A DNA stretch of 64,000 bases from Nemertoderma westbladi (lineage: Eukaryota > Animalia > Xenacoelomorpha). Made by a program: the position numbers and the translations under genes. Location: assembly GCA_032718475.1 (NCBI GenBank), contig JAUCBJ010007345.1, positions 30,294 to 94,293 of the forward strand, in the 5' to 3' direction. This document shows positions 1 through 64,000 of the stretch, one piece after another. Below the pieces are notes generated by a model. It saw nothing but the letters and a program-made list of their open reading frames with translations, made no database searches and was not told the origin of the DNA. Positions within the stretch are counted from its first letter, which is position 1. The number at the start of each line of letters is the position of its first letter.

Positions 1-639
1 CGAAGCTGGTGAAAAGTTTGAAATACGGCTAAATCGGCATAATCCCTACGAAATTATGTCTTTCTTTATTGTAATGATTTCAAAAGAATCCTTTGTCAAA
101 ACTGAAGAATCAACAGATAATGTTCAATATGTTGATAATATCATTGATTCTTGACTTTTCCCCCTATATTATAAATATTTTATGATTATTTTTAAAATTT
201 TGATCTTTTCAATTAGGAAAAAAAAAAAAATCAAATTTTAAATAATCGTAAATTGTAGTAGTATTTGTATATACAGTATATCGGATTTGTTTGTTTGTTG
301 TGTATTGAGGTAATTATTTTCAATTTACTTTAAAATTTGGAAAATGGATATTTTAAACGAAAAATGTTCAGTTTGCTAATCTAAGTTATTGCAACATCGA
401 GATTATTATAAATGTGAAAATAAATGCCGCCGATGTTACCAATCATTATTTCATGTATAAAGATGCTCACCATGCTTGAAATTACATCAGTCTATACTAT
501 AATTGGAAATAGCACCTTTTGCACTCTAATACAGTAGTTGCATCAATTTATTGTTATATACATAGTAATGGTGATGGTTCATTGATATTTATATTATATT
601 ATATTATATTGTATTGTTGATATATCTTAATAATAATAA

Positions 640-1314
640 ATGGCTGACTTTAATTCAGGTCCATATAATTTAAACTTTCAAATGGGAACGAGTATGATAA
701 TTTCTGGACCATCTGGTTCTGGAAAATCAACTTTTGTGGGTAATTTAATTGAACACAAGAATGGTTGTTTCAACGAAGCCCCCTTGCGAGTATTGTATTG
801 TTACGGGAGTAATCCCCCGACTATTCCCGGTATTACTCACCTTTACAAAGGTTTGCCAGAAAATATAGATAGTTTAGTGAATAGTCGAGATTTATTAATT
901 ATAGATGATTTGTTAACAGAAACTGAGTCCAGTACAGCTTTAACTGTATTGTTTACTAAGGTAGCTCATCATTCCAATATATTTATTTGTTTTATAACGC
1001 AAAACATGTTTTACGGTGGGAAGCATAACCGCACAAGATCAATTAATAGCTGTACCTTAGTATTAATGAAAAATCCGCAAGACAGTTTATCGGTTTTAAA
1101 TTTCGCGAAGCAGATGTTACCAGGGCAGACCAAATTTTTAGTTGATTCCTATCAAGATGCGACTATTGAACCATTTTCACATTTCCTTATTGATTTACGA
1201 CAGGAAACACCCGAACATTTAAGATTTAGATCTGATATATTTCGTAATCATAATTGTTACATTAAAAATTACATTGACTATAAACGTAGCGAAAATAATA
1301 ATAATAATAATTAA
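640..1314 (+). CDS. FtsK/A32-like DNA packaging ATPase
   Basis: Walker A GPSGSGKS, Walker B LLIIDD, ITQN and R..S.N...LVLMKNP motifs typical of Polinton ATPases. Confidence 0.92.
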   Translation: MADFNSGPYNLNFQMGTSMIISGPSGSGKSTFVGNLIEHKNGCFNEAPLRVLYCYGSNPPTIPGITHLYKGLPENIDSLVNSRDLLIIDDLLTETESSTALTVLFTKVAHHSNIFICFITQNMFYGGKHNRTRSINSCTLVLMKNPQDSLSVLNFAKQMLPGQTKFLVDSYQDATIEPFSHFLIDLRQETPEHLRFRSDIFRNHNCYIKNYIDYKRSENNNNNN

Positions 1315-1347
1315 TATTTTGTAACAATTTTCAATAATGTTGCAACA

Positions 1348-1731
1348 ATGAATAGACTTGTGCAGAAATATCGTAACGAATTGGAATTTCTACGCAGCGC
1401 TACCCCTCAACAAAGAACTTATTTTATTAACCATACCGCGAGTAACAAATTAATACGGTTTATTGTAAATACTGCATTAAATGTTCTAAAAGGTAACGTA
1501 CAATTGACCCCTCATTCATTTAGAAATATTCGCCGCTATAAAAAGGTATTAAAATCACTCAACCGTAAAACAAAAAATATATCAAGTTACAGAAAAAAGT
1601 TAAGCAATCAATCTGGAGGCATACTACCGTTTCTAATACCCTTACTCGGCATTGGTGCGAAACTCGCCGCGAGTGCTGGTGTTGCCGCCGCTGGTGCGGC
1701 TATTGCGAAAAAAATTAACCGCGGACGGTAA
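1348..1731 (+). CDS. Basic virion core protein precursor (pX/pVII-like)
   Basis: K/R-rich, QSGG-ILPFLIPLL adenain-type cleavage site then hydrophobic tail; position after ATPase. Confidence 0.65.
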   Translation: MNRLVQKYRNELEFLRSATPQQRTYFINHTASNKLIRFIVNTALNVLKGNVQLTPHSFRNIRRYKKVLKSLNRKTKNISSYRKKLSNQSGGILPFLIPLLGIGAKLAASAGVAAAGAAIAKKINRGR

Positions 1732-1952
1732 TAATGGTTAAAACAGGAGTAACATTTAGAAAATTATATTTAGTATCGAGTAAACCGTTAGCTACTGATT
1801 TAAAACCTCAAGATATACCTAGAGTAAATACTACAAAAAGAAAACCCTTTAAAACATCAACTTCAAAGAAAATAAAAAAATTTCAGTTGTTTTTACGGTG
1901 ATGCCCTTTATAAGAGATTTGAATATACATATTACTTGCGGTTGTCGATAAG

Positions 1953-3030
1953 ATGCCACGCAAGATGAGACCGATTTTAAGCCAAAGTTTAGACAAAAAA
2001 CTGTTAAGAATTTATTTAGATCCTTCATCCCCTGCGGGTTTTGCAAGTATCGCAAAATTAGCAAAAGCCGCAAACATCAAACCAGTTCAAGCCCAGAAAT
2101 GGTTGAGCGTCAAAAGACATACTCCCTTCACGCACCACGTAGACATCATTATCCAACATCTAAAATATTTACGGGAGGGTAAAAAGATATATATATGATA
2201 GATCTGGTGGATATGCAGCAATATAAATCACAAAATAATAATTATAACTATATATTAACATGTATTGATGCCTTTAGCCGGCTTCCTTTTGCCTATGGTA
2301 TGAAGACAAAAACAGGTATTGAAATTATTAGTATATTGGAAAAAATATTCCAGAAGGGTAAACCAAACAGAATCGCGACTGATTAAGGTTCTGAGTTTCT
2401 AAATAAATCTGTAAGGAAATATTTAGATACTATTGGTATACAGTATATTCGCTATACAATAGCTATTGTCGAGAGATTCAATAGAACATTAAAAACAAAG
2501 ATGTTCAAAATTTTCACGCAACGGGGAAATAATGTTTGGATAAAAATTTTACCGAAGCTTATCTTGGCTTATAATAGGTCATATCATAGGACAATACAAA
2601 TGACGCCTATTGAAGTTAATAAATTTAATGAAACTGAATTAATAAATAGATTATATGGGAAATATAGACAGATTAATCACAAGAAAATAAAATTTTGATA
2701 GTTGGAGATACAGTACGATTATCTGTCGCTCATACTGCTTTTGCTAAAGGCTATCGAGAACAATGGACACGTGAATTATTTATTATTCATCGGGTCAGAT
2801 TGGATAGAGTACCAGCGGTAATGTTCGATATTAAGGACAGCGCAGGTGCTATAATAAATGGGTCATTTTATTCATACAAACTCCAAAAGGTCCACCCGAA
2901 TAGTAATATTTATCTTCCGATGGACAAAAATATTGGCAAACTTAAAGAACATGTGCGCAATGGGAAAAAAAAATATTTAGTCCGATTTATCGGATCCAAG
3001 AAACAGTCGTGGGTACAGCATATTCAATAA
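1953..3030 (+). pseudogene. Polinton retroviral-like (DDE) integrase with C-terminal chromodomain-like region
   Basis: Fragments YLDPSSPAGF, DLVDM..YILTCIDAFSR, TD*GSEF, VERFNRTLK, YNRSYHRTI, KGYREQWT, KYLVRF; split by frameshifts and a stop. Confidence 0.92.
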
Positions 3031-3285
3031 GTTTTTAGTTTTATTAATTCATTTTGGTCGCATATGACTGTAATTAATCAATATTACCTTGAATGATATT
3101 ACTATACTATACTGTAAGTCTAATATCTATAGTTCATTCGCTTTAAATAAAGCCAGTAAAATATTGATTCCTCCCATATACTGTAGAAGCGGCAATGAAC
3201 GTGGTCACAGATGTCTATAATTTAACATTATACCATACTGTATGTACAAAGGAGTCAAGTAGAGAGAGCTTAAATAATAATAATA

Positions 3286-4105
3286 ATGGCTGTAGATACA
3301 TATATCACTCTACTTTCAGATAGCTCATTAAACACTTACCCCAATAATAACCCTAGCGAGTTTACTGTTGATTTAGCCGAAGAATTATATATTGGTCCAA
3401 ACGCTAAAATTGGGCTTGCTGAGATTCAATATCAAGCAACATACAGTAATATTACCCTGCAAACTCAAATCTTGCTGTCAATCGGGGTAGATGCAAAAGA
3501 TGCTAAATTATACAGTTTATTTCCTGGTATGCATAGCTCTATTCAAGTCATTATTGATGATATAAATAAACTGTTTAATTCTGAAGCAAAATATAGAGAT
3601 TTTGAATTCATTTTTAATACAAATAATTCTAGAATTAAATTTAAATTTCCTAAAAAGTTGAAAAAAATACAATTAAGTCTATGTGGTGATTTAATTCAAA
3701 TTCTAGGCTTAAAACAATTATTGAGGAGATGAATTAAGCAATATAGAACAGCCGATATTAATTTTAAATTATAGTGGACCAAAAATTTCGGCAATTGGGA
3801 TTTTAGATTTTCCTGATCCCACGAATATAACTCGTAATAAAGATACAATCTTCATATATACAGATATTATTAAGAGCTCATTTGTTGGTGACGCTTTAGC
3901 TCCGCTCTTAAGAACCTGTCTTTTAACACAATTAAATAGAAAATATGTTAATCACGAATACGAGAGCATTTGCTATTACCCATTGTTGAATAAAAAACTA
4001 AAAACAATCCTAATTACTTTACGTGACGGCCAAGGCGAATTAATTAATTTCAACGGTGGTCGCACTGTTATAACACTTAAGTTAATACGTGGTGAAGATG
4101 GATGA
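3286..4105 (+). pseudogene. Minor capsid (penton-like) protein 1, frameshifted
   Basis: N-term YITLLSDSS..YPNN..SEF; after the frameshift IFIYTDII...VGD..APLLR...YYP...ITLRD..G..I.F. Confidence 0.82.
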
Positions 4106-4941
4106 ATTCTATGTTAGGCTACCAAGTAACTCCTGTCCAGTTGATTTTCCACGTAATACCGGTAGTAATTATCAGATCAATTTCCATGGTGCCTTACCTA
4201 TAAATCCAAACGAAAACTGGGTGGTAGGTATAAAATGTATATTTTACTTAGCCACGTTACCGTCCATGTATAACAATGTAGAGAATGTTATTTTATTAAA
4301 AAAAGGGAAAAAAATTTTGAGGATACACTTCCATCCGGTTTGTTCTACAGTATCAATGACATTATAGATTATTTTAACAGTGGAGCATTGAAAGATAAAT
4401 TACAAATAGTTGAAAATACTCAGCGAAATAGGTTCCAATTTATTTTAGGGAAAACTGTGCGAGAGTTATTTATAGGTCAACAATTAGCCTATTATTTTGG
4501 AATTACTGAAAATAATCTTGGTGCAAATTTAAATCCAAATTTTAAAATTATTTTGAAGACAAAAAATAATATAAAGGGTTATTTAATAAAGATTATCGGA
4601 AATGAAGAAAAAGCTTACCAGATGGTATTTTTATGTCCTCAACCACCCAACTCTATTCCAGAACCTAAATCGAACATGTACATGACTACTAATATAATTG
4701 AAAATGAATATATTAATGATTTTGGCTTAGCTTTACTTCGTCGCGTGGCGATACCTGATGACGTGAAATATGGTAGTGTAATAAATAAAGAATTTGCCAG
4801 GGATACAATTCATTATATCCCTGTAAAAAATCATATAAGATAACATACATTCATATTGAAATAACAGACAAAGAAGGAAAAGATTTGAATTTTGAATACG
4901 GCACAACTTCTATTACCTTACACTTTAAAAAAATAAATTAA
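4098..4941 (+). pseudogene. Minor capsid (penton-like) protein 2, frameshifted
   Basis: FYVRLPSNS..DFPRN..SNY start; LLRRV..HYIPV..IEITD..G..LNF.YG..ITLHF end; start overlaps penton 1 stop. Confidence 0.8.
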
Positions 4942-4942
4942 A

Positions 4943-5380
4943 ATGGATTCCGATTTATTTCAAATATACAGTAAACCACAATATGGCGGTGCAGACTCTA
5001 ATCTTGCTGTTTTTAAAGGTGGTAGAAGTACGAGAGGCTCGACACAAGTTCCTGTTTTTCGAGGTGGTTCATATATTGACCCTTATGGTCAACAAATTGG
5101 TGCATTTGGTCCAAACTTAAAACAACGTCGATTTCAACGTTATCGTAGAGGTATGAGGACAAATCAACATGGGGAAGGTATATTTACAGACGCTTTATCT
5201 ACATTGAAAAAATTTGGTAAGCCATTAGCAAAAACCATCAACAAGATCAGTTGTATAAAAAGTTTATGGAGATTTAAAGCGACCGACTAGACCAATGTCT
5301 ATGAACATACATCATCGTCGTAGTAAAAATAGAAAAATAAAAAAAGGCAAACTGAAACACTGCGAAAAAAGTATTTTTTA
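4943..5380 (+). pseudogene. Gly/Arg-rich core protein precursor (pVII-like)
   Basis: QYGG, VFKGG/VFRGG, QHGEGIF motifs, basic tail; directly upstream of MCP. Confidence 0.65.
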
Positions 5381-5383
5381 ATA

Positions 5384-6632
5384 ATGTCAATTATTAAGGA
5401 ATTAGATTTATTTTCTACACAGCCAATACAGACTGAATTTAAAGCAAAGCATTATGAAACAATTTACCCGGTATCTAATCTCAGAAGCGAGTCTAGGGAA
5501 GTCACGTTTCTTGTACCGAGATCCAATGAATTCTATACGAAACTGCAAGATGCGTTATTAATTACAAAATGTACTGTACGGTGGGATAGACGACTTGAAA
5601 ACTCCCATATTTATATGTTGAATTACCCTTCTGGGACTATGTGGAGTGATATTAAAATAGACCTTAATGAGAAGCAGGTTGAAAATAGCAATAACCATTA
5701 TTTCTACAAGTCGTACTTATCCAATTTATTATTTACTACATACGAATAAAAAAATGGGCTTCTGGGGGCGGGCGGCTTTCGTCAGCCTTTATCCGAACAC
5801 GGAAATGAAATTAATCCTGGTGCGCATCCTATTGGTGAGGCCTTTAGTAAACAAATGCAATTTGTAAGTGGATTGACGATTGATTTTGATACTGAAAGTA
5901 AAATAATACAACCCGGGTATGATTTAAGAATGCATTTTAGAAAAGTATCAAATTTGTTTATTTTTAAAATCACTCCAAACGCAAACGCTGTGACAAATCT
6001 TCGGCTAGAATTAGATGAAGTAAAGATCCTAATCCCTAGAATGGAGGTTAATCCAGTAATAGAAAGCAGTCACCTAAAAGGTTTAGAGAGTTATGATATT
6101 AAATATCAATTCCAAAAAAAGGAGGTTACAACATTTACTATTCCCGCTCAAACCACAAATTACACCCAAACAAACATATTTGATGGTAAAAAACCCAAAT
6201 TAGTTATTATTGGTTTTATAACAAATAACGCATATTCGGGAGAATTAATTAGTAATCCCTTGAAATTTGAACATTTTAACCTTAGACGCGCGGAACTGAT
6301 TGTAGACGATCTTCCAGTAGGTGGTGTAATATACGAGCCTAATTTTACAGATGGAACATACATTTTTGAGTATACTCAATTAATGAAAAATATTAATACA
6401 TATATTAACGGTTATGGAGGTAATAATATAGACCATGAAACCTACTTAGGTAATATCCTGGGACCTAACTGCCGATGGCTATGTTAGAGATCCTCAGCCA
6501 TCGATATATACTAACGGACAATTAAAATTAAGATTTGCCGAACCGTTGGTTGAGACCATAAATGTAATCGTTTTTATTATTTATGATCAATCATTAAGTT
6601 TAAATAGAAGGAAAGAAATACATATCGATTAA
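5384..6632 (+). pseudogene. Double jelly-roll major capsid (hexon-like) protein
   Basis: ELDLFS..PIQT..Y..IYP start, Y.YKSY, PK.VIIGF...AY.G....NP..F.HF, end INVIVF..YD..L.L; stop at 5749 and frameshifts. Confidence 0.88.
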
Positions 6633-6634
6633 GT

Positions 6635-7330
6635 ATGTTATCTACAGAGGACCTTGATATGTTTCCAGTGGGTGGTCACTATTTGGGAGCGTTTCCATCT
6701 AATAAATTACCTAAATTAGATAATAATAATAATAATAAGCGGAGAGACTATGGGTTAATAGTAAATACCAATAAAGAGCATCTACCCGGTGTTCATTGGA
6801 TAGCTATATATATACGAGATAATGATGCTGAATTTTTTAATTCGTTTGGACCAAAATATCCAAACAGATGTATCGAAAAATGGCTTGAGAAAAATTCAGC
6901 AAGGTGGTGTACTACTACGGTCTTGTACTTTGGCAGCCTCATGGAGTGAATAAGCATGGTGGACAGCCCATGACTTTCTTGAGACGCATCTTAAAGGACA
7001 CTGGCCTTAAAGATGCGGATGATCTAGCAAATGTCATGGGTGATAGGGAGTTGTGGCGGTGCAATTTTGTTGACAAGCCGGCACAGCATTCTTAAAAATG
7101 CAGCTGCAATGCAGCATGCCGATCCTAGAAGTAGTAGTAGTAGTACAATTCGCAAACAATTTCAAGACCCTAGAAGGACCACATGCGGGTTATACTGTCT
7201 TTATTACTTGGTAAATCGAATTCACACAAACTATCCAATGAGAGCGTTTACAAATAATGTGGAAATAAATGAAATAATATTATATAAATGGCTTGTTAAT
7301 TATTATAAAATAAACCAACAAGCATTGTAA
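6635..7330 (+). pseudogene. Adenain-like cysteine maturation protease interrupted by LINE 3' fragment
   Basis: IVNT...PGVHWIA, FFNSFG, Q...TTCGLYC; uninterrupted paralog at 33613-34038. Confidence 0.9.
6919..7146 (+). mobile_element. 5'-truncated RTE-clade LINE 3' end with (AGT)n tail
   Basis: Near-identical (reverse complement) to 53365-53585, which is contiguous with an RT ORF; absent from the protease paralog. Confidence 0.85.
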
Positions 7331-7374
7331 TTAATCATTTAACTTTTGTTTATCTAAATATATTATCAGATAAA

Positions 7375-7924
7375 ATGGATAATATTATTTTTGTTGATTT
7401 TCAATATTATACGATAGACAATATGGAATATCCGGTAGTATTTAAAGAATTTGCTATATTCGATTCTAATTACACCAAAACTAATGTAAAGACGTTTTTA
7501 ACTAAAGGACCTCCTAATATTAAGTTATCAGCATTAGATAAGCATTAACATTTCGCAAGATGACTTTAAAAAGTACATGAAGAGACATTTAAAATATAAA
7601 AAAAATATATATGTATTCGGGTTGATGAAGCAAGCAATATTAATTTCCCAACTTGATGTACTTGCACCAAATTCAATGGAGAAATTGGGAATATATCAGC
7701 GATATTACAACTATTTAACCCCTTGTCCCTTCCACGATCAATTTACTACAGTAGAAAATAAATGCGCTTACCACTTAAACACAAAGGATAACTGTCTGCG
7801 GTACTGCTCTGCAAAACGAGTCGGAGGGTATGAATTAAAGCAATTTTTCGTGAGAAAGCATTTAACTGAGACAGATGATAAACAGAAAGAAATAACTGCG
7901 GTAGAAGATGTACTCGTACAGTAG
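7375..7924 (+). pseudogene. Polinton DEDD/DnaQ-like protein with C-terminal Cys/His cluster
   Basis: IIFVDFQ..VFKEFA..PP; CPFH..CAYH..CL.YCS; internal deletion relative to 34083 copy. Confidence 0.6.
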
Positions 7925-8049
7925 GTTTACTCTAAGCATGTAATGTGATGGGATAATATAATTGTTTTAATGTCAATAAAAATAATAAAAATATTAAAAT
8001 CTATTTTTATATCTCAGTTTGACTGAAGGTGAGTGGTTTAGGTTTACAC

Positions 8050-9105
8050 CAAGGTGTACTAAATAACAGGTCATGCAGCGAGTGGATTCCTGAAATTAGC
8101 GGAGGCCGATCATTTCACTATTTATGACACTATTTTCATAATATTTCCTTAGAAACTTCTTATGTGCTTCTTTGGTAAGGTGGATATGATGACTAGGGTT
8201 CATAAAAATGTAATAAAATGTCTTTCTGGAATTTTTATCTTGTAGTTGCCAAGGTAACCGGGTGCAAAGTTCAAACTTTGCGCGCCTGTATTTCAAGGCG
8301 ACAATGGATTCTTCCCTTGAGATTTGGTAGGTGATTAAAGGAAATCAAAGTCTATCAAAATATTTTACATTTTAATTTGTTTACATTCCCGTTGCCATGG
8401 AAATAAGTATAATGAAAAATTTGAGAAATTGTCTGCCAATTCTATAAAACACCATTTTTATTAGGTTTGTCAGTCTAAATAATAAGTTAAAATTGCCAAC
8501 ACTTTATTTTATAATTCGTCAAGTGTGAATCATATTTTTAAAAGTCATCATTTGCCAATAAACTAAACTGTCCAATCAGAGAGCAAGACATGTGATAGCA
8601 TGATGTTGACATTCCAGAATATTAAATTTCGGTTAGCAATTATTAGAAATAAAGGACAGACACCAGGCATTTTTGTTGAAAATTATATAAGTAGTAAATA
8701 GTAGCCCAATTTCTATCTGGCGGTCATAATGGGAAATTATCGTAATTCCCGTCACCATGGAAACGGGATTGAAAAAAAATGAAAATGTAAAATATTTTGA
8801 TAGACTTTTATTCCCTTTGCTTATATACCAAATCTCAAGAACAGAATCCCTTGTCGTCTTGAATTACAGGCGCTCGAAATTTGAACATTGCACCCGGTTA
8901 CCTTGGCAACTACAAGATAAAAATTCCAGAAAGACATTTTATTTCATTGCTATGAATCCTAGTCATCATATCCACCTAACCAAAGTTGCATAAGATGGGT
9001 TTCTAATGAAATATTATGAAAATAGTGTCATAAATAGGGAAACGATCGGCCTCCGCTAATTTCAGCAATCAGCTCGCTGCATGACCTGTTATTTAGTACA
9101 CCTTG
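8050..9105. mobile_element. Non-autonomous DNA transposon, P-element-like (about 350-bp TIRs, 8-bp TSD)
   Basis: Ends CAAGGTGTACTAAATAACAGG / CCTGTTATTTAGTACACCTTG; TSD GTTTACAC at 8042-8049 and 9106-9113; empty site at about 34810; superfamily inferred. Confidence 0.85.
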
Positions 9106-10080
9106 GTTTACACTCACAAACACACTGCAGCTACCGGTAGCCGGCTGTTGTATCTGAGTTTAACTACCAGTAGCTGACTTTACACATACAGACATATAAC
9201 AACAACGCTAAACTGTAGCACAGCAGAATGGAATGGCTCCCCTTCTAGACTGACAGCACCCGCAGCGCTTTAGCAATACTTACTAGTAATAAAATTAAAT
9301 TAACTCGACATGTGGTTTGTGAATGCAGCATTAGAGAGGCCCTCCTAACAATAGACCTACTGGTACCAGCACTGTAGCACTCTTGTAACTGTATACTTGG
9401 ATAGAGCAAGGGCATGCTGGTTTCTTCGATTTAAGGATTAGGCTATTACACTTGAATGCTTCCAATTTTCTGTTTACAACTTTAATTGCTCTAATCTACA
9501 TTACAGCGGGCTACTACTGTCGCATAGGTAAGCCTATACAGCTATAGTTAACTTTACGCGGTCCCTTTTTTTTCAAATGTTGACCCAATATGGTTTACGG
9601 TTAACCTTTAGAACTCATGGACAGACGCACCTTCATTCGGTTAGGTATATAGGCCTAATGACTCCGCAACTGAAAGCTGACTAGCTCACGGATACAATAG
9701 GTGTGGTTAGGTACTGGTAGCGCTATAGGCCCTATAAAATCCCCTCGCACTCTCAGCTACTAACTTTCAACATTCACTCTATGTCAGTATGTTGTATGCT
9801 TTACAGTTAACCTCTAGAACACATAGTCAGGCGCCCCTTCATTCAACCAGTCATATAAAGGCTCCACTCGGATACAATAGGTGTGGCTCGCGGTATATAA
9901 AATTCACCACTCACAAGTTCATTCATTCACTTCATGTTGTAGGTCTATATAAAACATAGTTAGTTTATTTATGTATTCGCTTTTTTTTTAATACAATACA
10001 AAAAACCTACTGATACCGGTAACACATTAACACTGTACCAAACACACGTGACTAATTATAGGCCTATACGAGTCTACTTG

Positions 10081-10330
10081 TTAATGGTGTATTCTTGGAT
10101 CTGTTGGAAGTAGTAGAGTCGGAGCAGGAGCTACTGATATTTCTTCTTCTTGTTCTTCCCAGTGCTCACCCCTACTATAATTGTCCAGACTTATCTGGTG
10201 AGCTTCTCCCGGTTGGACCCGAACGTTTAAATTAAAGTTTTTATTTGTTGTCAATGTAGTTTGTCTACCTTCGCCGCTCGGTTTATTCTTAACCATTATA
10301 GTAATTTCGCCGTTGTTATTTTTCAAATGT
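10081..10330 (-). pseudogene. 3' part of small family A accessory gene, unknown function
   Basis: Homologous to 35575-35830 (GEGRQTT.TTNKNF..NV); 5' part replaced by LTR element. Confidence 0.6.
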
Positions 10331-11377
10331 AATGGAATTATTCTGTGTTTCAGACTTTAGCCAAACATTAGAACGGCTTTGATCACCAGAACGTATAACT
10401 GTTACCCTGTCATACCTGGCACCTCAAACTTACACACCGCATTATTTTACTGTTATTTACTGTCAGTGTTTATTAATTGTATTGGTTCATGGAAGATTGT
10501 TATATTTGGATATTATCGATAACTAATCATAAAACCCCATCTTCTTGATATACTGAAGGTAAGAGACCGGTTACATATAGCAATTGCGACTTATATGATA
10601 TTGGTTTTGGAGTGAATCTAATGCTATTTCATAGGCACTGCATGGGTCAATTGCTGTTCTCTTTATATGTGACTAAAATTAGTAAAGGTCGGCAGATCAG
10701 TGTGCAGTATTGTGCGGTATCTGTAGTGTGCATGATTGTGACAGATAACAAAGCCATCCCGTTGTGTTTAGTGTAAGTCATAGCTCTGTTTATATATTTA
10801 GAGCGCCACGTCCTAAAGGAACTGTTAATATTTCCCGAAAGTGAATAATATTTGTCAGAGATTATATATTAACGATCAATCGAATAATACAGTAGGCATA
10901 CACCGCAATAAGGTCAGAGCTTCCGAATCCAGTCTCCCGGGTATATCCAGCGGGTGAATGGTCGCGCATAGGCTGGCTTCGGCTAATGTAGTGTATCAAA
11001 TACTCGTCATAGGCTAAAGTCGATTTACAAACTAAAAGACACCTAAATTTGGCAGGTTAAACTGCTAAAGGTCTAAAAGCGCGAACAGTAACAGTTATTG
11101 CTTCTTTATTGCAGTAAGCAATAAAGTTGAAAAGTACCGGTCGACCGGTAACCAGTAGGCCCAACTACCTAACCACCCGGACCGGTACTTACAACAGTAT
11201 AGTAGTCTCGGTATATCAGTATTATTCGATTTTGATAATTATATACCGGTAGGTCTTGATGGTTAATCAGGGACTGCAGCCCTGGTTTTTCATTAGGATT
11301 TTACTTATTTCTGTCAGTTTTATTTATTTGTTGGCTAATATTGAGCAGAAGGCGTGTAAGCCTGCTCAGATCGTACA

Positions 11378-11960
11378 GATAATTTGTAGGCTAGACTGTT
11401 GTCTGACTGTTGTTAGGTCTGAACGGATTGCAGTGCATGTAGAGTGTATGTCCGATAAAGTGCCGGTTAGGAACGTAGGGGCATCCAGTGCTGTAAGGTA
11501 AATCCCCCCCGAAAGAATAAGTCGTACTACTCGGTTAGAACGCATACTAACTAACCATTTCGGAGTCTGCATGTCCTGTAGTTTATTTAGGCTTGATAGT
11601 AGTCTGCCAGCGTTTGGTCTGTACTTTGTTTGTGTAGTCTGTACAGGTACCGTAATATTTCTTATTCAGATAATTTGTAGGCTAGATTGTTGTCTGGCTG
11701 TTGTTAGGTCTGAAGAAATTGTAGTGTGTGTGGAGTGTATGTCCGATAAAGTGCCGGTTAGGAACATAGGGGCATCCAGTGCTGTAAGGTAAATCCCCCC
11801 CGAAAGAATAAGTCGTACTACTCGGTTAGAACGCATACTAACTAACCATTTCGGAGTCTGCACATACTGTAGTTTATTTAGGCTTGATTGTAGTCTGCCA
11901 GGGTTTGGTTTGTATTTTGTTTGAGTAGTCTGTACGGGTAGCGTAATATTTATTATTCAG
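11378..11960. repeat. Two tandem copies of a 291-bp unit
   Basis: Near-identical blocks offset by 291 bp (paired ORF starts 11572 and 11863). Confidence 0.9.
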
Positions 11961-12914
11961 AGTTTATGCGATTATTCGCAATATTCATACCCCCAAGTTT
12001 ATTCCTATAGTAATTGTGCTTGTTATACATACTGTTATAGTTAAATTAACCCCGGTACTACATCAGGGCTGCTTGGCGTAGGTAAAGACTGGAGATTTTG
12101 TGCTCTGGTCACTCCGGCAGATACCGTGGTTCCTTTAGCTGTCTGTTCAAGTATTTTTAACTGCTGGTTATTTGTTATACAAGTACTTGTACCTAATTTA
12201 GGGTTTAGTGTACAGTGCTTTCCGAAAGTAATTAGTGTGTAGGCAGTATATTTGTGTTGTAAAGTGGTTAATAGGCACGTTAGCTCTGGTAGGCTGCGGT
12301 AATTAACTTCTAGGTAGGGACACTCCGTGAAACATAACGTAGTAGTACTTATAGCGATACGGCTATAAGTCGTCAGACGGTGGTATTTTTCCTATCTGGA
12401 CAACGCACTATATTTACTACTGCTTATTATTTTCAAATACCGTAGTATCCTGTCCGTTGTAATAACCAGATATTCTAACCCTTTGTTAGGCTGGTTTGTA
12501 GACTTCTTGTAAAATTACCCTAAAAATTCATACCGTACTCGTAATTTTTTGTGTTTATTTAGAGATTGTAATCTCACCCCGAAATTGTACATAATTTGTA
12601 GTAATAAGTAACTTAGGCAAGTAGAAATTATTTGTTTTAGTGTCCAATAAGTAGCACTTCACTGAGAGCACACAGCTTCTGTGTAGTGACTCCTTCCTAG
12701 AAATAATAACATTATTTCAAACATTGAAACAAAACCCATTAAACGGGTATATATATTATAAATCAATTCAAACCGATTTATAAAATAGTAGGCCTGTCAT
12801 ATAACAATTAGGTCTTAACATCAGTTGGACTACTGCTTAAATAACGGTAATAAAGTAAAGTAAAGTAACCAAGTAACCCTTAAAATTCAGAAATACAATT
12901 ATTCTAAAATAATT

Positions 12915-13170
12915 GACATACCGGTATTTACAATAGGCTTATAATATTTATTCTATAAATCTAAGCTGAAATTATATACCGGTATTCTGTAATTAATTCT
13001 AGTTTATAATTATACTTATATACTATAAGTGTGAGCTGTATACCGGTATTCACGATAGGCTTATTATATATTTCTATATATCTATGCTGAAATTATATAC
13101 CGGTATTCTGTGACAAACCTAGTCTGTAATAATACTTATATATGCTATAAGTGTATACCGGTATTCTGAT
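12915..13170. repeat. About 120-bp tandem duplication rich in ATACCGGTATT
   Basis: ataccggtatt..taggcttat..ctgaaattatataccggtattctgt occurs twice. Confidence 0.8.
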
Positions 13171-13270
13171 ACATTGTATATATATCATTTTACATAGAGT
13201 GACGATATCGGTAATTAATTACTAGGCTAACAGTTGATACTGAATTACTAGACTTACTGTACAAATAAAC

Positions 13271-15590
13271 ATGTCTGATACAAAACAAAATCTATCAGAC
13301 AGTCTTTTAGATACAACCATCTGTGACCCAGACAGGAGTGTGGAACGTGTGAGACCCAAGTTCAACTCACCTCCTACTGTAAGAAAGATCATCCCTCCAG
13401 TAGTAGTATCAGACCCTAGGCTAGTCCAACACCGTAGGTCTATCATCGGCACTCGGGCTCAAGTAAAGCGGGATCAAGAAGCAGCTGTCAAACAGCAGCA
13501 TCCTAGCCAGGAACTTAGTTCTCAGCGGCCCAATAGCTCCAGTAGTTCGGACACTGTAGAGCTGACACCCGAGTGCGGAGAAAAGATGAAAGATACAGTT
13601 TATTCGGATCCCCTTCTCATTCTTCCTGCAGCAGTACTAACTACGGTATTGATTGCGGTGGAGGAACACCAACTTGATTGGGCGAGAGGTAGGAGATCGA
13701 CCAAGGACAGTTATGCGGGATACACCAAGGAGGAACTGAAGTCTATTGTCGAGTCGAAATGGAACTTCCCCAGACCCGGACTCCCGTTTGACTTATCAGA
13801 AGCTACCTGGGAAGACATACACAGGATGGGAGTGACAAAAGACACAATAGATCCAGCTGTCTGGAAGAGGTCAGCAGCGGATATGTACAGGGATTCTTCA
13901 GCTCTTTGGAGCGATTAGAAGAACAACTGTTTTGACAACCCCAAGGACCTCAAGAGCAGGGAGAGCTGCTTTATCAAGTACGAGAAAGAACTCTACGCAT
14001 CAGACTAATCCTATCGGCCTTTCAGGAAGCTTCGAAAAGAAGACAGGACACGTCGTTGCAAGTTGCCGTAAAGACTTGGTTTCAGTGGGTGAGTCTCAAG
14101 GTTCAAGGAACAGCCCAGTGGAAATCGCAGCTGGCTGATCGCTCAGCCCATGGAGAATCAACAGACACTACCTTTTCTCAAGTGGAAAGTGAAGCGACCA
14201 CAGAGAAACCGCATGAGAGGGACGCTATTGACATCTATCTGTCAGACTATCAAAGATTTCTAGGAGATGAAGAGTTGAGGAGACGGCTGGCTGGACTTCG
14301 CCCTAATAGTGAAGGAGCCAAGTTTGTGTTGGACGCAATAGATGCGGAAATGTTAGCTGCGAACCAAGCTAAATTTGATGAAAGCCTCCGCATCGCTAGA
14401 GTCCAAGAAGAACAAGTAAAGAAAAAACGTATAGAAGACAGAAAGATAGCAGCAGCGGCAGTGGCAGCGGCAGAAGCGGAAAGAAAAGCGGCAGAAGCGG
14501 AAAGAAAGGCGGCAGAAGCGGAAAGAAAGGCGGTAGAGGCAGCGGCGGAAGTGGAAAGAAAAGCCGCAGAAGTGGAAAGAAAAGCGGCCGAAGCGGAAAG
14601 AAAGATAGCAGTGGCAGAAGCAGAACGGAGAGCGTCTGAAGAGACCACCCAACTAGAGTTGGAAAATATTCAAGAGAATCAAGACTGCATGAATAAACAG
14701 TTAGCAGCTAGTCAAATGCAGATGATGAGTCGATCTACTCCCAAACGACAGAGATTTACATCCTCTGATGAAGGCGATACCACCAATCCTGAAGGCGGAG
14801 GACATAGATCTCGTCTAAGTAGGCGTAGAAGAACGTCTCACTGTCAGAAATTGCCTAATTTGCCACCGGCCGTTAGAAGACAACTAGCTAGCACAGACTT
14901 AGGTAGTACAGAATTAGGTAGTACAGACCAAATTATTGAAGTAGAAAGACTCCCTACTATAGTGGATGAACCTGAAATAATTAGGCCTGTACTCGAAGCC
15001 ACCCCTTCGGTGAGAGAGACACCTGTACTCACAGAACTTACTTCTAAATTCCCTTTGCACAGCACGAAACTACCTGTGCCCAGCAAAACAACCTCTGAGA
15101 CAGTTCCTGTCCTGGACTCCGAGCGAAATATTAATGATTTGTCGCCCGTTGTTACCCGTCCGCCCGCTACTAGGTTAGCGGCTCCCGCTTCAGCGGGTGA
15201 GTGGGTTGAGGAGGGACGGCGGGAGATGAGCCTCTTGCTCGGCCAGTTGAGAGAACACTGGGCGTGTTCCTCACAGCAGGTCCGGGAGTTGGAAGGGACT
15301 GTTCAGCAGTTAAAGGGAACAGTCAGAGAGAGTAGGTTAGAGTTGCAAGAAGTGCAGCAGAATATCGCGTTAGAATGCGATAAATTGGTAAATATACAAA
15401 AGGGTATCCCACCACCCCCTGTAACAATGTGTCAACCTGTTAGGTCTGAAGTATTTCATGCGCAAGGTGTGGAGCCTACACGCATCTATACTGCTAGTGA
15501 AGTAGAAACTCCTATAGTAAACCCTATTAAGGGTAATTATAAACCTGTTGACAATGATATTCCATATAGACCTGATCATAATCCGAGAAA
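13271..15590 (+). pseudogene. Gag-like N-terminal region with (AEAERKA)n coiled-coil repeats
   Basis: ORFs 13271-13918 and 14056-15648 linked through stops/frameshift; heptad repeats at about 14465-14630; truncated before any conserved domain. Confidence 0.5.
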
Positions 15591-16615
15591 TTTATATACC
15601 GATAACTCGATATTAACACATTCATTAAACTTTCGAATTCCAACATAAAATTGTTTTCTGGGAAGTTAGGGCAGTATGGATACCCATGTATAATACAGGA
15701 ATCGATGTTAAATTCAGCATAATTTAAATCAAAATGGTTAAAATGTAGCAGATTACTGCTTAATTCCCTGTTGAAGTTGGCGTTGGTAAGCATTCCAATC
15801 AAATACTTAGGTAATTTTCCTTGGATTATGTTCGATTCTGTATAACTGGACTGTCCCCCGCCAATAGTGAAGGTTTTCACTTCTTGTTTTAACAAGTTAT
15901 AAATAAAGTCATTTTTTTGTGACCCCAACAAATGCGCGCGCATAACCTCGGCATCAATCCTGTGGCGTTTTATTTTTAAATTAATATTCATGATTTTAAC
16001 TCTTGGGTTTGCCAATCCTGCAGGGGGTCAACTTTAAAAAAAAAAATTATTCAATACTCGGTCTATACGAAGTCAAATGTTAATTCCTGGCGGCAGTAAT
16101 TTGTCCTGACTTGTTAGGTCTAAAAAAATTGGGGCCACAACAAATTTAACATAAATCCCACAAACGCCATTCCCAGTAGCAACAGGTACCCAGCCTAGAT
16201 TATTATCTGTATCCTCATAACCACCAGCTTTTAAAATACCGCTTTTTTCGTTAGCATCTGTCAACAGTAATGTCTGAAATGTAGACTTATAGGCGTAGAA
16301 CCCATTCAAGGTTTCAACTAGCTTTTCATTTAGGTACAACAAACAATTCTCAAACAGCTATCCACCCGGGTAATTGAGATGGTGGAGGGTTGTATCGTCG
16401 TTAGCCCTATCACCGTCCCACATAATTTTATATTTAATGTGAAATTTCGAATTCTTTAAATCAGTATATAGAACATTTGACAGGGGTATAAAGAATTCTA
16501 TTTGCCTGGCATTTGCGTCAAGTGTAGAAATCGGGTAGATATCCAAAAAATGTGAAGATGTGTATTCTCGCTGATTTGTTTTACTCGAGAATAATGATAA
16601 TTCTAATTTACTCAT
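15590..16615 (-). pseudogene. Family B major capsid protein, 3'-truncated
   Basis: MSKLELSLFS..Y..IYP, FYAYKS, LPKYL.GMLTNA.F..NLLHFNHF. Confidence 0.85.
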
Positions 16616-16639
16616 TGTTAAGTTACATGAAAATATCAC

Positions 16640-17149
16640 GACATTTATTATTTCGCTTTTACGTTTGCGGCCAACGTTCATACCCATTCTTGCGTGTCGC
16701 CGTTTCCTGCTCCTCTTTTTTTTACTCTTTGGGTTTGTTAATTCATTGTATACCCGTTGGGCGATTTGGCGTGTCTTTGGATGAGGTTATAACCGTGCAG
16801 CCACTTTATTTATCAAATCATTTGCTTTACTGCGTAAAATACATTTTCCTTTGGGAATTATGTATTTGCGCGCCACTTTTGATGCTTTGGGGAGTGCTTT
16901 AGTTAGCACCTTTCTTCCTAACTTGCACGCTAATATACCGAGGCCAGTTGTTGATATTCTACGCCCACGCTGACGATTTCGGGCGTAACGCTGGCCGAAT
17001 TTATTATTCTTATTATTCCATACACCAGCAGAAAGGCCAGACCCAGGGAGAATTCTTCTACCCTTAAAAACGGGTATATTGCTATAATTCCCACTTCCCA
17101 GTTGGATTTGTGGGGTGCTATATAATTTAAACAAATTAGAATCTGACAT
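16640..17149 (-). pseudogene. Family B pVII-like core protein
   Basis: MSDSNLFKLYSTPQ.QLGSG..PVFKG, homologous to 4943 ORF. Confidence 0.65.
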
Positions 17150-17167
17150 TATTATTATGAGTATTTA

Positions 17168-17848
17168 TTATAACGTATAATAATAATAATTCTTTACTAC
17201 ATACGTATATGTGTAATCAACAAATAATATAAGTACCACATAATAATACAATATAATTAAAAATATATACACATTAATTTGATGACAACCATTTCCCATA
17301 ACCAACCAATTAAAACAAGAATCTCTATCAGAATGGTAGACACAATTTGTTATTGCCGAATAATCATGGAAAAGAAATTTGGTGTCATAATCGACATATT
17401 TTTCATTTATGCCGTACGTTTCTAGAAGTGTTCCATTCACATTAAATTCATTTTTTAAAATAAATAATTTCGGTATTCCACGTATTAATATTTGAAATCC
17501 CAACCGTTTTTTTTCTTGTAACCATTCCTGTATGTACATTTTAAATGCGCTTTGGTCCATAAATCCGTAGTCAAAATTAATGTGATGCGTAATATTGGCA
17601 AGTTGTGTGAGACGATCGTATTCGCCTAAACTTAAAATTTTTGCGGATGGTCCATTAATAAACCATACGTTTTCTAATGATTTTATGGTAGTATTATAAG
17701 CCGCAAACTCTTTAAAATAAATGGTTGCAACGGAGTGTTGGCCGATCTGCGGATGATGCGTCTAATATTGGAAATCTACTATTATTCCTGGGTTTTCCAG
17801 CGTCGGGTAATAATCACACCCGCGGCTGTGACTTAGAAATTTATCCAT
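17168..17848 (-). pseudogene. Family B DEDD-like protein
   Basis: IIVDFQY*..YFKEFA..HH..FDYG; C-terminal CVYH..CF; in-frame stop. Confidence 0.6.
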
Positions 17849-17863
17849 ATAGTTGCTATTACT

Positions 17864-18721
17864 TCAGATAATGATAAATAATAAATAATTTACATCGATT
17901 AAATTATAACTATCCCAGTCAATTCGTATAAAATGAAGAGTCAATATTGAATTTCCATAATGAAAGCGCAACAGATCACCCGAATCCCCAACCAATTTAG
18001 CCAGTATATAGCGTAAATTAGATGTTACTTTAAGTTTTTTATAATATATTTGTTCGACTTCTCTCGTAATGACTTTGCCGTATTCCCCTTCTAATGATAT
18101 GGTGCGCAACAGCTGATTTCGTTATTGTCCACAAATTGAGATTCAACACAATTAAGGTAAATATTTATGTTAGGGTCTAGTATCTCGACTGCGTCAGGAT
18201 GTTTATGGCACTGGTACTTATTATTCCGTGGATTAATTCTAATTAAATTTTACTCTCCGACGTCGGTTTTTACGCACTTGAAATCTAATTTATCAATATC
18301 ATGCTCTATTAATCCTAGGTAACCACCCAAACATTTGCTGACGAATATTTCCCACTGTTTTCCTCTAAAATGGAATAGTTATATCGCCCGACCTCGCTCT
18401 ATTATCAACTATATTAATTTGAGCTTTAATAATGCTTTTGTTGAAGAACTCATTGATTCTTTCTAATGTCAGAAACGACCCTTCCGGGAGAGTGACATCT
18501 CTTGTATCCATTTTTTAATTTTTTATAGCCTTTATATAAATGTTACCATTATCGTGACGAATACTAGATACGTAGGTTGTACTAGTCAAACCTACAAACC
18601 ATTGCCCTCTAGCGATAGGTAAAGGAATTTGTAAATTTGATTGGAATATGCTAGCATTATTACGCGGAAATTATATTGGGTTCGCGTTTGAAGGTAGTAT
18701 GACATAATAACTATTCATCAT
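17864..18721 (-). pseudogene. Family B minor capsid (penton 2 type)
   Basis: YYVILPSNA..FPRNNAS; LLRT..YYK..LVGDSG..F.YGNSILTLHF. Confidence 0.78.
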
Positions 18722-18765
18722 TCTACCAGTATTGTAATTGTGACTGTTTTTTTTAGTTTTTTTTT

Positions 18766-19324
18766 TTAGTCTATACAAAGTCGAATGTTAATACCTGGTG
18801 GCAGTAATTTGTCCTGACTTGTTAGGTCTACAAAAATTGGGGCCACAACGAATTTAACATAATTCCCCCGAATGCCATTCCCAGTAGCGACAGGTACCCC
18901 GCCTAGATTATTATCTGTATCGTCATAACCACCAGTTCTTAAAATACCGCTTTTTTTGTTAGCATCTGTTAACAGTAATGTCTGAAACGTAGACTTATAG
19001 GCGTAGAACCCATTCGAGGTTTCAACTAGCTTTTCATTTAGGTACAACAAACAATTCTATAAACAGCGATCCAGCCGGGTAATTGAGATGGTGGAGGGTT
19101 GTATCGTCATTAACCCTATTACCGTCCCACGTAATTTTATATTTAATGTGAAATTTCGAATTCTTTAAATCAGTATATAGAACATTTGACTGGGGTGTAA
19201 AGAACTCTATTTGCCTGGCATTCGCGTCAAGTGTAGAAATCAGGTAGATATCCAAAAAATGTGAAGATGTGTATTCTTGCTGATTTGTTTTACTTGAGAA
19301 TAATGATAATTCTAATTTACTCAT
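18766..19324 (-). pseudogene. Family B major capsid 5' part, second copy
   Basis: Near-duplicate of about 16060-16615. Confidence 0.85.
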
Positions 19325-19339
19325 TGTTAAGTTACTTGA

Positions 19340-20446
19340 AAATATCACGACATTTATTATTTCGCTTTTTACGTTTGCGACCAATGTTCATCATACCCAC
19401 ACTTGGGTATCGCCGTTTCACGCTCCTCTTGTTTTACTTTTTGGGTTTGTAAATTCATTGTATAGCCGTTGGGCGATTTGGCGTGTCTTTGGATGAAGTT
19501 CTAACCGTGTAGCCACTTTATTTATCAAATCATCTGCTTTACTACGTAAAATACGTAATATACATATTAATTAGTAATACATATTATTCTTATTATTCCA
19601 TACACCAGTAGAAGGGCCAAACCCGGGGAGAATGCTTCCACCCTTAAAAGCGAGTATATCACTATAATTCCCACTTCCCAGTTGGATTTGTAGGGTGCTA
19701 TATAATTTAAACAAATTAGAATCTGACATTATTATTATGAGTATTTATTATAACGTATAATAATAATAATTCTTTACTACATACGTATGTGTAAATCAAC
19801 AAATAATATAAGTACCACATAATAATACAATATAGTTAATAAATATATACACATTAATTTGATGACAACCATTTCCCATAACCAACCGCGAGTTTCATAG
19901 AACAGTAATTAAAACAAGAATCTCTATCGAATGGTAGACACAATTTGTTATTGCTGAATAATCATGGAAAAGACATTTGGTGTCATAATCGTCATATTTT
20001 TCGTTTATGCTGTACGTTTCTAGAAGTGTTCCATTCACATTAAATTCATTTTTTAAAATAAATAATTTCGGTATTCCGTGTATTAATATTTAAAACCCCA
20101 ACCATTTCATTTCTTGTAACCATACCTGTATGTACATTTTAAATGCGCTTTGGTCCATAAATCCGTAGTCAAAATTAATGTGATGCGTAATATTGGCGAG
20201 TTGTGTGAGCTGATTGTATTTACTTAAACTTAAAATTTTTGCGGACGGTCCATTAATAAACCATACGTTTTCTAATGATTTTATGGTAGTATTATAAGCC
20301 GCAAACTCTTTAAAATAAATGGTTGCAACAGAGTGTTGGCCGATCTGCGGATGATGCGTCTAATATTGGAAATCTACTATTATTCCGGGGTTTACCAGCG
20401 TCGGGTAATAATCACGTCCGCGGCTGTGACTTAGAAATATATCCAT
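19340..20446 (-). pseudogene. Family B DEDD-like and internally deleted pVII-like genes, second copy
   Basis: Near-duplicate of 16640-17848 with a deletion near 19560. Confidence 0.75.
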
Positions 20447-20520
20447 ATAGTCGCTATTACTTCAGATAATCAGATAATAATAAATAATAAATAATTTACA
20501 TCGATTAAATTGTGACTATC

Positions 20521-21042
20521 TCAGTCAATTCGTATAAAATGAACTGTCAATATTGAATTTCCATAATGAAAGCGCAACAGATCACCCGAATCCCCAACCA
20601 ATTTAGCCCGTATATAGCTTAAATTAGATGTTACTTTAAGTTTTTTATAATATATTTGTTCGACTTCTCTAGTAGTGACTTCACCGTATTCCCCTTCTAA
20701 TGGTATGGTGCGCAACAGCTGATATTCGCTATTGTCCACAAATTGAGATTCAACACAATTAAGGTGAATATTTATGTTAGGGTCTAGTATCTCGACTGCG
20801 TCAGGATGTTTATGGCACTGGTACTTATTATTCCGTGGATTAATTCTAATTAAATTATAATCTCCAGCGTCGGTTTTTACACACTTGAAACCTAATTTAT
20901 CAATATCGTGCTCTATTAATCCTAGGTAACCACCCAAACGTTTGCTGACGAATATTTCCCATTGTTTTCCTCTAAAATGAATAGTTATATCACCTAACCT
21001 CGCTCTATTATCAACTATATTAATTTGAGCTTTAATAATGCT
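20521..21042 (-). pseudogene. Family B penton 3' part, second copy, cut at 21042
   Basis: Duplicate of about 17915-18437; similarity ends abruptly at AGTAGTAG. Confidence 0.8.
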
Positions 21043-21315
21043 AGTAGTAGGGTAAACAACTTAAATGAAACAGCGTCTGCCATAGTCTACCATGTTAAAG
21101 AATTTACCGAATGGCTCTTGCCCCACCTACTTACTATGACTACCATTGTTACCCCGCCCACTTACTATGGTTACCATTGTGCATATGTAACATATGTCAC
21201 CACTGTGTATATGTGACATATGTGGTATAAGGCCAGTCCACAGACAGAAGTAATTTAATTATATCGCTAAGCAACAAGTTGTGGGGTGAGCCGCAAAGTG
21301 AGTGTAAGGTTATAG
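21043..21315 (+). repeat. Candidate Polinton terminus/TIR starting AGTAGT; related copy at 51745-52185
   Basis: AGTAGTAG exactly at the breakpoint; shared tctgccatagtctac..cccacttactatg blocks. Confidence 0.45.
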
Positions 21316-21393
21316 TATTTATAATATTATTTTTAATTTGATTATTATACTTAAATCCATCACCCTTACTATTTTAAAATTTCTTCCACCACC

Positions 21394-21834
21394 TCACCCA
21401 TTTATCCCGCTATCCTCGCTATCTACATCCTCCACATTATTATGATTACCACCACCACCACCCAACATCTCCAACATTCCCATCAACATCTCAATCCTTT
21501 CTTCCATCGCCTTATCCCGCGCACACCTCTCAGCCTCCCTCGCTCTCCTATCCACCTCAGCCGCCATCTCCAACTCCCAATCTTCCCCCCATGCGCTCTT
21601 GTTTTTCTTCGCCCCTTCCTCCATATAATGCTTTTTTTCTATCACCTCCCACTCATTCCTAGGCTCTAAAAATCTCTCCACCCACGCTTCTTCTTTTTCT
21701 GTCAAATACATTGCTACCAGTATCATTTCGTTCTCATTATCATCTCCATCCTCCGCAATCTCATCATCCTTGATACTCTCATCATCCTCCACAATCTTAT
21801 CCTCCGCAGTCTCATCTTCTCTAACCACATCCAT
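21394..21834 (-). CDS. Acidic hypothetical protein (probable viral accessory gene)
   Basis: Intact ATG-stop ORF, E/D-rich, AT-rich flanks. Confidence 0.55.
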   Translation of the reverse strand: MDVVREDETAEDKIVEDDESIKDDEIAEDGDDNENEMILVAMYLTEKEEAWVERFLEPRNEWEVIEKKHYMEEGAKKNKSAWGEDWELEMAAEVDRRAREAERCARDKAMEERIEMLMGMLEMLGGGGGNHNNVEDVDSEDSGING

Positions 21835-21981
21835 GTATAATAAATAATATGCATAATAATATTAATAACTAACGCTTGTGGTTGTATGTACCACTATAAA
21901 CTATACATAAGATATAATTGCATAATTAACTGCATAGATAATAAACCTAGGTAAAAAGTCTTATATATATAGGACTAAAGT

Positions 21982-22859
21982 CTATTTCGGCACTTTATTG
22001 GGCTCGACCCCGGATAACCATGTCTTTATACGCCACGTAGCCGCTGCCAGCATTTCTTCATATTTAATTTCTATCTCGTCACTCTCGGGTAGTTTAACAA
22101 ATCGGTACAGGACATCGCCCTCAAAGTGTGCATTAGTCACCTTCGCATCTCTGATCTCTTGGGTTTCCTTTTCTTTTAACCCTATCCATACCGGGGGGGG
22201 GACTTTTGGAGACGCACTTTATTTGATTGCTTGGTTCAAAGCCAAACCACATTTATTGCAAGTGAAATTCCGTTACTTTTCCTAAAATTTATTATTCTTT
22301 ATCTTAAAACAAAAATTAATTTTCATATTATTATTTATGACCATGAAAATGACACGTAAACTGACCTGTCTCTGAAATTGTCATATTATTGCTGAACTAT
22401 TGTAGGAGGGAAATTTAAAATTCAATCAATTTAATATAAATTTAAAATCAATTTAAACATAATTATAGGATATAAATATTATATTTGAGCATTAGTGTGT
22501 GGCATATTTGAAAAGAGGAATAAATTTTGTATCTAAAACTTTTTACTTTAAAGTAATATCATCACACCACACAAAGTTATATGCTTCCAAACTTTACGTC
22601 CCCAAAAGTCCCCCCCCCCCCCCCCCCGGTAGTTTGAGCGTCTAAAGTACCCCGGTATGGATAGGGTTAAGTCAGCAATATGCGCTTTGCAAGTGCCGAA
22701 GGATGTTAATAGGGCTGACTTTTTCTCCAGTTTGTTGGAGTTTATTTGCGGATAGTGGCTTGAAGGGAGTACAATAAAATCCCGAGACACAGCCTGGGAT
22801 TTAGTCACCGACCCCTTCAATGGGGTGGCCCAACTACGAATGAAAGGAGGTATCGACAT
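21982..22859 (-). pseudogene. 128-aa hypothetical gene interrupted by piggyBac-like MITE
   Basis: Removing 22180-22670 restores one frame: MSIPPF...KAHIADL|KEKETQEI...NKVPK*. Confidence 0.7.
22180..22666. mobile_element. piggyBac-like MITE
   Basis: TTAA TSD (22176-22179, 22667-22670); 17-bp TIR CCCTATCCATACCGGGG; subterminal poly-G/poly-C inverted repeat. Confidence 0.9.
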
Positions 22860-23101
22860 TGTCACCTGTTGGTTGGTTATTCTACCCAACTCCACCTTAC
22901 TCTTGACAGGAAGTATAATAATAATAATAAATACTGGTAAATGCATGTATAATAAATAAATAAATAAATATATATAACATTTTAATGATATTTATTTCAA
23001 TCGATAATTCATTATACCCACAAATAATAATTTAACCGTTACCGTGACACCGACCAGAAACATGGTCTATTTATATAATAAAGTTTCTACCACTCAAAGA
23101 T

Positions 23102-23533
23102 TCACACTGAATGTTTATTCTTCTTTATTTGAAGTTGCCCATTAGTCTCGATTTCATTGAAAATGTCTTCACCATCATCCGTATCATTGACGATGTCCTC
23201 TTCAAAGTCGCAGATATCTTCATACGCATAGCTATGTGTTTTATTCACGATGAGATAAATTTTTCGCTTAAGCGCTTGTTCTTTCATGGCTTGAGGTGTT
23301 TTCATCTTCATCAGAGCGCTCACACCCCCAACAAGGGTATCAATATCCTTATAATCATTCTTTTTTACAGCGCTGTCTACCCGTTCATTTTCTGCAATCG
23401 CGGGCAACCAGATTTTTTTCTCATCCATTTCTTAGCAGTGACTTTTACTGCTTCGTACGTCTTCAGCTGACTAGCGTTGTTCGGCATTTCCACTTTCATT
23501 AGATCCTCGTCCGCTAATTCATCAAACGCAGCC
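23102..23533 (-). pseudogene. Hypothetical gene, 5' end cut by LTR element
   Basis: ORF 23102-23428 extends upstream via frameshift (AAFDELADEDLMKVE) to the TGT at 23534. Confidence 0.5.
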
Positions 23534-24195
23534 TGTTAGCGTATTCAATTCCGCTAGCCAGCCCCACAAAGTAGGCTTTAAGCAATATTGGGAGCACGAG
23601 GTTGATTACCAATCAACCTCGTGTCACCCCAATAAACGGGGACAACAGGCCCCAGGGGAACACACACACAGCTGGGGTCAGAGGTTACACCTCCGGGAGA
23701 GAGAGAATAACAGCAGTGGAGGGGAAACACTCCCAGAGAGATGGGAGGCGAGAAGTGAGTTATTAGCCAATGGGGGGAAAGCATCGACTGAGTAATGTAA
23801 TGCAGCCAACGGTGCAATATATATTATCATTTGTTGCGCCAATTCATTCACTTCAGTAAGTCAGTTAGTTAGGACAGTACCAGAACTCTAATCACCATCT
23901 CCACCTACTGTCAGCAATATTAAGCCATTTTAGCGGTACACTTCAGAAACATTCACTTTAACTGTGCTATATCTTATCTGATTATATCATACCCTTATGT
24001 TTATATACATCGATCAATCAACAACCAGAACTCTTTTCACATACACACACGGTGGGGACGCGTAGATTAGACACCGGATAAATCGGGATTCTCGGATCCC
24101 GTCACAGTGATTAGAGCCAACAACTGCCCTGAGTAATTAGATCCGAGCAGCTGCCCTAGTAATTAGAACCCAAACACTAGCTGACAGTCAAAGCA

Positions 24196-27100
24196 ATGAG
24201 TCGAGAAGGAGAAACGACACCGCCGCGGACCCCGGACGATGATAAAGACCTAAAGATCCGCGAGGCCGCAACGCGACGGTACCGACCCACAACGCCGGAC
24301 CCATCGGTAACGGGCGATCCGGCAATCCAAGATGAGGGGGGCCGTCTACAACTAGAAGACAAGTCGGGAGAGGAGAAAGACGAGTCGACACAGAGCAACG
24401 GTCGATGTGCCAAAGTCACCGGCCAGCCACAGGCAGAGGGCGACGGACGGCCCACCAGAACGGCGACGGTGGGGCCGCCGGTACGACGCCGGACACGGAT
24501 GGATAGAGGAGACGTCGGCGACAAAGACGTCGGGGTCAGCAACCGGCTCCGACGGGCCTACGCCGCAACCTGGAAACAGCTAAGAGAAGCCAAAGGAAGG
24601 GCCAGGATAGACGAGATGAAGTTAAAGAAGCGGCTAGGTGTGTCGAACAAACATTTTGATTACTTAGTGCGCTTTGGGCAGGGAGAGCTAGCCGACGAGA
24701 GAGCGAGAGGGGTTGCCAGCGAACTGTTTGAACTATGGGAATGTAGGGGTATGAAACCTAGCGTAGTGTACGTAGGGCCATACTTAGTCGATGCCCGGGG
24801 AGTAAAATTGGTGGGTTGGAGGAGACCACACGAGGGCGAATCTGAGGTTAACCCCGAGGATTCGGTCTCGTCGGTTGGAGAAAGTTCCGGGAGGCGGGGG
24901 AAAACTAGTAGGACGGGAAGGCGGAGGGAGTCCGTAGTAATCGATAAGTCCACTACATCCTCAACAAAAGGAAAACGGGTGCGAGAAATAGATCTGGCAT
25001 GCCAACTCGATCTGGCGGTGCTAGACCAGAGAGAATTAGAGAGACAATTAGAGGAAGAGAGTGCATTAATAGAGAAGGAGAAAGAACTGGTTAGAAAGAA
25101 TAGAGAGAGGGCCGAGAAGGCCGCAAGAAGCTTTAATATGTTTTGAATGTGAGGAAATAGGGAGGATGGAAAGAAAGGAGCGAGAAGAGCATGAGGATGC
25201 GAGAGAGGCAGGACGTAAGGAGCGTGAGATGGCGAGGGAAGTGAGACGGATGGAGAGAGTTGCGAGAGAGGCGGAATTAGCTGATCAGAGTGCGCGGGAG
25301 GATCTGGAGAGAGAGGCAACGGGGAAGCGTGTGCGGGATGATTTACATGCCCGCCTAAGGGGGCTTATTCAATATCAAGCCAAACAGAAGCGCCGACTGG
25401 AACTGGCGCAGATGGGGCTATCAGAGAGCGAGACTGGCTCGAGTATTTACGAGGAGCCAGGAGTTAGGGGAACATTTATTAATACTCCACTTACAGGGAC
25501 CGCACGACAGACCCAAGACTGGTGTGACCATGCGGGCGGGGGGGGGGGGGGGGGGGGCTAATAATAATACAGTAGATAACGTTAATATTAATAGTACCGT
25601 ATTGGATAATTCTAACCAAACTTTTATTGCAGGAAATATTTTACCTAGTAGTAGTAATTTAAATTTAAATATAAATAATTCAAATAATCCGAATAGTCCT
25701 AATTCAAATAATCTAAATCTGAATTTACAAAATAATTCAAATAATGTAATCACGGAAGATAAATCAAATAATTTAAATCTAAATCCGAATTTACAAAATA
25801 ATTCAAATAATCTTATTTCAAACAAACAAAATAATACCATCTCTGATTTGGGTGTGCAAAATAATTTAATTGAATTGGAAGATTTAATTGATTTAACAGA
25901 CGGTGTTAATAGTGGTGCTATTAATGTGAGCGTGGCGGACGCGCAGCGCATAGCCCGGCGAATGAGGGCCTGGTAGGCCGCGTAGTTAGTAGGCCGGAAG
26001 TGGCGGGGTTGAGCCAACCCGAAGGGGGCCTGGTAGGTCGTACAGTTGGTAGGCCGGAAGTTGTGGGGTTGAGCCAACCCGAAGGGGGCCTGGTAGGCCA
26101 CCTAGTTAGTAGGCAGGAAGTGGCGGGGTTGAGCCAACCCAAAAGGGGCCTCGTAGGCCATGTAGGTAGTAGGCAGGATGTGGCGGGGTTGAGTCAACCC
26201 GAGGGGGGCCTGGTAGGCCACGCAGTAGTAGAGAGAGAGGCGGGGGTGAATAGACCCAGCCGCAATAGAGATAGTGCGTCGACTCGAGAGGAGTGTAGAA
26301 GTGAAGTAAGAGGTAATGGAGTGATAGGTGGCGAGTGGGGGGGGGGGGGGGGGGCTACAGGAGCCACACAACAAGAAGTTAGCGGCAAGAGGGGGCCGAA
26401 TTAGGTAAACCGCAACACCCGGCGACGGGGAGTAATATGGGGATTGCGAGTATCCCCAGTGGTGCACGATCGAGCAGAGAGAGACAGGTTGACGTCGCGA
26501 GAGGGCGGACGAAGCGTCGAGCCCGATCAGAAGAGGGAAGAAGAACAGTGGAGTTTAACCGGGAGGTCGACGGGAGATCTCACGAGCGGGAATACTACAC
26601 TGGAGAGAGAAGAAGAGAAGAAAGTAGAAGAAGTGTCGTTGCGAACGACAGGAGAGCGAGGACGGATAGCGAGCCGTCGGTAGTCGAGGTGGAAATGGAG
26701 AGTCAGTGGGGTCGAACTTCGGGAGATTGCCGTCGTCCCGGAGAAACGCGACCTGACGAGGCGCACTACACGCCGATATAGGGGTACGCGATGTACCAAT
26801 ACAAGGACGAGAACAGTAGAGGGGGTCGAAGAGAAACTTCCTGGCGGGATCTACCTACCGATCGAGAATACGGTAGCCGCGAGGAGGACTATTCGAAAAG
26901 ATTAAGCTTCGATCCCGAGCGACACATACAGACTGCAGGACATACTGTAGGCCTTACTGTACATACTGTAGGCCTTACTGTACATACTATGGGCCATGCT
27001 GGGAGAGATAATGTAGGCGATAGGATAGCGCGGACGACGGGATTAAACCCGGAAGTCGTGGAGTACATACCGGCAGGTAGGCCAGAAGTTGATAGGCCTA

Positions 27101-28695
27101 TACCGGTACCAGCACAGCAGTATGACTACAGCATGCAAGGACATAACATATAGCCAGGGGAGGGGGGGATTATTGCGGATAGGTGCATGGGCCCCAATAT
27201 ATTAACATCAACCCCAGTACCAAACATACCGGTGGGGGGGGGGGGGGGGCAGGGTGACATTCCCCCATCACAATATCAACAATATACCCCAGTAGGAGCA
27301 AGAACAACAGACCCCTTGGACGAGAATAGATCATGCGACAACGAAATATGGAGGGGGCCGCTACCCCCACTGATATATCCGACGCAAAGGAAGACAGCAA
27401 ATAGGATGAACGGACCGCACCCAACAGGAGAAATTATACAGCATCCATCGAATCCATTGGAGGCACAAGCAATGGGAATGGCTACATTAATCGATGCCTT
27501 AAAAACCAGGATCGAGCTACCACCCGTGGAACCATTCAAATTCGATGGAAGTAGGCCGGAAGAATACCTACAGTTTTGGCGAATGTATAGTAATGAAATA
27601 TTAACAAAGAATTTGACGCAGGCGGAGTGCCTAAAGTATCTACAAGTGTATACAGGAGGCCCAGCATACGACATCGTGAGGCAATACCAGGGCATCGAGG
27701 GCAGCTTTACGACAGCATGGCGGGCGCTAGACAGGGAATACAGGCACCCGGCCAAGATCATCCGGCAAACCCTGAGAGGCATAACATCGGGTGGCCTACA
27801 GGATAACCCCGTTAGCATAAAGACATTCGCTAACAATGTCGAAAAGGCGCTAATCGTGCTAAAGACACTGGACGCGCCATACGAACTCAACGCGTCTAAC
27901 AACATCACTACGATAGTGCAGGCACTACCGATTTGGCTGCGCAATAAGTGGAGAAAAATTGCTTTCACCACTCGAGATAAGAAGGGCGCGGAACCGGGTT
28001 TAGAAGAGATGTCGAGCTTCTTAAACTATGAAGCTGAACTAATAACAGATCCAGTCTATAGTGAGGATAGCCTGGGAAAGGGACCAAGGACCGATTACCA
28101 CAGGCCGAAACCAGAGAACAACGCGTCGAATGCATTGCCAAAGCTCAGAGAGTTACTGCCGTACGCAGCGACGCAGGGGACTTCTAGTCCACAAGTAGCC
28201 GGGGGTAAGACCACATCATGGAGTGGACAGGGGAAAAATAACAACACAAATAAACATAACTCCAGCACGCCCAGTAGGCCGAACCCAAACAATAAGAATA
28301 GTAGGGACTTTGGTACAAATATAAGTGCGATATGCAACGCACTTTATAAGGATGGCTACAACCCAAAGAGCAAATGCCAATTACATACAAATGCACTTCA
28401 TCAGACCATGAACTGCAGGTACTGGCAGGCGCTACCCAGAGAAGATCAGGTAGAATACGTGAGGAGAAATAAAATCTGTTCGCGATGTGTGATGAGTGGA
28501 CATAGGGCTAACCAATGCAAGGAAACGCCAATCAAGTTCGGTCAAAATAAAGGTCAGACAATGGCAACAAGCACCGTGGGAGCAAAGAAGAGAGGAACGG
28601 TACTACTTGGGGTAGTACCAGTGCGAGTGATCGGAGAAGGCAATCGATCAGTGACCACACTGATGCTGGTCGACAGTGGTGCAGCCTTCACCTAA
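24196..28695 (+). pseudogene. gag: BEL/Pao gag with very long N-terminal extension, plus start of protease
   Basis: FKFDG..Y..FW (DUF1759-like), CQLH..H..C and CSRC...GH....C knuckles, LVDSGA; stops and poly-G frameshifts. Confidence 0.85.
25968..26222 (+). repeat. About four copies of a 60-bp coding repeat (GLVG..V.R.EVAGLSQPEG)
   Basis: ggggttgagccaacccgaagggggcctggtagg recurs every 60 bp. Confidence 0.9.
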
Positions 28696-31600
28696 GTTGA
28701 GGATTGGGTGGCCGAAGAGATAGGATTGAGAACGAGGCCAAGTAGAATGGCGGTAACAACCATCTCTAGCAAAGATGAGGTACTGGAGATGAGGACCGGA
28801 CGGTGCGCGATAGCAGCGGTGGCACCGGGATGCGACTATGGGGCGACCATCGACCCCATCCAGGTGATAGAGTCGATAAATATCAATGCCAGGCGGCCAA
28901 CCAACATCGAGGTCAAACAATATAGATTCCTGGACAGTATCGACTTCTCAATCCCAGAGGTGGACGTTAGGAAGGTATCCATCATAGTAGGAATGGACTG
29001 CCCAACGGCCCACGAGAGAATGCAAACGGTCTTTGGCGAAGACAGGCAGTGTGACCCGGTGGCGATATTAACACCATTCGGGTAGACGCTGATTGGCCCA
29101 ATTAAGAGTAAAATACCATTTAGGATGTTGGAGACATCAGGCTGCATGTTCGCGGAAACTATGCGAGAGATGGAGGATGAGGGCTGAGGAGCAGCTCAGG
29201 AGACTGCTCAGGCAGGATTTTGAGGGATTAAAAGAGACCGGGGTTGGAACCTCGGTAGAAGACAAGCAGGCTCTACAGAGCGTAAAGGAGTCGATGACAT
29301 GCGACGAGGGGCGGTATACCATAGGGATGGTATGGTAGCTACCGAAGCTACCGCTACCCGACAATAGAGGGATGGTACTCACGAGGCTTCGTAAGTTGAA
29401 GCAGACACTAAAACGGAGCACCGAGAAGAATGAGTACATCCACGTATATACGTATCCACGCATACAAGGATGGGCCGTAGAACTACCGGTCGACGAACCA
29501 AACACGGACAGGACCTATTACCTGCCACTCCACGTGGCTCTAGACCCGAAGAAAGGTAAACTGCTGATGGTAGTTGATGCATCAGCTAAAACCAACGGCA
29601 AATGCCTAAACGATTATCTGCTGGAGGGTCCCAACATCTACAACTCAGGGATCGAGGTCCTACTTAGATTCAGGAATGGGAAACACGCCTTCACCTGTGA
29701 GATAGAAGGCATGTTCAACCAAGTCCGTGTGACGGAAGAGGATAGCGACAGCCAACACTTCTTATGGTACAACGGCGATGAGGAACCGTCGACAATACCG
29801 ATGTACAAGATGATAGTACAGAATATGGGAGTCAAGTCGTCTTTGTTCACGACGACTATGGCTGTAAGAGACATAGTAAAGGGAAGGGAAGATAAATACA
29901 GCGCTAGGGCCGTCGATATGATTCAACGCGGCTTCTATGTAGACGACGGTATGGAGTCTGGAAACACGGTTAAGGAATTACTGGATACAGGGCGCGAGGT
30001 TTGCGACATCCTTAAGGGATCCGGCTTTAACCTAACCAAATTCCAATCCAGATCAGAGGAATTTATCAAGGCCATAAAGGATGAGAGACCAGAATTGACC
30101 ATGGATAATCCCACGACAGCTAAGGGACAGGACATGGCGACCAAGCAAATAGAGTCCCAACAGAAGGCACTGGGGATCGTGTGGAACAGAGAGACAGATG
30201 AGCTGAAGTACCAATTAAGCCAGGAGGGCGCAGACATCCACACGAAAAGGGGCTATGTGTCGTACATAGCAAGGATATACGATCCCCTAGGCCTAGCATC
30301 CCCATTATTAGTCACGGGGAAACAGATACTCAAGAGAGTATACAAACTAAAGGATGAGTGGGATGCAGGGATACCAGAGGAGATCAGCAAGCAGTGGTGT
30401 AAATGGACAGAGAGTTTAGAGCAGATGGGAACATACAGCATGCCACGAGTGTATTTCCCAGGGGAACATGACGAATCTGGATCTACATATGTTCTCCAAT
30501 GCGTCGTTAGAGGCATACGGAGTAGCACTCTACTTAGTACAACGAGAGGGGGTTGACAAGCCCAGACTTGCCTTCAGCAAGGCGAAGTCGATGCTACCAG
30601 ATTCAGCATCGGTCCCAAAACTCGAATTGACAGCTGCGAGGCTAGGAGTTAGGGCCACAGCCTACTTAATGGACGCTATTCCCAACATAGTGGAGACACA
30701 CTACTGGACGGTTTCCATGGTAGTGCTTGGTTGGCTACATAACGAAAGGACAAGATACCCTATATTCATCGCAAATAGGGTGGACGAAATAAGGGCGACC
30801 ACAGAACTGGAAAGGTGGCACTACTGCCCAACGGACGAGAACCCAGCGGACTTGTTATTGAGGGGCATGGCACGCCACACTTTCTTGAAGAAGGAAGTAT
30901 TGTGGCAACACGGGCCACAGTTTCTGAACAATAAGGAGGCCTGGCCGCCGATGAGAAAGGTGGACCCGGGCTCAGGAGAAGTAGCGTTAGAGGAAGAAGA
31001 GGGAGATTCAGAGGGGGAAGATATATATAGCCAAATGGTGAGGGAGATAAGGGACGTGCAACCAAAACCGGGAGAATTGTGCGACAACCCGACGGATAAA
31101 CTCCTTAGTTACAGCTCTAGTTGGTACAAGACCAAGAAATTAGTGGCGTACTGTAGAGCCTTCGGGGATTTCCTCAAGGGAGTCAGCAAGGACGTAAAAT
31201 TTAGAACAACCATCGATCTGGAGGGAGCGGCCAAAGCAGTCATCCACTACGAGTAGAGAAAGAACTACAGCAACGAGATGGAACGCGTCGGTAAACAACT
31301 GCATCTCCGATGGGACAGCGAGCTGATAGTGCTGCACCACAACTTAATGATGACGGGATTCTAGTAATGAACTCTAGGGTATTGAACAACAACAGTATTG
31401 TAATATCGCCAAAGCCCATCATCATACCTACTGGATCGCCGATAGTCCACCAGATTATATGGGACTCCCACAAGTTGATATTGCACGGGGACACCAACCG
31501 AACCCTCACGGAGATACGGAGGACCTTTTGGGTCAAACAGTTGAGGAAGAAGGTAAAGGCGGTAGTGGGGCAGTGCCAGACCTGCCGACGAGAGAAGGAG

Positions 31601-32060
31601 CGAGCCATACAGGAGATGGCACCACTACCGGCGAGTAGGGTAAGACAACATGACCCGCCATTTACGCATTGCGGTATGGATATGTTCGGGCCAATAAAGA
31701 TTAAGGTGATGCGACACACGGAGAAACGCTACGGTATTATATTCGTGTGTAACAACACGCGGGCTGTAGGGATAGAACTCGCCCAAGATGCAACCGCATC
31801 AGCATTCATTAATGCTCTAGAAAGGTTTAGAGACCACAATGGTGGGACGATCGCAGTAATATATTCTGACAGCGGGACCAACTTTGTGGGGGTGCAGAAC
31901 GAGATGGCAGAGGCCTTGGATATCCTGGAAGGGGAGGAAGTCAGGGCAGCCATGAGAAGGCGTCAGGTAAAGTGGGAAAGGAGGACGCCGTATGCTCCGC
32001 ATACCCTAGGATGCGTCGAGAGACTCGTGGGTAGTTCGAAGCGTCTGATGACGAATGACG
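28696..32060 (+). pseudogene. pol: BEL/Pao pol (RT, RNase H, integrase core), degenerate
   Basis: CLND.LL.GP, LLRFR, FYVDD, YDPLG, FS(N)AS..AYG, KLEL, NPAD..RG, H..H/CQTC, DMFGP, SDSGTNF, ERLV. Confidence 0.92.
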
Positions 32061-32323
32061 TAGGCCAGAATGTGGATTATGAAATAGAGTAATCCATTGG
32101 CAATAGTAAGTAGTAGCACAGTAGTAGGATTGAATTAAATTAAAATATTAAAAATAGAATAGGAAATTATAGAAAATTACAAATTATGGTAACAGTAGGA
32201 AAATTATTCTGGAACATAATTAAAGTAACGGACAAAATTGCAATCTAGGGTACAATTTGGTAGCTTCAGAATTTAAGTAGTAAAATTTAGGCTATAACTC
32301 AGAATTAAGTAAGGGATAGGCCA

Positions 32324-33550
32324 TTGTCGAACTGTACAGACCATCCTAATCTTATCACTCATCTGTACTGCGACTTGGCAAGGCACCACCTTACAGGTGA
32401 GCGAGTGAGAGAGTTCGAAATGGCGGGGAAACTGATCAGGAAGAGAAAGGCGGAGTCAGGAGGAAAGGAGATACTGGTGGATTTCACCAAGAGGCATCCG
32501 GAAGAGAAAACAAGGGGATACTACGAGCGGTTGGAGAGAGGTCACGGGGTGCGAGCGCTACAAGACCATTTCAGGGAAGTGCACAAACAGCGGCTGGTCG
32601 GGACCTACGGGACGCCGTCGCTGGACAATGCAATCTTCGAGCATTTCCACTATGTGGTGAAAGGAGACGAAGCGAAGTTCGGGATTCCGAAGTACATGAG
32701 AGAGCCACCGAGGAAAGATTGGAAGAGATCCGTCAGCAGGGGAGGATACATGATCCTAGACGATGAAGGAACCGTGGAAGACGAGGAGGGTTCGAGTAGA
32801 GGATCGGCGGGGTCGGCCAGAACCATACTCCTACATTTGGCCGCGCCAAATGGGGATATTTTCCTATTCGATCTGGGAATGTATGGGAAGAAAGACGGGC
32901 CAAAGTTGAACCGGTTGCCGAAGGTGGTGCAAATCCTATTGAGAGAGAAGTTGACGACGAAAGTGGGATCGGCGATTCGCGACGATGCGGAGAGAATCAT
33001 CGGTCCGGACACCCCCAATCTTCTGGACATGCAGACGGTCTTCATGGCTATGACAGCACCAGACGGGTTAGGACTATTGGAGAGCGCAGGCCATTGTGGA
33101 GCGGTGGCAATCGGCCAGCTTTTGGGGCTCGTGTGTCACAAACCAATGGACTGTGCAAAGTTCAGAGAAGAGTACGGAGCAGAGTTAGCAAACTCGCTGA
33201 AGTGGGGAGCAAGGCCAGGGAAACAAGAGGTGTATCAATTCCGGAGAGGAGCAATAAAGGTATATCAGAAGCGATATATCCTGCAGGAGGACTGGATAAT
33301 GATGGGTTTGCTAAACCTATTCATGACCATTGTCATTGGGAAGGAACCAACGGCATTCCTGCTATCGGGATCACCCCTGAGCTACATAAGAGCCTTTAAG
33401 ACGGCTTTCGAGGGTCTGGTAAACCACCCGGGGCTGAAGGGCGAGTCGGTGTACTATAACTGCCGACATCTGGTAGACAGGAACGTAGATACGCCATATC
33501 AGAGATGGGAGCAGCTAGAGGTGGATAGACGAGAAGCGAAGCGATTGTAA
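32324..33550 (+). CDS. Extra ORF: DEDDy (RNase D/WRN/EXD-like) 3'-5' exonuclease-like protein
   Basis: ILDDEG (ExoI), LLHLA..IFLFDL, LP..V..LL...KVG..I.DD (ExoII), LLDMQ, Y..RYILQED (ExoIII); first ATG at 32420. Confidence 0.7.
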   Translation: MSNCTDHPNLITHLYCDLARHHLTGERVREFEMAGKLIRKRKAESGGKEILVDFTKRHPEEKTRGYYERLERGHGVRALQDHFREVHKQRLVGTYGTPSLDNAIFEHFHYVVKGDEAKFGIPKYMREPPRKDWKRSVSRGGYMILDDEGTVEDEEGSSRGSAGSARTILLHLAAPNGDIFLFDLGMYGKKDGPKLNRLPKVVQILLREKLTTKVGSAIRDDAERIIGPDTPNLLDMQTVFMAMTAPDGLGLLESAGHCGAVAIGQLLGLVCHKPMDCAKFREEYGAELANSLKWGARPGKQEVYQFRRGAIKVYQKRYILQEDWIMMGLLNLFMTIVIGKEPTAFLLSGSPLSYIRAFKTAFEGLVNHPGLKGESVYYNCRHLVDRNVDTPYQRWEQLEVDRREAKRL

Positions 33551-33612
33551 GAAATCGCTAGACAGGAGAGGAGAGAGGCAGAAGAAAGGGAGGGGGAAGC
33601 TAGGGCACAGAC

Positions 33613-34038
33613 GGTGGTCACTATTTGAGGGCATTTCCATCTAATAAATTACCTAAATTAGATAATAATAATAATAATAATCGGAGAGATTATGGGTTAA
33701 TAGTAAATACTGATAAAGTGCATCTACCTGGTGTTCATTGGGTGGCTATATATATACGAGATAATGAAGCTGAATTATTTAATTCGTTTGGTTCAAAATA
33801 TCCAAACAGATGTATCAAAAAATGGCTTGAGAAAAATTCTACAAGGTGGTGTACTACTCGCAGGCAATTTCAAGACCCTAGAAGGACCACATGCGGGTTA
33901 TACTGTCTTTATTACTTGGTAAATCGAATTCACACAAACTATCCAATGAGAGCATTTACAAATAATATGGAAATAAATGAAATAATATTATATAAATGGC
34001 TTGTTAGTTATTATAAAATAAACCAACAAGCATTGTAA
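33613..34038 (+). pseudogene. Adenain-like protease, 5'-truncated
   Basis: PGVHWVA, FNSFG, QFQD..TTCGLYC. Confidence 0.9.
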
Positions 34039-34082
34039 TTAATCATTTAACTTTTGTTTATCTAAATATATTATCCATTAAA

Positions 34083-34651
34083 ATGGATAAAATGGATAAT
34101 ATCATTTTTGTCGATTTTAAATATTATAAGATAGACAATATGGAATATCTGATAGTATTTAAAGAATTTGCTATATTCGATTCTAATTACACTAAAACTA
34201 ATGTAAAGACGTTTTTAATTAAAGTACCCCCTGATATTAACTTATCGGCATTAGATAAAGCCCATATAAAAAATTTACAAGACATGACATTGCATTTACC
34301 CTGGAATTACGGCAACATTTCGCAAGATGACTTCAAAAAGTACAGAGACATCAATAATATAAAAAAAATATATATGTATTCTGGTTGATGAAGCTGGCAA
34401 TATTAATTACCGAACTTGATGTTCTCGCTCCAAAATTGATGGAGAAATTGGAGATATATCAACTATATTACAATTATTTAACCCTGTGTCCTTTTCACGT
34501 TAAATTTTCTACTGTAGAAAATAAATGCGCTTACCACTTAAACAGAAAGGACAACTGTCTGAGGTACTGCTCTGCAAAATGGGTCGGAGGGTATGAAATG
34601 AAACGATTTTTCGAGAGAAAGCAATTAACTGGGACTAATGATAATGACTAG
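34083..34651 (+). pseudogene. Polinton DEDD-like protein, frameshifted
   Basis: IIFVDF..FKEFA..VPP..LHLPWNYG; CPFH..CAYH..CL.YCS. Confidence 0.6.
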
Positions 34652-35574
34652 TGAGAAAGAAATAACTCTGGTGGAAGATGTACAGTAGGTTTACTCTAAG
34701 CATGTAATGTGATGGGATAATATAATTGTTTTAATGTCAACAAAAATAATAAAAACATTAAAATATAATTTTTTATATCTCAGTCTGACGCACGGGGGTA
34801 GGGTTTAGGTTTACACCCTCAAACACACACACCTACCGGTAGCTAGCCGACTAGCTAGCTAGCTGTTGCATCTGAGTTTAACTACCGGTAGCTGATTTTA
34901 CACACTGACATATAACAGGGCTAAACTGCAGAATGGCTCCCCTTCTAGACTGACAAAGTACCGTTGGCTTGCTTTAGCGTTACTAATAATAAAATTAAAT
35001 TAACTCGACATGTGGTTTGCGAATGCGGCATTAGAGTGGCCCACCTAACAATAGACCTACCGGTACTGTAGCGCCCTTGTAACAGTATACTGGTATAGTC
35101 GGATAGGGCATGCTGGTTCCTTCAATTTAAGGATTATTACACTTGAATGCTTTCAATTTTCTGTTTACAACTTTAATTGTCCTAATCTAGATTATTACTG
35201 AGGCTACACTACTACTGTCACATAGGTAAGCCTATACAGCTATAGTTAACTTTATGTGGGCCTTTCTCAAATGTAGGCTCAATATGGTTGACGGTTAACC
35301 TTTAGAACTCACGGTCCGGTGGGCCTACATTCAGCTAGTCATATAATGACTCCTCAACTGAAAGCCGACTAGCTCATTGATACAATAGGTGTGGCTAGCA
35401 GTATATAAAATCCTCTGCACTCAACATTCACTCCATGTTGTAGGCCTATATAAAATATAGTTAGTTTATTTATGTATTTGCTTTTTTTAAATTAGATATA
35501 AAATAGACAAAAACCTACTGCTACAGGTAACACATTAACACAAACAGACAGACTGATAACATTTAATGGATTAC

Positions 35575-37162
35575 ATACGAGTCTACGGGTGTATTCTTGG
35601 ATCTGTCGGTAGGCCAACAGGAGCTACTGATACTTCTGGTTCTGTCGCTTCTTCTTCCCATTGCTCTTCCCCAATAAAATTATCAAGTCTTATTTAGTGA
35701 GCTTCTTCAGCCTCTATACAAACGTTTGAACTGAAGTTTTTATTTGTTGTAAATGTTGTTTGCCTGCCTTCGCCTGTTTTATTTCTTAACATTATAGTAA
35801 ACTGACCATTTTCATTTTTTAAATGTAACTCCATTATATTTAAAGATGTAAAAAACAACTCTTCTGCTTCGAGATCAAACTTCAACATACAATCGCTAAC
35901 CCTATTTTCAATAAACACAAATGTGTGGCGTCACATAGAAAGGGTTCAATCCTCAGAAAAGTGATTTTGCAGAAAACGAGTTTAAAAATTTTCTTTTTCG
36001 AAAATTCCTTTTTTCAGAAAAATACACTTAAAAGATGTCGAAATTAAAATTTTTTTTTTAAAAATGTTCTACTTTTTGAGATGAATTCAAAAAACGACAC
36101 ATCAAAACAGCACGTGTTAATCAGGACGAGCTATATTAAATCAAAATTGAAGTTTCATTTATAAAATAATTTTAAGTATAAAACTACCATGCAATATTAT
36201 GTGACATGTAACAGCGTCACTACTTCTTTTCTACTTCTACTTCTCTCAAGCACCACCAAGAGGATCCCTTGTAAATGATTTTAATCAATTCAAATACCCT
36301 CCAATGCCGCATGGGGTATATCTTCTCCTGCCTAGTAAAATAACTGTACTTGATACAATCTTTGTATGATATAGAAATCCCTTACAGGCTCCTTTCTAAA
36401 CAATACAGCCCATCAATCTCAGGTACTTACAGCCTTCCTTATTCTTATGTAATCAACCAATCAAAGGGCCTAAAATTCATAGGATTACTCTGTGTTCACA
36501 TCGACAAAACATTATTGCTTCTCTACCTGCCGCCCTGCGGTATGTTATTGATTACCAACATTGAATTGATTTGAACATGGAATTATATTGTATCCTGGTT
36601 TTATTGTTTATTTTACTTTGATTTGAAAAATATGAAACATCCTGGTAGTGAGAAGAAACAAGCCATGTAATAGTTGCATCTGTTCAAAAATGTCACCATT
36701 GGATTCAGTGGCTTCGAAAAACCACATACACAAAAAATCGCTATCAAACTAGCCGTTTTAGAAAATTTAAAAATTAAGTCTTTGATGAAAAGTGCTAGTA
36801 GTGAAAAAAACAAGTCAGGCATTGGTTGCATCAGTTCAAAAATATTACCATCGGATTCAGCGGCTTCGAAAACCCACACACACAAAAAACCGCTATCAAA
36901 CTAGCCATTTTAAAAAATTATAAAATTTAAACACATTTTTGGTTTTCTCAGACGAAAAGTACTAGTTGTATTTATTTTGCCAATATTTCGAAAACGACAA
37001 AAGATGGCAAGTTGCGGTTTTCAGTTTCAGATTCTCCGTTAAATTTCGTACCAGAATCGGTAAAAAAGTGAAAATATATTTTTTTGGTATTGAACCCTTT
37101 CTATGTGACGCCACACAAATGTCACATAGTTAACAAAATGTCCAACATAAACTTTTCCCATG
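35575..37162 (-). pseudogene. Small accessory gene interrupted by Sola1-like element
   Basis: Excising 35923-37120 gives MGKVYVGHFVNYVTF|VFIENRVSDC... Confidence 0.65.
35923..37116. mobile_element. Non-autonomous DNA transposon, Sola1-like
   Basis: 28-bp TIR GTGTGGCGTCACATAGAAAGGGTTCAAT; 4-bp AAAT TSD (AWWT); internal duplication at about 36645-36925. Confidence 0.8.
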
Positions 37163-37677
37163 CGGATTAGCGATATATGCTCTGTTCATTATTCTATTCT
37201 ATTCTATTCTATTCTGAATGTAGTGAAATGCATAGCCGATGTTTTAATAATATGTATACGGGCTAGTAACAGATAGGTGGGCTTCGACTTTGACTATGAA
37301 TACCAGTACATAGCCATAAACTTTTCTCACCAGGCTTAGCGATGTGTAATTTAGCCAGCAATAGTGATGCTCTCTGCACACAGTCATAAGTAACAGATGC
37401 GCAACCGTAGCTCACTCGCGAGCTGCGATGCTTAGCTAGCTACTGTATCTGGGTATACTATGCATACTAGGCTGTTACAAGCAGTCGCTCTGCTGAAGTT
37501 AGTTAGTTTCCCCAACTAGTTGTTGATTTAAATAAAATATTCATAAATTTCTTCTCCCTCAAATTAATATATATATTTTATAGTAAAAAACTTCCATCAC
37601 CAAACAACAATAAATTTCACTCTCTCTAATTATATTTTATATCTAAAAACCCACCACCACCACCACCAAACAACAAT

Positions 37678-38200
37678 AAATTATTAAACAGTTTGTTGAA
37701 TATAGGATAATATATATGAAATTTAAACAGAGAACACATTTAATGTACATTTACCGGTATAGAAACAGCAAACAACAACAATATTTTTTATACTATTTAT
37801 ACTTTACAGTTATTAACATATTTCTGGTTCGTATGAAATTTCTAGTTTGACATTATCAAATATAACATAAAACCCGATATTGTTTATAAGTAAACCTATA
37901 GATTATGGTGTCAATACTAAAAATATAAGTACACAAATTAATAGATTTAAAAATCAAATTAATGATTGTTTTTTAAAATATATGCTTTTTAACTTTATTA
38001 AAATTATATTTTCTACCAAGAATTGTTATTCGTCCATTTGTAAACATTAATAAGGTTGCACCAAATACCTTATATATAAACTGATTAGGTTTGAGTATAA
38101 TTTTACCTGACAATTGATTTTTTAATTCTTTTAAATTAAGTCCTTAAATGATCTGCTTACAACTTATATTTTTATTCACTATTTGATAATTCATCATCAT
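37678..38200 (-). pseudogene. TATA-box-binding protein (TBP)-like gene, decayed
   Basis: Manual translation: YQIVNKNIS..LNLKEL..P.QFIYK..ATLLMFTNGRITILG (repeat 1); ISYEPEI..IVVVCCFYTGKCTL..YPIF (repeat 2); not in ORF track because of stops. Confidence 0.7.
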
Positions 38201-41200
38201 CTTTCGGTTCTTCATAAATTGGTATATTTGATTTTTTTATAGGTTTTTTGAGGTTTGTTTTATAGTGTCCCCAAGGAAGTGATTTTTATTAAGCCAATAA
38301 AGTTTATCATCAAAGCTACTGAGTGCAAATTTATTTTGCCTTAAGGTTTAAATACGATGTAATTTAGATTTAAATCTGTGTATGTTTTTTTATTTCTTCA
38401 TTTGAGTTATATGCTTCTTAATAATATTCTTCATGAGTATTATTCGTTTCCACAATAGGTCTTGTAAAAGCTTTTGCTCTGCGAATATTTCTGTTATTCC
38501 ATTCCAAAATTGAATATAATTTTGGTCTTAAAAATACTCCTTGTTTAATTTCACGTGAGGCTAGTTCATCTTTACAGTAATAAAGTCTTGATTTATTTTT
38601 ATTACTATAACGCGGGTGATCCGGAGGGTAAATGGATGTATCTAAAATATTATTTTTAATTAATGCTTTTAAAAAATTACTCTGCGATGTATTATAATAA
38701 CAACCTATTAAAGATTCTGTATCTGATGCAACAATTTCAATACGGCAGTTTAATTCTTTCTCAATAGGCAGTAATCTATTGTAATACAGTTCATACATAT
38801 CAAGTTTAGCCAAATCCAACACCGCGCTACCAATAAATATAGGCTTATCTAGAGTTACTGTGTCTTTCACAAATAAATGACCCGATAATGTTTTATTGTA
38901 TATTTTAAATTGTTCATGATTAATACGTTTCACCAATTGGTCACATTTATCATTGCTATTTGCGATACAAAAGTTACATTGGTCCCGTATCTTTTCTATA
39001 GTCTTACCAATTAAAGATTTATTAAGCAGCTTTGCGACAGCCATTTCAATGTAACTTTTTGCTAGTCGTCTTTGATTAATATTAAAATCGATTTAATTTT
39101 TAAATACAAATTCTTGTTGAAAAGAATATAATTTATGTAGTTTAGTAACAATTAATCCTTGTTTTATATAAAATTTTAACAGTTTCAAATGTAAATGATA
39201 AAATTCTTTATCAAATTGTGTCAGCAAGAGTTTTGGAGTAGACATCTTATATTTACCGGAGGTGCCTCTTTGTATCGATAAGTTATTAAATTGTTCCCTC
39301 ATATAAGGTGAAAGCATTGATTCATTTATACTTAAATGCTCAGAGGCTAACGGTAATTGTAATGTTTGATCGTGAATAGCTTTGGGGTATTTTAATTCAA
39401 ATATTAAAAAATATCCAGTAGATCTGTCATTGTCTAAATCTTCCAAGTACTCGATTAGTTTTTCTGGAATTACATTCTCTAAATGTTTAATACTTACTTC
39501 TTTGAATTGTGAGGTGGATAGTTTTTTACTTACATTCCCAGAATATAATGAGTTGAAATCAATATTAAAAATATGGCATTCTTCCTCAGTAGAATCATAT
39601 GTAATTGTTTTGGGTATATTTGATTCTATACAATGCTTACAACAAAATGAAACACCACCCCTAATTGATTTTTGAAAATCTCTGTATGTCTGATAATCCT
39701 TTATTAATTCTATTTTACATTTATTGTATTTTAGAGCGCAATCATAGGTAAATGATGTGATACTAGAGTAAAAAACCACTTCTAAATCGTAATTTTGTTT
39801 CCTAAAACAAAACATTCCTAAAATTCTCAAATATATCAACAAGCAAGCAAACATCGAGTTTTAAATAGGCTAAAAGATAAAAAAAAAGATCTTTGAGATT
39901 CACGCAGTCTAATTCTACCTTCTACCAGCAAACCTATAATCTTCAATTGTACATGTTTTTTGGCAAACCTGTATCATTAAATTTATTTATATCTGTCAAG
40001 TACTCGTATGGAAATACTCCTTTTCGATTAACTGTTATTCAGGTTTGGATAAAAATATTTCATTTCTTGTAGAGTAATAGGTAAAATTGAGCTTATATCA
40101 TGACTCGCTACATCCTTTGTTGAACACTAAACTAAATTACTTAGGGAAAAGCTTAACAATTGATATGTGCCTAAGATACGTAACTCAATTTTTTTAGAAG
40201 TGTTTTTAATTGGGATAAAAGCACTCAGTAAAATATATCGTTCTGTATTTCTCAGTATAACCTTTATATCCCTATGTGTGTATTTCTTATCTCTAAATCC
40301 GGTTTGTAATATACAATGTATATTGTAGTGATTGCCATTGTACCCGCAAAGTACATACAGGTATCGTTTCAATGATAAACTCCGGTTACACCTATTATAG
40401 GCTGCCGCAATATATTTACCTGTAATATATGAATGATGTCTATTTTTCCCTACATTATTATTTAAAGTAACATTACAATAAAAACCAATTTTTGCCTGTT
40501 CAAAATTTACAAAATTAATATTAGTAAATAATATAGTTTTATGGGTATATAATTCTGACCAGCAACATAACTAGGTTAAATCAGTATATAATGAATCTAA
40601 GAAATCTTGAATACAATTATAATTATTATTATTTGACTTTACGAATGTTTTCAAATGACATTTTGGAGGATCAATTAATTCACTATTTGGAACAATTAAA
40701 TAAGTGGCAGCACACGGTATATGCTCCTGTATAAATTGATTATTAACTGAGGGTTGTAAGATATATTCTATATCAAAGTAGGTGACAAACAATGGGGATA
40801 AGGTTCTAACTAAATTTGTAAAACTAATGTGTGTTCTTTTTTTATTAGGCAGTTTCTCTCGTTGACTTCTTCCTTGGTAACAGGCGAGACGGTGTAGTTG
40901 GAGAACTTCCTTTCGATAAAAATGCCCCAAACACCTTTCACAATATTGTCTATTGTGGATATGAAGAGCTTTCGTATTCAGCAATCGATTCAAGTTAGTT
41001 ATGCAAACATAATGATTCAGTTTAGGTACATTGTTATTTTTTACTACAAGTAATATATTTAATAACTCTTTATCTGGTGTTATTTTACTAAATGGAGGTT
41101 GTCTTAATATAGATACGGGGGTCTGTTTGTTTTTGTTATTCCAGCATAATAAATTAATTATATATTTCGAATTTTGTTTTTCAAAAAGTTAAATCGCTAG

Positions 41201-42193
41201 CTGCCACTCTTTTGGATAATCATTTTTCCCGTTGTCAAAATTGAAATATCTCATATAATTTTTGTACTGGGAAGTATGGTATTTGTGCGTTTTCACTTTG
41301 CTACTAAATTTTGCGGTTATAATAGCCCATTTGAAACAGTCATTATCAGCCATTTGTATATTTATTGTATAATTTTTACTCGATAGAGCCTTAAGTAATT
41401 CCATCTATCCATGTCCCTTATATAGTAACGACCTATACTTAAATTCAGCTAATTTAATTTCAACTCTTAATAAAGATTTAATACGCCAGCTCAAACCACA
41501 TATATTAAACATGGCTATATTTTGTAATATATTTTCAAGTACATACTCAAACCATAGATCAAAACTTTGTGATACAGTATTAATAGCACCACCGGAAGAA
41601 TTAAAATAAAAGGTTTCTAATTGCTCACCTTCTGAAAAATGTGTTATGTACATTAATACATTTAGACCTAACCACAGTCTAAGAACATTAATTTCTTTCA
41701 ATCTGTCTAATATTAACTGAAGAATATTACCTCGAATTTGCGCTAATGCTGTTTCTACATCGGGATAATCTCTAGAAGTTGGGAGGTCATGGACATAAAT
41801 TTCAAGACGATTATCGTGAGCTTCTTGTTCCCGCGTAAAAATTGTTGCACATGTACCAAGAGCCACCCTTAAGTTTTTTCTAGATATTAAATTTTTATGT
41901 TGCGGAGATTTACGCTTTCTTGTTTAATAACATTTCAAGTGACAGTCGTGTCATAAATAATTCTCATATGTATACTCTTTATTACAGGTAGAACAAGTCA
42001 ATTGATAGGTGCAAAACTCCATTTCTTTACAGCCCGTAGTTGATTCATGTCGTTTACAAATTTAACCTCATAAAGTTGTGACATGACACTTAAAACAAGA
42101 ATAACCTTCAAAATGCGACTTTAGGTGACGTAAATAATTATGTCTAGTTACATTCATATGACAGAATGAACAACATTTTACTATTTTATCCAT
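38172..42193 (-). pseudogene. Protein-primed family B DNA polymerase (pPolB) with N-terminal Zn fingers
   Basis: DNDCFKWA..HYVCI, YFDIE, SIRGG, DFNSLY, KLLNKSLIGK, SDTES, LRPKLYS, FDDK, LPWGHY; many disablements. Confidence 0.93.
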
Positions 42194-42784
42194 GTTGAAG
42201 TTTGTTTAGATTATATAATAATAATAAAATATCACTAAAGATTAATATGAAATGAAATGTTATTGACTATATCTAAACATTGATATGCTACCGAGCAAAA
42301 TAATTTTAAAACAATCACCAACCACATATGATCCACATACAGGCGCTCGAGCTGTCGGGGTTAACAATTCAATTTTTATTGGAATAATTGAATTAGGCCT
42401 GCAGTAACTATTTTCAGGCTGTGTTATTGGAAACATTTTTTTATTACGGTGTATTTTACCTAAAAAAAATTCCGAAAAGAAATGAAATAATGAATAATAT
42501 ATTCGAAAAAATGATCTTATCTATAGACTCAAGCTACCCCGACATTGTCACCCCGCTTAATCAATAATATTTTGACCAATGGGTATATTTATAATGGGTG
42601 TGTCTTTAAAACGTCGATCGCTCGCTGCGATCGTTCGTTTTTATTAAATGATTACAGTAAAAATATCCGTCGGGAAAGTTTACGATGCCGACATTAAATT
42701 AAATTAGCTCATGCTTAAAATTATGAAACTTCTAAGAAGCTACACAGTTAATACAGTTGACGTCAATCAATTTAACCGTAAGTA

Positions 42785-43130
42785 ATGTCTTACAAAATTA
42801 ACGACTTTGAAGGGCAACAATTTGTCAGCGTTTGGGAAGCGGATGATATAGGTAGACAGCGGAAGGGTGTTCTATATTACGATGGGTTGAATCTCAGAGC
42901 GGATGAATTCTGTTTGCTCGAATTTAACATAGATAAGAATGTTAAGGAGAATATCGACGAGGTTAGTTTAAGGTACACATTGATCGTTAACGAAAACGGG
43001 ATATATTTGTCCCACAACTTCGACACCAAGGTTATTTTCATCCCTCAAAACAACGCAAATGTCAAGATAATTAAGGAATTACAGAAATACGCGGGCCATG
43101 ATATTCCGACTGGGTGTGACTGGGTGGAGC
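42785..43130 (+). pseudogene. Hypothetical gene divergent from pPolB, truncated by RTE fragment
   Basis: ATG-initiated globular-looking ORF running into LINE sequence. Confidence 0.5.
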
Positions 43131-43328
43131 TTATGCTCATCCGATCAGAGACTTGCTGAGGACTTTCAAAGTTAACTGTCAAAATTTTGGTCTTTATGGA
43201 GTTAATAAAAAGACCAACACTAGAAGCAGCCTGTTCTGATGAGCTGAACAGCTGTTGTACTCCCTCTAGTGATCTTGAGAGTACTCCTAAGTCCTCAGCA
43301 AAGTCTAGATTAGTTAGGTACTTTGTAG
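43126..43328 (-). mobile_element. RTE-clade LINE RT fragment
   Basis: LDFAEDL..GLFIN..KTK; matches about 54020-54220. Confidence 0.85.
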
Positions 43329-43583
43329 GATGACCCCCCCTCCCTGTCATGAAACGGACTTTTCCTGAGATTGTAGATACAGTACTTTTAGGGCTACTGA
43401 TTGGTGCTGGGAGTTGTTTGGTGTACCGGTATGTGTAATTCTGTGTTTTTGTTAACCTATGACTCTTTATTATTTGTACCTACAGCCTGACCGTTCGACA
43501 TGTTTCTTGTTGTCAGATTGCAGATTAAAGGTTTTTTAGTTGTTTAGTAGCTGATGCCCTTTTCTCGCGATAGATTCGTGACA

Positions 43584-43600
43584 TGGTGCGGTGACCCGGG
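43584..43600 (+). promoter_or_regulatory. Primer-binding site, tRNA-His-like
   Basis: TGGTGCGGTGACCCGGG directly after 5' LTR, close to the His PBS TGGTGCCGTGAC. Confidence 0.7.
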
Positions 43601-44062
43601 AACAAAGAAAATATTAATGCGAACCAGGGAAATTTAAAGCTTATCACATAGCCAGATACTGAGATAGCTGCATAGTCCTAACTGCCTGAATACTGATGTA
43701 ATGCCCACTGGGAGCCAGGGGTACTGGTTAAAGTTATACAGTTATAATGGTGTCGCTGTTGGTTGGTGTGGTACCGGTACAAATCTTACCCTACTGCTGT
43801 ACTGTTACATAGGCCTATGCATGGCAGCATGGCTTATTTTGCAATTTATTGATGGTGACTCGGATCATATGATCTGCTGGACTACTGGAGTTTCAAAGGG
43901 AGAAACAACTTTGGATCTATCAGATAATCAGAGGTGAGATTACTGATAGAAATTATTTCTGTCACCAATTGTTACTTCAATATACATTGCACATAGGCCC
44001 ACTGCTTCGGAATACTGAATACCGGTATTTATATACAGATATAGGCCTACATATATCACAGT

Positions 44063-47000
44063 ATGTCTGGGAAAATAAGGAAATTAATTGGACCAGCCAA
44101 ATCCCGGCTGGTAAATCTGATTCAACAAAGTAAACAACTTACAAATACTAGGCTACCTGCTGGTCAAACTTTGGAAAATTATACAGAATTTAGAGAGGAT
44201 ATAGTGAAGATATCTAATAAAATAGATATACAGGTAGAGACAATGCAGCAATGTAGGCATGATTTTTTAGAATTATTGGACAGTTTGGATGCTGATCATG
44301 CTGAACATCAAATTTATAAACAAGTTGCTTATGGTGATAATGGGTTTTTAGCGATTGTAGATTGTGGGCAAGATTGTTTGGATGACTTAAGGGCCCGATT
44401 AGATACTGTTGACCGGTACCAGATGATGGCTGTGCAAGCACAGACTCATGTTCTACCTACCATGTCTACCCATACCGGTACTCCTTCTACTAATCCAGTT
44501 TTACCAGGCCCATATCACCGTGAACAGAATGCTCGGCTGCCAAAAATTGAACTACCTAAATTTTCTGGAGATAACATAAGTAAATGGGTTGATTATTGGG
44601 CAATTTTTGATTCAGCCATACATTCCAGAACAGATATACCAATACCCCAGAAATTTTCGTATTTGAAAGCCTCTTTAATTGGTAATGCTGCAGCTGTTGT
44701 TATGGGATTTCCCCTTGATGAGCAGAGTTACAATGATGCTGTTAGCTTACTAAAGAAGCGTTACGGTAATCAGACTTTACAAAAAACGGCACTTTATAAA
44801 GAATGGGCATCTTTGAATTTGACTAGTAACAAAGTATATGACATTAGAAAATTTGTAGACAGTGCTCAACGGATTTTCAGGCAATTGAAAGGCTTGGGTG
44901 ATGATCTTTTCTCCAGTGAGCTAGTGGCTTCACAGTTGCGCGATAAACTGCCAGATATGGTATTGATTGAACTTGGAACTGAACATCCTATTTATGAGCC
45001 CTGGAGTTTAAATGAAATTTTTGATGGTTTAGAAAAATATTTTAATATCCGTGAACATTTGCCAGAAATGACTAACAATGCAGAGGTTGTTGTAGGTAGA
45101 CCTAGAGAAGCAAGTAGACATGTTGATTTTACTGATGATTATAGGGTTAAGTCTACTTCTAGTACACTTATGGCTACCTCCACTAGGCCTACAACTTCTT
45201 TGGGCTCTGCTGTAGTAAATGTAGGATGTGTATTTTGTAATGGGAGTCATTACAATGAGGATTGTCAGAGATATTCAACTCTGAGAGAGAGGACAGACAA
45301 ATTAAAGGCAATGGGAAGGTGTTTCATATGTTTGAGAGGTAAACATTGTGCTCAGGATTGCCATCAACGTGATAAGTTTTGTGCTCATTGTAAAAGAACA
45401 AGGCACCATAATCGAAGTATTTGTCCTAAGAAGTTTGGAAATCCAGACCAATCTATAAAGCCTGAAAGAAAACCCAATGACTTAAGAAATTCAATATATC
45501 CAAATTTAGCTAAGGGTAAGTCTGGGTCTGTTTTGTCTGCTGCAGTCAGTGAACAGACAAGTCATGCATTATTGAGTACTGATGATGATTCATTTTTCCA
45601 TACTGCATCTATTAAGGTAAGAAGACCAGGATCAGATGAAATACTACCAGCTAGATTGATATTGGATTCTTGTTCTAATCGGACATTTATTACTGATAAT
45701 TTGGCAAAGAGTTTGGGTATAAGGCAAATGGGTCAGCAGACATTACAGATGAGAGTCTTTGGTACTGACCGATGTATCTCAATCGATACATATTTTGGTG
45801 AAATTGAAATATTTCTTAAGGATGGGACAACAATGTCTATGATGGTTAATACACATTCTGATCTTACTGGAGATATTGTACGAGAGGAATTAGCTGCAGA
45901 AGATATGAGAGTTATAAAGCAGTACCCTAGGGATCTATTGGCAGATTCAATTTCTAAGGGTAAAGACATTTTCAAACCAGATATATTGGTAGGAATGGAC
46001 TATTTTTGGGAGTTCCTTCGCTCAAAGAGATGTGTTCCTGAAGTACAACTCCCATCGGGCCTATTGCTTATGCCTTCCACACTTGGACTCCTTCTTGGGG
46101 GATGTGCAGGCAACACTGCTTTCTCAAAACGTGGCAGGTGTACACAAACATTGTTTACTCCTTCAGTTGGTGGTCCAATCGTGGTCCCCTCTGTGTATGA
46201 TAAGAAGGATATTAATATGACAGATTTTTGGTCTTTGGAAGCAGTGGGCATTACTGACGATCCAACTAGTGAGGATGATACTGCTATGGAGACTCTTCAA
46301 AAGAGTATTACTTTTATAGATGGTCGATATCATGTCATTTGGCCATGGAAATATCCCAGTCCAAAGTTGCCAAGTAATTATGGTCTTGCACTTGGCAGGT
46401 TAAAGTCATTATCTGGCCGTTTAATAAAGAATATTAAACTGTTAAATGACTACTCAAATATAATTAGTAACCAATTAATATGTGGAATGATTGAGAAGGT
46501 TGGCATTGGGGATAATATTCATGGGGATAGATTAATCCACTATATACCACATCACCCAGTTTTTAACCCAGGCTCAGAGACTACAAAGGTACGTATTGTA
46601 TTTGATGCTTCTTCCAAAACAAGCAAAAATTTGAACAGTCTCAATGACTGTCTCCTCTGTGGGCCAAACTTAGTCATAAACTTATCTGGTCAGTTATTGC
46701 GATTTAGAATAGCTAAAATAGCAATTATTGCTGATATAGAAAAGGCCTTTCTCAACATAGGCCTTAACGAACAGGACCGTGATGTTTGTCGTTTTCTTTG
46801 GTTTAAGGATCCTTCTAACCCTGCTGTTCAGGGTAATGTGGAATGTTATAGATTTACACGTGTTCCTTTTGGTATAGTAGCAAGTTTGTTTCTGTTAATG
46901 GGTATTCTGCTGCTCTATCATCTAAACCAGTATTCACTGAAGCATTCTAAATATATTCCATTATGTAATGAGATGGCTGATAATATTTATGTTGATAACA

Positions 47001-49816
47001 TGTTCTTTTCAGCAGATTCAGCAGATGAGGGTTTTGATAAATACCAGGAATCAAAACTTTGTCTCTCACAAGCATCACTAAACTTGAGGCAATGGGTATC
47101 TAACTCAAAGGACTTAATGAAACTGATACCAGCAGATGATCATACTCCTGTTTCAATTGTCAAATTTTTAGGCTATATGTGGAATATAGAAGATGATACT
47201 ATTGTTGTGAAGAATGTACATCCTTTTAAGGTTCGAGATGACCTTACTAAGAGACTTATATTGAATATGGTTGCAAGTTTTTTTGACCCAATTGGTTTGT
47301 GGTCACCATGCTTGCTGCCTGGGAAGCTTCTGTTTCAAGAGACATGGAAGCATCATTTTGATTGGGATGAAATACTTCCACCTAACATTCAAAGAGAGTG
47401 GAAGAAATGTGTGGAATATATGAGTCATGTCAATGGTTGCCGTCCACGAAATATTTTTACAGATGCAAATTCTGGTGAAGATATATCCTACCAGTTGATT
47501 GCATTTACAGATGCTTCGAAAGTGGCTTACGGTGTTGCAGTGTATTTGAGAAAGGTTTCTGCAAACTATATACAAGCACGGTTATGTTATGCTAAATCAC
47601 GCATGGTCTCTATTAAGAAAGTTGATAAATCTACAGATGAAAAGGGTATACGAATCCCAAGGTTAGAATTAATTGGAATACAACTAGGAATCAAATGTTT
47701 GACATTTGTTATCAAACAGATTCATCTCAGAATAGCAGACACTTACCTACTTTCTGATTCACAAGTTGCCCTCCATTGGGTTCACTCTACTAAACCCTTG
47801 CAGACATTTATTTCTAATAGAGTAAAGGAAATACGCAAATTGGAAGGGGTAAAATTCAATTATGTGCCCAGTGCCCAAAACCCGGCAGATCTACTGACTC
47901 GGGGAGTCAGCTCAGCAGAGCTTAATAATATGAGATTTTGGTGGCATGGGCCTGAATGGCTTGAATTGGATGTAATTCATTGGCCAAGTATGATCTTACC
48001 ACAGTTATCAGTGGAGGAAAATCTTTCAGTTACAGTTGAAGAAATTGATATTACTAGTGTCTCACTGTCTACTCATCCTATCGTTATACATCAGTACCCA
48101 TTGGATATTGACCCAAAGAAGTATTCATCATATAATAAACTTCTGCGAATAACTGTATATTGTTTCAAATTTCTACTAGCTATAATGAAACCAACACATA
48201 GTTTGCCTATTGTGTCATTAGGGGCATCAATAACTGCATCTGATATTATGTGTATTGAAAATTTATGGATATTAGCTATTCAGAGAATGCATTATTGGGA
48301 TGTTTTTAATGCATTAATCACAAAATCAGTTAAAAATAATATGGTACATCAGCTTGGTTTATTCCTTGATGACTATGGTCTAGTGGTCTAAGGGTACTTG
48401 TGGAGCAAGTTCCCATTATTGTTACCAAAAATGGATTATGTGACAAGGCTTATTATTAGTGACATACATGAAAGAATAATGCATGGGAGGGTTAATCACA
48501 CACTCAGTAATCTTAGGAAAAGGTTTTGGGTTCCTCAAGGGCGCTCTATTGTCCATCAGATTCTTAAATCCTGTTTTATATGCAAGCGGTATGGTAATGG
48601 ACCATATCGTCTACCTCTATTTAGTCGCCTGCCAGAGGAACGCCTTGGAGCTCATAATCCACCCTTCAGTTTAGTAGGACTTGATTATTTTGGATATTTC
48701 GTAACTCGTGATGACTCAGTTTCAGAAGGGAATTCTAAGGTATGGGTGTGCTTATTCACTTGTCTAGTGACGAGGGGAGTTCATCTGGAAGTGGTCTATG
48801 ATATGTCCACAGAGGAATTTATTTTAGCCTTGCAAAGATTCTGTGCTCGGCGTGGATCTCCTCAACAAATCCTGTCTGATAATGCTTCACAGTTTAAACT
48901 GGCGGATTTGGTTCTTAGAAATTTCTGGGATGAACTGCCAACCAACCCCAATATTTCAGCATATCTCAATAATGAACGCATTATGTGGAAGTTTATTCCA
49001 GCATTATCGCCTTGGCAGGGAGGAATTTATGAGCGAATTGTGGGTCTTGTGAAAGTGGTTCTTCGAAAAACACTTAGTAAGAAACTCTTTTACCCACATC
49101 AGTTGCAAACAGTCTTATGCCAAGTGGAGTATATGATTAACTCCCGACCTTTAACTTATGTCCCAAATGAAGTTGGAGATAAACCTGTGATCTGCCCTAA
49201 TGATTTTTTAATACCAGGACATTCCAATTCTATTCAGATACTAGAAGATGATAGTGATTTGAGTGACCCTACATATATTCCTCAGCAGTCATCTGTTTCG
49301 AATGTTAGAGATTCATTCAAGAAGATGAATCATATGTTGAATTATTTTTGGACAGTATGGAAAGATGACTATTTAATGGCTCTTCAGGAACGGAAAGATT
49401 ATTGCCATAAAAGTAGTCGGCGTAGTGTTGATGAGGAACCAAAAGTCGGAGATGTAGTGTTGTTGAAGGAGGATGGTGTTTCACGGTGTCTATGGAAAAC
49501 TGTTACAATTTATAAGATTAACAGAAGTAAAGACTCCATGATTCGCTCTGTAGAAGTACTTTTACCTAACAAGGATCTTAATGCAAAAAAGCGATTTTTA
49601 ACACGCCCAATTAATTTACTTTATCCTCTGGAACTTTCGATCCAGGACCCCTTTCAACTCCAAGTAAAAGATAACCATAGTTCTGGGACAGGACCTACTC
49701 GCCATCAACCTGTTCGGAAGGCAGCAATTAAATGTCGTCAGCGTATTGGTGAACTTTTAAATAATGACATTCTCAACATCTCTTCTGGGGAGTGTCATGA
49801 AACGGACTTTTCCTGA
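44063..49816 (+). CDS. gag-pol: BEL/Pao Gag-Pol polyprotein with one in-frame stop (48389-48391)
   Basis: LPKFSG, three Cys/His knuckles, ILDSCS, YVDN, FTDAS, RLEL, NPAD, HGR..C..C, DYFG, SDNA, YERIV, VGDVV, RPI..LYPLE; both ORFs in the same frame. Confidence 0.95.
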
Positions 49817-50031
49817 GATTGTAGATACAGTACTTTTAGGGCTACTGATTGGTGCTGGGAGTTGTTTGGTGTACCGGTATGTGTAATTCTGTGTTTTTGT
49901 TAACCTATGACTCTTTATTATTTGTACCTACAGCCTGACCGTTCGACATGTTTCTTGTTGTCAGATTGCAGATTAAAGGTTTTTTAGTTGTTTAGTAGCT
50001 GATGCCCTTTTCTCGCGATAGATTCGTGACA

Positions 50032-51217
50032 CTCCCGTGGTTTTTTTGTTATAACTATGAAACAAACGCAGTTGGGAATCTGAAATTATATGACACTTTC
50101 CTAAACATCTATTGTCTTCCTAGTAATTAAACCGGTTTTTAAAAATATTGGGAAGTTTTAGAATTATAGCACAATTTGTGAACCAAGTTTCAATTGCTCA
50201 TGACAACTTATTTCTCGCGTGGTAGACGTTTATGGCGGTTCGTTCTGAATTCACTTGAATAAATAATTATCTAACTAGACAATCAAACTTGTATTTTTTG
50301 GAAATGGGTGCAAAATTTGGTGCAAGCACCAAATTTTGAAATCCATCAAATACAACAATTTATTCTGTCACCTTGTTTATTGTTTATAAGGGTTTGTTAA
50401 GGTGCTGAATTCAATGGAATAGTTTTTCAAGTATTAAAACTTCTATTTTTCGCCGGTGGGTGAAAATTCTTGTGCCAGCACCAAATTTTTGAAAATAAGA
50501 AAATAAGCAAATTGATCAATAGATGGTATCATGTTGTTTCTTGCGTTATACTGGTTTTTGAGGCTCCCGAATCAGAAGGAATCCATAAAAACAGCACTGG
50601 GTATCTCAATCTTGTACTTTTTGGTAATGGGTACGAAATTTGGTGCTAGCACCAAAATTTGCCATAATACGCCGAAAAATACGAGTAGCAATGATCTGGC
50701 AAATTAGAAATGTATTCAATTAGAATCAGTGCCCAGAAAACGTGGAAATGTAAATTTATAGCATCATCGTGTATGTGAATTAAATGTTTTGTGTTCAAAC
50801 TGAAATGTGCTGGTTACTTGTTTTTTTATTTTTTACCTACGTAGAGGACTTAAACAGCCATTTATAGTAATCAGATCATTTTTAAATATTTTCCAATGGA
50901 TTTTTGGCCCGAGAAAACCAGTATTCAAAAACAATTAGCCGAAAACTGAAACTTTATTATTATTATTATTAATTATTATTTACTACTTGTAATTTTGGTG
51001 CCTCAAAATAACCACCCAGTACATTTTTTCGAAATTTTTTTTGTCGGTCGGATTCAGATTAGTGAAATCTAAGTACAAACAAAAAAAATCAGACGTTTTC
51101 GTTAATACTTCCCGATTTTAGAAGGGAATATAAGGGGGGGGGGTCAATATGACCCCCCCCCCCCACCCCCCCTCCCCTGTATTTGTAGAGCATTTTTATA
51201 GCCCGGTACTAATATGG
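50032..51217. mobile_element. piggyBac-like MITE remnant, target of the BEL insertion
   Basis: Right end CCCGGTACTAATATGG+TTAA and poly-G/poly-C hairpin resemble the 22180 MITE; only a stub of the left end remains at 43330-43344. Confidence 0.5.
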
Positions 51218-51329
51218 TTAAAGTAAATTGTAAATCAAGAAAGGTACTCTATAAATACAACTATCGTTAGGATCTTTTACAAGATCTTGTAATATATTAC
51301 AAAATATTCAAAATAGCTTTCATCGTTAC

Positions 51330-51600
51330 TTATACCAGAGTTGATGTGTGAATTTCGTAAATCTTGTTATTTACTCTACAAAAATTCTCTAGTCTACATA
51401 TAGAGCAAAACTTAAAATAATCCTTGTTAATTTCCGTAATATTTAACAATATATCATGACAAGATGGTCTACATATATGACAATACATGGGCAGTGCAGT
51501 GTATGGGTTGTATTTTCCCATACAAATAATCCCTTTCAAACTTTAGGTACATTTTTCTCAGGATTTGCTTGGTCGTTTGCTCTGAAATTTAATACAGTAA
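51330..51600 (-). pseudogene. Small Cys-rich hypothetical gene fragment
   Basis: CHICRPSC..CSIC..C; upstream stop. Confidence 0.35.
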
Positions 51601-52130
51601 TTATACCACTCTTTGTAAGACGTGTTGTGCTGTGCTGGCAAAAAATTCAAATAGGCTAATATTTAAGGAAAATATAGCGTTTTTTTGTGATTCTCCTCAA
51701 AAATTTATATTTTTTTGAAAAAAACAGAGTTTACCTTACGTAGCTAATACAACTTAATTGAAACAGCATCTGCCATAGTCTACTAATTGAAACAGCATCT
51801 GCCATAGTCTACTATGTTAAAGACTTTACCGAACGGTTCTTGCCCCTCCCACTTACTATGGTTACCATTGTGTATATGTAACATATGTTACCGTTTTTTA
51901 TATGTAACATATGTGGTATAAGGCAAGTCCACAGAAGTAATTTAATTAATTCACATCTACTAGTTGGCGCTTGACCTTGAACCACAATAGGTAAAACCCG
52001 TCATAGTAAGTGGGTGGGCTGCAGACCTTTGTTAAAGTGTTTAACATGATAGACTATGACAGACGCAACAAATAAAAAATAAGGTAAATAAACAGTGACT
52101 AGCGCCAGACAACAATACTACAATTCTACA

Positions 52131-52313
52131 CTTATTGCTAAGCACCAACATGGGGCGAGCCACGAAGTGATTGAAGTCTTAGCATGTGGGTGCCATTGAC
52201 GAGTTGTCTGTCGTTGTCGTCATCGTTGTTGTTGTCTGTTGTCGTCGTCATCGTTGTTGTTGTCTGTCGTCGTCGTAAATTTTTGATTTTTGACTACTAA
52301 TTCGGTTATACTT
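52131..52313 (+). mobile_element. DINE-1/Helentron-associated-like element 5' end; second copy at 60383-60739
   Basis: GCTAAG..CTTAGC short inverted repeat followed by GTC/GTT microsatellite; class is inference. Confidence 0.45.
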
Positions 52314-52315
52314 GG

Positions 52316-53150
52316 CGTAGATATCCAAAAAATGCGAAGATGTGTGATGTTTATTCTCGCTGATTTGTTTTACTTGAGAATAATGATAATTCTACTTGAG
52401 AATAATGATAATTCTAATTTACTCATTGTTAAGTTACATAAAGATGTCACGGCATTTATTATTTGCTTTTTACGTTTATGGTCAACGTTCCTACCCACAC
52501 TTGGGTGTCGCTATTTCCCACCCCCATTTTTCTTACTTTTTGGCTTAGTAAATTCATTGTATACCCATTGGGCGATTTGTCGTGGCTTTGGGTGAGGTTC
52601 TAATCGTGTAGCCACTTTATTCATCAAATCATTGGCCTTACTGCGTAAAATAAGTATTCCTTTGTGAATTATATATTTATGCGCGACTTTTGCCACTTTG
52701 GGAAGTGCTTTAGTTAGCACCTTTCTCCCTAATTTGCGCGCTAATACACTGAGACCAGCTGTTAATATTCCTCTCCCACGCTGTCGCTTTCGACCATATC
52801 ATCGGTTGAATTTATTATTCTTATTATTCCGTATACCAGTAAAGCCCGGGAGAATGCTTCCACCCTTAAAAACCGATATATCATTATACTTCCCGCTTCC
52901 AAACTGGATTTTGGGGGTGCTATATAATGAACAAATTAGAATCTGACGTTATTTTATTGATATTATAGTCTATAATAATTCTTTACTACATACGTATATG
53001 TACAATCAATAAATATTAGTACTATATAATAACACAATAATTATATACACATTAATTTGACAACCATTCCCCATAACCAGCGACAAGTTTCACCGAACAA
53101 TAATTAAAACAATTATCATTATTATCAGAATGATAGGCATTTATCAGAAA
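52316..53150 (-). mobile_element. Polinton family B third fragment (DEDD 3' end, pVII-like, MCP 5' end)
   Basis: Diverged homolog of about 16535-17340. Confidence 0.82.
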
Positions 53151-53364
53151 ATTTAAATTCCTTATGTTGAGATTTTCGAGGTGAGATCCTTCTTTTGTAG
53201 CATATCATACTGATAGTAATGCTTCAATGTAATCACAAAAAGGATCACTTGATCTTTTTGAAACTCGTGAACCACTGGTGACATGAATGGTACATGTATG
53301 TTCTTTCTTGGTAAAACTTCCATCTCAGATTTATCTGAGATAGATTTATCCACTGGCCTATACA

Positions 53365-54222
53365 ATAACTACTGCTAGGATCGGCATGCTGCATTGCAGC
53401 TGCATTTTTAAGAATGCTGTGCCGGCTTGTCAACAAAAAAATTGCACCGCCACAACTCCCTATCAACCATGACATTTGCTAGATCATCCGCATCTTTAAG
53501 GCCAGTGTCCTTTAAGATGCGTCTCAAGAAAGTCATGGGCTGTCCACCATGTTTATTCACTCCATGAGGCTGCCAAAGTACAAGATTGTGCACTGGCTGG
53601 TCCTCACGGCGAAAGCAATGTCCTGCAAAGCGGATTTTAGCGATTTTGTTCTAGTGTCAAGCTTGGGGGAACCAATGAGACACCTCCAATGTTATATAGT
53701 GTCTGGTTGGAGATGTGTGCATTGTACTTGACACAATGTACCCGGCGTAGCATTCTTGTGAATGTTCCATCCAGAGATTTGGTGTCCTCAGCAGTTAGAG
53801 CCCAGCATGGACTCCCGTAGAGGAGTACTGGAACTACTGCTGCTCTAAATAATCGGACCTTAAGTTTCCGATTAATTCTAGGTGACTTCCAAATCCTGGA
53901 AAGCCTATTCAAGGCTGCCCATGCCTTTCCCTTACGTATTCGAAGGTCCTCACCTGACTTCCGGATCCATGATCCCAGGTAACAGAAGTCGTCCACATGC
54001 TCAAGCATACCATCCTTTGAGCTTATGCTCATCCGATCAGAGACTTGCTGTGGACTTTCAAAGTTAACTGTCAGAATTTTGGTCTTTCTGGAGTTAATAA
54101 AAAGACCAACACTAGAAGCAGCATGTTCTAATGAGCTGAGGAGCCGCTGGGCTCCCTCTAATGATTCTGAGAGTACTCCTAAGTCATCAGCAAAGTCTAG
54201 ATCGGTTAGGTACTTGGCAGGA
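53365..54222 (-). mobile_element. RTE-clade LINE 3' portion (RT C-half and tail)
   Basis: LDFADDL, FCYLGS, K.RLF.A.V..VLLYG, MLRR, R..FAGH; tail ..CCTAGCAGTAGTT. Confidence 0.9.
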
Positions 54223-54696
54223 TTATTATCACTATACAATAAACTCGACTGTGAAGTAGCAGTTGATATAAGTTCACTTGTAAAACAGTAAATACGCTTA
54301 GTATTTCACCAATATCAGCTTTCTTCTGAAGAGTGACATAATCTTCAGTAGTAACTTGATCTGATGCAACCTTTTTCATTTCACCTCTTAAATACTCAAT
54401 AACAGCTTTTATCTGATATATTAAGGGCTACATAATTAATTCCTTTGTACATTGTTATAATAGTACAAGACTAGGTTTCTTCATTTACCATGGCTATAAT
54501 ACAGTCAGATAAGGAAAATATCTGTTATCATTTTTCTCATCATTCCACTTATTCAACAGCTATTCAACTTCCGAGCTTGTTAGAATAAAACCAATATAAT
54601 ATTTTAAGCCCACTCCATCAGCATATCTTGCTGAAATTTTCCAATGGCCTAAGTAAACTTTACCTTTAAAATACTGATAAATAAACAATTATGGAT

Positions 54697-55500
54697 GGTT
54701 TCTGAGGAGGGCTTCCAACAGGGGGACCTTTAGCTGTCTTTGGATTTTGCCTAGGACTCCACCCGGATCTTGACAAATTCCGGACAAAATTCAAAGCAGG
54801 GTATATTGATGACGTTACATTCCAAGGTACACCATTCCATTCCATTCCGAGGTACACTCCAATCACAGCATGTAACAACATAGGGCTATCTCTTGAGGAG
54901 TCAAAATGTGAGCTAACCATCATTGGGGACAAGTCAGGCGAGGAAAATCCAATCTTCACTTCAATCCAGAAGATCTGTTCTGGAATCAAGTTCACTAGAT
55001 CAGAGGATTTATAGCTACTTGGTGCCCCCATTATTGGCCCTGAAGCCCTCTCCAATGTCATCTCTAAGAAGTTGGACAACCTCAGTCTGTTTCACAATCC
55101 TATGTCTCCTTGACAACCATATGACGCCTTTTTCCTCCTCAAAAACTGTCTAGACATACCCAAACTTACATACATGCTCCGTTCATCACCAACTTTTAAG
55201 AAACCCCATCTACTTAGCAAGATTGACAACAGTATAAGGGAGTCTCTAGAAGAGATAATGAACATTAAACTGGAATCTGAAACCTTGGAGCACGCAATCC
55301 TTCCTTGTCGACGCGGTGGCCTTGGAATCCCTTCTGTGACAGAAACTCCGCCTTGTGCATACTTGGGACTGGCTCCACACCTTGCCATCTTCCTTCCTCC
55401 CTTGGCCTGAAATTATCTAATGAAGAGTTTGGAATCGCTGTTGCTCTACAGCCAACAAGCTGCTTGTGCTGCTGCACAAGTTTGTATCCCACACCCTTGC
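54697..55500 (+). mobile_element. CRE-clade-like non-LTR retrotransposon RT fragment
   Basis: G.QQG.PL..F.FCL, YIDD, LLGAPI, AFFLLKNC..PKLTY.LR, LPCRRGGLG. Confidence 0.72.
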
Positions 55501-55514
55501 GTGTGTGCCTTGAA

Positions 55515-56105
55515 GGTTATGGTAATTATATTAACTATTTAGCGCATTGCCCACTCATATCCTGGGATTTAACAGCTGATGGTTATGTTAGAGACCCTCA
55601 ACCATCGATATATATTAATGGTCAATTAAAATTAAAATTTGCTGATCTATTGGCTGAGACCATAAATGTAATAGTTTTTAATATTTATGATCAATCATTA
55701 AGTTTAAATAGTAGGAAAGAAATACATATCGATTAAGTATGTTATCTACTGAGGACTTGGATATGTTTCCAGTAGGGGCTCACTATTTAGGGATATGTTT
55801 CCAGTAGGGGCTCACTATTTAGGACCATTTCCCTCTAATAAATTACCCGAATTAGATAACAAATGGATAGACTATGGGTTAATAGTAAATAATGATAAAG
55901 CACATCTACCATCTAATGAGGCTGAATTGTTTAATTCATTTGGACCAAAATATCCAAACAGATGTATTGAAAAATGGCTTGAGAGAAATTCAACAAGATG
56001 GTGGTGTACTACGCGTAGCCAATTTCAAGATCCAGGACTTCCTGTGGTCTATACTATACTGTCTTTATTACTTGGTAAATCGAAATCATACAAAGTATCC
56101 AATGA
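55515..56105 (+). mobile_element. Polinton family A third fragment (MCP 3' end and decayed protease)
   Basis: Matches about 6410-7250 without the LINE; 30-bp local duplication at 55760-55822. Confidence 0.87.
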
Positions 56106-56116
56106 GTGTGTGCGCC

Positions 56117-56410
56117 ATCTGGGGTGGCGGCACCATCCTGGACGGGGCCTGGGGGGGGGGGGGGGGCGGCATCTCCGTGAGAGGGGCCTGGGGGGGCGGC
56201 ACCTCCGTGGGTGGGGCCTGGGGGGTCGGCATCTCCGTGAGCGGCGCCTGGGGGGGGGGCGGCTTCTCCGTGAGTGGGGCCTGGGGAGGCGGCATCCGTG
56301 AGCGGCGCCTGGGGGGGGCGGCTTCTCCGTGAGTGGGGCCTGGGGAGGCGGCATCCGTGAGCGGGGCCTGGGGGGGGGGGGGCGGCATCTCCTTGAGCAG
56401 GGCCTGGGTG
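56117..56410. repeat. G-rich minisatellite, about 30-bp unit
   Basis: Unit ggggcctg(g)n cggcatctccgtgag, about 9 copies. Confidence 0.9.
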
Positions 56411-57583
56411 GGAGGAGCAACTGGAGCAACAACTATGAGAGAATTAAAAACAGATGTTTTTTCAATAATAATATATTTATTATAACTTTCTATACCTATC
56501 ATATTACTATTGCCATCGATAATAAATTTACATTATAAAACTTTCCCTTTTTATTTATATGCAGCAATTGTAGCAACTGTAGTAATTGTAGCAACTACTA
56601 CTTCTATTGTATAGTTATTTACTTTCCATTACTTTAATATTACAGTTATACATAGTGATGTATATTCGTTTTTTTGTAATTTAATTTTTCGCCATCCTAA
56701 AATTTTAAATTTTCAAAAAATATTACACCAGGGACACAAAACAAATTGATATTATTTGGATTAAATTTTCTCGATCAGGGCATTTTGAAGTCCGGCCCTC
56801 CCATTATTTCTTAACTCTGCCTATGGTCCTGTCAGTTTTAGAACTGCTCCTAACAACTGATTCGGGTAGATGTAACCAAAACAATAAATTATACAATTTT
56901 AAAAAATATTATTTTAAAAAAGGATATATTAAATATTCTCGTGTTTTGTTAATAGTAAATTTATATACCTTGTATTTGCCGAAATTGATATTGTATATTA
57001 GTGGGCGTTATTGATGTTACATGGAGCCGGGCAGGTTCCCACTCCTTTGCTCCCTCACTTCTTTCTGGCTGAGCTGCCGACTTCCGCCACCCCGTCGCAT
57101 CCCAGCCATTTCCTTCAGCCTCGTACGTATCGTCACTTGCGCACGGATATGTCTCCTCAGATCCACGTTTGGAAATGGCTGATTCCGGGTCTAAATAATA
57201 TTAAATTAATTACATATCTTTTCTGAAAACACATTGTTCAGGAATACGATACAATTAAATTAAATTTATTTCAAACATATTTATTGTAAGATATTAAACT
57301 TTGTAAATAATTATTAAAAAAATATAATAAACTTACGGTTAGTGTATACTCGTTGGAAAATAATAAAGTAAACAATTTAGAGTGGAACGGATGCTGTTGA
57401 ACCACTTCCCCCTCCTTATTGATAGATCCCGGTATAGTTAATTTAGCTTTTATAGTCCATATCGAAGTGAATGATAACTTCGCATACGGGCCCGAAACCC
57501 CGTCGCAAATCGCTCCTTTGCAGGAGGATTTCATTGTAATCTAAAAATTTAATAATTATCATTATAACAAAACAAAATAATCA

Positions 57584-58287
57584 GACCTTAAATTTCCGAT
57601 TAATTCTCTGTGACTTCCAAATCCTGGACAACCTATTCAAGGCTGCCCAGCCCATGCCTTTCCCTTACGTAATCGAAGATCCTCACCTGACTTCAGGATC
57701 CATGATCCCATGTAACAGAAGTCGTCCACATGCTCAAGCATACCATCTTTTGAGCTTGTGCTCATCCGATCTGAGACTTGCTGAGGACTTTCAAAGTTAA
57801 CTGTCAAAATTTTGGTCTTTCTGGAGTTAATAAAAAGACCAACACTAGATGCAGCATGTTATAATGAGCTGAGGAGCCGTTGGGCTCCCTCTAATGATTC
57901 TGAGAGTACTCCTAAGTCATCAGCAAAGTCTAGATCAGTTAGGTTCTTGGCAGGATTTCCTCGACTTCTGGAGCCAGTAGGTGGAGTTATCATCACACCA
58001 TCATCACTATGATGATCTAAGGACATGCGTAGAACATAGTCAACCACAATAATGAACAAGAATGGTGCAAGTGTGTCTCCTTGGAGGATGCCCCATAACA
58101 CTTCAAATGGTTCTGTGTCACCGTCAACAGTAGATACAAATGTTGTCGAACCATCGTATACTGATCTGATTGCTGCAATAATTTCATCAGGAATCCCATA
58201 TAATGAAAGTATGCTGAACATATGTGAGCGAGAGACTGAATCAAAGGCCTTGAAGAAGTCAGCAAAGATAACAGGCCTAAGATAACA
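57584..58287 (-). mobile_element. RTE-clade LINE RT fragment
   Basis: FADF.KAFDS, GILQGDTLAPFLF, LDFADDL. Confidence 0.9.
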
Positions 58288-58289
58288 GT

Positions 58290-60367
58290 CAGTACTAAGC
58301 GCGGGTGGGATGGGGAAGGTGTTAAATTAACCACAGTACTAAGCGCGGGTGGGGTGGGGAAGGTGTTAAATTAACCACAGTACTAAGCGCGGGTGGGGTG
58401 GGGAAGGTGATAAATTAACTTAAATCAACCACAGTACAAAGCGCGGGTGGGATAGGGAAGGTGTTAAATCAACCACAGTACTAAGCGCGGGTAGGGTGGG
58501 GAAGGTATTAAATTAATCACAGTACTAAGCGCGGGTGGGGTGTGGCGGGGGTTAAATCAACCACAGTACTAAGCACGGGTAGGGTGGGGAAGGTGTTAAA
58601 TTAATCACAGTACTAAGCGCGGGTGGGGTGTGGCGGGGGTTAAATTAACCACTGTACTAAGCGCGAGTGGGGTGAGGAAGGTGTTAAATTAACCACAGTA
58701 CTAAGCGTGGGTAGTGTGGGGAAGGTGTTAAATTAACCACAGTACAAAGCGCGGGTAGGGTGGGGAAGGTGTTTAATTAATCACAGTACTAAGCGCGGGT
58801 GTGGTGTGGCGGGGGTTAAATTAACCACAGTACAAAGCGCGGGTGGGATGGGGAAGGTGTTAAATCAACCACAGTACTAAGCGCGGGTGGGGTGTGGCGG
58901 GGGTTAAATTAACCACAGTACTAAGCGCGAGTGGGGTGAGGAAGGTGTTAAATTAACCACAGTACTAAGCGCGGGTAGGGTGGGGAAGGTGTTAAATTAA
59001 CCACAGTACAAAGCGCGGGTGGGATGGGGAAGGTGTTAAATCAACCACAGTATTAAGCGCGGGTGGGGTGGGGCGGGGGTTAAATTAACCACAGTACTAA
59101 GCGCGAGTGGGGTGAGGAAGGTGTTAAATTAACCACAGTACTAAGCGCGGGTAGGGTGGGAAAGGTGTTAAATTAACCACAGTACAAAGCGCGGGTGGGA
59201 TGGGGAAGGTGTTAAATCAACCACAGTATTAAGCGCGGGTGGGGTGGGGCGGGGGTTAAATTAACCACAGTACTAAGCGCGAGTGGGGTGAGGAAGGTGT
59301 TAAGTTAACCACAGTACTAAGCGCGGGTAGGGTGGGGAAGGTGTTAAATTAACCACAGTACAAAGCGCGGGTGGGATGGGGAAGGTGTTAAATTAACCAC
59401 AATACTAAGCGCGGGTGGGGTGGGGCGGGGGTTAATTAACCACAGTACTAGCGGGGGTGGGGTGGGGAAGGTGTTAAATTAACCACACTAAGCGCGGGTG
59501 GGGAAGGGCGGTGGTTAAATTAACCACAGAACTAAGCGCGAGTGGGGTGAGGAAGGTGTTAAATTAACCACAGTAGTAAGCGGGGGAGGGATGGGGAAGG
59601 TTTTAAATTAACCACAGTACTAAGTGCGGTTGGGGTGGGGCGGGGGTTAAATTAACCACAGTACTAAGCGCGAGTGGGGTGAGGAAGGTGTTAAATCAAC
59701 CACAGTACTAAGCGCGGGTGGGGTGTGGCGGGGGTTAAATTAACCACAGTACTAAGCGCGAGTGGGGTGAGGAAGGTGTTAAATTGACCACAGTACTAAG
59801 CGCGGGTATGGTGGGGAAGGTGTTAAATTAACCACAGTACAAAGCGCGGGCGGGATGGGGAAGGTGTTAAATCAACCACAGTATTAAGCGCGGGTGGGGT
59901 GGGGCAGGGGTTAAATTAACCACAGTACTAAGCGCGAGTGGGGTGAGGAAGGTGTTAAATTAACCACAGTACTAAGCGCGGGTAGGGTAGGGAAGGTGTT
60001 AAATTAACCACAGTACAAAGCGCGGGTGGGATGGGGAAGGTGTTAAATTAACCACAATACTAAGCGTGGGTGGGGTGGGGCAGGGATTAATTAACCACAG
60101 TACTAGTGGGGGTGGGATGGGGGAGGTGTTAAATTAACCACAGTACTAAGCGCGGGTGGGGAAGGGCGGTGGTTAAATTAACCACAGTACTAAGCGCGAG
60201 TGGGGTGAGGAAGGTGTTAAATTAACCACAGTAGTAAGCGGGGGTGGGATGGGGAAGGTTTTAAATTAACCACAGTACTAAGCGCGGGTGGGGTGGGGCG
60301 GGGGTTAAATTAACCACAGTACTAAGTGCGGGTTGGGTAGGGCAGGTGTTAAATTAACCACAGTACT
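58290..60367. repeat. 44-bp satellite, about 47 copies, with higher-order structure
   Basis: Consensus CAGTACTAAGCGCGGGTGGGGTGGGGAAGGTGTTAAATTAACCA. Confidence 0.97.
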
Positions 60368-60382
60368 ATTACTATTACTACT

Positions 60383-60739
60383 GGGACGAGCCACGAAGTG
60401 AGCGAAGCCTTAGCATATGGGTGCCATTAACGAGTTGTCTGTCGTTGTCGCCTGTCGTTATCGTCGTAAATTTAATCGCTAATAAAGTAGAAGTCGCTAA
60501 TAACTCGGTTATTCCTTTATGGAATTAAATGAAACTTGGTACGTATCCGTAGCCCGGGTACGTAGTACGGACGTAGTCCGGGCCAAGTTTAGAAAGAATC
60601 GGAAGTTTGGTAAAAAACGAACGAACGCAACGAGTTTACAGTGGATACGAGAATCCATCTGCCATAAATCAGCAGTTACTCTCACAGTTTCGAGACTTTG
60701 CATAGTTATAAATGTCGTTAGTCTCCGTTTAGGAAAATT
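60383..60739 (+). mobile_element. DINE-1/HINE-like element fragment
   Basis: Homologous to 52152-52310; GTC microsatellite; ATGAAACTTGG motif. Confidence 0.45.
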
Positions 60740-61972
60740 TGTTCGCGCTTTCAGACCTTTGGCAGTTTAACCCACCAAATTAAGATGTCTTCTAGATATT
60801 AAATCTGCTTTTAGTCTATGACAAGTATTTGATTTACTACACTAGTCGAAACCAATCCGTGCGCGACCATTCACCCGCTGGATATTCCCGGGAGATTGGG
60901 TTCGACGGTTTAATTTTTATTGCTATGTAAGCCTAATGTATTATTCGACTGACAGTATTATATAATCTCTGACAATATTATTCACCTTCGGTAATATTAA
61001 CAGTTCCTTTAGGACGTGGCGCTTTATCTATATAAACAGAGTTATGACTTAAACTACTCACAACGATATGGCTTAATTATAATTCACATATATGGCGCAT
61101 TCTTTAGGAATTGCTTCTTTAACAGACTCACTCATACACAATGCTGCACAATACTGCATACTAATCTGCCAATCTTCACTGATTTTAGTCACATATAAAA
61201 GGAACACAGGCTGACTCATGTAGGGTCTATCAAATAACATTAGATTCACTTCAAACCACTTTAACATAAGTCACAATCGTTATTGGTAACCTTTCTCTCT
61301 TACCTTCGGTATATCAAGAATATTGGGTTGCGGGGTTATTTATCGTTATTCCAAATATAATAATTCATCAACCATATTATGAAGAACTGACAGTAAATAG
61401 CAGTATAAAACAACAACTGAACAGTTAGGTAGATCGGTACGTCAGTACCGGTATGTCAGCAGTGAGATATTTACAGGTAAGTCGTTTGGTATGTTAAAGG
61501 ATATATGCCCTTTATAATTAAACCTACTAGTGTAAGACTAAAAAGCAGTACAGCACAAAATACTTCCAAGCCGTTCTTTCTTTGGCTCAAGACTGAATGT
61601 AAACACTGCACATAGGCATTGCGTCATTTCTCGGAAATTTTCTGTACAAGGAGCCACAAAAACGCTCTCATTGGCTGACTGAACTGAGAGACGCCGTAGA
61701 ACAAAGGAAATCAACACGTATGAATGTCAGCTGTTAACCGTAGTCATAGTAACTACTGTTCAAGAGTAGCTATCACCCTTTTGCGTCACGAATTGCCATA
61801 GAATCATAAAATATGCCTTTCACAGTACACATACGGAGGAAATAGGTCTTAGATCCTCTAAAAACACCGATACAGCAATAATACGGTCTCTTACACTTAT
61901 TAAATCAACTACAGAGTATTTTAATGTAAAAGATAATAAAAATAACGGGGCAATTCAGCAAAGGCTTTTACA
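60740..61972 (-). mobile_element. Putative 3' LTR (about 1.23 kb)
   Basis: On minus strand: purine-rich GGGAGCGG then TGTAAA...GCGAACA; homology to 10345-11087 stops exactly at ACA. Confidence 0.65.
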
Positions 61973-62050
61973 CCGCTCCCAGAAAATGGGATTTTCAGTC
62001 TATAAAATATAAAAATCACAGTTTCTAAAACATAAAGATACTCTAAACAG

Positions 62051-64000
62051 CTAGTCTTTCTTGCGCGGACGGCGTTTACGCAGTTTCTTAAGATTAACAA
62101 GAGTCCTTTTCTCTTTGGGGCGAGCCACTTTACGAGGAGGGCTGTAGCTCCTAGGCGAAGGGTGCAATATAATTGCATCAGAAGGTGCAGGGTTACGATC
62201 GGTATACCCGCCGGTCGAGGTACCTGGTTGATTAATATCAACCTCAGTGGAGTGAGGTCTAACGGCTTTTAGAGCGCGTCTCAGGACAGCAGCTTCTACG
62301 GGTCCTTGACGGGTCGTCTGGACACTAGCGGTGGGTGGACCGTGAGTGGTGAGGAACTTTCTCGGTTTAATGGTTCTCTCCAGCTCGCGTTCTCGGGTTC
62401 GGTATTCATATGGGCGCCGAGATACTTCCTGGAGTTCAGGATGCGAGTTCACGAAAATGTCGCCATACTCAGGGTCCTGACGGATATAATTGATCAGGTG
62501 ATATGTGGTTATATCATTAGGATTAACGTTTCTCAGGTATTTCCTGACAAACTTGGTGGAAATACACTCACCAACACGCTTCATTAACTCGTAACTTGGT
62601 ACGCGTGTTTTCTGTTCAATCGACGCGAATAGATAAGGATGGAACGCGTAAACTCCCTCGTAAGCTCGTCCAGGGTAATAGCGATGTCTGGATTCGCAAT
62701 GTAAATCTGCGTTCGCTTCCCAAGCTCGGATGTATCGCAGGGTGATCATCTCGTCTACGCTCTCTAAATCGCGATTAAAGGGACAATTGTAACTTTCGTG
62801 TCCTTTAAGTTGGCAGTAGTGACATTGAGTCATAAACTGTGGGCAGACGGCAAATATATGAGAGTTATTAAGCCGGCAATAAGCACAATATATTTCCATC
62901 ATCGGTTGTTCGAGGAAATAGGAACAAGGTACGCTCGAGTCGAGAGGAGTGAAGTGGTCTCTCGATGCGCATAATCGACAACGTTTTCGGGAAACGTAGT
63001 TGGCGTGTCGATAATCGTACGCTGTGAGACGCTGTGGACCTTGATACCACTCTATGACATAATCATTGTCACTGCTCCGAGAAGCCGTAGGTTGAATCGC
63101 TTCGGATTCCAAGCATACTGGTTCATCCTCCAGCTGCATAGACGAAGTTGGTGCGTCGGTTTCCGTAAGTGGACCCACTGTCTGTATTTCCACGACAGAA
63201 TAACCTGTAGGTATTCGGGGTCTTTGTATAACGGATGAATGTGAGTTCTGTATACAAATGTCTTGAAACACGGCAAATCCAGCGCTACTCAGTTTCTCCG
63301 CAGCTGAGTCTCTAAGACTGAGCTTGGTCAGCGCGCGATCTTTGAACTGACTATCGACGTTACGGAACGGAGTCAGAAAGCGCCGGAAACATTCGAAACG
63401 TATAAACTTATTGTGTTCGTCTAACTTGGCGAGTTTAGTTCCAAGTATTAACGGGTGAGCGCGTATGGTACGACTGCACACATCGGCTAGCCAACCGGCA
63501 AGTGCTGCGTTTTCAAAGATCGTGTATATAGCTAAGGAAGGGCGAAGTGGAACACTCATAAAGCTATATACGGCACCAGGCGCAGTTAATGGTCCATCAA
63601 AATATAAACGGGAGTAATGATCTCCATATACTTGCTGGTAATTTATAGGATTTCCAACTTTGAAATTCCAACCATATTCTTGAAAGGCAAGATGTCCGAT
63701 GGATGTCCGTTGTACTTTAGTAATGCCGCTGGGTGTATTGGCATACATAGTGCGAAAGAAACCTCGGCCTTCGGCCCAAGGAGCAATCAGCTGAGTATCA
63801 TCGAAAGGGTATGGAATGTTCTCCATATTCCTGTTGTATGCCCAATATGTTTTCCGACAGTGACATTGATGGTAGTGGTAGAGAGCAGGGGGAGACCTAG
63901 ATCGTATTCAGAAGTATTCCGAAATACGAGCTCAGTAGGAGGATTGTTACATTCGAGGACTATCTCCAACTGAATTTATCCTCAGTGCGATGAGGGAAAC
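62051..64000 (-). CDS. LTR-element 3' ORF: C-half of DEDDy-like domain plus three Zn knuckles; 5' part degenerate and runs off window
   Basis: ORF 62051-63826; N-term aligns by eye with 32324 ORF; CRLC...H...C, CAYC...H...C, CHYC...GH...C; stop about 80 bp before LTR. Confidence 0.65.

What the first reader, a model, noticed from the sequence alone, without database searches (positions are those of the whole stretch)
32324..33612. BEL/Pao retrotransposon with a DEDDy 3'-5' exonuclease-like ORF in the env position
Seen: after the integrase and an AT-rich spacer, an open ORF of about 400 aa with the element's composition carries DxE (ILDDEG), KVG..I.DD and YxxxE/D motifs spaced as in RNase D/WRN/EXD/Mut-7 nucleases. 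Established: DEDDy extra ORFs are known in bdelloid rotifer Ty3/gypsy-like and Penelope-like elements; I do not know a BEL/Pao example. Inference: an element-encoded nuclease for RT proofreading, RNA trimming or piRNA counter-defence. TTACAG|G at about 32397, just before the ATG at 32420, could be a splice acceptor for a subgenomic mRNA.
Basis: partly seen in the sequence, partly recalled or inferred. Interest (0 to 1): 0.85.

Follow-up and report, generated by a model that had tools for sequence, protein, structure and literature searches.

The report
BEL retrotransposon carrying WRN-like exonuclease
A many-copy jumping gene of the BEL/Pao type carries, where some relatives have an envelope gene, a third gene that selection appears to keep and that is predicted to encode a 3'-5' trimming nuclease, likely used against the host's small-RNA defence; I found such cargo described in print only for other retroelement groups, in rotifers.

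Summary
An open frame (ATG 32420, 376 aa) follows a BEL/Pao pol. Pfam, PDB and homolog searches miss it. ESM Atlas puts it with PF01612/WRN-like exonucleases (30 of 30 named hits), and it scores above 100 of 100 shuffles against a WRN-like profile. The predicted catalytic set is D114, E116, D189, Y286, E290 (DEDE-y). Thousands of contigs from four runs cover it, its depth tracks pol, and 15 of 27 listed differences between copies are silent (28% expected).

This copy is decayed. The integrase end is deleted at 32055-32060, the stop at 33548 is private, and a Polinton fragment cuts the frame at 33612. No 3' LTR is present, so 'between pol and 3' LTR' is inferred. No contig bridges the deletion, so a chimera is not excluded. 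AlphaFold gave no usable model, and there is no RNA evidence.

DEDDy ORF3s are published for rotifer Gypsy-like and Penelope-like elements. This scan noted Rrp6-like and dead DEDDh ones in Gypsy-type or unclassified elements elsewhere. I found no BEL/Pao case. Verdict: new variant of a known kind; function untested.

The parts
23534..24050 (+). Likely 5' LTR (about 517 nt). It starts TGT at a clean junction with a minus-strand Polinton-like reading frame and holds a hairpin (23595-23623), CCAAT (23767) and TATATA (23818). The 3' end and the primer site after it are tentative.
   Evidence: no second copy in the window
24181..28695 (+). Long, decayed gag region: charged low-complexity N-terminal part, 60-bp repeats at 25906-26265, DUF1759 capsid domain in ORF 27154-28695
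   Evidence: PF03564 E 1.1e-11
28696..31294 (+). Protease, RT (YVDD at 29936) and RNase H of BEL/Pao type, broken by stops and frame changes (near 28693, 29083, 29100-29185, 29336, 30460, 31254)
   Evidence: (PF05380 E 2.7e-18 and 1.6e-12)
31295..32055 (+). Integrase zinc finger and catalytic core, with a frame change near 31334. It ends at an internal deletion that removes about 165 residues found in homologs.
   Evidence: PF17921 E 3.8e-11; loose ends on both sides of 32055-32060
32060..32419 (+). AT-rich spacer that varies among copies. It ends in the most pyrimidine-rich 40-nt tract of the element (32340-32379), a CTAAT branch-like site and a candidate acceptor TTACAG|G (AG ends 32396).
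32420..33550 (+). ORF3, 376 aa: basic N-terminus (KLIRKRK), predicted DEDDy/WRN-like exonuclease domain at about residues 105-300 (D114, E116, D189, Y286, E290), helical C-terminal part, no clear transmembrane segment (top Kyte-Doolittle 19-mer 1.43)
33551..33612 (+). Charged in-frame continuation of ORF3 after the stop that is private to this copy; cut off by the junction
33613..34038 (+). Not part of the element: N-terminally truncated Polinton/Maverick adenain protease that replaces the element's 3' end; other copies at 6671 and about 55812
   Evidence: (PF00770 E 4.5e-05)

Best explanation
This is a decayed copy of a many-copy BEL/Pao retrotransposon whose third gene, in the slot where some relatives carry env, is predicted to encode a WRN/EXD/Mut-7-type DEDDy 3'-5' exonuclease, likely made from a spliced subgenomic mRNA as a separate protein that would act in trans to trim or destroy the 3' ends of host silencing RNAs or their precursors and so protect the element's transcripts. 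Shown: BEL pol, the open frame, many copies, excess of silent differences. Predicted: the fold and the two-metal site D114/E116/D189/E290 with Y286. Inferred: that ORF3 lies inside the LTR-bounded unit, splicing, activity, and an RNA substrate. My odds: element-borne DEDDy ORF3 about 0.8; catalytically active about 0.75 given that; small-RNA counter-defence about 0.6 of the remainder.
For: Domain: ESM Atlas whole protein, 24 of 30 hits PF01612, best 0.93 with 172 shared features; residues 90-315, 30 of 30 named hits PF01612, best 'Werner syndrome-like exonuclease' 0.94 with 186 shared (both calls are one source). hhalign to a profile of 78 bacterial WRN-like exonucleases scores 35.5, E 1e-4, over residues 132-207, above 100 of 100 shuffles (max 21.9) and best of 64 window ORFs (next 24.2). 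The forced full-length alignment lays YILQEDW on the profile's YAATDAW motif. Family: 2052, 3486, 2139 and 23 contigs laid on 31900-33640 in X1-X4 (3 samples). ORF3/pol depth is 0.47-0.82 in all 4 runs, while a Polinton bin/pol ranges 0.24-9.8 (weak). One X4 contig runs from about 32060 into 32726. Selection: 15 of 27 listed differences inside the ORF are silent vs 28.5% expected (P 0.003); 12 of 15 that vary among copies (P 5e-5, cut-off chosen after seeing the shares); 4 of 27 in each other frame. Acceptor: tract in the top 0.04% of element windows. Function by analogy: Nibbler trims miRNA and piRNA 3' ends (PMC5622571, passages); arenavirus ExoN serves immune evasion, not proofreading (PMC7968707, passages). 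ORF3 is separate from pol, so it need not be packaged with RT.
Against: No Pfam, PDB or protein-database hit; HMMER with my WRN-like profile gives only E 0.05; hhalign probability is only 55-67%. The N-terminal ExoI alignment has low confidence. The ExoIII acid is E, not D. No 3' LTR, and no contig bridges the integrase core to the far side of the deletion. No evidence here bears on substrate. Rodriguez 2017 argues that a silencing role would be self-limiting and leaves the function open. Only 40 of 283 differences were listed, chosen by the tool.
Confidence: 0.4

Rival explanations
1. Replication helper: the same nuclease is packaged with or recruited to the particle and trims 3' ends of the element's RNA, primer or cDNA, or proofreads for RT.
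For: WRN-like and PolA-type DEDDy enzymes act on DNA (PMC5408684 passage), and those authors suggest 3'-end processing. The family is long for a BEL (at least 11 kb vs 4.2-10 kb in ICTV), which echoes ExoN-linked genome growth in nidoviruses. The basic N-terminus could be a nuclear signal.
Against: It is a separate ORF behind a variable spacer, not fused to pol. Most BEL elements replicate without it: element 2 in this window has identical LTRs and no ORF3, and none of 77 other BEL loci gave a match (low sensitivity).
Confidence: 0.22
2. Pseudo-nuclease: the domain keeps the fold but has little activity and works as an RNA-binding adaptor or decoy, like Exd1, Egalitarian or Maelstrom.
For: E replaces D at the ExoIII position, and there is strong divergence and extra inserts. 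Rodriguez 2017 notes inactive DEDD derivatives in piRNA biogenesis. Earlier scan notes report dead DEDDh ORF3s (unchecked leads).
Against: All four acidic positions and the tyrosine are present. None of the 40 listed differences falls in those codons (243 not shown). Rotifer ORFs carry a D-to-E change (DEED) and are called possibly active.
Confidence: 0.16
3. Chimera: the break at 32055-32060 joins a BEL integrase to the end of another high-copy element, and ORF3 belongs to that other element (possibly inside its LTR: GGCCAGAA|TGT at 32063-32073 looks like a PPT-LTR start).
For: No contig seen bridges the break in other copies, and both sides have loose ends. The locus is heavily rearranged. 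There is no 3' LTR.
Against: What is missing is exactly the pol C-terminus, as a plain deletion would give. The sequence before 32060 is uniform among copies (agreement 0.93-0.95). Depth and composition match pol. The 5' LTR start differs from 32071.
Confidence: 0.13
4. ORF3 is a real accessory gene but not of DnaQ fold; the motifs are chance.
For: No curated-library hit and no structural match; weak HMMER score.
Against: Two different methods agree on the same family, and the motifs are in the right order and spacing.
Confidence: 0.07

Closest known systems
DEDDy (RNase D-like) ORF3 of bdelloid rotifer LTR retrotransposons Juno1/2 and Vesta2/5, and of Athena/Terminon elements (Rodriguez, Kenefick, Arkhipova 2017, PMC5408684; passages and section 3.6 read)
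   Same: Separate enzymatic ORF3 after pol in the env slot; DEDDy type; one D-to-E change in the tetrad; no transmembrane segment; function untested.
   Different: The host here is BEL/Pao, not Ty3/gypsy-like or Penelope-like. The tetrad reads DEDE, not DEED. Here silent differences among copies are in excess; that paper found ORF3 variation mostly neutral, measured on env- and GDSL-type ORFs. Sequence kinship with the rotifer ORFs could not be tested, as I had no sequences.
Belpaoviridae / BEL-Pao with a third gene (ICTV profile PMC8742986, whole text read; de la Chaux and Wagner 2011, PMC3118150, passages read)
   Same: gag (DUF1759), PR-RT-RH-IN order, Pao-type PF05380, LTR starting TG, optional third gene.
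   Different: The only third gene these texts name is env-like, and 'exonuclease' occurs 0 times in the main text of PMC3118150. This family would be at least 11 kb.
Cellular WRN-exo / EXD / Mut-7 / Nibbler group of PF01612
   Same: KVG-x4-D ExoII motif, lipophilic strands before it, Q-x2-Y-x3-acid-x-W ExoIII motif.
   Different: Below Pfam detection; carries inserts; E at the ExoIII acid; mobile-element borne, with an unknown C-terminal extension.

Membership tests
BEL/Pao (Belpaoviridae) | Pao-type RT/RNase H (PF05380) and DUF1759 gag, with BEL polyproteins as nearest relatives | tested here: met
   46 of 46 listed homologs carry PF05380 or PF03564, best 36% identity
BEL/Pao (Belpaoviridae) | Domain order gag-PR-RT-RH-IN | tested here: met
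   tblastn of P0002 and P0003 maps collinearly on 27445-32065
BEL/Pao (Belpaoviridae) | Two LTRs of 0.2-1.2 kb, a PPT and a target-site duplication | tested here: inconclusive
   one likely LTR 23534-24050; the 3' end is replaced by Polinton DNA at 33613
BEL/Pao (Belpaoviridae) | Primer site complementary to tRNA-Arg or tRNA-Gly | not tested
   candidate after 24049; no host tRNA set at hand
DEDDy 3'-5' exonucleases (PF01612, WRN/EXD-like) | Detectable family similarity | tested here: met
   met by ESM Atlas and hhalign with shuffle and window controls; not by Pfam hmmscan, and only E 0.05 by HMMER
DEDDy 3'-5' exonucleases (PF01612, WRN/EXD-like) | ExoI D-x-E, ExoII D, ExoIII Y-x3-D in order | tested here: inconclusive
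   D114/E116, D189 and Y286 are present; the Y+4 residue is E290, with D291 next; ExoI placement is by eye and by a low-confidence alignment
DEDDy 3'-5' exonucleases (PF01612, WRN/EXD-like) | DnaQ/RNase H-like fold | tested here: inconclusive
   single-sequence models at pLDDT 33.8 and 31.9; fold searches uninformative
DEDDy 3'-5' exonucleases (PF01612, WRN/EXD-like) | Metal-dependent 3'-5' exonuclease activity | not testable with these tools
   needs an assay
Retroelement-borne DEDDy ORF3 (rotifer Juno/Vesta/Athena pool) | ORF lies between pol and the 3' LTR in other copies | tested here: inconclusive
   multi-copy, depth tracks pol, spacer-ORF3 bridged by contigs; integrase-to-spacer and ORF3-to-LTR not bridged
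Retroelement-borne DEDDy ORF3 (rotifer Juno/Vesta/Athena pool) | Groups with the rotifer ORFs in a tree | not testable with these tools
   no relative of ORF3 came back from any search
env-like ORF3 | Signal peptide and transmembrane anchor | tested here: inconclusive
   basic N-terminus and top hydrophobic 19-mer only 1.43 in the 376 aa seen; the true C-terminus is missing

The most novel reading that the evidence does not exclude
The first BEL/Pao lineage to have captured an enzyme as its third gene: an active, selected, WRN/Nibbler-like exonuclease with a DEDE-y site that works as a retrotransposon-encoded suppressor of piRNA/siRNA silencing and explains the family's very high copy number. 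A second, unrelated LTR family in the same window (ORF 62051-63907) may carry a distant nuclease-plus-knuckle version, pointing to a pool of such genes in this genome.
Probability: 0.3. Interest if true: 0.8.

Novelty: new variant of a known kind. Interest (0 to 1): 0.52.

Why it matters
It would extend enzymatic ORF3 capture to a second LTR family (Belpaoviridae) and beyond rotifers, which suggests repeated independent recruitment of DEDD nucleases by retroelements. It adds a sign of purifying selection, which the rotifer study did not find for the ORF3 types it measured. Retrotransposon-encoded suppressors of animal piRNA silencing are scarce (my own knowledge). A soluble domain of about 200 residues with a named catalytic set makes the open question, counter-defence or replication aid, directly testable in vitro.

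Tried and rejected
No whole genome is held. Pfam, PDB-sequence, 5.8-billion and 1.84-billion protein searches and a metagenome scan found no relative of ORF3. The single hit P0001 (E 2.7e-4) is a bacterial-type repeat protein matched on 34 residues and was rejected. tblastn of both ORFs on plasmids gave only E 2-9 noise. The integrase found nothing in viral contigs. Both AlphaFold2 single-sequence models were unusable, and no DnaQ chain was listed by VIA-align; this is no evidence either way. No RNA holder was listed. Idea that ORF 62051-63907 is a homolog of ORF3: suggested by eye, not supported by blastp (E 2.5-8), hhalign vs shuffles (15 of 100, 95 of 100, 7 of 60 and 48 of 60 shuffles as good), global alignment (717 of 1000) or a homolog search. 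Survey of other BELs: 77 metagenome loci, 64 with the pol end, 25 with 1 kb or more after it. No match to ORF3 or to the WRN-like HMM among 2456 ORFs; 17 post-pol ORFs went to Pfam and 7 to hhalign, none DEDDy. The test is weak, because the HMM barely sees ORF3 itself. ORF3 inside the LTR was considered and made unlikely by the clean TGT start at 23534, which differs from 32071. Literature searches without a BEL/Pao exonuclease case. Repbase, subscription journals and supplements were not seen.

Full report
Setting. The window is AT-rich DNA, likely animal, packed with Polinton/Maverick pieces (ATPase-like ORF at 640, adenain at 33613, polymerase-like ORFs at 38418-41923, the last named from recall), LINE fragments, a 44-bp satellite and two BEL/Pao elements. 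No whole genome is held, so copy-level evidence comes from contigs of four public runs (three samples) found with 31600-33600.

The element. A purine-rich block runs from about 23534 to 33612. It starts with TGT at 23534, exactly where a minus-strand reading frame of the flank is interrupted, and has CCAAT and TATA boxes before a tentative end near 24050. I read this as the 5' LTR. Then come a long gag with DUF1759, a protease, RT with YVDD at 29936, RNase H (PF05380) and an integrase with an H2C2 finger. The nearest proteins are BEL polyproteins at up to 36% identity (46 hits). The copy is decayed, with several stops and frame changes. Homologs go on for about 165 residues after the point where this integrase ends, and contigs of other copies have loose ends on both sides of 32055-32060.

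The ORF. After an AT-rich spacer that varies among copies, the frame opens at 32309 and has its ATG at 32420. It gives 376 aa to a stop at 33548-33550, and 0 of 2000 shuffles give such a frame. In X1-X3 all the depth laid at 33548 reads another letter, so the stop is private and the real protein is longer. The frame stays open through a charged stretch to 33612. There, sequence matching the Polinton adenain copy at 6671 begins abruptly. Depth falls from 2,661-5,979 to 31-56 in the last bin (an edge bin), so bulk copies do not run on into Polinton DNA. No 3' LTR is in the window. With the deletion and the missing end counted, the family is at least 11 kb long, above the 4.2-10 kb given by ICTV.

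Is it a DEDDy nuclease? Standard searches fail: Pfam, PDB sequences, 5.8 billion proteins, 1.84 billion representatives (one spurious hit) and metagenome contigs. ESM Atlas gives PF01612 for 24 of 30 hits with the whole protein (0.93, 172 shared features; the top three, 0.93-0.95, are unnamed eukaryotic clusters of about 213 aa) and for 30 of 30 named hits with residues 90-315, the best named 'Werner syndrome-like exonuclease' (0.94; PF01612 on 38% of members) (one source). As an independent test I fetched 120 bacterial loci with a recalled ExoIII motif and built a profile from the 78 with a long enough frame. HMMER ranks ORF3 first of 247 window ORFs, but only at E 0.05. hhalign gives score 35.5, E 1e-4 over residues 132-207, above 100 of 100 shuffles (max 21.9) and the reversed sequence (11.7), and best of 64 window ORFs (next 24.2). 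E. coli RNase D and PolA score 83.6 and 46.6 as positive controls. A forced alignment lays QKRYILQEDW on the profile's ExoIII motif. The predicted site is D114, E116, D189, Y286 and E290, so the fourth acid is E. Both single-sequence AlphaFold2 models had pLDDT 32-34 and their fold searches say nothing. I put the DnaQ fold at about 0.9; it is predicted, not shown.

Is it part of the element and kept by selection? 2052, 3486, 2139 and 23 contigs lay on 31900-33640. ORF3/pol depth is 0.47, 0.61, 0.82 and 0.71 in X1-X4, while a Polinton bin/pol is 9.8, 0.9, 1.5 and 0.24. The tool warns that such depth is no copy number and that the runs were chosen with this stretch, so this is a weak hint. Contigs bridge the spacer and ORF3 (one X4 record from about 32060 to 32726; X1 records 32060-32229, 32108-32331, 32241-32455). 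None shown bridges the deleted integrase end or reaches a 3' LTR. One X2 contig skips 32229-33523, perhaps a derivative without ORF3. Of 283 differences the tool listed 40. I dropped 12 before the ATG and the stop site. Of the other 27, 15 are silent against 28.5% expected from the mutation spectrum (P 0.003), and 4 of 27 would be silent in either other frame. Splitting after the fact at a share of 0.975, 12 of 15 differences that vary among copies are silent (P 5e-5), and 3 of 12 that are near-fixed against this copy are silent, as private decay would give. Composition and third-position usage match pol.

Expression. The 40 nt at 32340-32379 are 65% pyrimidine, in the top 0.04% of windows of this purine-rich element, and TTACAG|G follows 23 nt before the ATG.

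Controls. A second BEL at 43345-50031 has identical 239-nt LTRs, a 5-bp target duplication and no third gene; its RT is only 29% identical. Among 77 BEL loci from metagenomes, 25 had 1 kb or more after pol, and none matched ORF3 or the profile (low sensitivity). The cargo thus looks lineage-specific.

Mechanism. The best reading is a free protein made from a subgenomic mRNA that trims or destroys 3' ends of silencing RNAs. The closest cellular group includes Nibbler and Mut-7, which work in small-RNA pathways (PMC5622571 and PMC5408684, passages). An RNA virus precedent for a defensive rather than proofreading ExoN exists (PMC7968707, passages). An ORF separate from pol is poorly placed to proofread, and most BELs replicate without it. 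Every one of these steps is inference. The rivals are end-processing in replication, a binding-only pseudo-nuclease, a chimera at the 32055-32060 break, and a non-DnaQ protein.

What is known. Rodriguez et al. 2017 (passages and section 3.6) describe DEDDy ORF3s with a DEED tetrad in Juno and Vesta and in Athena/Terminons, function untested. Arkhipova's reviews repeat this (PMC6431247 and PMC5718144, passages), as does PMC6338049 (passage). PMC7998251 (passages) had nothing relevant. The ICTV profile (whole text) and de la Chaux and Wagner (passages) name only env-like third genes for BEL/Pao. Nine searches showed no BEL/Pao case; Repbase, paywalled papers and supplements were not seen and may hold one. 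Earlier notes of this scan report Rrp6-like ORF3s in Gypsy-type elements and dead DEDDh ones in LTR or unclassified elements of other genomes, none for this sequence or for BEL. They are unchecked leads.

Verdict. A real, likely selected, predicted DEDDy third gene in a BEL/Pao family: a new variant of a known kind, interest 0.52. It would rise to about 0.8 if it proved to be an anti-silencing nuclease.

Noticed in passing
window 62051-63907 (-), followed by TGT at about 61973: A 618-aa open frame with no homolog and several Cys/His knuckle-like motifs ends shortly before a purine tract and TGT, as an ORF3 of another LTR element would. Its N-terminal part looks by eye like the second half of a DEDDy domain with a frame change near 63830, but five tests did not support this. 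The window edge cuts it, and the next window could settle it.
   Followed up: partly
window 43345-50031 (+): A young, nearly intact second BEL element: identical 239-nt LTRs, CTCCC target duplication, primer site TGGTGCGGTGACCC, one stop near 48389, inserted in a LINE-like RT fragment; no third gene.
   Followed up: partly
window 32063-32073: GGCCAGAA|TGT right after the deletion resembles the pol-end/PPT/LTR-start junction of ordinary BELs (element 2 has GGGGAG|TGT) but does not match the element's own LTR start; perhaps a relic of where ORF3 was gained, or chance.
   Followed up: partly
window 23595-23623: A 13-bp hairpin with a 3-nt loop inside the likely 5' LTR.
   Followed up: no
window 25906-26265 and 25560-25900: The gag leader holds five 60-bp repeats and an Asn-rich AT island; contigs show copy-number variation there.
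   Followed up: no
window 640-9710, 15500-23530, 33613-42000, 55753-56106: Several rearranged Polinton/Maverick copies (ATPase-like ORF, adenain in three places, capsid-like and polymerase-like ORFs named from recall); their depth relative to the BEL differs 40-fold among runs.
   Followed up: partly
window 13244-15648 (+): Two purine-rich ORFs (224 and 570 aa) with coiled-coil repeats and no credible Pfam match, like the start of another gag.
   Followed up: no
window 58304-60400: A 44-bp tandem satellite of more than 40 copies.
   Followed up: no
window 32229-33523: One X2 contig (depth 291) joins across ORF3, a possible derivative without the third gene.
   Followed up: no

Follow-up and report, generated by a model that had tools for sequence, protein, structure and literature searches.

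The locus considered here raises the question of whether a Maverick/Polinton element in an animal genome carries a relative of TBP and, if so, what such a protein would do for the element. The 64,000-nucleotide stretch of Nemertoderma westbladi DNA analysed in this work (hereafter the window, with positions counted from its first letter) holds a decayed minus-strand reading frame that an initial annotation, made from the sequence alone, had read as an intronless two-repeat TBP gene packed against the end of the protein-primed family B DNA polymerase (pPolB) of the element, and as a captured basal factor redirecting host RNA polymerase II (Pol II) to viral promoters. The features at issue are these:

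37690 to 38200, minus strand: broken TBP-like gene of about 170 codons, with two saddle repeats and without an N-terminal extension; 3' end approximate
37976 to 38182, minus strand: repeat 1 of the TBP-like gene, in which N9, F41 (KPNQF), F53 (MF-TNG), G56 and G62 align with conserved TBP positions
37701 to 37915, minus strand: repeat 2, frame-broken, with the YEPE stirrup at 37833-37822, F.TGK at 37764-37750 and YPI at 37709-37701
38172 to 42020, minus strand: broken pPolB; 5' end approximate
38236 to 38264, minus strand: two TATAAA words, at -64 and -41 from the ATG at 38200, inside the pPolB coding tail

The motifs quoted in the initial annotation are all present on the minus strand where it had placed them. 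Those of the first repeat (IVN..S, LNL..L and IYK..ATLLMF.NGRI.I.G), together with KPNQF, lie in the single frame opened at 38200, SYEPE (37836-37822) and F.TGK.T.L (37764-37741) share a second frame, and YPI falls in a third. This copy of the gene is dead: two in-frame stops (38146-38144 and 37975-37973) interrupt its first half, and the reading frame of its second half is lost at three or more points (near 37.89, 37.82-37.79 and 37.75 kb). Its exact start is uncertain, the candidates being three tandem ATGs (38200, 38197 and 38194), the first of which varies among sister copies, and a further one at 38215. The GC content of the gene is 21.5%, as against 29.1% in pPolB. No intron needs to be invoked, because the gene is collinear with TBPs across the alignment, and the claim that it is intronless is thus upheld. 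A 10-residue insertion in repeat 2, considered as a candidate feature, was dropped, since the profile alignments are collinear.

The assignment to TBP draws on several profile comparisons. When its first half was searched against the 24,736 families of Pfam, PF00352 was the sole match (E 0.0093, 16.2 bits), and it was again the only family matched by a read-through of the gene, in which X was placed at the stops and at one frame break (E 0.0014, 18.9 bits). The gathering score of PF00352 is 22.9 bits and both matches lie below it, so that the frame-aware search recommended by the initial annotation finds the expected family and no other, at a score short of the formal cut-off; the locus is filed here as TBP-like, and not as a full PF00352 member, for that reason. 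An independent profile was built from 11 archaeal TBPs, and is biased in that most of its members were chosen by the pattern around YEPE. This profile, which recovers solved TBPs at E 3e-42 or better, gave the read-through 9.1 bits, a score reached by none of 2000 shuffles; when the halves were scored separately, 3 and 2 shuffles in 2000 did as well. Among 2136 six-frame tiles of the window, four of the top five fell on the TBP-like locus. Both halves therefore beat shuffled sequence and align collinearly to a two-repeat archaeal profile, which sustains the earlier claim of two repeats. An hhalign comparison with the same profile returned a probability of 3% and E 0.014. The second half alone matched no Pfam family, single-sequence searches of the PDB with the window gene found no TBP, and an NCBIfam search with it returned nothing. 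The gene is no more than 15-24% identical to archaeal and viral TBPs. Judged on this evidence the homology to TBP is real but remote, and the window copy fails formal family membership.

Scores that are all weak and under cut-off, together with the lack of any relative of the window gene in sets of 5.8 billion proteins and of 1.84 billion representatives, lend some weight to the view that the frame is a retrocopy of some host gene of the TBP family, passively carried and without function, or that it resembles TBP by chance, in DNA as A/T-rich as this; a search of viral contigs and plasmids with the gene was equally negative. Against such an origin stands, in the first place, the occurrence of both repeats in the right order and at the right spacing, and two further lines of evidence, a relative in an unrelated Maverick and the behaviour of sister copies, bear on it below.

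The residues retained by the gene were examined in an alignment with archaeal and prokaryote-virus TBPs. Among invariant columns it keeps N9, F53, G56 and G62, and among near-invariant ones F41, L51, YEPE (Y123-E126), F146 and G149. The initial annotation had pointed to the DNA-intercalating Phe residues as a check on its reading: F41, F53 and F146 align with three of the four wedge positions, and the fourth, which follows YEPE, lies in the frame-broken stretch and is unreadable. The base-contacting Asn of repeat 1 is the invariant N9, and that of repeat 2 aligns with Thr98 in the decayed copy. The acidic second stirrup, YEPE, is aligned and kept, and we take the TFIIB-binding acidic residues to lie within it. 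The gene resembles cellular TBPs (PF00352; PDB 1d3u, 1ais, 1pcz and 1tbp) in its two collinear repeats, N9, F41, F53, YEPE, F146 and G-K turns, and departs from them in a shortened FPG/IYR segment in the first repeat and in replacement of the T-G Thr and of the second Asn. Structure prediction returned models of low confidence. A single-sequence model had a pLDDT of 48, and a repeat-1 model built from the two Maverick sequences only (pLDDT 58.5) gave the order strand-helix-four strands-helix of a TBP repeat; compared with VIA, this low-confidence repeat-1 model had its best Z score, 5.5, to RNase H3, an enzyme with a TBP-like N-terminal domain, and a Z of 3.3 to TBP. Foldseek returned no match at E<=0.001 with the low-confidence models.

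The second of those Maverick sequences comes from a survey of 97 loci with a related pPolB (17 viral loci and 80 of 447 confirmed metagenome stretches), which together hold 3476 ORFs. The best match to the read-through among these ORFs was at 13047-13310 of one locus, L022 (E 0.0018), followed by one at E 0.0098, and a pairwise comparison of the window gene with the L022 ORF gave E 7e-7. This ORF in turn matches solved TBPs, presumably of the Pyrococcus type, at E 1.5e-5 and PF00352 at E 0.014, and its comparison with Atlas TBP clusters gave 0.95, with ten of the ten best named matches in one family and a recognition value of 2028, under the 2300 mark. It is cut by the end of the locus after one repeat, and only the first repeat is known. 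The locus also carries an intact pPolB of 1615 residues and KilA-N and PLA2-like genes. Both Maverick sequences share three traits that cellular TBPs do not have, namely an NxN in the first strand, a KPxQ ahead of the first of the Phe positions and a loop of reduced length. The L022 ORF has Leu at the first Phe position and Met at the Thr of the first T-G motif, where the window gene has Leu; it also has Asn at an invariant Val, as does the window gene in the pairwise alignment, its Asn being one residue off in the multiple alignment. The closest relative found for the window gene is a gene of another Maverick, and capture from the host, as the initial annotation would have it, gains no support from these comparisons. 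The presence of shared non-TBP signatures in an unrelated element argues against a retrocopy or a chance likeness.

At the other 96 of the 97 loci, many of them short pieces, no such gene was seen. At least 600 nt lie downstream of the longest plus-strand ORF in 66 of the 97, and one in 97 is not to be read as an estimate of frequency; the absence at 96 loci suggests that the gene is not needed by the pPolB group as a whole. PF00352 was absent from the four viral records searched among the 17. The L022 piece itself had no relative in viral contigs or plasmids apart from one phage match at E 4, and the L022 pPolB had none in viral contigs.

If the gene belongs to the element, it should be present beyond one dead copy, and four public DNA runs carrying one organism label, from three samples, were compared over the region in this regard. 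The TBP-like segment is covered at pPolB-like depth in all four. Summed word depth, which is not copy number, ranged in run X2 from 124,000 to 195,000 over the gene, from 65,000 to 340,000 over pPolB and from 300 to 460 over a neighbouring insert, and runs X1 and X3 show the same pattern. Contigs over 741 nt of the region number 204, 315, 73 and 4 in the four runs, and such depths and counts point to many divergent copies. The pPolB/TBP junction is bridged by contigs in X1 (38069-38281), X3 (38058-38258) and X5 (37850-38484). At both first-half stops, all the depth in all four runs reads another letter, and sister copies vary in length around the second-half breaks; the lesions of the window copy are hence largely private to it. 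One X3 contig (37682-37785, depth 910) is nearly identical to the window form. The segment is thus not confined to the window copy, in agreement with the suggestion that it is a family-wide component. Of the two outcomes that the initial annotation named as refuting its reading, lack of any TBP profile match and absence of the segment from other copies, neither was obtained, although the profile match lies under the Pfam cut-off.

The differences among copies carry a codon signature. In the single-frame stretch, 21 of the 31 listed differences fall at codon position 3 (p 9e-5), as do 13 of 19 listed sites that split sister copies (p 0.002) and 8 of 12 listed sites at which the window differs from nearly all of them (p 0.02). 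The pPolB control, taken from the best 40 of 441 differences, shows no excess (11 of 28 at third positions, p 0.31), and is not like for like, consisting mostly of changes private to the window copy. On these data the TBP-like gene is a real, family-wide gene of an animal-type Maverick and has been under selection. The third-position bias and the stops unshared by sister copies speak against a retrocopy or chance likeness, a reading that, taking the three lines of evidence together, we regard as largely refuted and give only a very slight chance of being right.

The position of the gene relative to pPolB is as the initial annotation had described it. The pPolB stop (38174-38172) falls within codons 9-10 of the TBP-like frame, its end 29 nt downstream of the ATG at 38200, and the first TBP strand (IVN) is encoded across the stop. 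Because the stop is inside the TBP-like frame in this way, the overlap holds regardless of which of the nearby ATGs is used. The identity of the polymerase is clear: it has 32 relatives at E<=1e-10 (best 5.5e-80), several of them with PF03175, and its tail ends in the conserved LPxGHY when matched to intact pPolB. A pPolB-TBP fusion was considered and rejected, there being a stop in the TBP frame 14 codons before 38200 and no sign of frameshifting.

This same-strand overlap with a polymerase gene is an argument for a different role, in which the protein would bend DNA or bind single strands to assist protein-primed replication at the ends of the element, and would take no part in transcription. 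Precedent for such an activity may be found in the divergent TBP of Giardia, which lacks three of the four Phe and binds single-stranded DNA, according to the available text of PMC12209930. The window gene, on the other hand, retains its YEPE stirrup and the Phe at each readable position. In L022, moreover, five ORFs separate the TBP-like gene from pPolB, over a distance of about 5.5 kb, so that the coupling of the two genes is not conserved. A replication helper seems to us improbable.

The element to which the two genes belong is broken up in the window, and its remaining pieces (family A) are as follows:

35570 to 37161, minus strand: orphan gene next to the TBP-like gene on its downstream side, interrupted by a transposon insert; a diverged homologue lies at 10081-10356
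35917 to 37122, no strand assigned: unrelated low-copy DNA-transposon insert, with perfect 26-nt TIRs (35925-35950 and 37089-37114) and an 8-nt target duplication
33604 to 34651, plus strand: family-A adenain-type protease, which matches PF00770 above its cut-off (E 4.5e-5), with the ORFs behind it; convergent with the TBP-pPolB block
640 to 7924, plus strand: second family-A piece, with ATPase, integrase-like, capsid-block and protease ORFs, the candidate targets of the factor

Since the transposon insert merely splits the orphan gene, the minus-strand block of orphan, TBP-like and pPolB genes is tied to the family-A protease block. The latter matches the piece at 640-10332, which is cut before the TBP position, and the other family-A pieces in the window likewise end short of the TBP-like part of the element. 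The ATPase gives weak Pox_A32 and AAA matches, under cut-off. The candidate integrase and capsid ORFs (1923-3030 and 5384-6607) have no Pfam match, and we assume their labels, retroviral-type for the integrase and double jelly-roll for the capsid, from motifs and gene order. With pPolB, adenain protease and packaging ATPase all present, the element is best described, from its gene content, as a probable Maverick/Polinton of the adintovirus-like type. Neither terminal inverted repeats nor a target duplication marking its ends was found in the window, where other insertions interrupt the copies. Position 37117 was examined as a possible element end and discarded, since the step in depth there is the edge of the inserted transposon.

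What a TBP relative would contribute to such an element may now be considered. We give about an even chance to the view that a two-repeat TBP relative found throughout the Maverick family works for the element as a promoter-recognition factor of its own, bringing in TFIIB and Pol II from the host. The gene would be made together with the polymerase module, as suggested by the common strand, the overlap and the two TATAAA words just upstream, and its product would wedge into a variant TATA word. The altered DNA face, with an added Asn near the first DNA-contact Asn, a lost T-G Thr and a shorter loop, would shift its sequence preference, and the kept acidic stirrup would bind TFIIB and thereby bring host Pol II to the genes of the element, of which those for the capsid and for packaging are the likely targets. 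Because no RNA polymerase gene was seen in the element, host Pol II is the polymerase with which the factor would have to work; nor was any herpes-type helper protein identified.

The retention of YEPE while several DNA-facing residues differ from cellular TBP is also what might be expected of a TBP decoy, a protein that keeps the TFIIB-facing stirrup, binds DNA poorly and ties up TFIIB, NC2 or Mot1/BTAF1, thus damping host transcription or antiviral responses, and it fits with this role that no target promoter word has been established. The Phe residues that can be read, three in all, and the first Asn are nonetheless retained, which would be needless in a pure decoy, and damping the host Pol II machinery would presumably hurt an element without an RNA polymerase of its own. 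We therefore hold a decoy to be unlikely. A general, non-specific TBP substitute, allowing Pol II (or Pol III) to work on ordinary TATA boxes in cells with little host TBP or with paralogues in its place, as for instance in the germ line, would agree with the abundance of canonical TATAAA in the element (44 in 32,252 bases) and with the fact that no special word stood out. On the other hand, identity of 15-24% and changed DNA-facing residues would make an unchanged specificity improbable, and we hold a substitute of this sort to be unlikely as well.

The two TATAAA words ahead of the TBP-like gene are a possible internal promoter; given their frequency in the element, two in 100 nt has P ~0.008, for a region chosen after the fact, and the first of the two is also explained by conserved H-Y-K codons of pPolB. 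No promoter word passed a corrected test, either as an exact word or with one free position, and the redirection of Pol II proposed in the initial annotation gains no support here. The best candidate, AxATACAT, precedes five of the nine starts in the piece at 640-7924, two of those five sites lying in coding ends, and 7 of its 8 sites in the piece are on the coding strand. Random draws, 200 for each word length, did as well or better 6 times for words of 8 letters, 47 times for those of 6 and 74 times for those of 7. A third copy also has the word ahead of its protease, though the entire spacer is conserved there too, and the word was not found ahead of the six downstream genes of L022. The spacer between capsid stop and protease start is in its own right nearly invariant (6555-6650 against ~55660-55755) in copies that are 75% identical overall, which suggests regulatory constraint. 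A more specific version of the proposal, namely a widespread clade of animal Mavericks with a distinct minimal viral TBP (NxN, KPxQ and TFIIB stirrup) that reads a private word such as (A/T)ATACAT and directs TFIIB and Pol II to capsid and packaging genes, is put forward as tentative and somewhat unlikely. Were it to hold, it would amount to a one-protein switch for late transcription, reached independently of the six-protein solution of herpesviruses. In L022, TATAAA and a duplicated splice-acceptor-like leader are found at 10170-10257 and 11380-11511, before the KilA-N gene and an unnamed ORF.

Virus-encoded TBP-like factors are known, and for Mavericks they have barely been noted in print. 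EBV BcRF1 and HCMV UL87 are, with KSHV ORF24, TBP mimics of beta- and gammaherpesviruses, and African swine fever virus B263R is a virus-encoded TBP homologue; to our knowledge, the usual Maverick gene set includes no transcription factor of such kind. In the literature searched, which leaves out most subscription papers, we found no study of a Maverick TBP. The nearest precedent is the label 'TBP' in the legend to Fig. 5 of Starrett et al. (2021; PMC8502044; 10.1101/697771), on MELD viruses with an adintovirus-like PolB, which likewise points to a TBP-like gene in a pPolB-bearing Polinton-like element. That label stands in a section on non-animal datasets and the accessible text does not discuss it, whereas the window gene belongs to an endogenous family of high copy number and shows signs of selection in its codon positions. 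The maps in that paper may show the gene in animal elements as well. Among mirusviruses, 59% of genomes carry a TBP homologue, and these viruses, according to the portion of PMC10132985 available, encode RNA polymerase subunits of their own, whereas none were seen in the Maverick element. TBP is also reported in heliorhodopsin elements in the available part of PMC10675990.

The most instructive comparison is with KSHV ORF24, for which the accessible part of a recent preprint (10.1101/2025.08.25.672222) reports a requirement for four TBP-like Phe, an extra Asn where TBP is hydrophobic and recognition of TATTWAA late promoters, as well as the absence of the acidic residues through which TBP binds TFIIB. 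The Maverick protein would resemble it in combining a viral TBP fold, conserved Phe wedges and an added Asn on the DNA face with the use of host Pol II, as we propose for the former and as that source describes for the latter. In contrast, ORF24 is there a large multi-domain protein that binds Pol II directly and has five viral partners, and the Maverick protein is a bare core of some 170 residues with YEPE kept. The Maverick protein would then be a small natural TBP with a re-tuned DNA face and a conserved TFIIB surface. A family-wide selected TBP-like gene offers a handle on the switching-on of particle genes in endogenous Mavericks and on the possible persistence of a viral phase, in the form of a protein to assay and a promoter word to seek. 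Its presence may also mark those Maverick families with a regulated late phase from those without.

Several other features of the window deserve mention. Just downstream of the TBP-like gene, at 37580-37680, a unit of about 60 nt occurs twice (TTATTGTTGTTTGGTG ... TATAAAA), a possible terminator or else a possible promoter of the orphan gene. The non-coding segments at 34820-35400 and 37150-37560, which flank the orphan gene, are rich in short palindromes (CTAGCTAG and TACCGGTA), possibly binding sites for host factors, and the transposon inserted in that gene contains an internal duplication of 147 nt (36632-36930). On the other side of pPolB, and divergent from it, lies an orphan ORF (42785-43126, plus strand) with no Pfam match, cut by a retroelement fragment. 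A second Maverick family, with capsid-block-like ORFs, is represented on the minus strand at 15527-23431 and 51784-53112; no TBP-like sequence was seen in these pieces, and the former includes a tandem duplication in which 16061-18436 and 18769-21042 are 93% identical. Two BEL/Pao retrotransposons are inserted in Maverick sequence, at ~24181-33550 and 43345-50031, and the second must be recent, because its 239-nt LTR matches are 100% identical. Finally, a satellite with more than 40 copies of a 44-nt unit extends from 58304 to beyond 59900.
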